Below, in pieces: positions 1 through 64,000 of a stretch of DNA of 64,000 bases. The notes beneath the pieces are model-generated. The model was not told the DNA's origin and did no database searches. It worked only from the letters and a program-made list of their open reading frames with translations. Every line of letters begins with the position of its first letter. Within the stretch, counting starts at the first letter, position 1. Both the position numbers and the translations under genes were made by a program. The stretch spans positions 25,110,001-25,174,000 of the forward strand of contig NC_088858.1 of assembly GCF_963853765.1 (NCBI RefSeq), given 5' to 3'. This DNA comes from Magallana gigas. Its lineage: Eukaryota.

Positions 1-572
1 CATTGGCTTATACGTGACCTAGGCATAATGCTAACATGCTAGCAGACGTTAAAGGTTTTTTAAAAGGTAAAAACTTTAACGTCTGCTATATAAGTTTAAG
101 GGACGGCGTTGTCAAGCGTTCTAAAGTACCTCAACGTTGTACATGTGTACATGCAAAAATATTATTAAAACAGTTGACGTATGTTTTTTTTTAAGTTAAT
201 GGTGAGCACAGCAAAGTTTGGAAAAAGTTACTACAACGTACATTTGCATTTAACTTACATGTCGAACGTTGACCTCAGGTGTATGGATATTTACATCACT
301 TGCATTACGATCTTGCAATTTGTTTAATGTGTTTGATAATTAAAATTGTTTATAAGAACATACTAAACGGATTCATAACTTTTAATGAAAAGTTTTTCAC
401 AGATAGATCTCCTCAAAATAAACGTTTTGAATGTTGTGAACAGAAGTCAATATCGCCAGAAATACAAATATAGGCGTGGGGTGATTTCTTTTATGTGTAC
501 GCTAAAGAAACTAGGATGCAAATTTTATGTTTATCAATTAACTAAATAATCAAGAACATAACTAAGTCATAC

Positions 573-3500
573 CTTTTTAGCAACAATGATGTCCTTTACT
601 TTGGATTTTATGTCGAGGCGTAAAAATTTGTCTACTTTGTGAATTTTTCTGTTAAAAAATTAAAATTTAAAATGTTTTTAAAAACAACAAATAATTATGT
701 ATTCATTTTTCTAGATTAAATACAATCCAAAGTATTTAAACTATCTTTCAAGTGTCATAATTTATCTAAAAAAAATTCCACAACTCCCCCCCCCCCCATT
801 TCCCGGATTTTTTTATGATGATTATTATTGTTAAAAACATAACATAAAATGTACTCACACTTTATTGACAAGACGTACTTCAGTTGCTGTGTTTGATTCA
901 ATGTCGTTAACATCTACAACATCAACTCTAGTTGTAAATGAATTTTAAACCAATTTTCAAATAACTAATTTTGCTTTCATATGACTTTATCTTAAAATTG
1001 GTGAATTTTTGTTTACTTTTAAAGAAAGCATAATGGCTAATAAAAGCGTAACGAAAATATTTGCTGCAACACAGGAAGACCATCGGCCACATCGCTTACC
1101 TGAACAAGGTGCCTTTTTACTAAGTAGTTGTGCTTGTTAGATTTAATGACAATATTGTGACAGCTTTATTTTACATTTATAGAGAAAAAGGAATTGCTGT
1201 GACGGCATACAACGTAATGGACAGATAAACAATTATATAGACATTCTACTGTGTTTTCCCATAAAATTCTGTGATTTTAAAGGCATCTATATGCAACAAC
1301 ATAATCACTGCGCATGTATTTACATGTACTTTACACAAGTAGTCCCCAAGCATTGATTTCTTTGTTATCAATATAAAAATATATTTCATACATATTGGTT
1401 AAACACCATGCATTACAAATATTCAACATTCAAGTCTTTTCTGTTGTAAAAAAAAAATTCAAGAGTCATTTTTAATGGATTATATTTTCAAGGCTCGTCT
1501 CAACAATCTATGTGATAACCAGTTTAAACCGGATTTAGAGAACAGTTGTTCTTGCTGTTACTTGTTTACTCCCTCCATGATCTGCAATTTATGCCGATTT
1601 ATTTAATAAAATAAATGGTTTCATCGACAAAGGAATGTAAATATAAGCATTAAATAATTTATTTTTGACGTCGTCGTGTCAATAAATGCCGTAAATTGAG
1701 CATTATTCAATTTGTCTGCTCGTAACGGAATTTATTGACACGACGACGTCAAAAATATATCAATTGATGCTACAGAGCGGAATGTGTCTGAAACTAGGTA
1801 CCACTAAATGCCTGATTATTCTATTACCCCTTATATATCGTTTATGATCTTACCTCCACTGGATTCGACTTCTATTTCTTTTTCACCAGGGACAGAATGT
1901 CTGATTAAACGGTAATGACTTTTAAATATGAGCATAATTTGTTAATTACTTTTTTCTTCAATTTTAATCTGAACATGTCTTCAATTAATTTAATATACAT
2001 ATTTAATACATTTAATATACATTTTATTTGATCAATCTTGTACATTGTATATATCAATTTAACTTTTCATACAGCAAAATTTTCAAATGCCCAAAATTCA
2101 TAAAAACTCTTACTTTACTTCCTGTTTCTTGTGTTTATTTTTGTTCTGAAGAATAACTTTGTCGTCTGCTTTGATAAATTCAATAACTCCATTGTTGGTG
2201 TAATGTAAAGTCTGGAAATATATGAAAAATTATTGCAATAATAATAAAATTAACAAGTTTTACATTTACATTGTCTTTTAAGTACACATCTACGAAACAA
2301 AATTCAAGATTTGTTTGAGCCGGAACAAGCTTACTCGTGTTTATCATATGCTAAAAAATCGTTTCATAAGAATTTGCCTTAAAAATGTTTTTACAGTAGT
2401 ACAATTCATATACGATACAACTTCCCGAAGGTACTTTATACTTTAAACTAAATCTTAATACTCATGTAACTACATGTACATGTAAGTAAATGTTAAATGG
2501 GTTTTTGTTTATACATTTAATACGACAAGCGTTTCCAATAAGCGTAAAAAAACCCAGGAAGATTCTTGACAAAGATGTTCTTAAACAAACACCCCTGGAT
2601 AGAAAAAAAGGATAAAATCAATATTCGACTATTAATAGAAGCAAACTTAAATGAAACTCCCAAACAATCAAAGCCACATTTGGATTTTTTTTTTACAAAT
2701 AAATACACTTTTCATTGAGTGGTAAAGATTTTGATATTGTCAGATTTACGACTAGATGTAAAACTGTTTGTTTACCTTGGCGTGTTTTCTATAGACTTGC
2801 CCGTCACTCTCGTGAAATTTATGCACTTTATAGCCCAAGGCAGTGTTCTGTATTGCATAACGATGATGTAAGTATCCTGCAAAACAAATTAGAAAAGTTT
2901 TAACTCAAGTGATACATCATACTACGTTTTATGGCAATTTATTGGTTCTTTGTGTAATCCAGTTTTCCTGTCTAGTGTCTTAATACATTCATTTTATTTA
3001 AAAGAGATAGATGGTCACTTCCAATTTCAATTTATAAACTAATTTACCTGCTTGAGAAGAACTTGCTAGGTATAAAAAGCATTTTGTTTTCTTTTCTGAA
3101 TTCTATCATACTTAGCACAGTAAGGCAGAATTGACAATTTGATAATGTAGAATCAATATTGTTGCTAAAATATATATCATTCCGGCTAAAAAAAATGAAG
3201 ATAGATTAATTTCGGAATTCTTTAGCGTTTGCTTATACTTCATAATATATCAATACTGTACGTACCCGAGTGGTCGTATTCCCAGTTGATAAAAGTCTGG
3301 CTACTTAAACTCTGAGGCTACAAAATATCGAAATCTTTGGCATTATAATGTCAGACCCGACTTACATTCCACCATTTTCCTTTTATTATCTCCACGGCGT
3401 TAGGATTATATTTCATTTTATACGATACTTTTTTATATGATATATAGTTTCAATGGAATAGAAATGCATATCAATCTTAAGAATTATTATAAATACATGA

Positions 3501-6500
3501 ACCAAGCTCTTTCTTGCAAATACAAAGTACTGAAGGTTTTAGACATGTGGGTTGTTTATTCTTTTTTTTAAATGTTACTTCATGAACAAACTTAAAGAAA
3601 ATGGAAAGAAAAAACTATCAAACCTTTCCTATGGCTGAAAACACACTGGCAAGGACCTTTTTAAGATTAATGACCTCATGATGATCTTCCTTGTGATGGC
3701 CTATATCTTTAATTAGACCATCTTCAGAAAGCTCAAACTCGAATCTGTAACCATAAAATAAATATTCAATTTAAAAAAAAACCTTCTAATTAACACAGTT
3801 TAATTTATATGCAGTATCTGATAAAAAGTAATGTTGCAAAATGTGACGTTTTAAGTAAAAATAGTTTAAACAGTAAAATTTACCCTTTTTCAAAGTTCCA
3901 TCCAGCTGGGTTGCTCTTAGCTATAGTGATAATGTAAATATATAACAAAATATATTAGAATATTTGTTTACTGCTTTGAAAATTTATGTCACATTAACTT
4001 TAAAATTCATGTATCATATTTTTGAAGATTTGTAGATAGATTTCATGCATCTTTAAAGAGTTACTTTTTCCACCAGCTGACTGTGTAAAGCTATCCAAAT
4101 GTATCTGACAGAGGAGCGACCCATTGTTTCTCACTAGTGGCAGGACACTGAACTATAAAGAAATGGAAATATTTTTAAACCAGGATCATATTTATGGGAT
4201 AGTTGACCTTTAAAGGGGCATGGTCACGATTTTTTCCCGATTTTAATGTTTACAACATGATTCAGTAAAGCATTTTAAATAGACAACCAAAAATTTTGAG
4301 TGTGATTTATTGAGATATAAGCGAGTTACAAAGCTTACAGTTCTTTGCTTTGTAAACAAAGCTTTTGTTCCCGTTTTAATTTTTGATGTGAAAATTCCTG
4401 TTTTTGACTTAAAATGAATGTGTTAAACGTTAGAAAACTGTTTATTTATGCTAAATTGAATAAAAATGGAAAAATCAGCCTCAAAAAGGTTCAAATAGGT
4501 TTTTTTTTACTGGTATACTGAACCTAACTACGTAAGCAAAAACAGGGCCTGAGCCTTGTTGTCATGAAAAAATAGGTGATCCCTTTATCTTCCTTGTAAC
4601 TCTTAGACTGAATCTCAAATTTAAGTTGATCAAAAGAAATGCATTCCTTAATCATTGCAAATATTAAAACCAGAAAAATAGAATTTGACCAAAACCGTGA
4701 CCATGCCCCTTTAATTAATTGAGTAAAAATCAAATTATGTCACCATTTGTATACTAGTTAAAACAATCCAGATCTAGGCACTTACTGAAAAGCAAAAATT
4801 AGTCGTGGTTCAAAATTCGTAGTTCATATTCGACAAAAAACCAGTCAGAATTGAATATAACGGTTAAAATTGTAATTATATCATTAATTTTTATGTACCA
4901 ATGCATCTCTAGTCTTTTAAGTTATGAATTATGAAATTCATATAAACTGTTCAATGAAAAATGACAATAACAAACTGTCAAATATCTCAAATATCCATAA
5001 AACGAAATACAAATTCAAAGCAGAGCAAACCGGACCTCTAAAAAGATAGAGGTAGGATCAGGTGCCATGGAGGAGTGAGCTTCCTCTGCTGACCGGTCAC
5101 ACCCGCCGTGTGCTATTTGTCGAAATCGGGGAAAAACAAAAAAAAACCGTTGACAATTAGGTGATTAATTATGGTCTAACAATCAGTATTAAAATTTGCT
5201 CACAACCAGTCTATGATCACTCTTCCGAACTAAACTTTAAAAAACGCCTTGCTATTTTGAGAATTAATTTCTTAATGACATATCTTAGACACAAAAATAC
5301 AAACAACACGTACCGTTTTCTTATTGTTGTATTTATTTTACAGATATTCGTGTGCTCCCATATTGATAACTTAAAATCTAATAAGATTTTTTACCAAATT
5401 TTGCAAATTAAAAAATGTTTCAAGGATTATAAACTTACAATTAAGAAGAATAGAATTTTTTTTAGAAAATCAAAAGCGCTATATAGTCGTAATTCCATTT
5501 TTAGATAAAATTAGTCTTGTAAAATAATTTCATCGATAAGAGCTTTGTAAAAATAGTTCAAATCATTAACCTCAAATATTTGGAATTTGAATACCATACT
5601 AGATGACTGTTATGAATTTATATCTAAAAATGTTGGTTTGTTCATTACCTAGTCTTTCAATGACCCGTTTTAAAACACAGTTTGTGTTCTGTCCTATTCA
5701 TAATCTTGTTAATTTTTGTAACTTCTAGTTCGAAAATGTATGCAAACTAAAGTTACAAAAATATGTATATATGAACACATAACGTGTCTGAACAATCTTT
5801 ATCTCATTAGAAAAAGAAATAAATAAAATCTCCATATTGTAGTTTGTAACATAAAAAACAAATCTACAACTTTAATTTATATAACTATTTTTTGATAATG
5901 TTACAAAATGTGTCGACTTCAAGATCGACGAACGTGTATCTGCATACGCATTTGGCAACGATATATAATAATAATGTTGTGTTATGCTAATATTTTGTTG
6001 CAATTTACATTTATGTATAGGTAAAAATCAAGAGCTGTGTTTACTGAATTATGTACAAATGCTACTGACTGTCTAGGAAAACACGGATTTCATAAACAAA
6101 AGGGGCTCAAGGGCTCAATTAACTATATTTTTTTTATAAAGCAATCAAACTAATATAGGGTTTGAGTGGATGTTTATGTATTATATCTTCTTTTTAGAAA
6201 AAAAATTGACCTTGAAGAAATGTCACCTTGCTGCAATAACGACCGGTTTTAAATTTCACATAACAGCTAAACAGCAAAGAACAATGTCGTGCCATACCCC
6301 ACTAGCAGTATTTAATACCCCTGCAAATTTAAAAAATGAGAAATGGGTCAATGACATTTGAAACTGAGTCTAATTATTCTTGTTGGTCGGCACATAAGTA
6401 GCATTATACAACTATATATTGTATAGGATCTCTTGTTCTCTCTATCTCTCTCACTTAAAAGGGGGTGGGGGTATTAGCATTGTTTAGTGATATGTAAATA

Positions 6501-9500
6501 GTATAGAAGTAATCTGATGGTATCCAACGAAGGCTTGCTGTTTTCAATGAAATCAATTTAAATCTACCTTGAGAGGGTGTCTTGTATTTCAAATAAATAA
6601 GCATTATTGCAACAATATAATTAAAATATGTACCCACTTTGAGCTTGTGCCCGAACCGCGTAAACAGATCAGACTCAAATTTGCATCTTTACAACTTTAC
6701 GAAGTACATGTACATGTATATCATCATAGACCCTGTATTAAATGATTTATTACAGATAATTTTTTTTTAAAATCTTTCTTAAGCGTTTATATTATCGTTA
6801 CACATATTTGTTTCTTTTTCACATGACATGTAGAATAATTGCAAAATATCTAAAGCTAGTCTAAAGTTGGTGATATTGGAATCCATCCCTATATTTTTGG
6901 GATAAATTCGGTTATACTACCAGAACCAGCCTTAACCTTAGTTGTGTTATCCTAATGATAATCGGATTAGCTTTTAATTTAGTCAAACAATCGGGTTTGG
7001 TGTTAGCAATTTATATCGGATTCAGCATCCTTTTTAATCACATTCTTCTTCCACGATGCTGGATCATCAAATGGAATTTCACCCAAACCCATCCATCCTA
7101 TTTCATTTGTGTGTTAGGATTGCATTACTTTGAACGACTGCCAGATTAAGTGAATTTTACCCACTTTGTGCTTGTATGTGATAGGGTATGGCGGTCGCCC
7201 GCTTGGACACGTGGGTTCTCTCCGGGTACTCCGGCTTCTTCCCACATCAATGACCCCCTCGCGCTAACATCCGTGCCAACGAGAGATATTGATATAAGTT
7301 GTAGAACTTGCTTATCAATCGTTGTAAAATAAATAAAGTTCAGTTAAAAAAAAAAGAAAAAAAAAGTGAATTTTACTATTGTCTTTTCATTTCAATGAAC
7401 TTGCTTACTTTGCAGCAAAATTTAAGATGTGTAGTTATTACCATGCACGTGGCTCATATTTGAATTTATTTATTTGGATTCATGTTTTAATAGCTAAAAG
7501 AAAATTTAATAATTATCATAAATTATTAAATTATGTTTACTTGGTAATAAGGAAAACAATCAAAAATTGTTCAACTTTGATTAGAAGGTAATTTTTCTTA
7601 AAGTACCAGTAATAGAGACAGCCAAGTTTTATTTACACCCTTGTCGAGTCTTTGATTAAAATCAGATTAATTTAGTTGCGCATTTGTGTAGTTTCGGTTC
7701 TGTTCTATTCTCCGTCCTGTGTTTTAGCAACACCCCTAACAATCTAAAAACCAAGAACCCGGAAGTTTAAAAAAGGCTTTACAAATAATCTCCAAGTTGA
7801 AATGGTTAATTACCCAACGTAAGTACAGGTATATAATGATTTTAATTTAGATTGCGGCTCAATTTCCCTAGTCTAAGGTTTTTTTTATCAAGTTTCGTTT
7901 TTAAAGAACCGATCACGCGTGCATATCAATTCGTTTAATTGGTAGACTTGGTGTCATTTGAAAAAAAAATTTAATAGTTTTTCAGAGAAAAACTACGAAG
8001 ATTTTCGAAAAACAATTTTTGAAAGCTTGACATACATAAAGTATTTCTAAAAGTTAGAAGTATTTGCTTAGCAAGTTTTTATTTAAGTTAAAACGTTATC
8101 TGAAGATTGAACTGTGTCAATTTTAATGAGCCTTGCAAGGAATCTAAAATAGGAATTTAAAACCGTTCATGGGTTCGATCTTTTGTTAGTGCGTGTCAGT
8201 AAATATTCAATACGGGGGAACGATATACGACAATTTGCACGCATACTTCATATACACATGCATATTTTTGAAACTTTGTGAAATTTAAAGTATAGTGTCT
8301 TTAAATCTATCACCTTAATAAGTGCGAGTATATTTAGGTAGCAAAATTTGTTTTTGTTAATGCAATGGTGCCATCTTCTTGGTCCTTATGAACTAAAACG
8401 AAGTATTTTTTTCATCACGTTTTCTTACCTTTCTATATAAATCATCGGTATAAAGTGTGTGAAAGTAAGTAAACCATCGTTTATTGCTATTCTGTACAAT
8501 ACGTCGGAAGTAGAGCCCAGAATAAAATCCGAGGAATATAATCATAATATATATGATTTATGAGTTGACAGTGCAATATTTGCATGCATAATATTTGTAA
8601 AAAACATTCCTCAAACTCTGCTAATTAATACGTTTTATTTCTTGTTAAAAGTCCCAACAATTTGTATATGCCATACTAATTTACATTAAATATGTAATCT
8701 TTGTCTGAAAAAAAAACTTTAACTCTGCTAAATGATACGTTTTATTTAGTGTTGAAAGACACAGGAATTTGTATATGCACACACTAATTAAAATCATGTA
8801 CGTAATCTTTGTCTGAAAGAAACTTTAACTATGTTAAAATAAAATGTTTGATTTCTTGTTAAAATACCGAGGATTTAATATGTACAATGATAATAATTAT
8901 GCTCAACGCACAAACTGATTCCATGATACTAGACAGATCCAAATTTTTACTCAAAAGCAGATCATAAAAATTGATTTATTTTAATTAGCAGAGAAATTAA
9001 TAAATGATGTAAAAATCAAAAACATGGCTTTTCTCCTGCCAGATATGTTTTTGCAATTACCATTTTCAAAATGTACATTTAGAAATTCATGTCGATTATT
9101 ACACGTTTAACGTAAATTTGATAAGATAGTATATGTTATCATTAAAATTTTTGAAATCGTTCAATTTTCTTTGCATTTCCACACTTTCAGCACTTATAAA
9201 ATACATATAATATAGTTTTTTATTCAATGCTATTTGCATTAAATCTTGTCTTGCTTCACATTTATTTTACAGAAACAAAACCAAAAATATCTCTTTGGTC
9301 ATGTATGGAAACCTTATACAATTATCTTTTTTTTTATTTCAGTAAACTTTGCTCCCAATTCACAGACTTATGCAATGTACGCCGAATGATTCTTTATTTG
9401 ACTTTTTATTTTTCCATTTGGTATACAGGGTGTTGTTCATAACCGAGCAGACTACTTAAATCTGAAAGTAGAACATTCTGGTTTATCCTAATTCCGTTCA

Positions 9501-10547
9501 TTGTTGGGTGACTTCTGATCGATTTTCTTTTGAATTAAAGAATGGATCACTCAGTAGATGTAGATATTGTCTCCTTTTAAATTGTAAAATGAATATAAGC
9601 TCGAAACACATTTACATAATATTTACATTTGATGATCGTGATCGTGAAAAAGATTTTGAATTTATTAGTTCAATAAAACAAATGGGAAAATCAGGAACAA
9701 ATTTAAATAAGTATTAAGCAGCAATACTTTTGATATATAGTAGATGTAAAATTTATTGGTAACTGATAATTTTTAAATAATCTTCCTAAAAAGCTGCTCT
9801 TAAAAGAGCATGTATCTAGAGATCACTATAATACAAGTAAAACACTGAACGCTTTCCAAGAACCCTTGTTTCGTTTTCAGTAACGTTTGAGTATGCAAGA
9901 GGCGGGACATATGTTTTCTATGGTATGAATGATAAAACGAGGCACAATGCAGAATTGCGAAATTTTAAGTAAATTCCAAACCCAGCTAATCCCCTTACCC
10001 CAACAATCGGCTTGATTTGCTGTAACACTGGTACGAAAAAACGGACATTAATTGAGATGTCCAAAAAGGAAAACAGTTTCACTGCGTATTGCTTTCGAAT
10101 CTATTGTCCTTTAAGGGTTTGATACTTGTTTTAAAAAATCGTTCTTAAAACTGATGTTCAAAGCTGTAAACGATATTCGTATTTATTTCTACAACCAGTA
10201 GTTACAATAAAGTCAACTTCCAGAGCAAAAAAAAAAAAAGATAAAGTAGTATTTGATATCCAGATGATAATTTCAATACCCGGTGTGCATTACACTTCGA
10301 GTTTGAACGTTCAATTTTTGCACTGTCTACAAATACACTTGCTATATACAATACAAAATGATAATTGTAAAGAATATTTTACCTTGACAATGGTAAGCAC
10401 TTGGAAGTCCGCTAGTACCACTGAGTCGGCTTTGTATTCATAATGATACTCGTAACCGATTTCAAAATTATATGCACAGGTCTCTCTACGCAAGAAAAGT
10501 AGCCAAAATCCACACAGAGTAAAAAGATAAACAAAACGTCCCATCAT
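573..10547 (-). CDS. Gene A (5' part; continues off the left edge): secreted or membrane giant protein with vitellogenin/LLT-like N-terminal domain; paralog of gene C
   Basis: Phase-consistent GT-AG exon chain: 10383-10544/10547 (MGRFVYLFTLCGFWLLFLRRETCAYNFEIGYEYHYEY, signal peptide), 4065-4152, 3884-3920, 3624-3744 (FEFELSEDGLIKDIGHHKEDHHEVINLKKVLASVFSA), 3266-3317, 2776-2876, 2114-2211, 1854-1900, 859-913, 573-648. The last four match gene C exons in length and sequence. Confidence 0.85.
1661..1756. repeat. Near-perfect inverted repeat (32-bp arms, 32-bp spacer); foldback MITE-like, in a gene A intron
   Basis: atttttgacgtcgtcgtgtcaataaatgccgt (1661-1692) versus acggaatttattgacacgacgacgtcaaaaat (1725-1756), 1 mismatch. 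Confidence 0.8.
4214..4710. mobile_element. Non-autonomous DNA transposon (MITE), Kolobok-like
   Basis: TIRs AGGGGCATGGTCACG and CGTGACCATGCCCCT flanked by TTAA on both sides (4210-4213, 4711-4714); purine-purine termini with a TTAA TSD fit Kolobok. Confidence 0.8.
5020..5130. repeat. Remnant of an interspersed retroelement-like repeat
   Basis: GC-rich island gaggtaggatcaggtgccatggaggagtgagcttcctctgctgaccggtcacacccgccgtg in AT-rich intron; resembles oyster repeats from memory, not verified. Confidence 0.35.
7161..7363 (+). mobile_element. 5'-truncated SINE/LINE-type retroposon with poly-A tail and 13-bp TSD
   Basis: TSD aagtgaattttac at 7148-7160 and 7364-7376; internal gggttctctccgggtactccggcttcttcccaca SINE-like motif; aataaa followed by an A-rich tail. 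Confidence 0.85.
8617..8885. repeat. Degenerate tandem repeat, about 105-110-bp unit, about 2.5 copies
   Basis: Recurring ctctgctaa..atacgttt..atttgtatatgc..gtaatctttgtctgaaa..aaactttaact. Confidence 0.7.
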
Positions 10548-10835
10548 GATTACAAGAGTCCCATTCTGCTACACATCACTTTGGCGACCTGGATACACCA
10601 GGAAGTGCAAAGACCATGCCTGTTAGAATATGCGCATTAAAACCAGTTTTCTATGATTGACGTTTACTGCTTTCATGCGTTGTGCCTTTAAATGGATCAT
10701 AAACTAGGCAGAGGTCGCTCTTTTTTGGACAAGCAGGAAGATTAAATGTGAATTATAATATGTGAAAGAATTCTTGCCTACAGAGGTGTAAATGTGCTAC
10801 TAATGGTGTGCAAAGACTTAATATAGGACTACAGG
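10548..10835. promoter_or_regulatory. Probable bidirectional promoter between genes A and B
   Basis: Divergent ATGs at 10547 (minus) and 10836 (plus), each starting a signal peptide; the 288-bp spacer has a TATA-like aattataatat near 10751. Transcription starts are not known. Confidence 0.6.
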
Positions 10836-13800
10836 ATGGCAGCTGTTCACTTTGCTTTGTCTGTACTTTCTGTTTGTGTGTTTTTGACTTTCGGGTTTGG
10901 CAATGAGATTTTCTCAGAAGAGTACAAAATAGAAGAGGACATGCATGGGAGAGAACTGGTGGTTGCAAGCCGTGGACGGATCCGTAAAACAATCGACTTA
11001 AATGATCAGAGTATCGTAGCTGTGAGCAATAATTTAAATCATTTAGTAAAAACTTATATTCATATTTTTATTCATCAATAAAAAAAGTCATTTACAAATG
11101 TATTTTCTTGACTTTCGTTTTGAAAACGGTCTGACATTGTTTAAATATTTTAGCCTTCGATGTACCTATAATGCTAGTGATATGAATTTTTAATGAATGA
11201 CTAGCAAACGCTAGCATACTAAATGAAATATGCAAATATTATTACACTAGACTCATATTTTTCTGCAGAAAACGATGTGTAAAGATAATACTATAAAGGT
11301 CTCCTTGGCATCAAACATGCATGAAGATGAGTGGAAAATAGGCGACCTTGTTGTAGGAAGTTCTGCCTTGGGCTGCCGTTTGTCCTTCACAAACTCAGAT
11401 GGAGGAGTGTTTGGAAAAATTACTTATTTAAAGACCCAACGAAAGGGCCTTTTATATATAACTGTAGAAAATGCTAGGTAATCCATAATTATGCAGCGAT
11501 TTTATCAATCTTTAAAATAATTAAAACAATCGTATTATATAGCTGTTTAAAAATATGATTGCTAAGTCTATATTTATTTTCCGATTTTTTTTTTCAAAAG
11601 TCCTCTTGATGTTCTAGAAGAGGCCAATATATCACTTCATGTAAAACATCGAAGAACAAAACGCAGCAACACAAATTTTCTCTCAAACATCTTGGATAGC
11701 ATTAATTGGGAAGAAACATCAAACACGACCATACTGTTCAACAAAGACAAAAAACCTTTCTCTATTCTAAAGATGACGAACAACCCGACATTAGATGTAG
11801 GAATACTTGACTCCATAAATACAAGTCCGAACGCAGAGACGCATTTTAACTTCACCTGTACTTCTTGCTTTGGAAAAGTTGAGTTAGCTTATCATCTGTA
11901 AGTATATGTTGAAATCTTACCGTATAAGATGATAAAAAAAAAGAATAAAAATACGGTAATCTGGTCACGCAGTAGCTATAGCTTTTTGTTTAGATATTTT
12001 TTTTTAATGCAATCAATATTGCTTTATTAAATAAGAGCATTATAAAATAAAGAATATTCGTATACATTGTAAGTTACAATATGCCTTCATTTCGATTACA
12101 TAATACTGGTATGTAATATTTAATTGATATATACATGTAATTTGTTAACAATTTGAACAGGGAAATGAGAATAAAGAGAGATGTCGATACAAACAAACCA
12201 ATTGTGAAATCCTACCTCTCTCAAGTGGAAGGCGAGACCACAAACTACTATCAGTTTTCGATCCAATCACACAAAGAACTGACTCTTCTAGTTGACGAGA
12301 AAGTGATGGAAACGGATCCTTTGTTTCTTCATCCAATCACGTTAGCGACATTCAAACGATTTCCACCTTTACAACTTACAATCCGTGTCCAATCGAGCAC
12401 GTACTTAACTGCCAGCATCATTACACATTCTTCTAAAGAGTTTAAGTTTGGGGATACTTTCCAAACGTCAGGGAAGTTTGTTGTGTGTGAGTATTAATTC
12501 AGGTGTTGTTATAACTGTGTCTTTAAAGAATAGTTTTGGGGTTGTTTTTCACCAAATATTAAAATACGATTAGCTTTCATTTTAATTTAAAAAAATAATT
12601 ATTTATCTGAATTAAGAAATCATTTTAGCACTTTGATATAAGTCTTTCTACTTATGATGCATTTTTAAAATAGAAAAAAATGAATGAGTTGAAATCCTAA
12701 TTGAGCATTTTCCCTATTTTTCATTTGTTTGTCAGGAAATTTTTTGCTTTTTTTATTTGAAAAAATACGTCGTATATACCTTTACAGTTCAATAGATATC
12801 TTTATGCCAATTTATTGATCTTGAAGATTACCAATGAAGACTCTTTAACAAATAATCTCCATAAACTGCAGTTTGTTGATTTTTTCCTTGAAAATCAACT
12901 CAATCGTCATTGACAAAATATTGTCATTTTCATTAATGACGAATCAAAACTTACTACAAATAAACTACATCACAAACACAGATTATATGAAAATTTAAAC
13001 GTAATAAAATGACTTATTGAACAGGTACTCCGGGGTCTACCTTGTTAGTTAGAAGCATATGAAAAATGTGGAGATCACCAGGTTAAATGTATACAAAAAT
13101 AGTAAACAACAATGGCAAGGTGATTTCCCTTAATATAAACATATAACACTTATTGTGGTATATACAAAGTTCCGACATACATCCAATGCCTATAAGATTC
13201 CCGCCATCCATAAAAACTTAAACTTTTATTTTTTAAGAGTTAACATCATAGTTTACTTTAACTTTGATATTACAATATGTTTTAGCTAATCAGCATAGTC
13301 AACATAATGGATTACCAACAAATCATATTTCTACATATGATTGGCAGACAAACCACGTTCAAAACGATGCCGTTGAGTCCAATGATTTGTTTTCAATGAG
13401 TTTCAACATTTCCCAACAGGTACAAATGTTCCTTTTTTTAATTATAAATCTACGATCTATTGAATTTATGCAATTTGACAATTTTTGTTTGTTTGACAGA
13501 TTAGTTTAAAACCTTTCATTGAATGGGCAGAACGAGACATTAGACTTGATTTTGGATCACCCTTTACAATAAGGTAAATGAAAAAACCAGTTTGTTTTAT
13601 ATCCGTACAATATTCTTTGATGAAACAAAATAATTTATTTATCTTTCACCAAATTATATTCATATAAATGACATATACATATACTACAATGAGACACCTC
13701 TTTTGTAGGTTACAGCAAGAACTTAATTTAAAGTCAACAGTTTCTGATGTTTCACTGTGTTCCAACGTAGAGTCTCGTTTAACGAGCGCTTTCTCGTCAG

Positions 13801-16800
13801 AGAGAAATTCATTAGTTGTTGATGCTTTTGGTATTCCTATATGGTAAACAAATATCTTTTCTCTTATTAGTACTTCTAATATTTGTAAAGTTTGGTTATA
13901 ACAAATTAACCCAGATAATGATCCATTGTCATTTCGCCACATTCTTTGTTTATTGACATATTTTGTGTTATATCATGTTTTGGTATGCTTAGGGGTGATG
14001 TATCGACACTGACTATGTCTCAGATTTCGAGAGCAGCATTGGATCAACAAACTTTATCCAGAAAATGTCAAGCCAACTGTTTTGAATCTCAGTCCCTTTC
14101 AACATCAATTGATGCATGCGGTGCGCCAGGTAGTCTTGTGCTTCGAAATTCGTCGACATTTTCTTCGTAAGTATTAGACGTTCATTACATTACTGTAACA
14201 TTACATTACATTACATTACATTACTAGTGTATCATTAATGTCTAATTGATACCTAGCTTGCAAGTTTCTTGGCATACTAATCGATATGGACCAAAAAAGT
14301 TGTGTCTTATGTTGACGATTATTATAGGTCATTTGAAAGCAAATTAAAAAAAATAAAGAAAACAATGTTTAAAAAATCGATTATTTTAGTTTGCGGAAGT
14401 TATTTGGAGACACCATCATATTTCTGTCGGAAGAACCAAGTGAATCTTCGTGGTGTGGTCATCCTGGAAATCCATGCTTGGACTGTTCAAATTACATTCA
14501 AGATGACAATGTTTGCTCTGACAGATATGTTACCCCAGAATTAGCAGAAGTGTTAACTAAATTAGCAAAATTTGTTGAAGCGGAATGGCCAGATCGAAAG
14601 CTCTTGATTTTGGAAGCATGGGATGAAGCTACATCAGCACATCCACTTGGTAGTCATGGTAACCAGTCCTTGTTTTACACCGGAAGAGCAGCAAGAGTTG
14701 CATTGAGTAAAAACTTAACATCAAAAGAACCAGAGACTGATCAAAATACATTCCAGAGGTTTACCCAATTACTGCAATGCTCTGATGCTGATTTCTTTGA
14801 CACATACATGAGAAATTCCGTTCTGGACATTTGTGTTTCTGATGAATCGGCCGCTTTTTTCACGAACACCGAAAACAATAGAAAGAAAAGAGCTATTAAA
14901 TCAAACAACATTGTAAAAACAAATACTTGGAGACAAGAGAAAGATAAATATGATGAACAAATTTCTGGTTTAGGTTTGTGTATATATAAAATTTATTTTT
15001 GTGAAATACATTTAGAAGTACACCCTTCCAGCACACTTCTGTATGATCAGTCCGTTATATAAGATTGCCAATTTCTCTTGCAGTAAGTGTTTCGTCAAGT
15101 GGATCTACCCTAAAAGACTATTTTGGAGGAGGAAAGTATTATCCATCAGGAAAAACTGCGATAGATGTTTGTGGAGAAGCTGAAGATACATATAGTATTG
15201 AAAATCTGGATAAAATGCAAAGGTATTTTTAATTTATTTAAAACGTTAAAACACCACGGTTTTTATTTAACAACACTTTTATATTTTTTCTAATGTGTTT
15301 AAAAATATTGTATTTAGATTGCAATATCATTGTAGTCTTCCAAATAGGTATATAACAGCCAGTTTTGATATTGCTTCGCATTTTAATTGTTTAAAAGACA
15401 AATTCAGTATCCACTGGAAAATGTTGCATTCGAGGCCGAAGGAGCTAAGACCTCCTCATGTGGAGCACCAACGAGAGGCTGTAATCAATGTACTCGTTAC
15501 GTGGATGTAGATAATCCATGGGATTGGTGCCTAACGAGGACTATGACCACAAGGGCTGCAACAAGACTTCATCGCTTAGCCAGACTTGTAGAAGAGGAAA
15601 CAAAGTCAGGTCGGAAATTATTTCTAAAATCTCTATTTTTCGGGGCATTCACGTAGTACACAGCAAAACACAATAACAAACCGATATATTACTTTTACTT
15701 TAAGGCGGTTCAAGTTTAAGTTTGGCGGATGAAGAGTTAGGAATTTGTCGATCAGCTATGGTGATGTACGAAACCCTTGAGACGTGTATAGAAAAAATGC
15801 CGAGCTCTACTACTAATAAAGAATCAAAGTGTGTAAGTAATTGATTTGAAGAATCAAACAAAGAGTATGATTATTTTTCTTTATTTAAGAGAATTGCAGT
15901 TTTTATAAATAACATAGTTCAATTTTTTTTCTTCGAATTTATGTCTTTTTAAGGAAGAAGTCTTTTCTGATTTTCGACTTGTCAAACGTAAATTTCATTA
16001 ATTGTTCATTAAATCAAGAATCAAGAAAATTAAGAAAAGGAAATTAAAATAGTATATTTTTCTTTCTTTTTTACTATCATACAACTTGGCATAGAAAAAG
16101 TAATCAATGTTTAGAATCTAACAAGGTCTATATTTTTGGCGTAATATTGGCGTAGGAAAGTATCGCATGTTTCGCAATTCAGAATTGCTGCAGATAACTG
16201 AGTCTGTTTTGGCATTTTAAAAACAATAACTTTAATGTTGGATTTTTTTACTTATGTGAACTAATGATATGATACTTGGGTTTCAGAAAATTTGATTTGC
16301 CTATCAAATTACATTTTAATAAGCTTTTTAAAGCGCCCATTCTACACTTTGATTTTTATGAAATAATCACTAAAATAAGATTTTCTTTCTTATTAAATGG
16401 TCAATACATTAGCTTTTCTGTCAATTTATTTCTTTGTATAAAGTCTTCATATAAAACAATAATCTTCAAAATTTTAGAAAACTAGAGGAAATGCAGGCTA
16501 ATAAATATCAATTTCAGTATAAATATTTGTTCCAATTCAGTAGTATAAGCTGATAGACATTCTGATGTTCTATCATTTCATTGAAAAATAGAATGTTCAA
16601 ATCTTAAATAAAGATCTACAGAACTACAAAGAGCTACACTTATTTTTATCATCCTTTACGTTGAGGAAAAAGGTAGTGACTTTGACCTGACTTTTATGCA
16701 AAAACAAAAAGGTAAAATTTGATTAATCTGATAGAATCATTTGGTAATATGATCTGTTTGACTGTGTCAAAATTTCATGTATTTCTTATTATAAAAAGTA

Positions 16801-19800
16801 TGTTTGATAACAAGAAGACTCCTTCCTTAAATTAAATGTGAATGCAAAGCTCAGAAGAGATTTTCGTCATTCTGTTTAAAAATGTAAATCATATAATTAA
16901 TACTAATTAAAAGTTTTTTATGCCTCCTATAAAACCTTATTCTTTTTCCTTTGTATATAATCATTCATTTATGTTAGTACGATTGCATGATGGACGCCCG
17001 TTGCTGTTACGGAAACGATAATATTGGCTGCATAAGAAATGAATGTTCCGGAGATGAGAGTTCTAGTGTGTGGACATCAATAGCTTGTTCAGGTATTCAG
17101 TCGTTTCAATAAATACTACCTTGAAAAAAATTGGACAGAAGAACGTTACAACTTCACTTTCACTGTATTTTGCAGCTGTGCTTTTTTTTTGGGGGGGGGG
17201 GGTGAATATTAACAATATAGTTTGAAAATTTGGATACTGACTATGTTTTCGACAAGTATATATTTCTTTTCTTTTTACTTTTTATACAGAACTAAATCCT
17301 TTTTTAAGTGATGTTACCATACCAACAACACCAGGTATATTTTAGACTTTTTATCCCTTTAAAGCATCCCTTAGATATACTTAAGCAGTAAATGTCGTAC
17401 ATATAATTTCATTTGAATTTAATTTCTAGCATGTAACGATGGTGATAGTTCCAAGATGATCCTGTATGGAAATGTATGCGGAGGTAATATTATAATATAC
17501 GATGACTTTTTGATATATGCAATTGTTGATGATGACATTTTTTAGATTAAATAGCGGCATTATCTTTTATTACTTTACAGAACCAGTTTAAAGACAAAAA
17601 TGACTGTAAACAATTGATAATTGATTAGATAATTCCAAAAAATAATTATTTATTGAAAGCATTTGAGAGTAACCTATCGATACTTGGTTAATAAGATACG
17701 TAATATACCCTACGTTAAAAAAAGTTTTCATACATTTTTGTTTTAAGAAAATCGAATTTTAATAGGTCAGTTGGTTCAATTACTTATGCATCATTTATTT
17801 CAATAGGCGATCCTTGCCAATTTTTTACTGGAAAAGAGTATCACCTTTTGTTAAAAGTGGTTCTAATATTCGAAGTCTGTTCTGGCAAATGGGATCAGAC
17901 AAAAATCGACCAAGACATTCGGAATCTGAATACCGGAGAAAGTAATTTGATGACTTTTTTGTCTTCTTGCATGGGTAGTGACAACACAATTCTAAAACTT
18001 CACTACCCTGTTCCAAATGACCCAACAATCGGTAAGTTTTATTTAGATGACTAAATTGCATATCATACAATCTGTAGCCCTTAAGATAAAGTGTGCGTAA
18101 GTCTAAGACATTTTTTAAGTAGGACTTGATACATTCTTCGACTTAAGTCCGCAACTAGGAAGTGCTTATATGAAGCTAGAACAATTTACACAAAACTTAG
18201 ACAGCCTTCGAGAACGACTGTTATTTGTCAAAACAAACAAAAAACAAGAATGGACAAACTGCATCAACCTCAATCGATTGCTTAGTGATATACACAAAGG
18301 TTAGGTACATCTACAATACACTCATTTCACATTGAATTTTGTGTATGCATAGGCGTCGGAACCGGGGGGTGGGGGTGGGGTTCAGTTAGACATAAACCAT
18401 AATGATATTTTTTTTTGTTTTGGGGGTTTGTTTTTGCCTATCAAGATTTCTGACAAGCCCCCCCCCCCTTTTTTAATTTGCTTCCGACGCCACTGCTACA
18501 TGTATGTGCCATAATTAATAAGGTTAAGTACATCTACAATATACCTATGTCACCTTCAATTTTGTGTATATACCATTTAAATGACTTCTAAACCCCCCCC
18601 CCCCCCCACCAACCAATCCAATATCAAAGATACTTACCAGTTGTATCTATATTTAAATTGTATATTAACTTAAATAATTATCACCGATACCATCGAAGTC
18701 GATTAGGAAAATGAACACTTCAGTAATGACTTTTTAACATAAGAATAATGTTGGCTTTATGTTACGGACGAAGTACGTAGGTTCTAAGATTCAGCGTAAG
18801 TTTAAAGTATGACCCTACTTATGTCAAAATCTTGGCATGTTTTGTGTAATGAGCCCCAGACTGACAAAACACTGATTTGTTGTGCACAATTAACTTATTG
18901 AATGTTTAAGTATTTTTAGTCGCTATGTATATTTTTCAATCAGTATCCATTTATTATGCTGTTGCTCATAAATAAGGTTTAAAGATAAAAGTTTAAAAAA
19001 GATTTGATACACAATATTTAAAAGAATGCATGTAAATTACAGGAATAGGGTTTAGCCTTCGTTCATCGGAAAAGAAAGATCTGCTGTTAAAAATTTTACC
19101 AAACCTAGACTATGACCTCATAATGGAAGGCAAGCAATCCTTAACAAAAGAACAAGCACTTTACTTGTATGATGTAAGTTCTGTTATTTCAAATTTAAAA
19201 CAATAGATGTTTGGTATCGTTATTGCTTACTGTTATTCCAATTACTTTATTTTTGCGTTCTATGTCCATTTTTAGAAAACTATGAGGCGATACTACATAA
19301 AGACTATGAACAGCATTGTCCCATTTAAATCATTTATTCACTTGGACACTGCTACAAAAATTGCATTAGTTAATGCAAACTATAGAGGAGAGTTTCCATC
19401 GAAACTAAGGAAAAGGTTTAACACCGCTGTACAGGGTGGTCAGTGGGCTAATGCTGCTAATATTTATCTAAGTCATCCAGATTACAAGAGAAACAAATGT
19501 GATACCACTGGCTATGGGAGTATTTGTACCAGAATGACATGGAATGCGGAGCAGTTTAATAAACTTGCCAAAAAACAAGGTTGTATGATGTTATTATTGT
19601 AACAAATTTTTTGAGTGTTTAATTAAGAATGTATGTATTTACAAAAAACTGATTAACAATTGTTTTTTATATTAGTGAAGGTTTTAAAAAGAGAAAGTTC
19701 TTCGGCTCTTCAAAATGTTGGAAGGTATATACCTTGCATTTCATGTGGATAGTAAAGAGATTTGCTTTTGTAGAAAAAAACATACATGTTATATATTCAA

Positions 19801-22558
19801 AATCCTTCTTTTATTATTGACATTACAGATCGCTCAAATTAACTCTAACTCCTGGAGTGTCTCTGAGCACAAGTACACTTGCTAATCTGGCTGTCATCGC
19901 AGGATTTGATCACGTGACTAAGGAATCGGATCACATCGTGGCAAGTGTTCGACCAGCTAAAGGTGTAAATAGCGTTTTAGTAAACTATCCAAATGTGAAT
20001 ATGCACGAAACCGAACCCCCTGTCGATAACATGGTTGAGTATGAAATTCCAGCAGAGGCAGACTATAGCCTGACTTATCCTTTACTTCTGGATGGATTTA
20101 ATGACTCTATAAGACTTTCGGACTGTTACAAAATAGCTGATTTAAAATCTAATAAATTTAGGTATTTTAGATTCGATCCAACACTTTTAGAATGTATGGA
20201 GGAAGCAAGTAGTCACTACACTGAGTGTATTGCAGTAGAAAGCGGTTCTGGATATCGAGTCAGATCTGAAAACAATAGGAACATTGATAGTAGGCATTCT
20301 GAGGAGAAATGGCGTTTTTCAGTTGGTCAGGCTGTGGAAATTGGTAAAGGCAAAACTCTAGAAGAACTAAAGCTTCTCGGATTAACAGTTATAAGATCAT
20401 GCGTTCAGAATTTGATCCGCAAGAGGTTGATACTTGGAATTGGTGCGCACGAAGACAAACTTTATGTGGACGTACGGGAATCTTCACTAGCAGCGGAGTT
20501 TGTTAAAGTTTGGGAGGATGGATCATCTGACTTGTACACGTATCTTAAAGACATAGAAAACGGCTTCAAAAATGGTAACTAGAGAACATTTTCATAATTT
20601 ACTTCAAAACAAATTCACGAAAGAAAATTTTATTTAAGATATGGGTTTTGTCATTTGGTCATTTAATTGTGTATCCTGTCTAGGAGGTGCTTTTATTGAA
20701 CCAACAAACAAAACACGTGCATGTCAACCTTCACCGCTTGGAAAGAACTCATACTACATCAAATATTCTAATGAAGGGTAAGTGATCGCAAAGTTTTAGT
20801 AATACACTTTTATGAAAATATTTTTTAGAATTGTGTATCATTTAAACATTGACTTATAGAAGATAAAACAATACGCCATTGTCAAAGGCAAAATTTATTT
20901 CTTTTAGATCATGTAGTGCAGATACAGGGTTTTCTTCACTGTGTTCATCAACAAAATCTGAAAGACAAAAAGCTGCCGCAGATCTACTGAAACGTCTAGA
21001 TGAAGTGATAGGAAACGGACCATTAGATAAAGCATCACTTAGAGAAAAAGTCAACAATTGTTTAGTGAATCTGTGCGGAGGATGCATTGGCAAAGGTACA
21101 ATTCATAATCTGGAAAATGCAATTGATTTACAAATCTTTTTTATGAGTTTTGTAAACCAAATACAGACAGAAGGAGATGTAAGTAAAACATAAATCATAC
21201 TGTTATCAAGAACCTAATATTTCATATTTTTCTATTATAAAGGAAAAATCTGGAGGGATAAGACGATAGCGTGTTTTGACTTCGTTACCTACTTTTTGGA
21301 TGGGTCTTCTGTACCATTCCCAAATTTAAGAAATTCTGGAGCATTCTTCAATACAGAGAATACTAAATCTGAAGTTCATTCGTTGGCTTGTCATGATGGA
21401 AGTGCCTGCATTGAAAATGTTCAGCTTCATTCTTTACTTCGTACGAATATTTAACGTTTTAAAATAATAATAAAGATATTTTTTTTTATTTTTAATCCAC
21501 GCACACAAAGATTGTTGAACAACATTTACAAACACCATTCCTAGTTAAACAAATGTCATAATGTTTCTCGCTCTAATTGAATATTTAGTGAAACATTTTT
21601 TATGAATGAAAGTCACAGTTTAATCTATTTCTAAAAACAGCATTGAGAACTTTACTCTAACATGGATAATACTCAAACGATGAATGTTACACATGATATT
21701 GTTATCAAGAAGTATGCAAAGCTGATGCCTGACGAAAAAGTCAATTTTTCAGAGAAAATGATCATGGTAATGATACTATTCCAAAATAAACTAAAAGAGA
21801 TTAGAAATATTTATCATAGGAGCTCCGTCATGCTATAAGGATACAAATATTGTGATACTGATTTTTTTTATTTCAGAAGAAACATTGACGACCAAGTACA
21901 AACCAGACTCATCCCAAACTAACGAAGAACTAGTTTACGATCCAATGGACAATCCCTCCCCATTGCTCAATATTTTAGAACAAGAAATGGCCATGCGTGT
22001 ATCTGGGAACGTTTCAGTTTATATTGAAAACAATGGAGATATCTCAAGGTTGAATCAAATATTAAAGGTATGTAGAATATTAGTCAAAAATGAAAAGTTG
22101 TAAATACCTTGATTGTTTGTAAGTGATGCAAATCAATCGAGAAACGTGCAAACGTTATTAACTTAAAAAATTAAAGCTGAAAAATACACAATCATATAAG
22201 TACGCACAAACTCGCATACCATACACATATAGACAGGTGCATGACGATAAACAGAGCACTTTTAAAACGATTATTATGTTTTCAGATTCTTATGGTCTTC
22301 AACACAAAGGTCACCAATGTTCATTATCATTTGACAAATTCTGTGAGGAAAAACCAAGTTGTGGGTGCTGTTCAACGTAAAATAGAAAGATGGGCGACGT
22401 CGACGTGTCCGGACATCTCCCGTGTAACGGTCGCTCCTTTCACGGTCTCTGAAATATCTCACGAAAGACACAAACGAAGTATAGATAACAGCCAAGACAG
22501 GAATTTCGCAAAGCAACTAAGAAACAATTGGGAATTGGAGTGGCTTTCAAAAACTTAA
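10836..22558 (+). CDS. Gene B: secreted multidomain protein of about 1734 aa (signal peptide, N-terminal region, Hedge 1, split Hedge 2 with inserted GH24-like lysozyme, M15A-like peptidase domain, Cys-rich C-terminus); no HINT, no TM
   Basis: 25 GT-AG exons with consistent phases, total 5205 nt: 10836-11021, 11269-11477, 11601-11897, 12161-12486, 13286-13419, 13500-13573, 13709-13843, 13993-14166, 14390-14967, 15084-15222, 15398-15609, 15705-15832, 16978-17092, 17290-17334, 17430-17483, 17807-18031, 19043-19173, 19276-19579, 19676-19724, 19829-20574, 20684-20777, 20908-21095, 21243-21440, 21877-22067, 22286-22558 (TAA). Confidence 0.88.
14080..14850 (+). other. Hedge (Hedgehog N-terminal signalling, M15-fold) domain 1 of gene B
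   Basis: CGAPGSLVLRNSSTFSSLRKLFGDTIIFLSEE...DRYVTPELAEVLTKLAKFVEAEWPDRKLLILEAWDE...SLFYTGRA aligns by eye with Shh [76 protein letters not shown]. Confidence 0.9.
14183..14223. repeat. (CATTA)n microsatellite
   Basis: cattacattactgtaacattacattacattacattacatta in a gene B intron. Confidence 0.85.
15084..15609 (+). other. Hedge domain 2 of gene B, N-terminal half
   Basis: YPSGKTAIDVCGEA...NVAFEAEG-(Cys-rich insert)-TRTMTTRAATRLHRLARLVEEE matches the Hedgehog IFKDEE..DRLMTxRCKxKLNxLA segment, then breaks off at a phase-1 donor. Confidence 0.75.
17807..19579 (+). other. Phage/T4-type (GH24-like) lysozyme domain of gene B over exons 17807-18031, 19043-19173 and 19276-19579
   Basis: LKLHYPVPNDPTIG|IGFSL...LDYDLIMEGKQSLTKEQALYLYD and ALVNANYRG...AVQGGQWANAANIYL...RMTWNAEQF resemble T4 lysozyme LRLKIYKDTEGYYTIGIG and ALINMVF..MLQQKRWDEAAVNL. 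Confidence 0.7.
18352..18491. mobile_element. Small MITE-like element with G-tract and C-tract arms
   Basis: ggcgtcggaa..G-tract versus C-tract..ttccgacgcc inverted ends, lying between two diverged copies of about 50 bp of ggtta(g/a)gtacatctacaata..attttgtgtat. Confidence 0.55.
19676..19952 (+). other. Hedge domain 2 of gene B, C-terminal half
   Basis: VKVLKRESSSALQNVGR|SLKLTL...LANLAVIAGFDHVTKESDHIVASVR versus Shh [45 protein letters not shown]. Confidence 0.8.
20110..20480 (+). other. Peptidase M15A / M15_3 (YcbK-like) domain of gene B, Zn ligands substituted
   Basis: LSDCYKIADL..FRFDPTLLECMEEA..IAVESGSGYR..N..RFSVGQAVEI..LGIGAHEDKLYVDVR follows the M15A pattern LS.hF..D..L..L..R..SGYR..N..S.H..G.A.D..GIG.Y..HvD.R. 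Confidence 0.65.
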
Positions 22559-23725
22559 TTATATTATCCAATACTAAATTAAAGATATTTCTATTAGAGT
22601 TTATCTTTGGGGATTTGCTAAGCAATTTAGGGGTAGTGTGAAAATTATTTTATTTAACTCTGTTTATTATGTTTTAAATGGAACGATTAAATTGTTTTTA
22701 TATTCCCACAGGGGAAACAAATTAATCCTTTTTTTAAACAATTATAATCTAGCTTTATATGTCAAAATGTCATCTTTAATAAAACTAGTCCTAAGTGCAA
22801 ACCCCTAACAAATCATAATTTTGCATTCGATTTCAGTACTTCATTAGATCTGGTTTACATCATTCTGATATCTACTTCTAACAATTGTTACGTTATAAAA
22901 ACTAATTGGAGTATTACATCAATCATTTTCTGTGATAGTGACTATATCTTTTAATATTTAAAAAGAATCTCAATGCAATATTTTTTTTTTATTTCATCGA
23001 ATAGTTTGTGTATATACTTGACAACATGAATTTATTACGTTTCTTTCGAGTTGCGGACACTGTGAAACTAATGAAATTACTCGATTTCCCACGGATTTGT
23101 GAATATTTCAATCAAAGTTTTCTTTAAAGCTCATAATATTTATTCGTTTGGATTTTTTTTTAAATTCTACATAACGAAAACAAAGTGTGATTACTGATAA
23201 ATTGTTGAAGTGTTGACTATTTAATTTGAATACTTACTTAAATTTTATTATGTTCAAATACATTAAAACAATTATCAGTGCACTACAGTATGATTATTTT
23301 TTGCATGTAACTCAGAATGTTTTTAATCTATTTACACGTGTATGTACTGCTGACAATAGCTAGTACTGTTTTGAAAAAACACTTTTCCATTGATGTGGAG
23401 GACCCTGAGGGGTGTCTTGCATCTAATATTTTTTTTAGTTTTACATAACGAAAGTATGTAGAAAATAGGCGACTATACGTGTTACCAAATTCTGAAATTT
23501 AAAAAAGTGGAAAAGAAATCAAAGAGCATCAATGTAAGTGGATATTGTAAAATTGTCAATTTCAAGAGCAGGAAGATAAGAAAAAATTGTTTTGTCAATC
23601 AAATAAATAGTCAAATACTTGTATATTTTGATGAATAATATTTGAAATTTTAAAAAATTCAACGAATATTGATAAAATCACAATACATGATATTTGCATT
23701 TAAGTCTATTTTACGTTCAGTTTAA

Positions 23726-24435
23726 AGGTCATATGAAACGATTTTTAACACTATGATTTTCTTTCATAAATAAAAAGCTTGGTATAAACAAATGTTAAAA
23801 TACGTGATGTAAGATTTTTTTGCGTTTGCATTACTGAAAAATAACCGTGAAAACTGAGCACCTGAAAAAATTCTTCCCCGCTTATCGTTCTTGATTTTGT
23901 GGATTTATGACGTCACACAGACCCACCGATGTAAACAATGCATCAAAACTAGTGTAATTTTACAGTAGTTTATCGATTAGATTTTAGTAATTTTTGCATC
24001 TATGAACGTGTCTTTCTTTTCAAATGAGATCATTTGATTTCGTAGTAGCCTACAGATGACTTAATTAGTTTCAATTGGTCGTTATAATGAATAAATCTAA
24101 TATCAGCTTCTCACCAGAGTAAAATCATGATGAAGATCCCGTAAATTTAACGAAAGAAATGCTTTAACATTAACAGCTGATTAATGAATTATCCTTATCC
24201 TTTTGAGATAGAAACATCATTTTCTTCTTCTGTACGTATACTGATTGAGCAAATGCAAGGGAGGTAAGCCGCGTAAGTCAATGTTCCTTTTCCCGATTAA
24301 GTGATTTTGATCGACTGTGGCGCTCACATTTTGCATCAAATATTCAAAAAACAATGTCAGTCTTATTAAATAGGCACTTAATAACTCATTCCCGTATATA
24401 ACTGAATATGGTCAGGATATCGTTTCATATGACCT
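23726..24435. mobile_element. Kolobok-like MITE in the B-C intergenic region
   Basis: Perfect 17-bp TIRs AGGTCATATGAAACGAT and ATCGTTTCATATGACCT; left flank TTAA, right flank decayed (aaat). Confidence 0.75.
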
Positions 24436-25795
24436 AAATTTAAGATCTGTCAGCTAAAACAATAAATTTAACTTCTCTTTATCCACGTCAGGTTAAGTAT
24501 TGATCATTTGAGATTAAAAGAAAACACTGATAATCAAGTTGAAATGCAGGATCTTTCACAATCCTAACGTGCTAAAATTAAATGCGTGTCCGGCACGTTG
24601 AACTGCTTATCTTTTTTTGACTTGACTGTATTAACCAGCAGATATTACAAATAAACTTGAGCCGTGATAATGAAGAGTAAACCAAATAATTAAACCTTTT
24701 TGAAATATACAGCAAAGTTTTTATCGGTTGCTGTCTTATTTTCACAAATATGCACAAATCATTCAAACGATTTTCTTTACCTAAAGGGTTTGATAATTTA
24801 TTTAAACAATAAAATGCTCTCTTTGGTGATTCATGCGGAATGTATAATTGGCGACATTGCAGAAAAATGCATAACCCGCGTTAGCAGGTTATGTAAAAAA
24901 AATTCAGCAATGATCGCTACCTTCATAACCTGCATGAATCAACTAAGGAAGCATTTCATTGTTTATATTTACATGTACACCTTTTAACAAATTTATAAAT
25001 TTATTGAATAAAAAGTTAGTTAAATTAACTAAATCACTGTTAATGAACATAAGTAATTTAGCTAAAAGAAACAGCTAAATCTTCTCCTATGAGAATTTGA
25101 GTCTGAAATTATCATGATCATTTCGTGCAGTCTGTGATTTTTCTTAGGTTTTGACCATAATAAACGGGGTATGTAGATTTTAGTCCCATAAAATTATAAA
25201 ACTATAAAGCAACAATAATTTTCCACATGAAGTCGAGGGAATCATAGATGTAAATATAATACGTTGATTGTTGTTTATGTTTATATCCGTGTATTGCTGA
25301 ACTATTCAAAGGCCAACTGGAATGGGAATACGGTCAAGTAAAATTTTACACAAAATTATAATTTATGATAAAATGATTTTTTAAGATTTCATTAGTCAAT
25401 AGATCGGTAGTACCCAGTCCCTATTGTTAGAATACATGTCGATCGTAAACCTAATCAATAAACGGAAACTATAACGAAATGACATATTTTATTCTAAAAA
25501 AATTAAGGAAAGAATGAAATAAACCATTCTGCAATGTACACTTTAAAAATACATAGTTTATGATTCAAAAAACGTTTTGGTTATATTAAATATGTGTGTT
25601 TCATTGGACATGTAATAATTGACACAATGAAAGTAAGACAAATATACAAAATAATTTTGGCATTATATACATTAAACATCATTTTTTGATAGATTTCTTT
25701 TCCGTTTCATTTTGCACCATTTTAGTAACTTTTGAAGTTCACCTACACAGAATCATTTCCACAATAACTTGTGCAAATATCGTGTTTAGTGTGAT

Positions 25796-26947
25796 TTATT
25801 GGTCTATCTCTCCGTCGGAAAAATCTGCAACTTCAATGTTCTCCTCACCAGCAGGAATTTTCTGTTTCATCCTTATGTTGATACAAATAGCGATTATCAA
25901 TATTATAAATAGAATGAATCCAAACAAAATCATACCTATAAGTGCTACTATCTTCATCTCACATTTGTAATTATTTATCTGATCAATGCAGTTTTCCAAA
26001 ACTCTACAAGGCTGCTGCAGGCACTCATTTATTTCATTCTCACACCATGTACCAGTATATCCCGGGTAGCAGATACATTTGTATAAATCAAAAGAAGTAG
26101 CTCTAGAGATATCATTACATGGTGGAGAATCATTGAATTTAGGAGAGCAAATACCATGGTCACATGGTGCTAATAAAATATAGATATGAGTTTCTAATCG
26201 TTCAGTGTAGAAGTTTTGGTTGTCATATCCTAAAATGTAAAAAAAGAAGTCTCCGTGAAAATCTTTGTCAAGTACCATTTCTGCGGAATATTCTTGATGT
26301 GTAAAAAGGTCTTTTTTTCCAAACAAGTCTGGAATGAATGGTAATGCACTATTCCGAATTATTTTGACATTTACTTCGTTAGGGTTGGTGACAGTTGACA
26401 AAAACGATAAGGTTTCATTCTGGTCAACATCTCCAAAGCCGAAATCAAACATATAGTGCGACGTTGCGTTGCCTTCAAATCGCAGCTCTAAACTTTTGTT
26501 CGCCATTACATCAAATGTTGTACTATTGTATAGAAAACCAAACACTGGCATATCATTAACTGCCGTTACACTAATGATAATACTTTTCTCGATTACCGCT
26601 GGTAATCTGGCATCATCTCGAAGTTGAATTGTTATACTTTCGTTCCCAAAGAAATCTTGTTTTGGTAAGTAAGTCAATTTTCCATCAAGTGACAGATTTG
26701 CAAATCCAGTTTTGGGTTTTTGAATTAGGAAGAATTGAACAGAATCAAGGTCATCATCATGATAAGGTATTCGGAAGTTGATAATCGGTGTATCTTCTTT
26801 TGTCACTATTGTTTCGATATCTATTACAGGTGGGGAGTTGTAGTACGATACATTCATAGCTGTTAGCGTAAATTGGTAAGGAATAATTAATTTTATTATT
26901 GTTGATCTTTTTTTCCTTGATGGCATTTGGAAGACGTGCATACATAT
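25796..26947 (-). other. Terminal exon of gene C: RKKR site, cadherin-like/Big_9 repeat(s), EGF, truncated EGF, TM helix and acidic tail of about 25 aa
   Basis: NSPPVI..EDTP..DDDLDSVQF..NDMPVF; PCDHGIC..CICYPGYTGTWC; INECLQQPC..CIDQINNYKCE; IVALIGMILFGFILFIILIIAICINI; stop at 25796. Confidence 0.85.
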
Positions 26948-29900
26948 CTGAAACAAATGTTGGTTTGAATTAAACAAAAAAGCTAATATCATTAAAACAC
27001 TTGATTTTCTTGGGGTTTTTCTTGGACATTATTGCTTTCAGTAAAATGTCATTTTGTACATCATATAAGTTTTTATTTGCAAAAAACTAATATTTTTAAA
27101 AAATCACTGGGATAGCTTCAGCAGCTTATATATACATGACTGATAAAATGATTTGAAGTACCTTAGCTTTGTATATTGTTCCTTCAATTTTAGGTTTTGT
27201 AATGTCTTCTCCACAATTTTCCTCCACATGACGCCATATTCCATATGCTGTAATTATTAACATCCCACCTTTATATTAGGAAATACCATTGTAATACTTT
27301 ATCTAACTATTATGCCAATAGATTTTCTTATATGGCTTTAATAAATACAATGTAGGTTTTATACTCAAAATTAAGACATTTCTAACTGAAAATATAAGGT
27401 ACAGTGTACATAGGTTGACCAAACAAATTGAACTTCTTTGTTAAGGAAATCACAAAATAAACTTCGATTTTGTAAACATAATCTGGGAAGCTATTCTGTT
27501 TAATCTGCGACTAATCAGAGATGCAACATATGAATATCACTTTGGAAAGTTCTAAAAAGGCAGAATTGATTTAAAAACTATTTTTGTTGTTATACATACT
27601 TTTTGTTTTGGAATTAAAGGTGTAACTATCCCATATGAGAAGAGCTGGAACTGTGTTATATTCAAAGTCTTGTGGATTGATTTTGATGTAAACTTCAATT
27701 CTTTCGACATCCATTTCCGGAGTAGGGGCAATAAAAAAGTTGATTCCAATCGGTTTTAAAATTCTGAAGCAAAATTGATCAACATTGTGAAAATCCTGCA
27801 TTTAAAAAAAGTCATTTCATCAAGCTAACTCGAAGCCAAATTGAATTATTTGATTTATTCATATCAACTTTCACATATTTTATTTATCTGGTTAACGGAT
27901 ATTTTTCATCCATACTAATACTTCAACACATACACAGTCATATATATGTAAACATGTGCATACACGAATTTTCAGTCTTTTTTGAATTTCGCCCGCATAT
28001 ATTTACTAGTAAATTAATATTTTCCTTCCATACATAGGACAACAAAGTAGTGCCTTTAAGCAAAATAGTCCCTATACTTGCAGAGTGTATATACATTTAT
28101 TGGGACATTTTAAATCAGAATGCTTGACACATGTCAGAAAAGAGGATTTGCAATTTTTAAAACAAGTGTCAAAATTGAATTATCATTTGAAGAAGAGAAT
28201 TGAAAATGTTTGATGTACACCCTTTCCAAAACTGAGAAATTCCCTACTTTTACTTTCATTTTCAGAGTTTTTTCAATACAGTTTTGTCGGAAAACGAATC
28301 TGACTTCAAACCACGAAATTTTAACAGGAAAGAGACAATTTGATGAGCTTTCATTCAAGAGGTCCCTCGTTGCTGAACGAAAATTAGGGCCGGAGCTATG
28401 AACCATAACGTTAACATTACCGCCTATGGAAAATGCATTAGTGGACTATACCCATACATTTTTTCTGTCTTCGGTGACGTATCATTTTAATGTTTCTTAT
28501 GCAATTATAAATAATAATAATAATTAGTTCTTCTTTTAACAAGAATTGTCTTTCAAGTCTTGGGTTATCTCCAGTTATATTTTTTTGTCTGGGCAATTGT
28601 GACTTGTCCGATTTTCATTTAAACCAACGCTGTTTATTTTTGATATTATACATCATTAAATAATTTGTAAAACTTCAGATCGGAATTTGGTTTCGACACA
28701 AGGCAAGCGAAATTGCATTTCTGGTAGTCCGTCCATAACTATCAAATTTCATATCTAATAGATTGGAAGTTTAATCAGTAAAATCTTAAAGTGATTTTAA
28801 GGGGTTTATTAAATAACAAATATTCATCTTTGAAATTATAAAAAAAATTGATTATTAACATATTTGTTATATGTTGAAGTTAACATTGAAGTCTATTGGA
28901 AAAAGTATTTTTAAATATAAAATTTAAGTACAAGTTATTTCCTCACATGACTCTTGGTAAAAATTTGATATTTCCTTTTCTTCTAATATCCTAAACTAAT
29001 TCATAAATTACCATATATATTTTTATAAAATGATTCTTTTTAATTTCATAACAGAAAAAAGTTTGTAGTGCAAAAAAAAATTCATTAAACTGACTATATA
29101 CATACTCCCGATTTGGGTTTATGTCAACATTATGATAATTTTAAAATACGTATTTGATGTAGTATTGCTCAATCAAAATTCGCCTTAGTTATGGATGGAC
29201 TACCTTATTACATTGATGTACAATAATGACAATATACTGAAATATCAAAATAAGCAGTGTCATTTTACCATATACATTTACATTGTATATTTTACAAAAT
29301 GATAAAAATGAAACAATTACACATACAAATATTATTAATGAAGTAATTTCTGTTAACATTGACGCCGAACGGCTCAGCCAGCTCAATCGGTTCATCAAAT
29401 CATATTGACATAACCAAAAGAAAAGGTTTGTTGAAACAGCATGTTTTATATTATATGTATGTTACATGTGATTTAAAAGTTATTAATTAGGGTTTTTTAA
29501 TATAATAAATATATCTTATAAAAAAAATAATCTAATCGCATGAAATTGCTTTTACAAATTAACATTACTAATATACATGTACAGGTGTGTATGTTACATA
29601 AACCTCGTTTGAAAGATTTTTGGTTTGTGTATGTAAAAGGCCTTGTCAGAATCATTATTATTTTTTTGCATTTGTTTTTCCTAAATAAAGAAGTTACATG
29701 ATTGGATAGGACAGGATAGTATAAGATAGTATCTGTAGGATAACATGCAAAATAAGGGATATGATAACATTGCAGAAAAATGGGGAGCTTTCAGGTGTGT
29801 GGCACTGTAGACATGCACGAACACACGTATGCAAATACATAGAAACATAAAAACAATTATGTGTACCGTATTTAGCAACTTCCAAAACTCGTCAGCTATG

Positions 29901-32900
29901 AAATCGTAAATATTTTCAAAATAAGCAAGAAAGTGAGAAAGATTGAAAAAAAGGAACAATAATTTGAACATTACATAATTATGAGTACTATACAGACTTA
30001 AATAATTAATGTTTATTTTACAACAACCATTCATGTTTAAAATTTAACTTCACTACGAAATGATGTTTATACAGAAAAATTAACCAATGCATATTTCAAT
30101 AATGCACAGTATTTCAATCCAGCAGTAGTCTTTATTTTCAATTTGGTTGATAAATACATCATTTGTGTCTTAATAAGATTGGGTACGGACAACACGCAAT
30201 AATGCGTGAATTACGTCAGTTGTTGTTCTGTGACGTATGGATATTTACCTTATTGATAATATAAACCCTTATTAAACTACCTCTAATTTATTTTCTTTAA
30301 AAAGTCTGCAAACAATTTTTTTAACAATGTTTAAAACAGTATCAAGGATTTAACACCCATTTTAGAATGCATTCATTTTCCTGAACATTTGTTTACATGT
30401 TATGTGATCAAATTTCTTCAAAATGTTAGTAATTAAATAATACTTCAAAAACTTTCGATTGAGCGAATATACAAAACGCCCGTTACCTTTTTCGAATTTC
30501 CCGCGTGGACGACCAGCTTGTAGTGTGAGGATTGATGATATACTTTCTAAAGCGATAAGATGAAGCTGATCCATATTCCGTGGTGAGATCAAAATCGGAT
30601 AAAGTTCCAACAGTAACACCCAAAACATAACCTTGGATATAAATAAGATTAAAAAAATGTTTATTCTAACACCTAAATAAAATTCTTTAATAAAACAATT
30701 TATGGAGACACGTGTATATCAAAACATTTATGAACGGATATAAACATTAATCATCGAAGTTACCTCTTAGCTGAATTACAACTATTTCATTTCCATTTAC
30801 ATGCTGTAATTCCTCAAATTTGTCATCAGAAATCCATCCAATTATTGTTGAGATTTTAGAATGTTTATGAATAACCAAATCTTTGTCTTTCCCTATGGTA
30901 CAAAAAGAGTGAAAATGTCAAGAATTATGTTTTTTAAATATACATTGCTTTTTGTTACTCATGTTGACTTACTTATGAAACAGAGTTGATTAGTTGAGAT
31001 ATTAGCTTCCAAATGAGAATATCCAACTGCAATTAAAGAAAGATAAACACATCGCCCAGGTTCCATAAAAAACTGGAAATCGCTTTCTGTTTTGATTATC
31101 TCTTTGTTGGTTGAATTTCGCCAAATATTTTGGGATAGTGAAGCTATAGATTTCCCTGTCTTGTTGCCATTTAACCACAATTCTCCACCAATTACTTGGG
31201 CACTTCCTTCTTTAGTCAGTCCTATGATAGTTTTTGGAATTATATCGGCGCCGTCTTTGTAAGTGCCCATTTGCCATTCTAAAATGGTTAACATAATATT
31301 TATTATAATTAAAAATGACAATGCAATGCAATCTTTTATTGGCTCTTTCTATACTCACTATATAACTCGGCATCATAAATATAACGCTTGGTGTTCCATT
31401 TGACCCCAAATCGGTCTAGTGAGCCCATAAACACAACACCTGTTTGGTTATCAAATTCCAAGGAATGCATTATTTGTGAATCAGTAGTGGACACATCAGG
31501 CGGTGAAAGAATTGTGGAAACGTTACAACTGTACACAGCTGAGAGACCGGCACCATTATAAACCAAAATATTTACAAAATAAGTTGTTCTGTCATCAAAG
31601 TATATATTATCATCCAAGTCTATTCGAACTTTCGAAACATGTCCAATCTCCTTTTGTTCATATTTATCGTCGTCCATTTTACTGCCCTTATTATCCTTTT
31701 CAGTCCCAACTTTGACATAAATGTTCTTTATTCCACTTATATTGTCGATACATGACCAGTAGGCACCTATGGTTTTGTTAGAACCTAATGTTTGGGTTGG
31801 TGTTTCCATTCCTGTGAAAACTGGGTCCAAGCATTGAATATACTCACAAACGGGTGGTGTTATATCGATGATAACAGGGTTTGTAGAACTCGTAACTGAC
31901 TGACCGGCAAAATTTATCATTTTTACATTAACTTAATACTGCACAATTGATAGAATTTCAGTTTGCATAGTTGAATTTAATCCGTCATTCGAAAGAACTG
32001 TTGGCATCAAATTTAAATTTTGAATGTTAATTTGTAACATTTCAAATTCATTGACTTTATTATCGTCGAAGGAACAATTTGCGTCACAACTGAAATAACA
32101 ATTAAACATGCAAGGTGTGCACATTTTTCTATATAACGTCATTTCATGAATATTGCCTGGAGTATTGACATTGTCTGAAACACCTGCCCATATTTCTGAA
32201 ATTCCACTTTCTTTATCATAGAATCCCGCTCCATATATGCAGTCCATAGTATTATTAGAAGGTATTTTCAATTTAAAGAGAATTGCTTGAGATCTAAAAG
32301 GATGAATAGGATCTTTTAATGGCTCTCGATAATCATTAAAATTCCATGTTTGGACAAAAATAGTGAGATTGCTTTCATCAGTAGTCAGTCCATATATATT
32401 GGCCTTTTCTTCTCCGTCAATTGAAAATTGTAAATCCAGTACAATTTTATCATTAGAGTTTCTCTTTTTCATCTTAATGCTATACTGAAGTTGTGAATCA
32501 ACAGGGTTCGTTTTTATATCTACCCATCTGTGAATTTCTCCGTATGCATCTTTTGCCCAAAACAGACAGTCCCATTTATCACTTTCTTGCTGTTGATCTC
32601 CTAATATTTGAAATCCGAATCCATGGGAAACATCTTTATTAATACTTTCGTATATTGGTCCAGTCTTATTAACGGCTGCTGAAATAGGAGGTGATATTGT
32701 CTCTGCTATTGATGGGTCATCTGTAGTATTCAACAGATTTGGGTCATTTGCATTTCCATTCTCAAATTCAGAAATGTTAAAGGCGACATCATCAAAATAG
32801 GTTGGATTAGATCTTATAAAGGTTTTTGGGAAAAATGGATTTTCTTTTGAAGCTGATATCATAACTGAAGTTGAAATATTTTTTCCTTCTGCAGACGACA

Positions 32901-35900
32901 GTACTATAGAAATTGTTCCATCATACGGGGCTCCTATTAAACGTCTAATTCCACTCTTCTGTATTTTAGTGAGTGGAACATTATACCCGATTTTAAGGAT
33001 ATATTTGTCTTTATATCTTCTTACGTTGCTTGGCGAGAAGTCTCCCGATAGAGATGTCCATGCAAATTCATCTCTGGAAGGGAAAATTGTCCTTGTATTA
33101 TCACAAAGATAGGCATCTTCTGTCTTTGCAATTGCTGTCAAAGCTTCAATTGTCGATGTGGAAGACTGATACAATTTTTCATGAGCCCAATCATTTCCAA
33201 TTTTTGTTGAACCTACAGATGGCGAACTAGTGTCCAGTAACATAACTGGACTGCTAAATTGGGATTGAAGCCCAGCGTTATTGCTTGCTGTTACATCAAT
33301 GTAATAGTATCGATGTGGTTGTAACTCTAAACTTTTCATTCTTACTTTTGGGTCTTTTAGGGCTTTAACTTCTATAAGAATAAATGAACTCTGTTTTTCA
33401 GATGTTGGACAGTCCACGTATTCATTCAATCGAAAAGTTATAATGTCAATTCCACTTTCAGGGTCTTCCAATTCAAACAGCTGTATTTCAATTTCATTTG
33501 CATCTGTTACAAAGAACTGCTTCAATCCACTAACGTTCCACTGATTAATCATGAATGTAATATTACTGTTAATAGGCGGTGTCGTGTCAATTAAAATGAG
33601 CTTGCTCTCCGAAGAAGAGCATTGCCCAATTTCATCTCTTGCAATTACAGTAATGTAATACAAAATTCCGTGATGAAGAGTTAGGTTTTTAAGAGTTACA
33701 AAAGTATCAAGTCCAACTTTCAGCATGTATACATCAAACATAACAAAACCATTTTGAAAATCATAACATGAATAAGTGTTATTATTTCGTGTAACTTGTT
33801 TGGTAGATATACCTACAATATACTCATTTATCCCGATATCTGATTGATAATCAGTCCATGATAAAGTGATTTCACTTTCACTTCTCTGAAATTCGTTCAC
33901 TTCTATTGATCCTGGAATAATACTTAAACGGTATCCCACTCGTACACCGTTGGAATAACTTTCCGCATATTCTCCTGTTTTACTATATCCTCTCACAATT
34001 ACAAAATAAAGTACATTTTTGGATGTCAGATTTACATCAGTGAATGTGTAACTTTTATTCAAACCAACATTTGTAAAATTATAAACGCTAGTGGTTTTTG
34101 TGTCCTCCCCTATAGAAATTTCATAGTAAGCAATCTGCTGCGAATGATCATTAGACAGCTCGTCACCAAACGCATCCCAATTTGCTGAAAGGTCTGTTGT
34201 TGATTCTTGGTAATCAATATCATTGTGATCGAGCCCATCTCTTACAAAACCGAAAGTTGGCAGTTGGATTTTAACTGTTATACCATCTGATTTGCCAATG
34301 TATGTGCGATTTGATGCATCAGTTAGCCTTACTATGACAAAGTAACAAAAATTATTCTTCAAGTCAAGCTCATCGTTGTAAAAGAAATGGTCATTCCATT
34401 GTATCTCTGTGAAGTTAAGGACAATATTTCCAGTTAAATCCTCCACGCACCATTCCGATCTTATAACAGGACAATCGCCAGAATAGACATAGCTGAAAGT
34501 GCCTATAAAAGTATCAAATAAAAAAAAAGGTATTTATTATTAGCTTGCATCAATAAAACTGCACTAATAAAAACATAATTTTGATTATCTAATTTATTGA
34601 TTGTTTGATGTTTCACGTCCCATCAATATTAGCTATTTCACGAAAGGTCTTCAAAATTAGTTTGATTTGTGTCATTCGAATGATGACAAACATATTACTC
34701 TCGGTATAATCATATTTTGCAACTTGCCTTGAATTACATGGCGGTTATTCTGGTAGTCTAAATCTTTGCCACCTGTTCCATCCAAAACTTTAATGATGGG
34801 ATCAAAACTTAAACTGATTTGAATTTCTTCTGATGTCAAAACATTATGGAGTCCAACTTTGTTAAAAGCTCTGACTGTGGCATAAATCTGTGTTCCAGGT
34901 AACAAAGAAATACCATCAATAGTTACATGTGTTTCAGTCAGGTCTTGATAGTCCTTGATATCGTTCAACCCAGGTTTACTTCCAAGGCAAATCTCAGCTC
35001 TAACAAAATAATTGTTTGATAATCAGTTAAAGCTTTTTTGATCTATTTATTTTACTATAGTTTGTTTTCCATAAAAATGATATAATTTGATCAAACTTTA
35101 CTGTTACTTTACACCAAAACATATATTTGGTGATGATAATGTAAACCATCACATTTTAGAGAACTACTTTGAAAATTAGTATTGAGCTCTTAAAAAGACA
35201 GATCTGGTAGTTACATCAATATTGCACTTCTGTATTTCAGAATAATTAAGCCGGTCTTATCTGAAAGCAAAATCCACCTGTAAGCAGGTATGAAGCATTT
35301 GACAGTGATTTATTTGCAATTTATTTTTTACTTTTTGTATATAGTAATGTAAAGAACTATTGATTAAATGTTATGTTTGCAATCACATATAACAATCGTT
35401 CCTTAAATCTATAAACACCAAATATATAGCATGTGTCAAGCCTTGCTTAAGTTCTAATTGGACAACCTTTTAGAATTAGAATCCTTCTTTTTTTGCAAAA
35501 AAGACATACCTATCTAAGCCAGATTCTTTATCCTCTAAGACCGATATACTGACATCCACGTATGTTTGGGGTTGTTGGCATATCTGTTTGACACGTTGTT
35601 TATCGGGATTTATCCACGTTACAAATGTAACGTTTTCAATTATAGGTGCTGAAGAATCAATATCAATCTGAAACGTTTCCGTTAGAGACTGATTCAATAC
35701 ATTTTTTACAGTAAGGGTGGCATAAATTACAGAGAGATGTTCAAGTTTGAAAGAGTTCTTAACATCAACACTGTACGTATTTATATTAGAAGGCAAAGTG
35801 GTGTTTCTGATGATATCATCAGATAGCTCCCTGGAACCAATGCTGATTATTACTTGCTTTAGCGCACTTTCTTCCTCTTTATGTATCCATGAACATTTTA

Positions 35901-38900
35901 CTACAGAAAGTTTTGTTGAAATCACGTTTGTGCAACTGAAGACCTGAATGAAAGGTGGGGAAATATCTGCAACAATTGGCACAGATATACCTGTTGCAGA
36001 AAACTCAACAACATCCATTGCATGAACTGTCACAAATAATGACTCCCCTGCTCTTGGTAAAAATACACCGGGCTCTATTTTCGACTTTAAAGATGGCCGT
36101 AAAGGAAGTTTATCATGTTTAAGCGGTAGTGTTCCGACCGAGAAATTAATGTATCGGAGTAAAGACAGATCACTTACATTCCATCTGTACTCAAATGAAT
36201 CAAGATATGCCTGATATATATTTTGAGAATTAGAATCAAAAAAGGTTCCCTCATCATGTGATGGTAATATATTCGATATCATTGGAGGACTGAAATCGGT
36301 GGTTATTCCGTCGGATGTCGATACGATATATTCTTCATGACAATTATGTCCTGTTTTTGCCTTTACTGTTACATAATACGTTTTGTTTTCGTCTAATTGA
36401 ACGTGAGTTTGTGCTTTTCCGTGAGTTTCATTGTAAACAAGGCCATACTTGCTATACTGATATATATCGCTATGGTATGGCTGCGATCCTATTGCCCATT
36501 CATATCCAATTATATTACATGCTTCACTTTCAAAGCCCTGGAAATGCATTCCAATACTAAACTTATCATTTGTACTGTCTTTGTCCACGTTTTGTTCACG
36601 CCCATCGCAAATTACTCCTGGTACGTTTTCTTTTACGATTTTGATTGGTTTGGAAAACATTGGATTTGATAAAATACCAGCACCATTTTCGGCTTTGACG
36701 GCTACATGGTATATTATACCGTATTTATCAAATGACAATAATTGAACGTTTATATCAGCTGAAGTTTCTATACCCATATCAATATAACCGTTGGTCACGC
36801 TTGTATCCCCTTGTCTCGTTCCAATAGCAACAAAAAACTTTTTAATGTTACTCTGTGGATCCTCTCCGACCCAACTCACTCTTAAAGATTTGGAATTCGC
36901 ATATTGAACAAATCCATCTTCAATTTCTTCATCTTCATCCGAAAGACCCAAATAAACCTTTGATAAATATAGAGAATAAAGAGAAATTACCCAGTCTACG
37001 TTTAAAACAATAACATTATCCGAATCAAAACAACTTGCTTAAAAGAAATATTGGTCTTACCTTTAACATTATTGGTGGAGTCGGGTCAATAGTTACACCA
37101 TTTGATTCGTGAGCTGTTGACAGTTGAGCTTGGTTGATAGCTGTGACGTGTACTGAGTATGTAGCGCCTGATACAAGTTTTTCAGTATAATAAATTTCTG
37201 TAGGCTGTGATGTCAAACTTGGTGGTATTGAAATGTACATGGATGTCTTTGGCCACACCCGTTTTTTTATCCCATGCATTAACTCAAAAACAGAATATCG
37301 ATACTCCTTTATCCCCGATTCCTTGTCTTGATATTGCCATCGCAGTGTCAGACTGCTGTCATCAATCTGATAGCTCAATCTTAAATTGTTGTCTTCAATA
37401 AACACTAAATTTGGTGGCGTGTGATCAACAGTAAAACCGTCCGTTTTAACAGCTACTGCAAGGCCTGCTTTATTAAAGCTTTCAATTCTAAAATGCACAG
37501 TATCACCATGTTGCATACTTACAGAATTGTCAGTCAAGTGAGTGTGGTTTGTAGGGTTAAACGTTTTAACCCTTGCATTGTTAATGTAAATTGATACGAC
37601 ATAGTTATCGATTCCAGATTCTGGATCTGTAAAATTGTTCCATGAAACAATTTTAGTGGATATTTCTGATGAAAATACCGAATCTTTTTTTAAGTTTGAG
37701 CCATCTACAGCATAACCTGGGATTGGAGGTGTTGTATCAACGAGAACTAAAAGTGATGAGAAGATCAATATTGTGTATATTAGAATGGGAATGGTATCAA
37801 ACCTAGTAATTTCAAATACAAGTGTGTTTATAGCATGCATTATTTTAGGTTTCATTATCACAATTAATTTTATTTACATGTACTATGTTTTAAAATTTGT
37901 TTTAAAGAATCAGAAAGGAATGATTTGTTGTGAGATGCCATGACTTACCTCCATTGGAAGAACTCTTCGAATGTTTAGAATTAAGAGCGGCATTAAAGAC
38001 AATCAATGTGGAATAATACTTTGTGTTGTGCTTAAGAACAGTACTAACACATGCAGATATTGTATTGTGTGAAAAAGTGCGAAACACCATCACGTTGTCC
38101 CTTAAATGCAATATTTTTAGTGGGATATAATATTTAGCATGATATTCTTGATACATGCTGTTTATTAAAATCCAAGTGAAAGTCAACTCTTTTTTCACCG
38201 TCTCTTTTAAAATTATCATGGATAATGAAAAATATTCAAATATGTAGAGGATACAAAGAGTATGAGTTTTAAATATTCCCTTAAAATTTTATAATTAGAA
38301 TGATAGACAAAATTTTACTGGTCAATTCCGGACTCAGGATCATGGAAACCAGTCCACTGAACACAAATTTCTTTGTTACTGGATTGGTAAGTTATGTCTC
38401 GAAAATGGATTTTTCCATCTATAACGAACCCCACAATTGGTGGCGATCTGTCAATTATGAAAGGCTTTGAACCACTGTCCGCTTTAAATAGGCCAACTAT
38501 GGACAAACAAAACAAAAAGTTTGTATTCAAGCAATGTCTTAAAAAACTAATTACAATGTTTGTAGAGTTATTAAATTTTAATGCTATTGCATGATGTTTT
38601 ATACAACTTACAATTTAAGTAATATTGCTTTTTTTGTTTTCCAGTACGAAGCCATTACTTTTAATCGCCGAACGCTTTCTTTTATTAAACTTTTCATATT
38701 ATTTAAACGTTTATAAGTGTCATAAGGTGTCAATATCTTATAAGGTTGAAAACAAAATTCAAATGGAAAGTAATAATTTATGTTATTTGTAACTTATTTT
38801 ATTATTTAAATAAAATATAGCCGATATGTTTCACATTTTGAGAGGCCCAATTTAATGTAGTTTTTATCATAAATAATATTCACTCATTCTTAACTGTTCG

Positions 38901-54260: not shown

Positions 54261-57200
54261 AAATGGCAAATTGTTCTCAACTTCAATCGAACAAAATATT
54301 TACGGAATGTTTTTTCTCAAATTTATAGTAAAATGTTTATATATTCATTAATTATCATTTGGAGTATGTCTTGCATACACCTTTATATAAGTTTTAAGGA
54401 TATACGACAATTAGGGACACACGATACGTTCGTCAATCTTATATAAATTTCATTGATATATTATTCGTTATTCAATAACATTTAAACCTTTAAATTTCCT
54501 AAAATTCAAGGTACCGTACCAGGCTTTTTCCGGAGCTTGACTATTTAGAATTTTCCTTAAAATGCAGATGAATGCATATAAATAAAGTAATGTTATACAT
54601 TTTCAATTGATCACTTTATTCTAAATTTTAAAGTATAATATAACATGAAAATATGATTATGGAATTATTTGGTGGAAATCGTCCTATTGTGAATATTGGA
54701 AAAAGGGGGGTTGATGAGAGGTCGCGTCTGACCTTAAAAAACTTTATAGAAATTAGGTGCATATGTATTAAGAGCTGTAAGGCATTAGCATTTGCGTTAG
54801 GTCAATACGTTGAGAGTGGTTTTATTTTATTCAGCAAGCACTGGCACAGCATGCGCTGGTTCAGTGGTATCATTCATGATGTTTGGTTAATGTTGTTTCT
54901 GAAATTCTTAGTTAAAGGTTGCTTTTTTCTTTGTATAATTACGTTAAAGAATTCTTTATATAGCTACTTAAAGATAAAACAAACGCAATTTCAAGATACT
55001 TTAATGGGACAACTTTCACGAAAAATATGTCTCAAAGAAAAAACACCAGCAGCCCTAATATATTTGTTTGTTTCCGCATTTTCAAGACTTTTATTGAACT
55101 GTAAAATTCTGAAGAAATATAATCTGGGGGTTTTTTTTACAATCAATTGTTTGAGTTTCAAGGAAAAAGATTTTCAAGGATTTTATTTCCTGTATATTTC
55201 AGTGCAAGACTTTAAAACAAAGCAAGATACCTTTCAAATCTCTGGGGACAATTTATTAAAGCATTTAGAATTAACAATGCTCAAGACAGAGTATCTTAGT
55301 TATTTTTTTACTCATTCATTACAATATATTTATATTTGAATTCCCGGTTCTTCTCTTTGGTTAAGGCTTTAATTTACTTCACTTATTAAACCTGAAGAGT
55401 TCATATAAAATATATTGTAGTATTCTGATTATTAAAACGAAGGGTTTGGGTTATCAATAATTATAAGGGTATATTCTATAGTTAGACATATAGATAAAAT
55501 GTTTATTTACCACACCTTGAGAATATTGATATCATATCCTGCATGGCCTCTGTAACAGGCGTGTGCTCGAAAAAGATATAATTGTTCCACCTTAAACCAG
55601 CCCACCATTACTTTGGCAAAAGCATTCTCGTACATATTGATCATGGCATGGCTACTAAGAGGTTCTGCAAAAGATATGTTTATAATTAAAATAATTTCAT
55701 TAAAGAATAAATCCGATAATTACAAAAATTTATTACTATTTAATTTATCGTAAACAACTAGCTGATTAAAAAAAAACAAGTCTTAAGTAGGGTGCTTTTC
55801 TATATCCGATTTTCATTTTCGAAATATTGATAATGAATGAAAAAAATTGCTGAATAAAAAGAAAAAAAATATTGGAGTATCCGCTTAACTTTTCTTTTTT
55901 AATTATTAGAGGTCTTCCCGATGCTATGTGCCTGTTTTTGCCACTAAACTGTGTATTTGTACCCTTTTATACAATATTTGATCTTAAATAAACGACCAAA
56001 AGTACACACTATGTCTAAGAACGTTGATACATGTCCTTACTTTAAACAGAAAAAGAAAGAAAACACTCTGTGTCGACCCGGAAAGAAATGAGCTCTGCAG
56101 AAAAAAAATATGACCATAACCAAATTTTGTAAGCTATAAAGATGTGAGATTTTTTGATAAAAATCTTAGAATTGATAGATTACATATACAGTTGAAATTA
56201 AATTAATCAGAACAAACGTCTGTTTCCGTTGAGATTGTAAAACATACTAACACCAATGGTTATTTGTTGATTGCACTATAACTCAAGCTTCAGAATTCGG
56301 TTTAGACCATTACAATATTTGCTGGCATTTGCGTCTAGTCAAGTGATGATTCTATTTTATTTATCGTCTAATTGTTTTAGTTTTACTATGTAAAAACGCC
56401 ACGTTTTCCTCGATCTTTTCCCGATACTACTTACTATACGCAATTTCACTTACTATACGCAATTTTCTGGCTTGAGTATTTATCCATTCTGCTTATAACT
56501 TACTTATTTCTATTTCCAGTTCATTTGTTAAACTGATTCCAAACGCGGCTCCAAGAGCGTCGTGTCCAACTTGTTTTGTCCATTGAATTCCAGGCAGTTT
56601 TAACGAGAAAAAGAAACCATCTTTCAAATCTACATCTAGAATGCCTCTCTTTGTTCTCATCAGAGTCTTATAGTTATAAAAACGACTGAAAAAAGAATTG
56701 TAAAAGAAGCAGATTTTGCTTGGTCCAAGTATGATTTGAGCCATCCAATTCTATTTGTTGTTGTTCTGATATTTTATTACTACTGTGGTTTTATTAATAT
56801 TCAAGGGTATCAATATTTATGGATATATGTAGTGAAAATCACAGTTTCAAAGATGCGCAAATTCGTGGTCAATAATCCTATCAATACAAATTGTTAGTAG
56901 AAATTGCATTGCAATGAACATTTAATGTCACGGATAAACTTAACAACGAAATCCATAAGAATTGGTATTCAACGAATATTGATGAAACCACAGCATACAA
57001 TGTAATTCTTCTGTATGTGATTGAAATCAGATTTATCGCATATATCATTGCACTATTATGAAACATACCTTAAGATTATATCTCTATGCTCTGGAATACT
57101 TTTATTGGATAAAGGATGATTCTCAAACATTTCAAGTGCTTGTTGTTTTACCACAGAATGATCATCGTTCACAACCAAATTAAATAGTGCTGTCGAACTC

Positions 57201-60200
57201 TTAAAATAATTGAAAAAAAATCGTTCAGCAACTGATTATTGATCATAAATGTATTACTCTTAATGTTGGCGTGTTAAAAGACCCTTTTCTGTTTAAGGAA
57301 GCAGTATGCATCATTCTTTACGTAAAAAGACTACATAAACTAAACTTTTTATAATCAGATATAACATAACAGGCGAGCATTGATGAAATTAAATATACAA
57401 AGTTAGAACTTTCGTTATAATTTCATCATATAAAGAATAACCTTTTGTTCTGGCAAGCGGAGACTTTTGTAAGATTTATTCACTCAACATTGAATCTGCT
57501 AAACCATTTTTTTTGTAAATACAGCGAAATTAAGTCCGCGACCATTTTATTTGGTATCATGTACCCTACATTTTTTAAAGCCTTGTTCTGTACGTTTAAA
57601 CAAGAGATATAAAATATTAAACTTCATTGTGGCTATTTTTCAGCAATTATTGAAAAAATAAAATGTGGTATTTTGCAAAGAATAGTCTTTTGACTTTTGC
57701 AAAAAAAAATGTTCCAATACAAATTTTTGTTCGCCTCCACCCTCAACCAAACACCTGTTATAGGCCCCTAACTGAACCCCAATTGTTATAGTAAATACCA
57801 CATATCTGTAAATAAGACATGTTTTAGCCTAGATCGTTTTTAGAAAAAAAGTAAATGAACAAACATGCATGTATCTCTGAATAAACTTAAATTTTTATGC
57901 GCCAATTGTGGCTTTTATGTAATAATCTTGAAAATTCTACACTCTAAGAATGTTATAAATCGTTAATACTAAAGTAAGGGTTCCTTCTTTTTAGAGTTTT
58001 TTTAATACGTTTTTTATTTAAATTTTTCATATCCCCTTATTATTAAACTATGCCCAATTTCATACCCCTCTTAACCCTTGCTTAACTTACTACAATTTCT
58101 CCAAGATGTCAAGATATCAAGATATCAACTAATTTTCATCAATATCTGAATTAAGTTATCCTTGATCTCATTAGATTTTAATCTAAATATTGGTTACTCC
58201 TATCGTTGTGATTTGATAATTCGCAACAAAGTAACATTGTGCACTCAAGGCAATTTTAGATAATCAGGCAATGTGATTTAACAATAATCTTACATCTACT
58301 TATGACTGAGACCAATCAGTTCATTTTTTTTTCTCTTAAAAGCATCAATTCTAAATAGTGTATTAATAAAGCATACCTCCACACAACCAAAATGTCTCAT
58401 TGCTAGAATCGCCGCCCTTCTCCAGCTGTTATCTCCTTCTCCGGGTCGCATATAGGTCAGAAGATGGTCCCTGGAACTCCCAGTATTTCCCAGAGCATGA
58501 ATTAAGACCATCTTGGAGTAAGTGTAATTATGAAGCTCGCGGTCATTCCTGTCTACTGAACGGTGGGGTCTTCTTTTGCTTTGTAGTTCTGTATAATGAG
58601 CTAATGGGAAATACAATGACGTACAAATTTAAAAACAAATGATCTGAGAAATTATAGGACGTAAAATTGATCTTCACAAGATTTTTATTTTATATCTATT
58701 AAAAATATATGAAACGTTATAATCTCTTTTCTTTAATCACACTAAACATAATTAAAGCCTATATATTTTTAGATATTTAAATATACATGTATAAACAAAA
58801 TTTTTAGGGAACTGCCAGACTATCCGTTTAACTTACTTTGATTATGTAGGGTCAACCACTGCTTTAAAGAATTCAAAAGTATGTCCGTCTTTTCAATGTG
58901 CAAGGAATTGTTTCTACAAGTTTTAATCAATGTGCCTAATGCCAAACATGCGTGTTTCTGATTTTTTGTCATGGCCGTATATCCTGGAAAACAAGATAAA
59001 TCAATTCAAATCTTAAAAAAGTATTGGTTGGTCGTTATCAAAAACCATTTAAATTTGTGACCCTACAAACTCTTTTTCATACTTATTTTCGAGTGATATG
59101 GTTCAAGACAAAGTCTTTCCACAGCCTCCAAAAATTCCTTTAAGAAAAACATACATTTAAAAGTTACCATTCTCTGTTAAATTATGCTGAAATTATTAAA
59201 AATTGAATTTGCTATTCAGGTTTGAAAAAACACCAAATCAAAATAAAAATTCTTTTACCAAAGTGGGAGCTTCGATTTTTCCAATATGAAAAAATATGCG
59301 AAAGAGATCGGTTTCGTTGACATCTTTGTTTTGCAGGAAATGTTGAATGGTTAGGTCTTGAGTGATATTTTCTCCCTTCACCAATAAAAGATCAATAAAT
59401 ACATTCCTTCGTGATATGCACATCGTGTTATTGCTCCAACAATGCTGTGATAACTCTCTGGAAGCAAGCTTCTTGTACTCATCTTTATGAAGTCGATTTA
59501 CTGTTTCTAATAGCTCAACGAAACAATTAGTTCTTTTCTCGTTGACTGAAAATTCAAAACAATTATTGTGAAAGTAAGGAATTTTTCGGCTGTAATCTGT
59601 AACAAATCATGAAACATTGTTTATATAAGGTATAATTTGCCTTTCTCCCTTTACATTTATTAATGAGGAAGGTAAACAACTTACTACAAATAAACTACCT
59701 TAACAACTAGGGAGATTCCAGATAAACAAAAAGAGACTTATCGAGCACCTAATTTCAGACAGGTAGTGCAATCTCCCTAAAGACTAAGTAAGACATAATC
59801 ATCATTGATGACATTATAACAATCTTTATTTTCAAACACTGTTTTTGTAATACAATACCTGTGTTCTTGCTTAATTCAATGCAGGCTACTTTAGAATTTA
59901 TAACTTCTTTAACTTCGTCGTATATCAAATAAACTTGAGATTTGCCCTGTAATAAATATACTAGCTTTGAGATATATTTTTTTCATTTACATTTCAAAAT
60001 ATGTCAAATAGATTAATTACCAACAGACTTGTTTGCAAGGAGATGCGAGAATGCAAGACATAAACACAAATACTTTTATTAAGGATGCTCTTTACTCAAA
60101 ATGTTAAAAAAAATTCAATGATGATAATTAATAATCATTTATTGTATCTCATAGTTGATCGTGGTTTTATTTTTCACTTAAAAAAACTAAGTCAGTCACC

Positions 60201-62541
60201 TACTATTTGAGTAGTGCACATTGTTTGGAAAATGAGAAAAAAAAAACTTTCAAAAAGTTAGTTGTTTTTTTTTAACTTTTATTCTTTGATTGATTTTTTC
60301 TTAATTGCGAAAATATTACAAATAAATTGACTTCTTCAAAAATGAAATAGAGTGTACAAAGAGTTAGTGTACCTAAATAGATACAAAAATAGATTTTAAG
60401 GGACAGTTCCTAGAAATATTCCTGTTCGAATGCCCTATATCATTTATCTAAACTCTACCCATCTTGGATTTAAATTAACAAAAAACTAATTAATGTTAAC
60501 AGTGAAAAACATAATCTGAAAATTTTAGTACAATTGTTTTGTTCTGTTTTGCCACAAGCCTATTTTTGCTTGAGCTTAATTGCATAATATAGTTAAAGTT
60601 CCAAATGTATAATCTATATTATCATATCTATTTATATCTATGGTATACAGAAATAATTTTACTTTTGACATTGAACTTTTAAAAAATTCAAATTTGAAAA
60701 CTTAAGCCCTGAGTAAACCACATCCTTAAGCTAGTATATGTTTTAACATACCTTTTTAGCGGCAATGCTATCTTTTACTTTTAATTCTGTTGCTAGGGGT
60801 AAAACTCGGTTCATTCCGTGTATTTTACTAAATATGGATTAAAAAATATAATTATTTCAAAAAATTGTTTACTCAAAGTTTTGGAAGCAAGACAATGGGT
60901 AGATGGATGGATGGATAGGTAGAATGATGTAGATATAATTATATAAAAGTAGATGTACTCACATTTTATTAACAAGACGAACTTCCGTTTTCGTGTTTGA
61001 TTCTATATCACTAACATCTATAATGACAATGTTACATTTTTGAAAAACAAAACTGATTATGAAAATAAAATCAAAGTTCAAAGAAGTAATGTTTTATTGA
61101 TTCACCGACTTGTATTGTCTCATTTGTGTTGTATTTTAGAAACTTCCATATTTTCTAGACATTTTATTTATCATTACTTGTCATTAGCGGAACACTCAGA
61201 TCATCTTATTATTTTGTCTAAAATATTTTACCTCCTCTAGTTTCCTCTTCTATCGCTCTTGCTCCAAATACGGAATATCTAATGAAAACAGTTTCCATCA
61301 GCGGAACACTCAGATCATCTTATTATTTTGAAAATTTAAAACTGTCATCTTTTAATGTTTTTAAAGCCAAATAGTTATTTGTTAAAGGGGCATGGTCACA
61401 ATTTTGGTCAATTGTTTTCCCTTTTTAAATATACAATGCTTTAGTAAGACAATTTTAATAGTCAGTCAAAATTTGAGCATCAGTCGCCGAGTTTATGGGA
61501 GATACAGAGTGAACAATTCTTTGTTATGTAAAAAAAAAGGCTCAGGTCATGTTTTTATTTACACTTTGAATGTTGACTAGATATTTCTAGGCTTAGACTG
61601 TTCATTCATGCTCAAAACAAACAAGCATTATATTAGGCAAATCAGTTTGAAAAAGAACTTTTATCGGCATATTGTACAAATGTAGACAAACACATGGCAC
61701 AAGTCTTGTTTACATAACTCCATGACTGAAACTCAAATTTTAGATGGTGACTATAAATTAATTACTTAAGCATTGTAAACAATCAAAATAAAAGAAAGAA
61801 ATTAGACCAAAATCGTGGACACGCTCCTTAAATTAAAATAATGATCAATTAACGGATATACTATACGTAAAATGTAGCTGAATTCTTTGAAACATTTAAA
61901 TTAGTGTATATATCATTCTTAGATTATAAACAGTTTTTATTTTAAATTAAACTCTCAGAAAGTGAGTTAAGAAATTAATTTTATTTAAAGTATTGAAAGG
62001 TCGCTTACAACATGTAGAGCGTTTGTTCTCTTTGTCATTGTATTCTATTTAATCATTATGGTCCATAATCATCAAATAGAATTTGGTGTTATCATTTCCT
62101 TCTTTAAAAATACTAGTGTTAGACGAAATTGATCCTAAAGTTGTGAGGAGGTCAATTAAGGTGGTATGGGACACTTTAAGATATCAATGTAGATAAAAGT
62201 AAAAAAATTCCTAAATCATAATCCTTGTTTTCAATTTTTTTTTATGTACAATCTTCGACCATGAAAACAAAAATTAAATTCATTTTGAATTTTCTTTAAA
62301 GAAAAGGTAAAGAAAGAAAAAGCGGAAGTTTCCTTTCAATATTTTCAGTATGTCTCATATTCTTATTTCAATAACAGGAACTAAATAATAGAATATCTTT
62401 GTAAGCAAGGAGAAGTGAAATGTCCTAATTTCCGTATAACTACCTTCTTTCTTGTTTCTTTTGTTTGTTTTTGTTCTGAATAATAATTTTGTCGTCTGCA
62501 CGTATATATTCAATAACTCCGGTGTTGGTGTAATGTAGAGT
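25796..62541 (-). CDS. Gene C (5' end beyond the right edge): type I membrane protein of about 5000 aa, LLT-like + degenerate M23/LECT2-like + FN3-like DTTPP repeats + PAN + cadherin-like + EGF + TM; contains a frameshift and a nonsense codon (possible pseudogene or null allele)
   Basis: More than 40 phase-consistent exons, including 62444-62541, 61232-61278, 60963-61017, 60752-60827, 59859-59946, 59259-59545, 59083-59137, 58837-58983, 58377-58588, 57069-57199, 56504-56685, 55516-55664, 53610-53942, 53299-53441, 50767-50837, 50047-50207, 48531-48700, 48271-48445, 47366-47970, 46931-47190, 45928-46134, 45414-45614, 45159-45307, 44863-45034, 44495-44565, 42735-42892, 40695-41909, 40402-40496, 39396-39565, 38921-39283, 38319-38496, 37061-37746, 35510-36957, 34728-34999, 31359-34502, 30973-31278, 30764-30892, 30487-30631, 27627-27795, 27162-27247, 25796-26947. 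The junction across about 28200-30480 is not fully resolved. Confidence 0.85.
40930..41130 (-). other. PAN/apple domain in gene C
   Basis: TPEECATKCVTVGTKCVSFDYAYFTESCELQ matches the PAN C-x3-C...C-x-S-F-x-Y...C-x-L pattern. Confidence 0.8.
42934..44396 (+). mobile_element. Non-autonomous Helentron/HINE-like element with an internal array of about 5 satellite monomers of 166-170 bp (Cg170-like)
   Basis: 5' aacaagaggcccatggg..catcgc; repeated gaagatttttaaagatttactctatatattcctatgt..gtggccccac..tgaatctacactacctgag..agtttcagcttt; (gacg/gaca)n microsatellite; 3' hairpin agctcacttgagctttcagctcaggtgagct. Confidence 0.85.
47750..48360 (-). other. Degenerate M23 / LECT2-like peptidase domain in gene C
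   Basis: CGLGVW..YQTLGVDV..|IRCPVNGEV..RVLI..IAGKDIIGKA..CIHVSVR versus LECT2/M23 CGQY..HQGVDI..VYAPFTG..GEKLG..HVH. The first Zn ligand His of HxxxD is absent. Confidence 0.6.
51140..51357 (+). mobile_element. 3' remnant of a related Helentron-like family
   Basis: gacggac/gacagac microsatellite followed by decayed hairpin ttcacttgagagttcagctcagatgggctaaa. Confidence 0.65.
51829..53098 (+). mobile_element. Second Helentron/HINE-like element, about 2.5 satellite monomers and an unrelated internal insert of about 350 bp (about 52040-52390)
   Basis: Same 5' end (gaggcctatgggccacatcgctcaactgaggaacaa), monomers at 52400-52840, microsatellite and 3' hairpin as in 42934-44396. Confidence 0.8.
54178..54253. 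repeat. (TA)n microsatellite
   Basis: About 38 TA units, read directly. Confidence 0.97.
57069..62541 (-). other. Vitellogenin_N / LLT-like region of gene C (end of beta barrel and alpha-helical superhelix)
   Basis: Motifs ACLALGTL and MVLIHALGNTGS..SWRRAAILAMRHF are typical of the LLT helical domain; followed by an RTKR furin-like site near 56650. Confidence 0.65.
61386..61828. mobile_element. Kolobok-like MITE sharing TIRs with 4214-4710
   Basis: ttaa|AGGGGCATGGTCACAATTTT left end; degenerate right end aaaatcgtggacacgctcct; internal sequence differs from the first copy. Confidence 0.65.
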
Positions 62542-62621
62542 CTAAAGATAAACATCAAAAAGAATAAAAAATAAATATTTACTTTAACAAATCAAATGTA
62601 CAACTTAAATTTACATTAAAC

Positions 62622-62625
<4 letters not shown>

Positions 62626-62704
<79 letters not shown>
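62626..62704. repeat. (TA)n microsatellite
   Basis: About 39 TA units, read directly. Confidence 0.97.
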
Positions 62705-62708
<4 letters not shown>

Positions 62709-64000
62709 GGTCAACATTCTTAAAATATTTAAGAGACAAACTTAAACAATGCAATAAAACATAAGAATGCTTAATAATCAAAAATCCTCCGATGAAGATT
62801 TCTAATTTTTCCGTGAATATTAAAGGCGTGTATATCGTTAGATAGGCTAGGTTTTGAAAGGAAATACGAGAATCAGCCAAAAATTTTATGATAATATTAA
62901 AAGAAATGTTCTCACGTTACATTTTAAAACAAGGGTTCATAAAATTTAGTTCGAATTAAAATTTTTATCCTTAGTGCTTCATAATTATTTGGAGTCAAAG
63001 TCCACCTGTTCATTATAAATACATTTAATATTAATCTAAATTATTAAATAACTTTGATGTTTTAATGTTTCATATCAATAGAACTTATTAAGGTTCTTCA
63101 ATTCTCAGCCTCAAAGTATTATTTCATCATAAAAGTGTTATTTCTTTAAAATTTATAAATCAAATGAAAAGTTTAGATGGTATCCATCAATTTTACGAAG
63201 TTATTGTAAAATTGCCTACGATGGATATAATGGAATAACTAAACAAGTTGTCTAAAAAAAAAAGTTTGGTGTATTGGTGGTTCGAACTCTTTACCATCAA
63301 GTAAATAAGTAGGGTCAATCCGTGGATCCACTAAGCCAAACATGTAGTTGTGTGAATAATGGTAATATCAATACTAGAATACTTATCAAATTTTCTGTAT
63401 CAAAGTCAGATTTATGGTACGAATACAAAAAATCCGGATAATTTAGAGTTATCGAACATTGCTGATTGCAGAGATAGTTAATTCATATGTTTTTGAAATT
63501 AAATAAATATAAACTGTACTACAGCTGTCAATATAAATTTCAATTGACAATATCAATTTTAGATTCTTTACTGATATTTCATTCTATTGACAATGCAAAT
63601 TTAAATTCTTCACTGAAAATTTAAAGTTAAAACTAGCTGTTTGGGTGTTAAAGAAAGTGAATGCCATATTGGAAGTCTTCATTTTCAAAATGAAATGCAC
63701 TAAAAATCGTATTTGTTAACATATTTTAACAAATTATTAAACCTGATACAACGCATTTCAAAAGAATTGTTGCAAAGGATAAAATTCATTGTAACAAATG
63801 CAGGCATTCAGGCCATTTCAGATTAAGAGATTCGTGAAAAATAATAACAATTTTTAAATTTCTATATATTTCATTATAATTACAAAAAGTACAGACTCCA
63901 TAAATATCTTTTCTAATGACAGGTTCTTAATCAGGACATGGTATGAGCAAACTTTCATATACATGTACATTTGCAAGTAACCTATGCAAAGGTGTTTTTA

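Follow-up and report, generated by a model that had tools for sequence, protein, structure and literature searches.

The window, which is the whole 64,000-bp stretch of Magallana gigas DNA analysed here, contains gene B, the first part of gene A and a portion of gene C, a tandem paralog of A. Genes A (minus strand) and B (plus strand) lie with their start codons back to back, and the open reading frames and sequence place 288 bp between the two ATGs. The features at this junction are as follows.

1..10382, minus strand: portion of gene A in the window, with intron 1 (4153-10382), exon 2 (~4060-4152), exon 3 (~3621-3764) and more small exons
10383..10547, minus strand: gene A coding exon 1, which holds the start codon and encodes an N-terminus that is hydrophobic and signal-like, together with a conserved Y-x-Y-x-Y motif (open reading frame and RNA contigs)
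10548..10835, no strand: inter-ATG interval of 288 bp, in which the two 5' UTRs and the core of the bidirectional promoter lie, and crossed unbroken by contigs X1 and X10
10836..11021, plus strand: gene B coding exon 1, which holds the start codon and encodes a signal-like N-terminus and the conserved ...IDLD... motif (open reading frame and splice)

The first ATG of gene A (10547) and that of gene B (10836) each have an in-frame stop directly upstream. Exon 1 of A is closed by a GT donor just below 10383, the exact position at which RNA contigs stop or are spliced. The unstranded contigs X1 and X10, from two studies, covered 10383-11021 exactly and without a gap, and continued through the 11021>11269 splice. 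Their sequence past 10383 maps to 4123-4152, which is exon 2 of gene A, and intron 1 of A is therefore 6.2 kb long. The 11021>11269 splice of gene B (GT..AG) was found in 4 runs, and exon 1 of B encodes residues 1-62 of the transcript-derived protein P0088. In stranded raw reads (X22 and X23), minus-strand RNA extended to at least 10605-10628, and plus-strand RNA started at or before 10678 and reached full depth by 10813. A and B are transcribed outward in these reads, with 5' ends at most ~50 bp apart. Both genes were detected in both raw-read runs (n = 2, one study) and both were higher in X22 than in X23, with the read depth of A 5-10 times below that of B. A bidirectional (head-to-head) pair was taken to be two opposite-strand genes transcribed outward from start sites within 1 kb of each other, and this is the arrangement found for A and B: opposite strands, outward transcription and starts within 1 kb. 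The sequence-only reading had proposed two genes starting 288 bp apart, head-to-head, on a compact shared promoter; open reading frames, RNA contigs and stranded reads confirmed the layout, and the short distance between the 5' ends bore out the promoter. The Kyte-Doolittle 11-residue maximum at the N-terminus was 2.19 for A and 2.68 for B, both hydrophobic, and both proteins have putative signal peptides.

Two short words were located in the interval.

10597..10605, plus strand: ACCAGGAAG, an ETS-like word (alignment with Saccostrea echinata and motif scan)
10787..10793, plus strand: TGTAAAT, a TATA-like word ~45 bp before the ATG of B, reading TATAAAT in Saccostrea (alignment and motif scan)

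By composition, the interval 10548..10835 has no CpG island (observed/expected 0.45). ETS-like words are common in vertebrate bidirectional promoters, and the A/B interval resembles these promoters in holding one. ACCAGGAAG is the longest intergenic word common to the M. gigas and Saccostrea echinata pairs and in both it sits about 50-57 bp from the ATG of A. Since it is absent from the corresponding position in Pecten and Sinanodonta, we treat it as a lead only. TGTAAAT is unlikely to be what chiefly sets the gene B start site, because reads are already at full depth by 10813.

The coding span of gene B is resolved as follows.

10836..22558, plus strand: gene B coding span, 25 exons and 1736 aa, predicted to be secreted (RNA joints, in-frame translation and P0088 map)
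10836-11021, 11269-11475, 11599-11897, 12161-12486 and 13286-13415, plus strand: gene B exons 1-5 (RNA joints)
13496-13571, 13707-13842, 13992-14166, 14390-14971 and 15082-15222, plus strand: gene B exons 6-10 (RNA joints)
14390..14971, plus strand: gene B exon 9, first Hedge domain (HH_signal; Pfam PF01085, 4.1e-10)
15704..19725, plus strand: insert in exons 12-19 that splits the second Hedge domain, with the Hedge 2 halves on both sides
19042-19578, plus strand: lysozyme/pesticin-like distal part of the insert (language-model features only)

Exons after exon 10 were placed from P0088 and are accurate to a few bases; this transcript-derived protein, with 313 member sequences, backs a full-length gene B mRNA. 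PF01085 matched two stretches of P0088, and the gene carries two to three Hedge (LAS-fold) domains, which are internal and begin at about residue 520. The PDB matches were Hh/Shh N-terminal domains, and the best solved match was Drosophila Hedgehog N (2ibg, the Hedgehog chain of a Hh-Ihog FN3 complex). A CG-x-PG motif (CG-H-PG) marks the start of the Hedge domain. Aligned with 2ibg, Hedge 1 has replacements at the zinc-ligand positions: Phe for the His of ...SLHYEGRA..., and Arg at the position of the Asp in vertebrate Shh numbering. No Hint family match to indicate a Hint/Hog domain was found by Pfam in full-length P0088, P0002 or P0005-7, and B gave no VWA, cadherin or TM matches. Conserved dibasic sites are present, and from the sequence furin-type convertases should cut B into pieces there. 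The gene is fast-evolving, with 65-70% identity between oyster genera, and belongs to a rare family, with 83 representatives in 1.84 billion. A published expression note places a Saccostrea B co-ortholog in pre-spawn testis and not in an immune context.

The insert at 15704..19725 is missing from all non-oyster relatives. Its distal part scored 0.90 to the PF00959/PF16754 clusters in language-model features, gave no Pfam (PF00959), PHROG or PDB sequence match up to E 10, and yielded an unusable AF2 single-sequence model (pLDDT 39).

Gene A is a type-I membrane giant of ~39 kb that runs on ~29 kb past the left end of the window, as judged from open reading frames in the flanking sequence. The protein opens with a Vitellogenin_N/LLT-like module and also contains an M23-like region, PAN, Big_9/cadherin-like and EGF domains, some twenty FN3-like repeats and a TM segment; the gene is collinear in similarity with gene C and with the Saccostrea neighbour. 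PF01347 (Vitellogenin_N) gave E = 0.032 and 13 bits, against a cut-off of 24, on the A exon L008:8333-8725, which was scanned singly and not as part of the spliced N-terminus. The matching region of the paralog A' (exon L019:1375-1743) gave 4.2e-8 and 32.7 bits, over the cut-off, and PF01347 is recorded for the A-type neighbours in Sinanodonta and H. asinina. No DUF1943 or vWD was found by Pfam on the scanned A/C exons, and the LLT module seen in A is the N-terminal part only. C/A contains FN3 (PF00041, 6.7e-8) and a TM segment, and no Ig domains were seen in gene A. The C-terminal end of both A and C consists of EGF, TM and a cytoplasmic tail, and A is therefore not a soluble particle.

25796..64000, minus strand: gene C, tandem paralog of A with 65-85% amino acid identity per exon, convergent with B
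47365..47979, minus strand: gene C exon containing a region similar to M23 (LytM) by language-model features; the exon shares 72% identity with its counterpart in A

Exon 1 of gene C lies outside the window, at ~68538-68702, and is 82% identical to exon 1 of A. The 5' end of C has no B-like partner and its promoter is separate; since A/C DNA similarity ends inside exon 1, the promoter was not duplicated in the A/C duplication. The M23-like exon reached a Peptidase_M23 feature score of 0.93 (95/100 hits) by language-model feature similarity, with no PF01551 Pfam, PHROG or PDB sequence match for this region of A/C. A single His was read by eye from the alignment at the expected H-x-H place, and the AF2 model was poor (pLDDT 47). 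The domain labels of the sequence-only reading thus fared differently. Hedge domains in B hold by both profile and solved structure, and the LLT type of gene A is supported, indirectly for A itself, through A' and the Sinanodonta and H. asinina neighbours. For "M23" in A/C, what was found is language-model feature similarity without a sequence match, and the same is true of "lysozyme" in B, a label for which the evidence is weak.

The head-to-head arrangement recurs in four other molluscs.

Saccostrea echinata: A-like ATG 7225 (minus strand), B-like ATG 7547 (plus strand), gap 321 bp
Pecten maximus: A-like ATG 8308 (minus strand), B-like ATG 8833 (plus strand), gap 524 bp
Sinanodonta woodiana: A-like ATG 11860 (minus strand), B-like ATG 13063 (plus strand), gap 1202 bp
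Haliotis rubra: A-like ATG 9802 (minus strand), B-like ATG 10001 (plus strand), gap 198 bp

In all four relatives, the first exons of the pair carry a start codon, encode a signal-like peptide and the conserved motif, and are followed by a GT donor at a matching position; the H. rubra A-like gene is known from exon 1 alone. The exon-1-to-exon-1 layout is therefore present in five genomes including M. gigas, from two mollusc classes, with gaps of 198-1202 bp. The sequence-only reading had staked the pairing on conserved adjacency elsewhere, which was strongly upheld, and head-to-head conservation in these four molluscs is a new result. Adjacency also occurs in other forms. At a second M. gigas locus (C3), B' is followed in tandem by A' across a 2.4-kb gap; the whole genome has two B loci, each adjoining one of the closest A-type genes. 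In H. asinina an A-type and a B-type gene are adjacent in an orientation that is not head-to-head, and in Batillaria B lies between two giants, again in an orientation that differs from head-to-head. A B-like gene of Ylistrum balloti has a PGRP/Amidase_2 gene as its head-to-head partner instead. No gene resembling A turned up within 10 kb in Octopus, nor beside the starfish relative. In the B-family tree, bivalve and gastropod members fall into two subclades with paired loci in both (support 81-95, which is moderate, with the placement of B' unsettled).

Divergent pairs this close are common in animal genomes, and closeness alone is within chance; the pairing is unlikely to be chance because it recurs in the genomes of four other molluscs. 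Mollusc classes otherwise share little gene order, so that a pairing kept from abalone to oyster strongly points to shared regulation or function. As judged from the genomes compared, the A-B pairing is old in molluscs, and A and B are likely to be co-regulated. With opposite strands, starts within 1 kb, transcription outward from a short interval and retention across distant species, A/B resembles the conserved bidirectional-promoter pairs of animals. In contrast to these, its interval has no CpG island (0.45), its products are large extracellular proteins and not housekeeping ones, and its linkage outlasts a change of orientation, which promoter sharing does not explain.

The explanation we favour, at somewhat better than even confidence, is that A and B form a true divergent pair on one compact bidirectional promoter, ancient in molluscs, whose products would act jointly outside the cell. 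The shared promoter would turn on both genes in the same cells, and the two proteins would take part in one extracellular process, for which cell signalling or adhesion, reproduction and recognition of the bacterial cell wall are candidates. In the simplest form, B or fragments of B may bind the ectodomain of A, by analogy with the Hedge domains that bind FN3 repeats of the membrane proteins Ihog and Cdo. Hedgehog with Ihog/Boi or Cdo/Boc likewise pairs a Hedge ligand with a type-I membrane protein bearing FN3; A differs from these receptors in having no Ig domains, in being about ten times larger and in adding LLT, PAN and M23-like parts. A bolder version, which we regard as rather unlikely, would make the A giants and the multi-Hedge B proteins an unrecognised mollusc receptor-ligand or display system independent of the Hedgehog pathway, a co-regulated cassette that would predate the bivalve/gastropod split and would have duplicated as a unit, with convertase-released B fragments binding the FN3/PAN ectodomain of A.

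The proteins may also not cooperate at all, and the pair may be held by cis-regulatory constraint alone, with promoters that overlap so that a break harms one gene. Close divergent pairs are generally kept more than other neighbours, the 5' ends of A and B abut or overlap, their read depths differ 5-10 fold, and the paralog C functions from a promoter with no B alongside, all of which are consistent with such a constraint. Both ancient paralog pairs have, however, retained their linkage, and promoter overlap cannot explain all of the observations, because adjacency persists without a shared promoter at the C3 locus, in H. asinina and in Batillaria. We consider constraint alone possible but doubtful.

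A two-part immune system that recognises or attacks the bacterial cell wall is decidedly unlikely. It would be built from inactivated peptidoglycan-hydrolase folds, with Hedge/LAS and lysozyme-like parts in B and the M23-like part and LLT module in A. The Hedge domain shares the LAS fold with M23 and M15 peptidases, LLT-type modules bind microbial lipids in other invertebrates, and feature-level matches to lysozyme/pesticin and M23 families point the same way, as do the lysozyme-like piece inserted into Hedge 2 by oysters, the PGRP/Amidase_2 partner in Ylistrum and the fast evolution of B (65-70% identity between oyster genera). However, the lysozyme and M23 parts have no profile or solved-structure match, the Hedge 1 zinc ligands are lost, and the sole published expression note, for a Saccostrea B co-ortholog, is from pre-spawn testis.

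Lipophorin carries Hedgehog in Drosophila, and the sequence-only reading had suggested that an A/C-type protein might display or carry B fragments. In the carrier model drawn from this, A would be a lipophorin-like LLT particle moving lipid-modified B fragments through the extracellular space. The Vitellogenin_N/LLT region of A-type proteins, the CG-H-PG start of the B Hedge domain and the conserved dibasic cleavage sites would suit such a carrier, but the fit is poor and we consider it very improbable. A and C are membrane proteins with EGF, TM and a cytoplasmic tail. A-type proteins share Vitellogenin_N at the N-terminus with vitellogenin, apolipophorin, apoB and MTP, whereas A is membrane-anchored, and its LLT part forms a small fraction of the protein and is the N-terminal part without DUF1943/vWD. 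B lacks the Hint/Hog domain that would attach cholesterol, and N-terminal palmitoylation is not expected because its Hedge domains are internal and not directly behind the signal peptide; on both counts Hedgehog-type lipid modifications of B are not expected. Since B has no lipid-adding module, the analogy with Hedgehog-lipophorin transport has no mechanistic footing. Finally, public models of the 5' end are frequently incorrect at related loci, but a coincidental or artefactual closeness of annotation or assembly, with "first exons" that are not true gene starts, is refuted by the RNA joints, stranded reads and full-length transcript-derived P0088 that fix both first exons, and by the same arrangement in independent assemblies of four other species.

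Returning to the divergent pair, its Hedge member was compared with known Hedge proteins. Like Hedgehog, B has a PF01085 Hedge domain, is secreted by prediction and carries CG-x-PG at the Hedge start. It differs from Hedgehog in having no Hint/Hog, in its two to three internal Hedge-like domains within 1736 aa, in the replaced zinc ligands, and in extra N- and C-terminal domains with a large insert in oysters. To our knowledge, Hedge domains other than those of true Hedgehog have been described mainly in hedgling of sponges and cnidarians. B is similar to hedgling as a large extracellular protein with Hedge and without Hog. Hedgling has a single N-terminal Hedge fused to VWA, cadherin, EGF repeats and TM (Burglin 2008, PMC2362128). 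At the A/B locus, in contrast, the Hedge protein and the repeat-rich TM giant are two neighbouring genes, and the other domains differ. Lophohog, like B, is a Hedgehog relative restricted to lophotrochozoans; its proteins retain Hog and differ in their N-terminus (PMC9695228, PMC5103448). B shows the opposite combination, with Hedge and no Hog, and was ruled out as a Lophohog.

The pair bears on the use of the Hedge domain before or beside Hedgehog signalling. B represents a rare bilaterian Hedge-only family with a fixed genomic partner, an uncharacterised membrane giant whose N-terminus is lipoprotein-like, and the locus gives a concrete, testable way into two families whose sole annotation at present is "uncharacterized protein". 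The comparison also exposed systematic 5' mis-annotation of A/B-type genes in public mollusc annotations. Public 5' gene models at related loci were often wrong: P0002 and P0007 are truncated, and the first exon of the Sinanodonta B gene is mis-called.

The window lies on contig C6 of the oyster assembly (G000:C6:25110001-25174000), a genome of 564 Mb with about 30% GC and intron-containing genes. Gene A, encoding a giant type I membrane protein, and gene B, encoding a secreted protein with Hedge domains (the N-terminal Hedgehog signalling domain, HH_signal, PF01085), stand back to back in it with the following first exons:

10547 (ATG) to 10383, minus strand: exon 1 of A, with an in-frame stop just 5' and a GT donor below 10383
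10836 (ATG) to 11021, plus strand: exon 1 of B, with an in-frame stop just 5' and a GT donor after 11021

The ATG-to-ATG gap was 288 bp, and the N-terminus was hydrophobic in both proteins. Transcript contigs from two studies (the unstranded sets X1 and X10) covered exactly 10383-11021 without a gap. They contained the splice 11021>11269 (GT..AG) and, beyond 10383, continued into sequence placed at 4123-4152, which is exon 2 of A; intron 1 of A is therefore 6.2 kb long. In two stranded raw-read runs (X22 and X23), all spliced B reads shared one orientation, which calibrated the strand. Reads in the opposite, A orientation extended to at least 10605-10628, and B-orientation reads were present by 10678 and reached full depth by 10813, so the 5' ends of A and B are about 50 bp apart or less. 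These ends probably overlap, since a k-mer assembler joined both in two libraries. The sequence-only reading had proposed a shared promoter of about 290 bp; the back-to-back start region stands, but the 288 bp are the interval between the two start codons, and the starts lie inside it.

At 10412 (minus strand), five X22 reads matched rightwards; the ~78 nt on their left side were unrelated and had no match between -60 kb and +84 kb relative to the window. No canonical donor is present at 10412, and these tails could derive from an insertion on one allele or from an exon far away. Within intron 1 of A, minus-strand X22 RNA at 9300-10300 was as deep as exon 1 (1-5x versus 2.5x), and RNA there was about 10 times below the exon contig in X1 and X10. 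It could stem from transcripts not yet spliced or from one missing in the annotation.

Because the 5' ends of public gene models often contain errors, the first exons of A-like and B-like genes were relocated independently, with sequence similarity, a start codon, a signal-like peptide and the splice donor as guides; the species were identified through assembly accessions given in papers. Conserved adjacency in other genomes had been set beforehand as the check that could refute the pairing, and the two genes were indeed found head-to-head in four further molluscs:

Saccostrea echinata (locus L011): A-like ATG 7225 (minus), B-like ATG 7547 (plus), gap 321 bp
Pecten maximus (L014): A-like ATG 8308 (minus), B-like ATG 8833 (plus), gap 524 bp
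Sinanodonta woodiana (L012): A-like ATG 11860 (minus), B-like ATG 13063 (plus), gap 1202 bp
Haliotis rubra (L027): A-like ATG 9802 (minus), B-like ATG 10001 (plus), gap 198 bp

The public models of Saccostrea protein P0002 and Pecten protein P0007 lacked their first exons. The annotated "first exon" of B in Sinanodonta was antisense to an A-like exon, and the A-like model there began mid-exon. Exon 1 alone of the H. rubra A-like gene lay within the 10-kb flank, and this gene is missing from the public gene list. A and B form a real bidirectional pair, in an arrangement older than the bivalve-gastropod split, with the orthology of the A-like and B-like genes partly resolved.

The linkage of A and B also outlasts changes of orientation. 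In H. asinina, a neighbour of 5123 aa (Vitellogenin, FN3, Big_9) lies upstream of the B-like gene on the same strand, and in Batillaria attramentaria B is flanked by giants on both sides. The oyster genome itself carries a second pair:

G000:C3:35192265-35233800 (L017-L021), B' and A' both on the plus strand: paralogous to A/B

B' is compact (~6.7 kb), and A' begins 2.4 kb past its stop. Exon 1 of A' was closer to the A-like exon 1 of Pecten and Sinanodonta than to that of A or its tandem paralog C. There are only two B loci in this genome, and they adjoin the three closest A-type genes; the more distant A-like genes elsewhere in it had no B neighbour. At Saccostrea locus L029, the sequence after B' gave just two weak matches to A', and the 10 kb downstream of P0002 in Saccostrea yielded no copy of C. 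In Ylistrum balloti (L030:119-4177), the B-like gene for P0019 (exon 1 ATG 3995) stands head-to-head, at 122 bp, with a 270-aa PGRP/Amidase_2 gene, and no A-like gene was seen in its flank. No A-like gene was present within 10 kb of the B relative in Octopus bimaculoides, nor as a neighbour of that in the starfish Asterias amurensis.

The interval between the start codons aligned poorly between Saccostrea and this oyster except for two short words, the ETS-like ACCAGGAAG about 50 bp from the A ATG and, about 45 bp from the B ATG, one resembling a TATA box. Neither word was found at the equivalent position in the Pecten and Sinanodonta intervals, and the A/B interval is no CpG island. Both raw-read runs (n=2, one study) contained A and B. 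Read depth was lower for A, and each gene was higher in X22 than in X23, a pattern that would fit co-regulation. We infer that A and B are co-regulated. A Saccostrea echinata co-ortholog of B, LOC133197027, is among the genes up-regulated in pre-spawn testis in one paper; the A ortholog is not mentioned in that table, which is limited by GO class, and the neighbouring LOC ids are absent from the supplements. The literature contained no description of the A/B pair, nor of the A or B family.

With 60 kb of left and 20 kb of right flank examined, A was found to extend on the minus strand from 10547 down to about -28900 (negative coordinates lying left of the window). Its paralog is placed as follows:

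25796-64000, with exon 1 just beyond the window edge (68538-68702), minus strand: C, tandem paralog of A

A and C were collinear, with 65-85% identity per exon, and Pfam recognized PAN, FN3 and Big_9/Cadherin_4 on C exons. At the C-terminus, each has an EGF-like module followed by a transmembrane segment and a cytoplasmic tail. The sequence RKKR|S precedes the Big_9/cadherin-like part in both (C at 26900-26960, minus strand; A at about -27640), and the ectodomain might be cleaved off a membrane stub at this motif. The upstream region of C had nothing in common with the A/B interval. A promoter duplication from A to C was rejected: similarity of the upstream DNA ends within exon 1, and the sequence upstream of C contains no B-like exon. 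The neighbouring gene on that side of C (~74300-80200, L009-L010, outside the window, minus strand) resembles mitochondrial translation initiation factor IF-2; as it lies on the same strand, C has no divergent partner.

The assignment of A to the large lipid transfer (LLT) type holds, indirectly. Vitellogenin_N (PF01347) matched one A exon at E=0.032 (profile positions 318-406) and the next conserved exon of A' over threshold at 4.2e-8 (positions 474-524); an ALGNAG motif in the latter is also present in A. The same domain is recorded for the neighbouring gene products annotated in Sinanodonta and H. asinina, and the A exon of this region was 35% identical to its Sinanodonta counterpart (E 6e-16). 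A single-exon profile (A, C and Sinanodonta) had no match among solved structures, and Atlas features for this exon were uninformative. The M23-like region of A/C was recognized by language-model features alone; it had no Pfam match, and its AF2 model from a two-sequence alignment was too poor (pLDDT 47).

Exons 1-10 of B were set by RNA joints, with translation in frame. The transcript-derived protein P0088 (1736 aa, 313 member sequences), nearly identical to window B, extended the gene to 25 exons, from 10836 to a stop at 22558. Pfam found HH_signal twice, with Hedge 1 in exon 9 (4.1e-10), and no Hint (autoprocessing) domain. Among solved structures, Hedge 1 best matched the Drosophila Hedgehog N chain of the Ihog complex; when the two are aligned, the zinc-ligand His is replaced by Phe in B. 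In Hedge 2 an insert separates off the last third (profile positions 112-159), which lies ~340 residues downstream. Other features of B are as follows:

15704-19725, plus strand: Hedge 2 insert of ~330 residues, oysters only
11599-11897 and 22286-22558, plus strand: dibasic (furin-type) sites, conserved across the family

The "lysozyme" that the sequence-only reading placed in B is a lead and not a finding, because the distal part of the insert resembled T4-lysozyme/pesticin muramidases in language-model features alone, phmmer against the PDB, Pfam at E up to 10 and PHROGs gave no match, and the AF2 single-sequence model (pLDDT 39) was too poor to use. By eye, the position of the T4-lysozyme catalytic Glu holds Glu in Saccostrea and another residue in this oyster. 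The two dibasic sites lie near residues 150 and 1710 of P0088, and their conservation across the family suggests that a convertase would process B into fragments. The C-terminal site, 26-30 residues from the C-terminus, persists in the echinoderm clade as well, and the conserved peptide after it (~26 aa, ending ...NWE-x-[ED]-W-[LI]) is predicted to be released.

A and B presumably share an extracellular function. Binding of Hedge to the FN3 repeats of the membrane co-receptors Ihog/Cdo offers a possible precedent, closer to A/B than lipophorin; a predicted complex of the PAN and FN3 exons of C with Hedge 1 of B scored 0.02, which speaks neither for nor against it. Alternatively, the pair may serve immune recognition of the bacterial cell wall, a reasonable option in view of the hydrolase-derived folds and of the PGRP gene next to the B-like gene of Ylistrum. 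The weakest part of the original proposal is the lipophorin-like carrier, since A is membrane-anchored and B lacks both a Hog domain and the N-terminal Hedge position for Hedgehog-type lipidation.

The B family is rare: when exon 9 was searched exhaustively with HMMER against 1.84 billion representatives, only 83 proteins matched. The long relatives formed two clades, one of molluscs (100/100 support) and one of ~950-aa proteins that includes Asterias amurensis. Within the former there were two moderately supported subclades, one with this oyster, Saccostrea, Pecten, Ylistrum and H. asinina, the other with Sinanodonta, a second Saccostrea gene, H. rubra and Batillaria; the cephalopod relatives lay apart from both. 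All named members in the P0002 search were oyster sequences, every one an "uncharacterized protein". Window B was 70% identical to Saccostrea P0086 versus 65% to P0002. Saccostrea has two B copies (P0002/P0084 versus P0086/P0085, 72% identical), and this oyster has one, nearer the P0086 type. We rejected B as a Lophohog: B has Hedge without Hog, and Lophohog is the reverse, keeping the Hog and not the Hedge domain (PMC9695228, PMC5103448). The ~950-aa Hedge-only clade (P0014, P0016, P0025, P0027 and others; L025 in Asterias amurensis) has the C-terminal domain of B in common, and P0032 (2253 aa) combines Trypsin, PLAT and Hedge domains.

What the first reader, a model, noticed from the sequence alone, without database searches (positions are those of the whole stretch)
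10836..22558. Secreted HINT-less protein combining two Hedge domains, a phage-type lysozyme and an M15A-like peptidase
Seen: an intact 25-exon ORF with a signal peptide and four domains of peptidoglycan-hydrolase ancestry in one chain, with no HINT, VWA or TM. Known: the Hedge domain shares the M15 (D-Ala-D-Ala peptidase) fold, and described Hedge proteins are Hedgehog (Hedge+HINT) and Hedgling (Hedge+VWA+cadherins+TM). I know no described Hedge + GH24 lysozyme + M15A architecture, though automated annotations may list it as uncharacterised or hedgehog-like. Inference: a cell-wall-binding immune, mucosal or matrix protein, and a natural link between Hedge and bacterial-type M15 domains.
Basis: partly seen in the sequence, partly recalled or inferred. 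Interest (0 to 1): 0.88.

Follow-up and report, generated by a model that had tools for sequence, protein, structure and literature searches.

The report
Oyster Hedge protein with nested lysozyme-like domain
This is a real, expressed oyster gene for a large secreted protein built from three hedgehog/M15-type domains, with a phage-lysozyme-like domain inserted inside one of them; all four have lost their usual catalytic residues, so it most likely binds rather than cuts.

Summary
**Observation: confirmed.** Window 10836-22558 (+) holds 25 GT-AG coding exons, giving a 1,736-aa protein with a signal peptide. I found no Hint, VWA or transmembrane segment. A 5.5-kb transcript contig and RNA splice joints link all the domains in one mRNA.

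**Interpretation: largely right, with three changes.**
1. **The lysozyme-like domain is nested, not a fourth bead on the chain.** It belongs to a 334-codon, seven-exon cassette (exons 12-18) that splits the second Hedge domain.
   - Both flanking introns are phase 1.
   - A scallop orthologue has one 374-nt phase-1 intron at that spot.
   - The modelled halves of the split domain still superpose on Sonic hedgehog (Z 12.3).
   - The cassette is present in Saccostrea and Ostrea, and its lysozyme-like exons in the pearl oyster Pinctada. It is absent from scallop, abalone, unionid and cephalopod homologues.
2. **All four domains have lost catalytic residues.**
   - Neither Hedge domain keeps the zinc triad.
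   - The M15A-like domain matches the *Streptomyces* DD-peptidase 1lbu (Z 9.0) and bacterial "Peptidase M15A" models (E 2e-9), but it also lacks the triad.
   - The lysozyme-like domain (hhalign 96-97%) has Pro where T4 lysozyme has Asp20.
3. **The Hedge + M15A-like + C-terminal core is old.** It occurs in molluscs, brachiopod, starfish, amphioxus, a sponge and a choanoflagellate.

**Function (inferred).** Most likely a convertase-processed, non-catalytic binder of cell-wall or matrix glycans. I found no paper describing this architecture.

The parts
10686..22711 (+). Transcribed span of the gene (5' UTR from 10686, ATG at 10836, stop ending at 22558, 3' UTR to at least 22711)
   Evidence: The mRNA contig L001 aligns in 25 blocks. 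Coding exons, all GT-AG: 10836-11021, 11269-11477, 11601-11897, 12161-12486, 13286-13419, 13500-13573, 13709-13843, 13993-14166, 14390-14973, 15084-15222, 15398-15609, 15705-15832, 16978-17092, 17290-17334, 17430-17483, 17807-18031, 19043-19173, 19276-19579, 19676-19724, 19829-20574, 20684-20777, 20908-21095, 21243-21440, 21877-22067, 22286-22558.
10836..10901 (+). Signal peptide (aa 1-22, MAAVHFALSVLSVCVFLTFGFG)
   Evidence: It is the only hydrophobic stretch in the protein: Kyte-Doolittle 19-residue windows above 1.5 start only at residues 1-8. The cleavage site was judged by eye.
10902..14390 (+). N-terminal region, aa 23-512 (exons 1-8 and the first base of exon 9), fold unknown; conserved in bivalves, gastropods and cephalopods
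   Evidence: It aligns with scallop, abalone and Octopus/Argonaut homologues. There is no Pfam hit and no relation to the M15A-like domain by hhalign. The ESM Atlas search gave only sub-threshold rows.
11650..11664 (+). Conserved R-x-K-R site 1 (RRTKR, aa 149-153)
   Evidence: An RxK/RR motif sits at the same place in oysters, scallops, a unionid, abalones and Batillaria. Cleavage there is inferred.
14391..15085 (+). Hedge domain 1 (aa ~513-707, exon 9), without the zinc triad
   Evidence: Pfam HH_signal matches at E 3.9e-10 on the exon and 3.5e-14 on P0060. Against the oyster's own hedgehog, SLHYEGRAVDI...HIHCS reads SLFYTGRAARV...LDICV, so the triad positions are His to Phe, Asp to Arg and His to Ile.
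14880..14894 (+). Conserved R-x-K-R site 2 after Hedge 1 (RKKRA, aa 676-680); the transcript allele reads IKKRA
   Evidence: Polybasic sites occur at this position in oysters, scallops and abalones.
15107..15608 (+). Hedge domain 2, N-terminal half (aa ~715-823; exons 10-11)
   Evidence: It aligns with the contiguous Hedge 2 of scallop, abalone and starfish homologues. It forms one Hedge fold with the C-terminal half in the model.
15609..19578 (+). Inserted cassette, aa 824-1157 (coding exons 12-18 at 15705-19579; 1,002 nt = 334 codons; both flanking introns phase 1)
   Evidence: The gap between the Hedge 2 halves is 296-334 aa in six oyster proteins and 21-43 aa in most other homologues. The scallop locus L008 has one 374-nt phase-1 intron at this spot. 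The cassette is single-copy in this genome. All its introns are confirmed by RNA joints.
15609..17919 (+). Cysteine-rich first part of the cassette (aa 824-975, 13 Cys), fold unknown
   Evidence: Cys counts are. There is no Pfam hit, and this part of the model has low confidence.
17920..19557 (+). T4/GH24-type lysozyme-like domain (aa ~976-1150; exons 16-18)
   Evidence: The top six PDB hits by phmmer are T4-type gp5 lysozymes (E 0.4-1.2). The first 20 phage tblastn rows lie on genes that are, or match, annotated lysozymes (best E 0.05). hhalign against three phage lysozymes gives 96-97% probability, score 68 against 13 +/- 2.8 (maximum 24) for column-shuffled controls. Pfam PF00959 and PHROGs gave no hit.
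17980..18027 (+). Positions equivalent to the T4 lysozyme triad: Glu11 is Asp996 (17980-17982), Asp20 is Pro1005 (18007-18009), Thr26 is Thr1011 (18025-18027)
   Evidence: From the alignment with three phage lysozymes, with coordinates. The Glu11 position is Asp here and in three orthologues (P0057, P0058, P0059) and Glu in two (P0056, P0001). The Asp20 position is Pro in all six.
19579..19952 (+). Hedge domain 2, C-terminal half (aa 1158-1215; exon 19 and the start of exon 20)
   Evidence: GRSLKLTL...LANLAVIAGFDHVTKESDHIVASVR aligns to GRAVDITT...[26 protein letters not shown] of the oyster hedgehog. There is a weak HH_signal match to profile positions 120-159. The model superposes on ShhN across model residues 1..474.
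19953..20685 (+). M15A-like LAS-fold domain (aa 1216-1423, exon 20), without the His-Asp-His zinc triad
   Evidence: The AlphaFold2 model has pLDDT 91.6. VIA-align places 1lbu first at Z 9.0, rmsd 2.6 A over 118 residues, followed by hedgehog (Z 6.0-6.2) and M15 endolysins, VanX and VanY. AFDB matches to bacterial 'Peptidase M15A C-terminal domain' models reach E 2.3e-9 at TM 0.65-0.68. At the three triad positions the commonest residues among 51 relatives are His (30), Glu (26) and Tyr (41).
20686..22555 (+). C-terminal cysteine-rich region (aa 1424-1736, exons 21-25), fold unknown; conserved from the sponge and choanoflagellate members to molluscs
   Evidence: It aligns across 25 homologues with about 10 invariant or near-invariant Cys. 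There is no PDB, Pfam or Atlas match.
22466..22480 (+). Conserved R-x-K-R site 3 (RHKRS, aa 1707-1711), 26 residues before the C-terminus
   Evidence: The site is conserved in oysters, scallops, abalones and Batillaria. Cleavage there is inferred.

Best explanation
**What it is (shown).** The locus is one expressed 25-exon gene for a 1,736-aa secreted, cysteine-rich protein. It belongs to an old, unstudied family that joins Hedge domains to an M15A-like LAS-fold domain and a conserved C-terminal domain, with no Hint domain.

**Lineage-specific change (shown).** In true oysters and the pearl oyster, a seven-exon, 334-codon cassette sits in a phase-1 intron in the middle of the second Hedge domain. 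It encodes a cysteine-rich segment plus a T4/GH24-type lysozyme-like domain. The lysozyme-like domain therefore loops out between a helix and a strand of a Hedge fold that still closes.

**How it probably works (inferred).**
- None of the four hydrolase-derived domains keeps its canonical catalytic residues. The zinc triad is absent from Hedge 1, Hedge 2 and the M15A-like domain, and the lysozyme-like domain has Pro where T4 lysozyme has Asp20.
- The protein would then act as a non-catalytic binder. The lysozyme-like groove would hold a glycan strand and the LAS-type clefts would hold a peptide or an acidic group. The ligand could be bacterial peptidoglycan or a host matrix or mucus glycan.
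- It would be cut at three conserved R-x-K/R-R sites by proprotein convertases into separate fragments.

**Confidence by part.** Gene model, architecture and nested insertion about 0.9. Loss of canonical catalysis about 0.7. Non-catalytic binding of some glycan or cell-wall ligand about 0.5. Peptidoglycan as that ligand about 0.3. The 0.55 given for this explanation is the value for the statement taken as a whole.
For: - **Gene and transcript:** (25 GT-AG exons, intact ORF; RNA joints; one contig runs from Hedge 1 to the M15A-like exon).
- **Secreted:** (signal peptide only, 50 Cys, 12 N-x-S/T sequons).
- **Hedge domains:** (Pfam; ShhN Z 12.3, rmsd 2.5 A, 116 residues spanning model residues 1..474).
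- **Insertion:** (296-334 aa against 21-43 aa; alignment; 1,002 nt, phase 1 on both sides; scallop has a single phase-1 intron there).
- **Spread of the cassette:** (two Pinctada exons match cassette exons 16 and 18; conserved in Saccostrea and Ostrea at 59-69%, like the rest of the protein).
- **Lysozyme-like domain:**
- **M15A-like domain:**
- **Lost catalytic residues:**
- **Convertase sites:**
- **Family range:**
Against: - No binding or activity data exist, and the ligand is a guess.
- Pfam and PHROGs do not recognise the lysozyme-like domain. The AlphaFold2 model of the cassette is poor (pLDDT 25-50 over most of it), so the lysozyme fold rests on sequence profiles only.
- An acidic residue (Asp or Glu) persists at the Glu11 position. 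The M15A-like domain keeps conserved His, Glu and Tyr in many members. Unusual chemistry is therefore not excluded.
- The family also occurs in animals where an anti-bacterial role is not obvious, so the core function may have nothing to do with peptidoglycan.
- Convertase cleavage is inferred from motifs alone.
Confidence: 0.55

Rival explanations
1. It is a hedgehog-like extracellular signal or matrix-bound morphogen. Convertase cleavage after Hedge 1 would replace Hint autoprocessing and release Hedge-containing fragments that bind Patched-, Ihog- or proteoglycan-type partners. The lysozyme-like insert would be a lineage-specific add-on.
For: - Both Hedge domains have a true Hedge fold and sequence.
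- A polybasic site sits just after Hedge 1, roughly where hedgehog is cut, and it is conserved.
- Read by eye from the Hedge 1 sequence, with Shh numbering recalled from memory, several Shh calcium-site acidic residues look retained (FLSEE..., ...SDR..., LEAWDE).
- The family spans many animals, as expected of a developmental or matrix protein.
Against: - Hedge 1 lies about 490 residues from the signal peptide, so there is no N-terminal Cys for palmitoylation.
- There is no Hint domain and therefore no sterol addition.
- The zinc centre, which Roelink and colleagues report as needed for Shh matrix association (paper titles and abstracts), is absent.
- The genome has a separate canonical hedgehog gene.
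Confidence: 0.2
2. It is an active, bifunctional cell-wall hydrolase (muramidase plus peptidase) used for antibacterial defence or for digesting filtered bacteria.
For: - All recognisable domains descend from peptidoglycan hydrolases.
- An acidic residue is kept at the Glu11 position and Thr26 is invariant.
- Some M15A-like domains keep His and Glu at two of the three triad positions.
- Oysters are known to use lysozymes for defence and digestion (paper PMC3020801, abstract).
Against: - The Asp20 position is Pro in all six orthologues, and the Glu11 position varies between Asp and Glu.
- The His-Asp-His zinc triad is missing from Hedge 1, Hedge 2 and the M15A-like domain.
- None of these domains reaches the Pfam threshold for the enzyme families.
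Confidence: 0.12
3. The lysozyme resemblance is chance or convergence, and the cassette is simply a lineage-specific helical spacer of no known fold.
For: - Pfam PF00959, PHROGs and a profile-against-PDB search are all negative.
- Single-sequence E-values are weak (0.05-1.2).
- The AlphaFold2 model of this part has low confidence and gave no lysozyme match.
- The three phage sequences used for hhalign were picked from the query's own hit list.
Against: - The weak hits are not scattered. The top six PDB hits and the first 20 phage hits are all lysozymes, from unrelated phages.
- hhalign scores 68 over 108-116 columns, against 13 +/- 2.8 (maximum 24) for shuffled columns and 14 for the reversed profile.
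- The signature P-T-I-G-I-G with invariant Thr, and the downstream helices, align in order.
Confidence: 0.05
4. The 25-exon model is an artefact that fuses two or more neighbouring genes.
For: The domain mix is unusual, and there are long introns (1,145 and 1,011 nt) around the cassette.
Against: - A single 5,514-nt transcript contig encodes the whole ORF.
- Splice joints in four runs link every exon from 9 to 20.
- Orthologous full-length models exist in Saccostrea and Ostrea.
Confidence: 0.02

Closest known systems
Hedgehog proteins (Hedge + Hint/Hog), including the oyster's own hedgehog gene at G000:C5:46170505-46178777
   Same: - It has a secreted Hedge (HH_signal) domain with the same fold: ShhN and fly HhN match at Z 12.2-12.3.
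- It carries motifs such as EAWDE, GR(A/S) and LAxLAxxAGFD.
   Different: - There is no Hint/Hog domain, so no autoprocessing or sterol addition.
- It has two Hedge domains, and they lie deep inside a 1,736-aa chain.
- The zinc triad is lost.
- A cysteine-rich loop (WCG...C..C...C) is inserted in the N-terminal half of each Hedge domain.
- A polybasic site follows Hedge 1 in place of the self-cleavage site.
Hedgling (Hedge + VWA + cadherin/EGF repeats + transmembrane segment; sponges, cnidarians, choanoflagellates)
   Same: - It is a Hint-less Hedge protein.
- Its Hedge domain has an incomplete DD-peptidase motif. The Nematostella hedgling sequence printed in Roelink's preprint reads EGRALRL, with Arg where hedgehog has the zinc-binding Asp. 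This family likewise has Lys, Arg, Glu, Gln or Thr there.
- The family reaches back before animals.
   Different: - There are no VWA or cadherin domains and no membrane anchor.
- The Hedge domains are internal, not N-terminal.
- They are followed by an M15A-like domain and a distinct C-terminal domain.
Peptidase family M15A (Streptomyces albus zinc D-Ala-D-Ala carboxypeptidase, PDB 1lbu; bacterial 'Peptidase M15A C-terminal domain' and DUF882/YcbK proteins)
   Same: - 1lbu is the best structural match: Z 9.0, rmsd 2.6 A over 118 residues.
- The match to bacterial models covers the whole domain: TM 0.65-0.68, E 2e-9.
- The motif order is similar (YR..S.N...H...G.A.E...G.G...Y.D.R).
   Different: - The His-Asp-His zinc ligands are not conserved. 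At those positions the commonest residues among 51 relatives are His (30), Glu (26) and Tyr (41), and there is a 6-residue insert between the first two.
- It falls below the Pfam threshold.
- It is eukaryotic, intron-bearing and part of a multidomain secreted protein.
T4-type (GH24) phage lysozymes, and the phage-type lysozymes that heterodont and palaeoheterodont bivalves gained by horizontal transfer (Ren et al. 2017, PMC5303276)
   Same: - It shows profile-level homology over about 110-170 residues, including the PTIGIG strand with the Thr26 equivalent and the C-terminal helices.
- It is present in a bivalve.
   Different: - Identity to phage lysozymes is only about 22-25%.
- The Glu-x8-Asp-x5-Thr triad is broken (Asp or Glu, then Pro, then Thr).
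- It is spread over several exons and preceded by a cysteine-rich segment.
- It is nested inside another domain.
- It occurs in oysters, where Ren et al. reported no GH24 gene in C. gigas.
- No free-standing relative was found.
Lophohog (Burglin 2008)
   Same: It is a lophotrochozoan 'hedgehog-related' family.
   Different: Lophohog has a Hog domain with a novel N-terminus and no Hedge domain. This protein is the reverse.

Membership tests
Hedgehog (Hh) ligand family | Hedge (HH_signal, PF01085) domain | tested here: met
   Pfam gives E 3.5e-14 in two stretches. Hedge 2 superposes on ShhN at Z 12.3.
Hedgehog (Hh) ligand family | C-terminal Hint/Hog autoprocessing domain | tested here: not met
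   There is no Hint or Hog hit in P0060 or any homologue scanned. The oyster 'GGGKYYP' motif after Hedge 1 is not conserved outside oysters.
Hedgehog (Hh) ligand family | Zinc triad His-Asp-His of the Hh/DD-peptidase motif | tested here: not met
   In the alignment with the oyster's own hedgehog, Hedge 1 has Phe, Arg and Ile at the triad positions and Hedge 2 has Gln, Lys and Val.
Hedgling | N-terminal Hedge followed by VWA, cadherin/EGF repeats and a transmembrane segment | tested here: not met
   Pfam finds no VWA or cadherin domain. There is no hydrophobic segment beyond the signal peptide.
GH24 / Phage_lysozyme (PF00959) | Sequence membership at the family's curated threshold | tested here: not met
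   There is no Pfam hit on the exons, on P0060:935-1180, or genome-wide in six frames. PHROGs gave none.
GH24 / Phage_lysozyme (PF00959) | Remote homology to T4-type lysozymes | tested here: met
   hhalign gives 96-97% probability, score 68 against a shuffled maximum of 24. The top PDB and phage hits are all lysozymes.
GH24 / Phage_lysozyme (PF00959) | Catalytic Glu11 / Asp20 / Thr26 triad | tested here: not met
   The window protein has Asp996, Pro1005 and Thr1011. Pro is invariant in the six orthologues.
GH24 / Phage_lysozyme (PF00959) | Two-lobed T4 lysozyme fold | tested here: inconclusive
   The AlphaFold2 model of the cassette has pLDDT 25-50 over most of its length and gave no lysozyme match. 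The alignment behind it was shallow: six sequences.
Peptidase M15A (MEROPS) / LAS enzymes | LAS fold closest to M15A | tested here: met
   1lbu matches at Z 9.0, and 12 of the top 13 rows are LAS-fold proteins. Bacterial 'Peptidase M15A C-terminal domain' models match at E 2.3e-9.
Peptidase M15A (MEROPS) / LAS enzymes | His-x(3-6)-Asp ... His zinc ligands | tested here: not met
   The third ligand position is Tyr in 41 of 51 relatives. The first is His in 30 of 51 and the second is Glu in 26 of 51, with altered spacing.
Peptidase M15A (MEROPS) / LAS enzymes | Pfam Peptidase_M15_3 / M15_4 at the curated threshold | tested here: not met
   One of 51 family domains hits PF08291, at E 0.015. The genome scan found nothing in this window. 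A separate PF13539 domain is significant only in the choanoflagellate member.
Lophohog | Hog domain with a lophotrochozoan-specific N-terminus | tested here: not met
   There is no Hog domain.

The most novel reading that the evidence does not exclude
This family may be a third, pre-animal class of Hedge-domain proteins, alongside hedgehog and hedgling. It would preserve the context in which the Hedge domain arose: a secreted array of M15-type DD-peptidase domains that had already lost catalysis and worked as sensors of cell-wall or matrix ligands. True and pearl oysters would then have rebuilt a complete, non-lytic peptidoglycan receptor by slotting a lysozyme-derived glycan-binding domain into a loop of one Hedge domain. 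That would be a natural counterpart of the engineered T4-lysozyme loop fusions used in structural biology.
Probability: 0.2. Interest if true: 0.8.

Novelty: new variant of a known kind. Interest (0 to 1): 0.66.

Why it matters
**Origin of hedgehog.**
- Two kinds of eukaryotic Hedge-domain protein are discussed in the literature I could search: hedgehog and hedgling.
- Where hedgehog's signalling domain came from is still debated, with bacterial transfer set against descent through hedgling (Roelink).
- This family puts Hedge domains in one chain with M15A-like domains, and it runs from a choanoflagellate and a sponge to amphioxus and molluscs. It is a concrete set of sequences for testing those scenarios.

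**Domain evolution.** The oyster gene is a clean example of a whole domain inserted into another domain through a symmetric phase-1 exon cassette, with the pre-insertion state still visible in scallop.

**Bivalve biology.**
- It reveals a cryptic GH24-derived module in a lineage reported to lack phage-type lysozymes.
- It offers a candidate non-lytic cell-wall sensor in a filter feeder of commercial importance.

If the protein turns out to be an ordinary matrix component, the evolutionary points still stand, but the immune angle falls away.

Tried and rejected
**Negative searches**
- Pfam scans of single exons and of P0060 pieces for Phage_lysozyme and Peptidase_M15_3 gave nothing.
- Six-frame genome scans gave no PF00959 anywhere and no PF08291 in this window.
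- The six-sequence cassette profile found nothing in the PDB.
- PHROGs gave nothing for the lysozyme-like part.
- ESM Atlas searches on the N- and C-terminal regions gave nothing usable.
- hhalign of the N- and C-terminal regions against the M15A-like domain showed no relation.
- The C-terminal profile found nothing in the PDB.
- Two searches for free-standing relatives of the cassette found only oyster fragments, or nothing.
- Earlier findings of this scan near the locus: none.

**Spurious or weak results**
- The PDB 'Cake' designed-repeat hits come from one short motif, EKWRF..G.A.E, repeated in the designed proteins.
- Foldseek against the PDB with the M15A-like model gave no match at E <= 0.001, although LAS enzymes were scattered through the list.
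- The AlphaFold2 model of Hedge 2 plus the cassette is too poor in the cassette to test the lysozyme fold.

**Ideas dropped**
- Lophohog: it has a Hog domain, not a Hedge domain.
- A Hint relic after Hedge 1 ('GGGKYYP' against 'GGCFPG'): the motif is not conserved outside oysters.

**Not run**
- A complex prediction; no protein-protein binding claim is made.


Full report
**Where the window comes from.** The window is AT-rich (GC about 0.26-0.35) and belongs to a 564-Mb, 29-contig genome. Public runs holding the stretch include one labelled 'oyster metagenome'. The nearest named orthologues are from Saccostrea and Ostrea, at 65-69% identity. I therefore infer an ostreid oyster of another genus.

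**Gene model.**
- Stop-free segments on the + strand between 10.8 and 22.6 kb look like exons.
- A library-wide HMMER search with the largest exon found a 1,490-aa Saccostrea protein, P0001.
- Searching with P0001 returned P0060, a 1,736-aa protein known only from transcript assemblies (313 member sequences).
- P0060 maps to the window exon by exon at about 99% identity.
- Its 5,514-nt contig L001 aligns to 10686-22711 in 25 blocks.
- After junction refinement every intron is GT..AG. The window's own CDS is 5,211 nt = 1,736 codons plus stop, and differs from P0060 at 19 residues.

**RNA support.**
- Laying three RNA contig runs and one raw polyA run on 14373-20372 gave GT..AG joints for every intron from exon 9 to exon 20.
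- Raw-read first mates lay almost entirely on the minus strand over the exons, as expected for a + strand mRNA in a stranded library.
- One 5,183-nt contig runs from 14390 to 20027.
- No joint skipped exons 12-18 (all).
The only hydrophobic segment is the N-terminal signal peptide.

**Hedge domains.**
- Pfam recognises HH_signal on exon 9 (E 3.9e-10) and in two stretches on P0060 (E 3.5e-14). It finds nothing else, so there is no Hint or VWA.
- The genome has a separate canonical hedgehog gene on contig 5.
- Aligned against that hedgehog, Hedge 1 and Hedge 2 keep the framework motifs (EAWDE, GR(A/S), LAxLAxxAGFD).
- They have lost the zinc ligands. SLHYEGRAVDI...HIHCS reads SLFYTGRAARV...LDICV in Hedge 1 and ALQNVGRSLKL...HIVAS in Hedge 2.

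**The nested insertion (the main new point).**
- Homologues from scallops, abalones, a unionid, Batillaria and Octopus/Argonaut align to oyster residues about 1-820 and about 1140-1736, but not to the stretch between.
- The gap between the two halves of Hedge 2 is 296-334 aa in six oyster proteins. It is 21-43 aa in most other homologues (alignment).
- In several of those homologues Pfam matches the second Hedge domain as one continuous stretch, profile positions 71 to 158-159.
- In the oyster, the C-terminal end of that domain reappears at the start of exon 20 (weak HH_signal 120-159; LANLAVIAGFDHVTKESDHIVASVR).
- The extra 334 residues are encoded by exons 12-18: 1,002 nt in all, with phase-1 introns on both sides.
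- At the orthologous point, the Mizuhopecten gene (L008) has a single 374-nt phase-1 intron. The exons on either side are conserved: the small '...YGNVGR' exon corresponds to oyster exon 19. This is the pattern expected for a symmetric exon cassette dropped into an intron.
- An AlphaFold2 model of residues 745-1220 is poor overall (pLDDT 54.5) but fair in the two Hedge halves.
- That model superposes on human ShhN and fly HhN at Z 12.2-12.3, rmsd 2.5-2.6 A, over 108-116 residues with 25-27% identity. The alignment runs from model residue 1 to 474. The two halves are therefore modelled as one Hedge fold with the cassette looping out.
- The cassette is conserved in Saccostrea and Ostrea at 59-69% identity, like the rest of the protein.
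- Two exons in the pearl oyster Pinctada match cassette exons 16 and 18 and lie upstream of its M15A-like exon.
- The cassette is single-copy in this genome.

**Is the cassette lysozyme-like?**
- Against: Pfam, PHROGs and a six-sequence profile against the PDB are all negative.
- For, three lines agree:
  - phmmer against the PDB lists T4-type gp5 lysozymes as six of its seven hits (E 0.4-1.2).
  - tblastn against 2.3 Gb of phage genomes gives 27 weak hits. The first 20 lie on genes that are, or match, annotated lysozymes or endolysins, in Nostoc, Aeromonas and Yersinia phages (best E 0.05, 83% coverage).
  - hhalign of the oyster alignment against three of those phage lysozymes gives 96-97% probability. 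The score is 68 over 108-116 columns, against 13 +/- 2.8 (maximum 24) for 100 column-shuffled controls and 14 for the reversed profile.
- Caveat: the phage sequences were chosen from the query's own hits, and no confident structure backs the fold.
- In the joint alignment the PT(I/V)G.G strand with Thr26 is invariant. The Glu11 position is Asp in the window protein and three orthologues and Glu in two. The Asp20 position is Pro in all six. The canonical Glu-Asp-Thr triad is therefore broken.
- Ren et al. 2017 reported no GH24 gene in C. gigas, so this diverged module had escaped notice.

**The M15A-like domain.**
- An alignment of 51 relatives gave a confident model of residues 1215-1430 (pLDDT 91.6).
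- Foldseek against the PDB was not significant.
- The exhaustive structural aligner put the *Streptomyces albus* zinc DD-peptidase 1lbu first: Z 9.0, rmsd 2.6 A, 118 residues. This enzyme is the M15A type example (from my own knowledge of MEROPS).
- Next came hedgehog N-domains (Z 6.0-6.2), then M15-type endolysins, VanXY, VanY, VanX and LdcB.
- In AlphaFold DB the first non-family matches are bacterial 'Peptidase M15A C-terminal domain' and DUF882 proteins. They cover the whole domain at E 2.3e-9 and below, TM 0.65-0.68.
- Sequence support is weak: VanY-type enzymes at E 0.6, and one of 51 members hitting PF08291 at E 0.015.
- The zinc triad is not kept. At the three positions the commonest residues are His (30 of 51), Glu (26 of 51) and Tyr (41 of 51).
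- By contrast Arg1285, Arg1288, Tyr1316, Gly1340, Asp1388 and Arg1390 are nearly invariant.

**Other features.**
- The N-terminal 490 residues and the C-terminal 313 residues are conserved but match nothing known.
- Three R-x-K/R-R motifs are conserved across bivalves and gastropods: near residue 150, just after Hedge 1 (about 676) and 26 residues from the C-terminus. This suggests convertase processing, which is an inference.
- The transcript allele has Ile in place of Arg676.

**The family.**
- Members are called 'uncharacterized' or 'Hedgehog N-terminal signalling domain-containing protein'.
- They occur in oysters, scallops, unionids, Solemya, abalones, Batillaria, Octopus and Argonauta, Lingula, starfish and amphioxus.
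- They also occur in the sponge Oscarella (with Trypsin and PLAT domains) and in a choanoflagellate.
- The choanoflagellate member has C2, a Pfam-significant Peptidase_M15_4, the M15A-like domain and then Hedge.
- A shorter form of about 900-950 aa has M15A-like, Hedge, M15A-like and the C-terminal domain. This genome has a shorter relative of this kind on contig 3.
- Burglin 2008 noted an Oscarella EST with a Hedge domain but no Hog or VWA domain. It may belong to this family.
- In the searchable literature I found only hedgehog, hedgling, bacterial Hh/DD-peptidases and Lophohog.

**Reading.**
- Shown: the gene, its transcript, the domain folds, the nested insertion and its phylogenetic limits, and the loss of canonical catalytic residues.
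- Inferred: that the protein is a convertase-processed, non-catalytic binder of a glycan, peptide or acidic ligand, possibly peptidoglycan.
- The main rival is a hedgehog-like matrix or signalling role. An active hydrolase is less likely.
- I rate it a new variant of a known kind: a third architecture of Hedge-domain protein, with an unusual domain-in-domain. Interest 0.66.

Noticed in passing
window 15950-16970 (intron 12): RNA contig depth is far higher here than on the exons (up to about 1,900 against about 230). Reads lie on both strands, and many loose ends and variants appear. This looks like a multi-copy repeat or transposon fragment inside the 1,145-nt intron, not part of this mRNA.
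   Followed up: no
window 25796-47976, minus strand: A run of very long open exons on the opposite strand encodes Big_9/cadherin-like, fibronectin type III and PAN domains. It is probably one large extracellular protein gene next door.
   Followed up: partly
L007 5083-8993 (G000:C3:35195082-35198992): A second, shorter family member lies on another chromosome. Its M15A-like exon is 31% identical to the one in this gene, and the Saccostrea 901-aa protein P0010 maps across it at 27-45% identity.
   Followed up: partly
G000:C5:46170505-46178777 (loci L005, L006): This is the oyster's canonical hedgehog gene, with the intact SLHYEGRAVDI...HIHCS zinc motif. I used it as the internal reference.
   Followed up: yes
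window 14880-14882 (codon 676): The window allele reads RKKR after Hedge 1. The transcript allele P0060 reads IKKR, which removes the P4 arginine of the putative convertase site. In all, 19 amino-acid differences separate the two alleles.
   Followed up: no
window 19173-19281: Four raw reads in run X21 join 19173 to 19281 with five extra letters (AAATT), instead of the usual 19173-19276 joint. This is probably an indel allele at the acceptor of intron 17 rather than alternative splicing.
   Followed up: no
window 14183-14224 (intron 8): A (CATTA)n microsatellite with 8 copies.
   Followed up: no
P0044 (choanoflagellate Craspedida sp. UC1) residues 708-1551: C2, a Pfam-significant Peptidase_M15_4 (E 3.4e-10), the M15A-like domain and Hedge lie in one 2,145-aa chain. 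The Oscarella member P0043 adds Trypsin and two PLAT domains.
   Followed up: partly
L009 (Pinctada imbricata) 6667-10252 against 27786: About 17.5 kb separates the pearl oyster's lysozyme-like exons from its M15A-like exon. The annotated partial protein P0003 has about 200 residues between them that have no oyster counterpart. This could be an extra insertion or a mis-predicted model.
   Followed up: no

Follow-up and report, generated by a model that had tools for sequence, protein, structure and literature searches.

The second Hedge domain of a secreted oyster protein very probably carries, nested within it, a lysozyme-like insert of 334 amino acids that entered by way of an ancient phase-1 intron, was gained a single time in the Ostreida and is included in all transcripts seen. 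The gene lies in the window, the whole stretch of 64,000 nucleotides from Magallana gigas analyzed here, where it spans positions 10836-22558 on the + strand. Its product of 1736 amino acids is secreted and consists, in this order, of a signal peptide, an N-terminal region of about 500 residues, the domains Hedge 1 and Hedge 2, an M15A-like domain and a C-terminal region. Our literature search found the protein described in no paper, and one orthologue appears solely as an unnamed differentially expressed gene.

As a natural example of one domain nested in another the insert is unusually clean, for its individual steps can be followed in genomes. The intron is common to amphioxus and molluscs, the block of seven exons would have appeared on one dated branch, the stem of the Ostreida, and the host Hedge domain is predicted still to fold around it. 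Beyond the insert itself, the gene belongs to a family of secreted bilaterian proteins, so far uncharacterised, in which peptidoglycan-hydrolase folds are combined, a Hedge domain (two of them in the molluscan members) followed by an M15A-like domain, and this family bears on the old question of the roles of Hedge domains before and beside Hedgehog signalling.

Gene structure and encoded protein

The exon boundaries were deduced from the sequence, with GT..AG at all splice sites, and every one of them was reproduced by spliced RNA contigs from three runs in three studies (X3, X5 and X6) as well as by raw stranded polyA reads of run X21. The junctions 14973->15084 and 15222->15398 are covered by contigs from all three of these runs and by five raw X21 reads each. 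In the original prediction Hedge 2 was taken to stop at 15609 and to resume at 19676, in phase 1 on either side, and the RNA junctions confirm both boundaries. Note that the exon for the N-terminal half of Hedge 2 starts at 15398, where the RNA has its acceptor, and that the AG preceding 15408 is not the one used. The exons surrounding and forming the insert, referred to here as the cassette, are the following:

14390-14973, + strand: exon preceding Hedge 2; RNA junction 14973->15084
15084-15222, + strand: linker and N-terminal start of Hedge 2; phase 1 in, phase 2 out
15398-15609, + strand: N-terminal half of Hedge 2, ending in LARLVEEETKS plus G, phase 1; junction 15609->15705
15705-15832, + strand: cassette exon 1, Cys-containing linker; phase 1 to 0; RNA junctions
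16978-17092, + strand: cassette exon 2, Cys-rich linker; phase 0 to 1; RNA junctions
17290-17334, + strand: cassette exon 3, short linker; phase 1-1; RNA junctions
17430-17483, + strand: cassette exon 4, Cys-containing linker; phase 1-1; RNA junctions; kept in Pinctada
17807-18031, + strand: cassette exon 5, N-terminal extension of the lysozyme-like module, first helix and hairpin to NDPTIG; phase 1-1; RNA junctions
19043-19173, + strand: cassette exon 6, middle of the lysozyme-like module; phase 1 to 0; RNA junctions; inside the hhalign match
19276-19579, + strand: cassette exon 7, C-terminal lobe of the lysozyme-like module; phase 0 to 1; RNA junctions
19676-19724, + strand: small exon with the Hedge 2 beta-strand VKVLKRE...NVGR; phase 1 to 2; junctions 19579->19676 and 19724->19829
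19829-19952, + strand: C-terminal half of Hedge 2, SLKLTL...LANLAVIAGFDHV...HIVASVR; the exon runs on to about 20578

The seven cassette exons comprise 128+115+45+54+225+131+304 = 1002 nt, corresponding to 334 codons, and encode a Cys-rich linker of about 115 residues followed by a strongly diverged T4-type (GH24) lysozyme-like domain of about 220 residues. Downstream of the C-terminal half of Hedge 2, the remainder of the exon that starts at 19829 encodes the M15A-like domain, to about 20578. The spliced window is 98.9% identical to P0061, a transcript-derived protein of 1736 residues in which the cassette occupies residues 824-1157 and which represents a cluster of 313 transcript-derived sequences, with listed full-length members of 1735-1736 residues. 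In the alignment, cassette exon 2 is missing from the Saccostrea echinata model P0001. The Cys-rich linker yielded no Pfam family and no usable relative in the ESM Atlas, and when single exons were searched against Pfam, Hedge 1 alone was matched.

Hedge 2 and the module nested within it

The T4-lysozyme-like cassette is a genuine domain within a domain. It is located in the loop between the long helix (...MNQWPG in Shh) and the next beta-strand (VKLRVTE in Shh), and the oyster strand VKVLKRE...NVGR is the equivalent of VKLRVTE...EGR in Shh. The original prediction had placed the cassette within one Hedge domain and had suggested looking for orthologues without it and for co-folding of the two halves, and on both counts the outcome was positive. 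More than 15 homologues without the cassette were found, from scallop to amphioxus, in which Hedge 2 is contiguous and its halves are only some 20-25 residues apart; they include Pecten, Sinanodonta, Solemya, Haliotis, Batillaria, Argonauta, Octopus, Lingula, Owenia, Asterias and Branchiostoma. As the criterion for a Hedge domain we used the gathering score of the Pfam profile HH_signal (PF01085), 22.1 bits. The whole-protein scores of cassette-less homologues reach 54-77 bits, with the best stretch spanning the insertion site, and in several of them the profile crosses this site unbroken, e.g. in P0010 with residues 271-370 on profile positions 60-156. In the oyster protein, Hedge 1 scored 40 bits as an exon alone, and the complete P0061 53.3 bits with two stretches. 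The C-terminal half of Hedge 2 alone came to 19.8 bits (E 7e-4, profile positions 111-159), against the gathering score of 22.1, and the N-terminal half alone gave no HH_signal match in Pfam. In more than 15 homologues, the corresponding half of Hedge 2 does align with the exon of the N-terminal half, and this exon also matches Hedge 1 of the same protein with an E-value of 0.0026. For the C-terminal half, the best 23 sequence matches in the PDB are all Hedgehog N-domains.

In an AlphaFold model of P0061:745-1225, the pLDDT over the Hedge parts is 76-86. As evidenced by a structural comparison with VIA-align, the two halves match ShhN with a Z-score of 14.0 and an rmsd of 2.4 Å for 117 aligned residues (model 1..476 on Shh 68..192), a co-folding that depends on an alignment containing contiguous homologues. 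The best 31 rows of this comparison are Hedgehog N-domains, and VanX and MepA follow at Z 7.4-7.5. The halves of Hedge 2 would reassemble around the insert, so that Hedge 2 may serve as a scaffold bearing the lysozyme-like module.

The presence of a T4-lysozyme-like (GH24) domain in the cassette is supported by sequence comparison. According to the original prediction the insert encodes Cys-rich linkers and a lysozyme, and the link to T4-type lysozymes is provided by hhalign, where a profile of oyster and Pinctada sequences matched that of three T4-like phage lysozymes with 95.8% probability and an E-value of 8e-9 over 108 columns that take in both the TIGIG hairpin and the helices of the C-terminal lobe. 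Cassette exon 5 aligns with the N-terminus of T4 gp5 lysozyme in HMMER. In a phmmer search of the PDB the six best matches were all T4 gp5 or T4 lysozyme, at E-values of 0.34-1.2. With tblastn against phage genomes, where the best E-value was 0.05, 16 of the 20 best matches fell on annotated lysozyme or endolysin genes, and the other four apparently did so as well, as judged by a duplicate or near-identical record in which the match is placed identically. The ESM Atlas returned a score of 0.93 to a mollusc Phage_lysozyme cluster for cassette exon 7, and among the best 50 Foldseek matches of the low-confidence model nearly all were T4L, T4L-fusion, gp5, P22 lysozyme or pesticin, with E-values of at least 0.06 and a high rmsd. 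The Pfam family PF00959 was matched neither by the protein at E <= 5 nor in a six-frame search of the genome, Pfam and PHROGs returned nothing for the lysozyme part of the window species and two orthologues, and a profile of the oyster lysozyme part found no match among PDB sequences. The confidence of AlphaFold for the cassette part was low, with a mean pLDDT of 51.4 and 50.8 in two models, the second of the lysozyme part only, and it is therefore evidence at the sequence level that supports the lysozyme fold and its placement with respect to Hedge 2.

Two other readings of the insert and its surroundings have to be weighed against these data. The insert might be an unrelated helical, Cys-containing module that resembles T4 lysozyme by chance. 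To this we give very little credence: the missing matches in Pfam, PHROGs and the PDB profile search, the low-confidence fold and the weakness of the single E-values all speak for it, but it is at odds with the hhalign result and with four independent weak searches that converge on T4-type lysozymes only. The peptide encoded by 19676-19952 might also be part of a third Hedge domain, distinct from Hedge 2 and truncated at its N-terminus, with Hedge 2 merely truncated at 15609, and the chance of this is minimal. Reading through the donor at 15609 does yield GRKLFLKS, which is faintly like the missing strand (RKLLILE in Hedge 1), but this likeness is absent in the intron of the paralogue, and in Pecten it is made by the GTAAGT donor consensus itself. 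Furthermore, the orthologues have one contiguous domain that includes the same small exon, VKVLKRE aligns with their IRVLKAFEE and IKVLMSHKE, and the high Z-score of the co-folded halves argues for a single domain. The same GRKLFLKS was considered as an intron relic of the original strand and rejected, both on these observations in Pecten and the paralogue and because the downstream small exon holds the conserved strand in all relatives.

The functional residues of both folds were inspected by alignment. The zinc ligands of mouse Shh, H141, D148 and H183, correspond to Q, K and V in Hedge 2 in an HMMER alignment to 4C4M, i.e. all three are lost, and the first two of them are replaced by F and R in Hedge 1. 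The zinc ligands mark a peptidase-like site and not a Hedge domain as such. In T4 lysozyme numbering the catalytic triad consists of Glu11, Asp20 and Thr26, invariant in the three phage lysozymes compared. The module of the window species has an Asp aligned to Glu11 and a Thr to Thr26, and the position of Asp20 is a Pro after a deletion of two residues. In Ostrea and in paralogue A of Saccostrea, a D or E stands six positions ahead of the Thr, and Pinctada has a Glu at position 11 and a His at position 26. As only part of the triad is kept, binding would be at least as likely as catalysis for the module of the window species. Since the three folds concerned, Hedge (LAS), M15A and GH24, are all those of peptidoglycan hydrolases, the most likely role of the protein would be the extracellular binding or processing of peptidoglycan-like glycans, in immunity or digestion, and with respect to oyster biology it is a candidate peptidoglycan-binding or lytic factor.

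Insertion site, origin and splicing of the cassette

At the exact point of insertion, a phase-1 intron is present in scallop (Pecten), abalone (Haliotis), amphioxus (Branchiostoma) and a paralogue in the same oyster genome. With slashes for the exon boundaries, the junction reads ...SKIQ C/gtaagt ... ag/TG in Pecten, ...GLQ G/gt ... ag/GA in the paralogue, located on C3, and ...AQLN G/gt ... ag/CC in Branchiostoma. Homologues of the small exon, identical in their phases, are found in Pecten, Haliotis and the paralogue, and Branchiostoma also has a phase-1 acceptor before the strand equivalent to VKVLKRE. This family intron is at position ~96 of the HH_signal profile, and the canonical hh intron, as seen in the hh gene of the same genome, is at position 77. 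The cassette is a 1-1 block of 1002 nt, the receiving intron of the relatives is likewise in phase 1, and these relatives have the intron without the block, the pattern by which exon shuffling is recognized. The insertion point is an ancient phase-1 intron of the gene family, as exon shuffling predicts, and the domain insertion by exon shuffling that had been proposed at the outset fits well with it.

The cassette occurs in Ostreidae and in Pinctada. In a tree its bearers form one clade (support 96/93) that is sister to the scallops, within a pteriomorph clade (99/96) that also contains these. Since the bearers form such a single clade, the cassette was very probably gained once, on the stem of the Ostreida (true oysters and pearl oysters) and after the scallops had split off. 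In Pinctada, cassette exons 4-7 are located upstream of the exon for the C-terminal half of Hedge 2, and in locus L013 positions 6368-6427 match cassette exon 4 and 6667-6909 match exon 5. In the part of this locus that was covered, which may begin too far downstream, the N-terminal half of Hedge 2 and cassette exons 1-3 had no significant match. Between oyster genera, sequence identity amounts to 62-74% in the lysozyme part and 63-77% in the Hedge parts, so the cassette appears as conserved as the domains that flank it.

A six-frame search of the oyster genome detected no donor gene or other GH24 copy, the module and exon 7 being single copy, and a word-based protein search for stand-alone lysozyme relatives gave only genomic exon fragments of orthologues. 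Tentatively, and with clearly less than even chances, the module can be regarded as the result of a separate, hitherto unrecognised event in which the Ostreida ancestor took up a GH24 gene of a phage or bacterium, straight into the phase-1 intron, with introns added later. If this were the case, co-option of phage lysozymes would extend to the Pteriomorphia, where it was reported absent, a dated natural case of horizontal transfer feeding exon shuffling would be at hand, and the product would be a composite extracellular protein targeting peptidoglycan, with three or four cell-wall-hydrolase folds and Hedge as the scaffold.

In the RNA data the cassette is present in every transcript seen. Contigs of 4.5-6.2 kb from X3, X5 and X6 hold all seven cassette exons, and the raw depth of X21 was 10.5 in the fully exonic cassette bin 19350-19549 versus 7.2-7.5 on the flanking exons. 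The original prediction had envisaged a splicing switch between an isoform with contiguous Hedge and one with the lysozyme, to be recognized by reads joining 15609 to 19676. This junction was found 0 times in four runs from four studies (X3, X5, X6 and X21, where X21 has 2 reads per cassette-flanking junction). Likewise, none of five RNA-supported models of Ostrea edulis, which differ elsewhere, skips the cassette, and there is no cluster of the corresponding length (~1400 aa) among the oyster protein clusters. A candidate alternative joint in X21, 19173->19281, was rejected, as the junction is unchanged and only the first five letters of the exon differ (AAATT), which makes it an allele and not an isoform.

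These observations bear on two further explanations, both of which we consider improbable. One holds that the cassette is ancestral to the molluscs or the pteriomorphs and was cleanly lost several times. A precise loss is mechanistically easy, as the frame survives when exons inside an intron are deleted. A possible remnant is present in Ylistrum balloti, where a short Cys-rich insert occupies the insertion site, and mussels, ark shells and pen shells were left out of the sampling. The cassette is, however, absent in every lineage sampled outside the Ostreida (two scallops, a unionid, a protobranch, two gastropods, two cephalopods, a brachiopod, an annelid, a sea star and amphioxus), and its bearers are one nested clade, so that a single gain stands against at least five losses. 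The other is the splicing switch itself, with the cassette as a regulated alternative block. The exon at 15609 leaves a single G (phase 1), to which the exon at 19676 adds TG, and the joint is therefore GTG (Val), reading ...EEETKS-V-KVLKRE in frame; with 1-1 phases and 334 codons the block can indeed be skipped in frame, as had been noted originally, and skipping restores the exact ancestral junction of the cassette-less orthologues. In addition, the donor at 15609 (GTCGGA) is off consensus, and the power to see rare isoforms is low, with 2 X21 reads per cassette-flanking junction and contigs that drop rare forms. Against this stand the missing joint in all four runs, a cassette depth that is not below that of the flanks, the retention of the cassette in all five Ostrea edulis isoforms and the lack of an oyster cluster of skip length. 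Any block in a phase-1 intron must be 1-1, so that symmetry is uninformative on regulation. As it results from insertion into a phase-1 intron, the 1-1 symmetry of the cassette is presumably a footprint of this insertion and no sign of regulated skipping. The splicing switch is thus not supported by these data, and a cassette gained once and present in all transcripts seen remains the preferred reading.

Comparison with known systems

With the Hedgehog N-domain (PF01085; ShhN, PDB 1VHH and 4C4M) the oyster protein shares the fold and the conserved GR...LA.LA..AGFD.V motifs. It differs in having two Hedge domains in tandem and an M15A-like domain behind them, and in the 334-residue insert in the helix-strand loop of Hedge 2 with Q/K/V for the zinc ligands. 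No Hint family was detected in P0061 by Pfam at E <= 5, and as it has no Hint/Hog autoprocessing domain the protein is not a Hedgehog protein; the hh gene of the oyster genome is found elsewhere, at C5:46170505-46178777. Profile homology to the T4-type lysozymes (gene e, the gp5 domain, P22 and pesticin) starts at the TIGIG hairpin and continues through the C-terminal lobe, whereas the oyster module, at about 25% identity, is below detection by Pfam, carries about 50 additional residues at its N-terminus as well as added cysteines, is split by introns and is embedded in another domain.

GH24-type lysozymes with gained introns are known from bivalves as bivalve co-opted phage lysozymes (BCPL), in three cases fused to other genes (PGRP, MALRD2 and HSPG), and were reported only in Heterodonta and Palaeoheterodonta, with no match in Crassostrea gigas, a member of the Pteriomorphia (Ren et al. 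2017, PMC5303276). The cassette represents a cryptic T4-type lysozyme-like sequence in oysters, where the published survey found none. Both are GH24-type sequences in bivalve genomes, but the BCPL fusions are joined end-to-end, while the oyster module is nested and far more diverged.

In exon shuffling, modules with phase 1-1 are inserted into phase-1 introns of extracellular proteins. The oyster case conforms in that a 1-1 block resides in a pre-existing phase-1 intron, that exons 3, 4 and 5 are themselves 1-1, that the protein is secreted and that its linkers are Cys-rich. Unlike the usual situation, the receiving intron is located inside a compact globular domain and not between modules, and the result is therefore a nested domain. 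A comparable architecture has been engineered for crystallography, where T4 lysozyme is placed into loops of receptors (e.g. CXCR4-T4L, PDB 3OE6), and chains of this type are among the Foldseek matches. In both cases a T4L-type domain is inserted into a loop of the host; the oyster version, however, is natural, is preceded N-terminally by a long linker and, as estimated from its taxon range, would be several hundred million years old.

Gene structure and RNA support

The gene runs from 10836 to 22558 on the + strand of AT-rich DNA (~31% GC), in an assembly of 564 Mb and 29 contigs. Exons were first read from the sequence and then checked across 14350-20340 against transcript contigs from three studies (X3, X5 and X6) and the raw reads of a stranded polyA run (X21). 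All predicted junctions are present in all three contig sets, with GT..AG ends throughout, and the raw X21 reads, whose strand signal is consistent with a + strand mRNA, back every junction except that from 15832 to 16978.

Exons around the cassette (support from sequence and RNA unless stated)
14390-14973, +, exon
15084-15222, +, exon
15398-15609, +, Hedge 2 N-half; leaves one base at 15609
15705-15832, +, cassette exon 1 (RNA contigs; no raw reads on the junction to 16978)
16978-17092, +, cassette exon 2
17290-17334, +, cassette exon 3
17430-17483, +, cassette exon 4
17807-18031, +, cassette exon 5
19043-19173, +, cassette exon 6
19276-19579, +, cassette exon 7
19676-19724, +, small exon of 49 nt; opens with the second and third base of a codon
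19829 onward, +, Hedge 2 C-half

The seven cassette exons sum to 1002 nt (334 codons) and form a 1-1 symmetric block, and 15609 joined to 19676 reads in frame as ...EEETKS-V-KVLKRE. RNA and frame agree with the Hedge 2 exon ends, the phases and the seven-exon block of the original prediction, which was right in all details checked. Of the six X21 reads that cross the 19173 junction, four read AAATT where the window has AAAAC (19276-19280), an allelic difference in the first bases of cassette exon 7 that alters the exon's second codon. In the introns at 15950-16950 and 18350-18550, RNA depth on both strands equals or exceeds exon depth, with many loose ends entering unrelated sequence; these look like expressed repeats or transposon copies, not part of the gene's mRNA.

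As to the alternative-splicing switch that had been proposed, the joint from 15609 to 19676 was found in none of the four runs, X21 having just two reads per flanking junction and assemblies tending to drop rare forms. The contig sets hold the inclusion form only, and X21 depth is 10.5 in the fully exonic cassette bin versus 7.2-7.5 in the flanking exons. The five RefSeq isoforms of the Ostrea edulis orthologue vary at the N-terminus, at a 25-aa exon and C-terminally, and all keep the cassette. A cluster of oyster proteins of about 1400 aa, the length of a skip product, was not found. The switch is thus unsupported, though given the low power of these data a minor or condition-specific skip isoform may exist. 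The lysozyme part, at 62-74% identity between oyster genera, is conserved like the Hedge parts (63-77%), consistent with a constitutive part of the protein under selection.

Hedge 2 as a split domain

A search with exon 19830-20579 against 1.84 billion representative proteins yielded 56 relatives, and follow-up searches led to P0061, a protein of 1736 aa assembled in many transcriptomes, which is 98.9% identical to the spliced window and was used in place of the window's protein.

Domains of P0061 (residues)
about 549-680, Hedge 1
753-823, Hedge 2 N-half
824-1157, cassette
1158-1217, Hedge 2 C-half
about 1250-1423, M15A-like region (window 19960-20578)

Hedge 1 is a clear match to Pfam HH_signal (40 bits), and its sequence matches in the PDB are Hedgehog N-domains. 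The C-half of Hedge 2 by itself matches profile positions 111-159 (E 7e-4), and its best 23 PDB matches are all Hedgehog N-domains. The two halves of Hedge 2 are contiguous in Pecten (scallop), Sinanodonta (unionid), Solemya (protobranch), abalone, Batillaria, Argonauta, Octopus, Lingula, Owenia, Asterias and Branchiostoma, as well as in a shorter Saccostrea paralogue, and are 20-25 residues apart in these relatives versus 334 in oysters. In several of them a single HH_signal stretch spans the site (e.g. profile 60-156 or 71-159), and VKVLKRE of the window aligns with IRVLKAFEE and IKVLMSHKE, the equivalent Shh strand being VKLRVTE. Relatives without the cassette thus exist from scallop through Branchiostoma, and they show one contiguous domain, so that the peptide of 19676-19952 is not a third Hedge domain. 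We consider this sequence comparison decisive for Hedge 2 as one split domain.

An AlphaFold model of P0061:745-1225, with 25 relatives in the input alignment, reached a pLDDT of 76-86 in its Hedge parts and scored low in the insert. After trimming of low-confidence stretches, model residues 1..476 superposed on ShhN 68..192 with Z 14.0 and an rmsd of 2.4 Å over 117 residues, the next families after the Hedgehog N-domains being VanX and MepA at Z about 7.5. Because the model superposes on ShhN far above these families, the halves are predicted to assemble into one domain, a prediction to which the contiguous homologues among the aligned relatives contribute. The insertion within a single Hedge domain put forward in the original prediction is thereby upheld.

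In the M15A-like region SGYR...N and RH are retained, the H-x6-D spacing is widened with a Glu at its end, and the last His motif is LYVDVR; relatives give only sub-threshold Peptidase_M15_3 matches (Pfam), and the region is probably not a standard zinc peptidase. Hedge plus M15A-like region constitutes an uncharacterised bilaterian family (Asterias, Branchiostoma, Owenia, Lingula, molluscs); the Hedge-containing proteins noted here are P0031, P0036, P0039, P0016, P0041 and P0045. More distant Hedge proteins occur in a choanoflagellate (C2, Peptidase_M15_4 and HH_signal, 2145 aa) and in the sponge Oscarella (Trypsin, PLAT and HH_signal, 2253 aa). In P0006 of the scallop Ylistrum balloti, residues about 255-320 form a short Cys-rich insert with RRKR in the same Hedge 2 loop and the usual strand is absent; it may be an independent insert of small size, a relic, or annotation read-through of the intron.

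Insertion site and time of gain

Proteins were mapped back onto their genes to locate introns. In Pecten a phase-1 intron of about 580 nt (...SKIQ C|gtaagt ... ag|TG) interrupts the gene precisely at this site; the next exon, 66 nt long, ends past NVGR in phase 2 and is arranged like the window's 49-nt exon. The same phase-1 intron is present in Haliotis, in Branchiostoma and in a distant paralogue of the window genome; being common to molluscs and Branchiostoma, it is therefore older than the protostome-deuterostome split. An insertion into a phase-1 intron must be 1-1 to keep the frame, which explains the symmetry of the cassette without invoking regulation. The paralogue (G000:C3:35195083-35198993, L012 5083-8993) has no cassette and carries Hedge-like exons, the intron, the small exon and an M15A-like region at only 30-44% identity to the window gene. 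The site intron is distinct from the canonical hedgehog intron, which in the window genome's canonical hedgehog gene (G000:C5:46170505-46178777, - strand) separates the two exons of the Hedge domain at profile position 77, some 20 residues further upstream.

Besides the window species, which phylogeny and best matches put among the true oysters (Ostreidae), the cassette occurs in two paralogues each of Saccostrea echinata and S. cucullata and in a tandem gene pair of Ostrea edulis. Upstream of its Hedge 2 C-half exon, the pearl oyster Pinctada imbricata has cassette exons 4-7 in order. The gene model there (P0003) is partial and contaminated: in the ~17 kb intron between lysozyme exons and C-half exon (L013, about 10300-27700) it takes in about 190 unrelated residues, which match a reverse transcriptase below threshold (RVT_1, E 0.013) and look like an intronic retroelement. 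In P0001 (S. echinata LOC133197027) a short unrelated sequence replaces cassette exon 2 (38 aa, Cys-rich); the gene is listed, unnamed, as up-regulated in male pre-spawn oysters (PMC12564202). A maximum-likelihood tree, built from Hedge 2 without its cassette plus the M15A-like region, puts every cassette bearer into one clade (support 96/93), nested in a pteriomorph clade (99/96) that includes both scallops. The parsimonious reading is a single gain on the Ostreida stem.

The lysozyme-like insert and its probable role

Cassette exons 1-4 encode 115 Cys-rich residues for which no relatives were detected. Exons 5-7, the last ~220 residues, have no Pfam or PHROGs match, and five lines of evidence agree on their nature. 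The six best phmmer matches in the PDB are T4 gp5 or T4 lysozyme (E 0.34-1.2). With tblastn against 2.3 Gb of phage genomes (best E 0.05), the best 20 matches fall on lysozyme or endolysin genes, 16 of them so annotated and the others apparently such genes, since a duplicate or near-identical record has one at the identical position. In ESM Atlas a mollusc Phage_lysozyme cluster scores 0.93 on features, followed by Pesticin; an hhalign comparison between the oyster profile and three GenBank phage lysozymes gave 95.8% probability (E 8e-9, 108 columns); and nearly all of the best 50 Foldseek matches to a low-confidence model are T4L-type chains. We accept homology to GH24 (T4-type) lysozymes, in agreement with the lysozyme of the original prediction.

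Relative to T4, the window species has Asp at Glu11 and Thr at Thr26 and has lost the Asp20 position through a 2-residue deletion; an acidic residue persists at that place in Ostrea and in one Saccostrea paralogue, and Pinctada combines Glu at position 11 with His at 26. Judged by these residues, the module was not accepted into the active-enzyme set; the putative lysozyme part may either cut or only bind. Hedge 2 has Q, K and V at the three zinc-ligand positions and Hedge 1 is without at least two ligands, and both domains probably act as binding modules or scaffolds. Hedge (LAS fold), M15A and GH24 are peptidoglycan-hydrolase folds. Since three such folds are combined with a signal peptide, our best guess is that the protein would act outside the cell on peptidoglycan-like glycans.

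The module is single-copy in the window genome, where no Pfam GH24 match was found. Phage-type lysozymes have been reported only in Heterodonta and Palaeoheterodonta, with no match in Crassostrea gigas (Ren et al. 2017, PMC5303276). The diverged oyster module has evidently been overlooked so far. The nested-domain architecture is real, well supported and previously undescribed, with a clear evolutionary path, and it combines known kinds: exon shuffling, Hedge-domain proteins and the co-opted GH24 lysozymes of bivalves.
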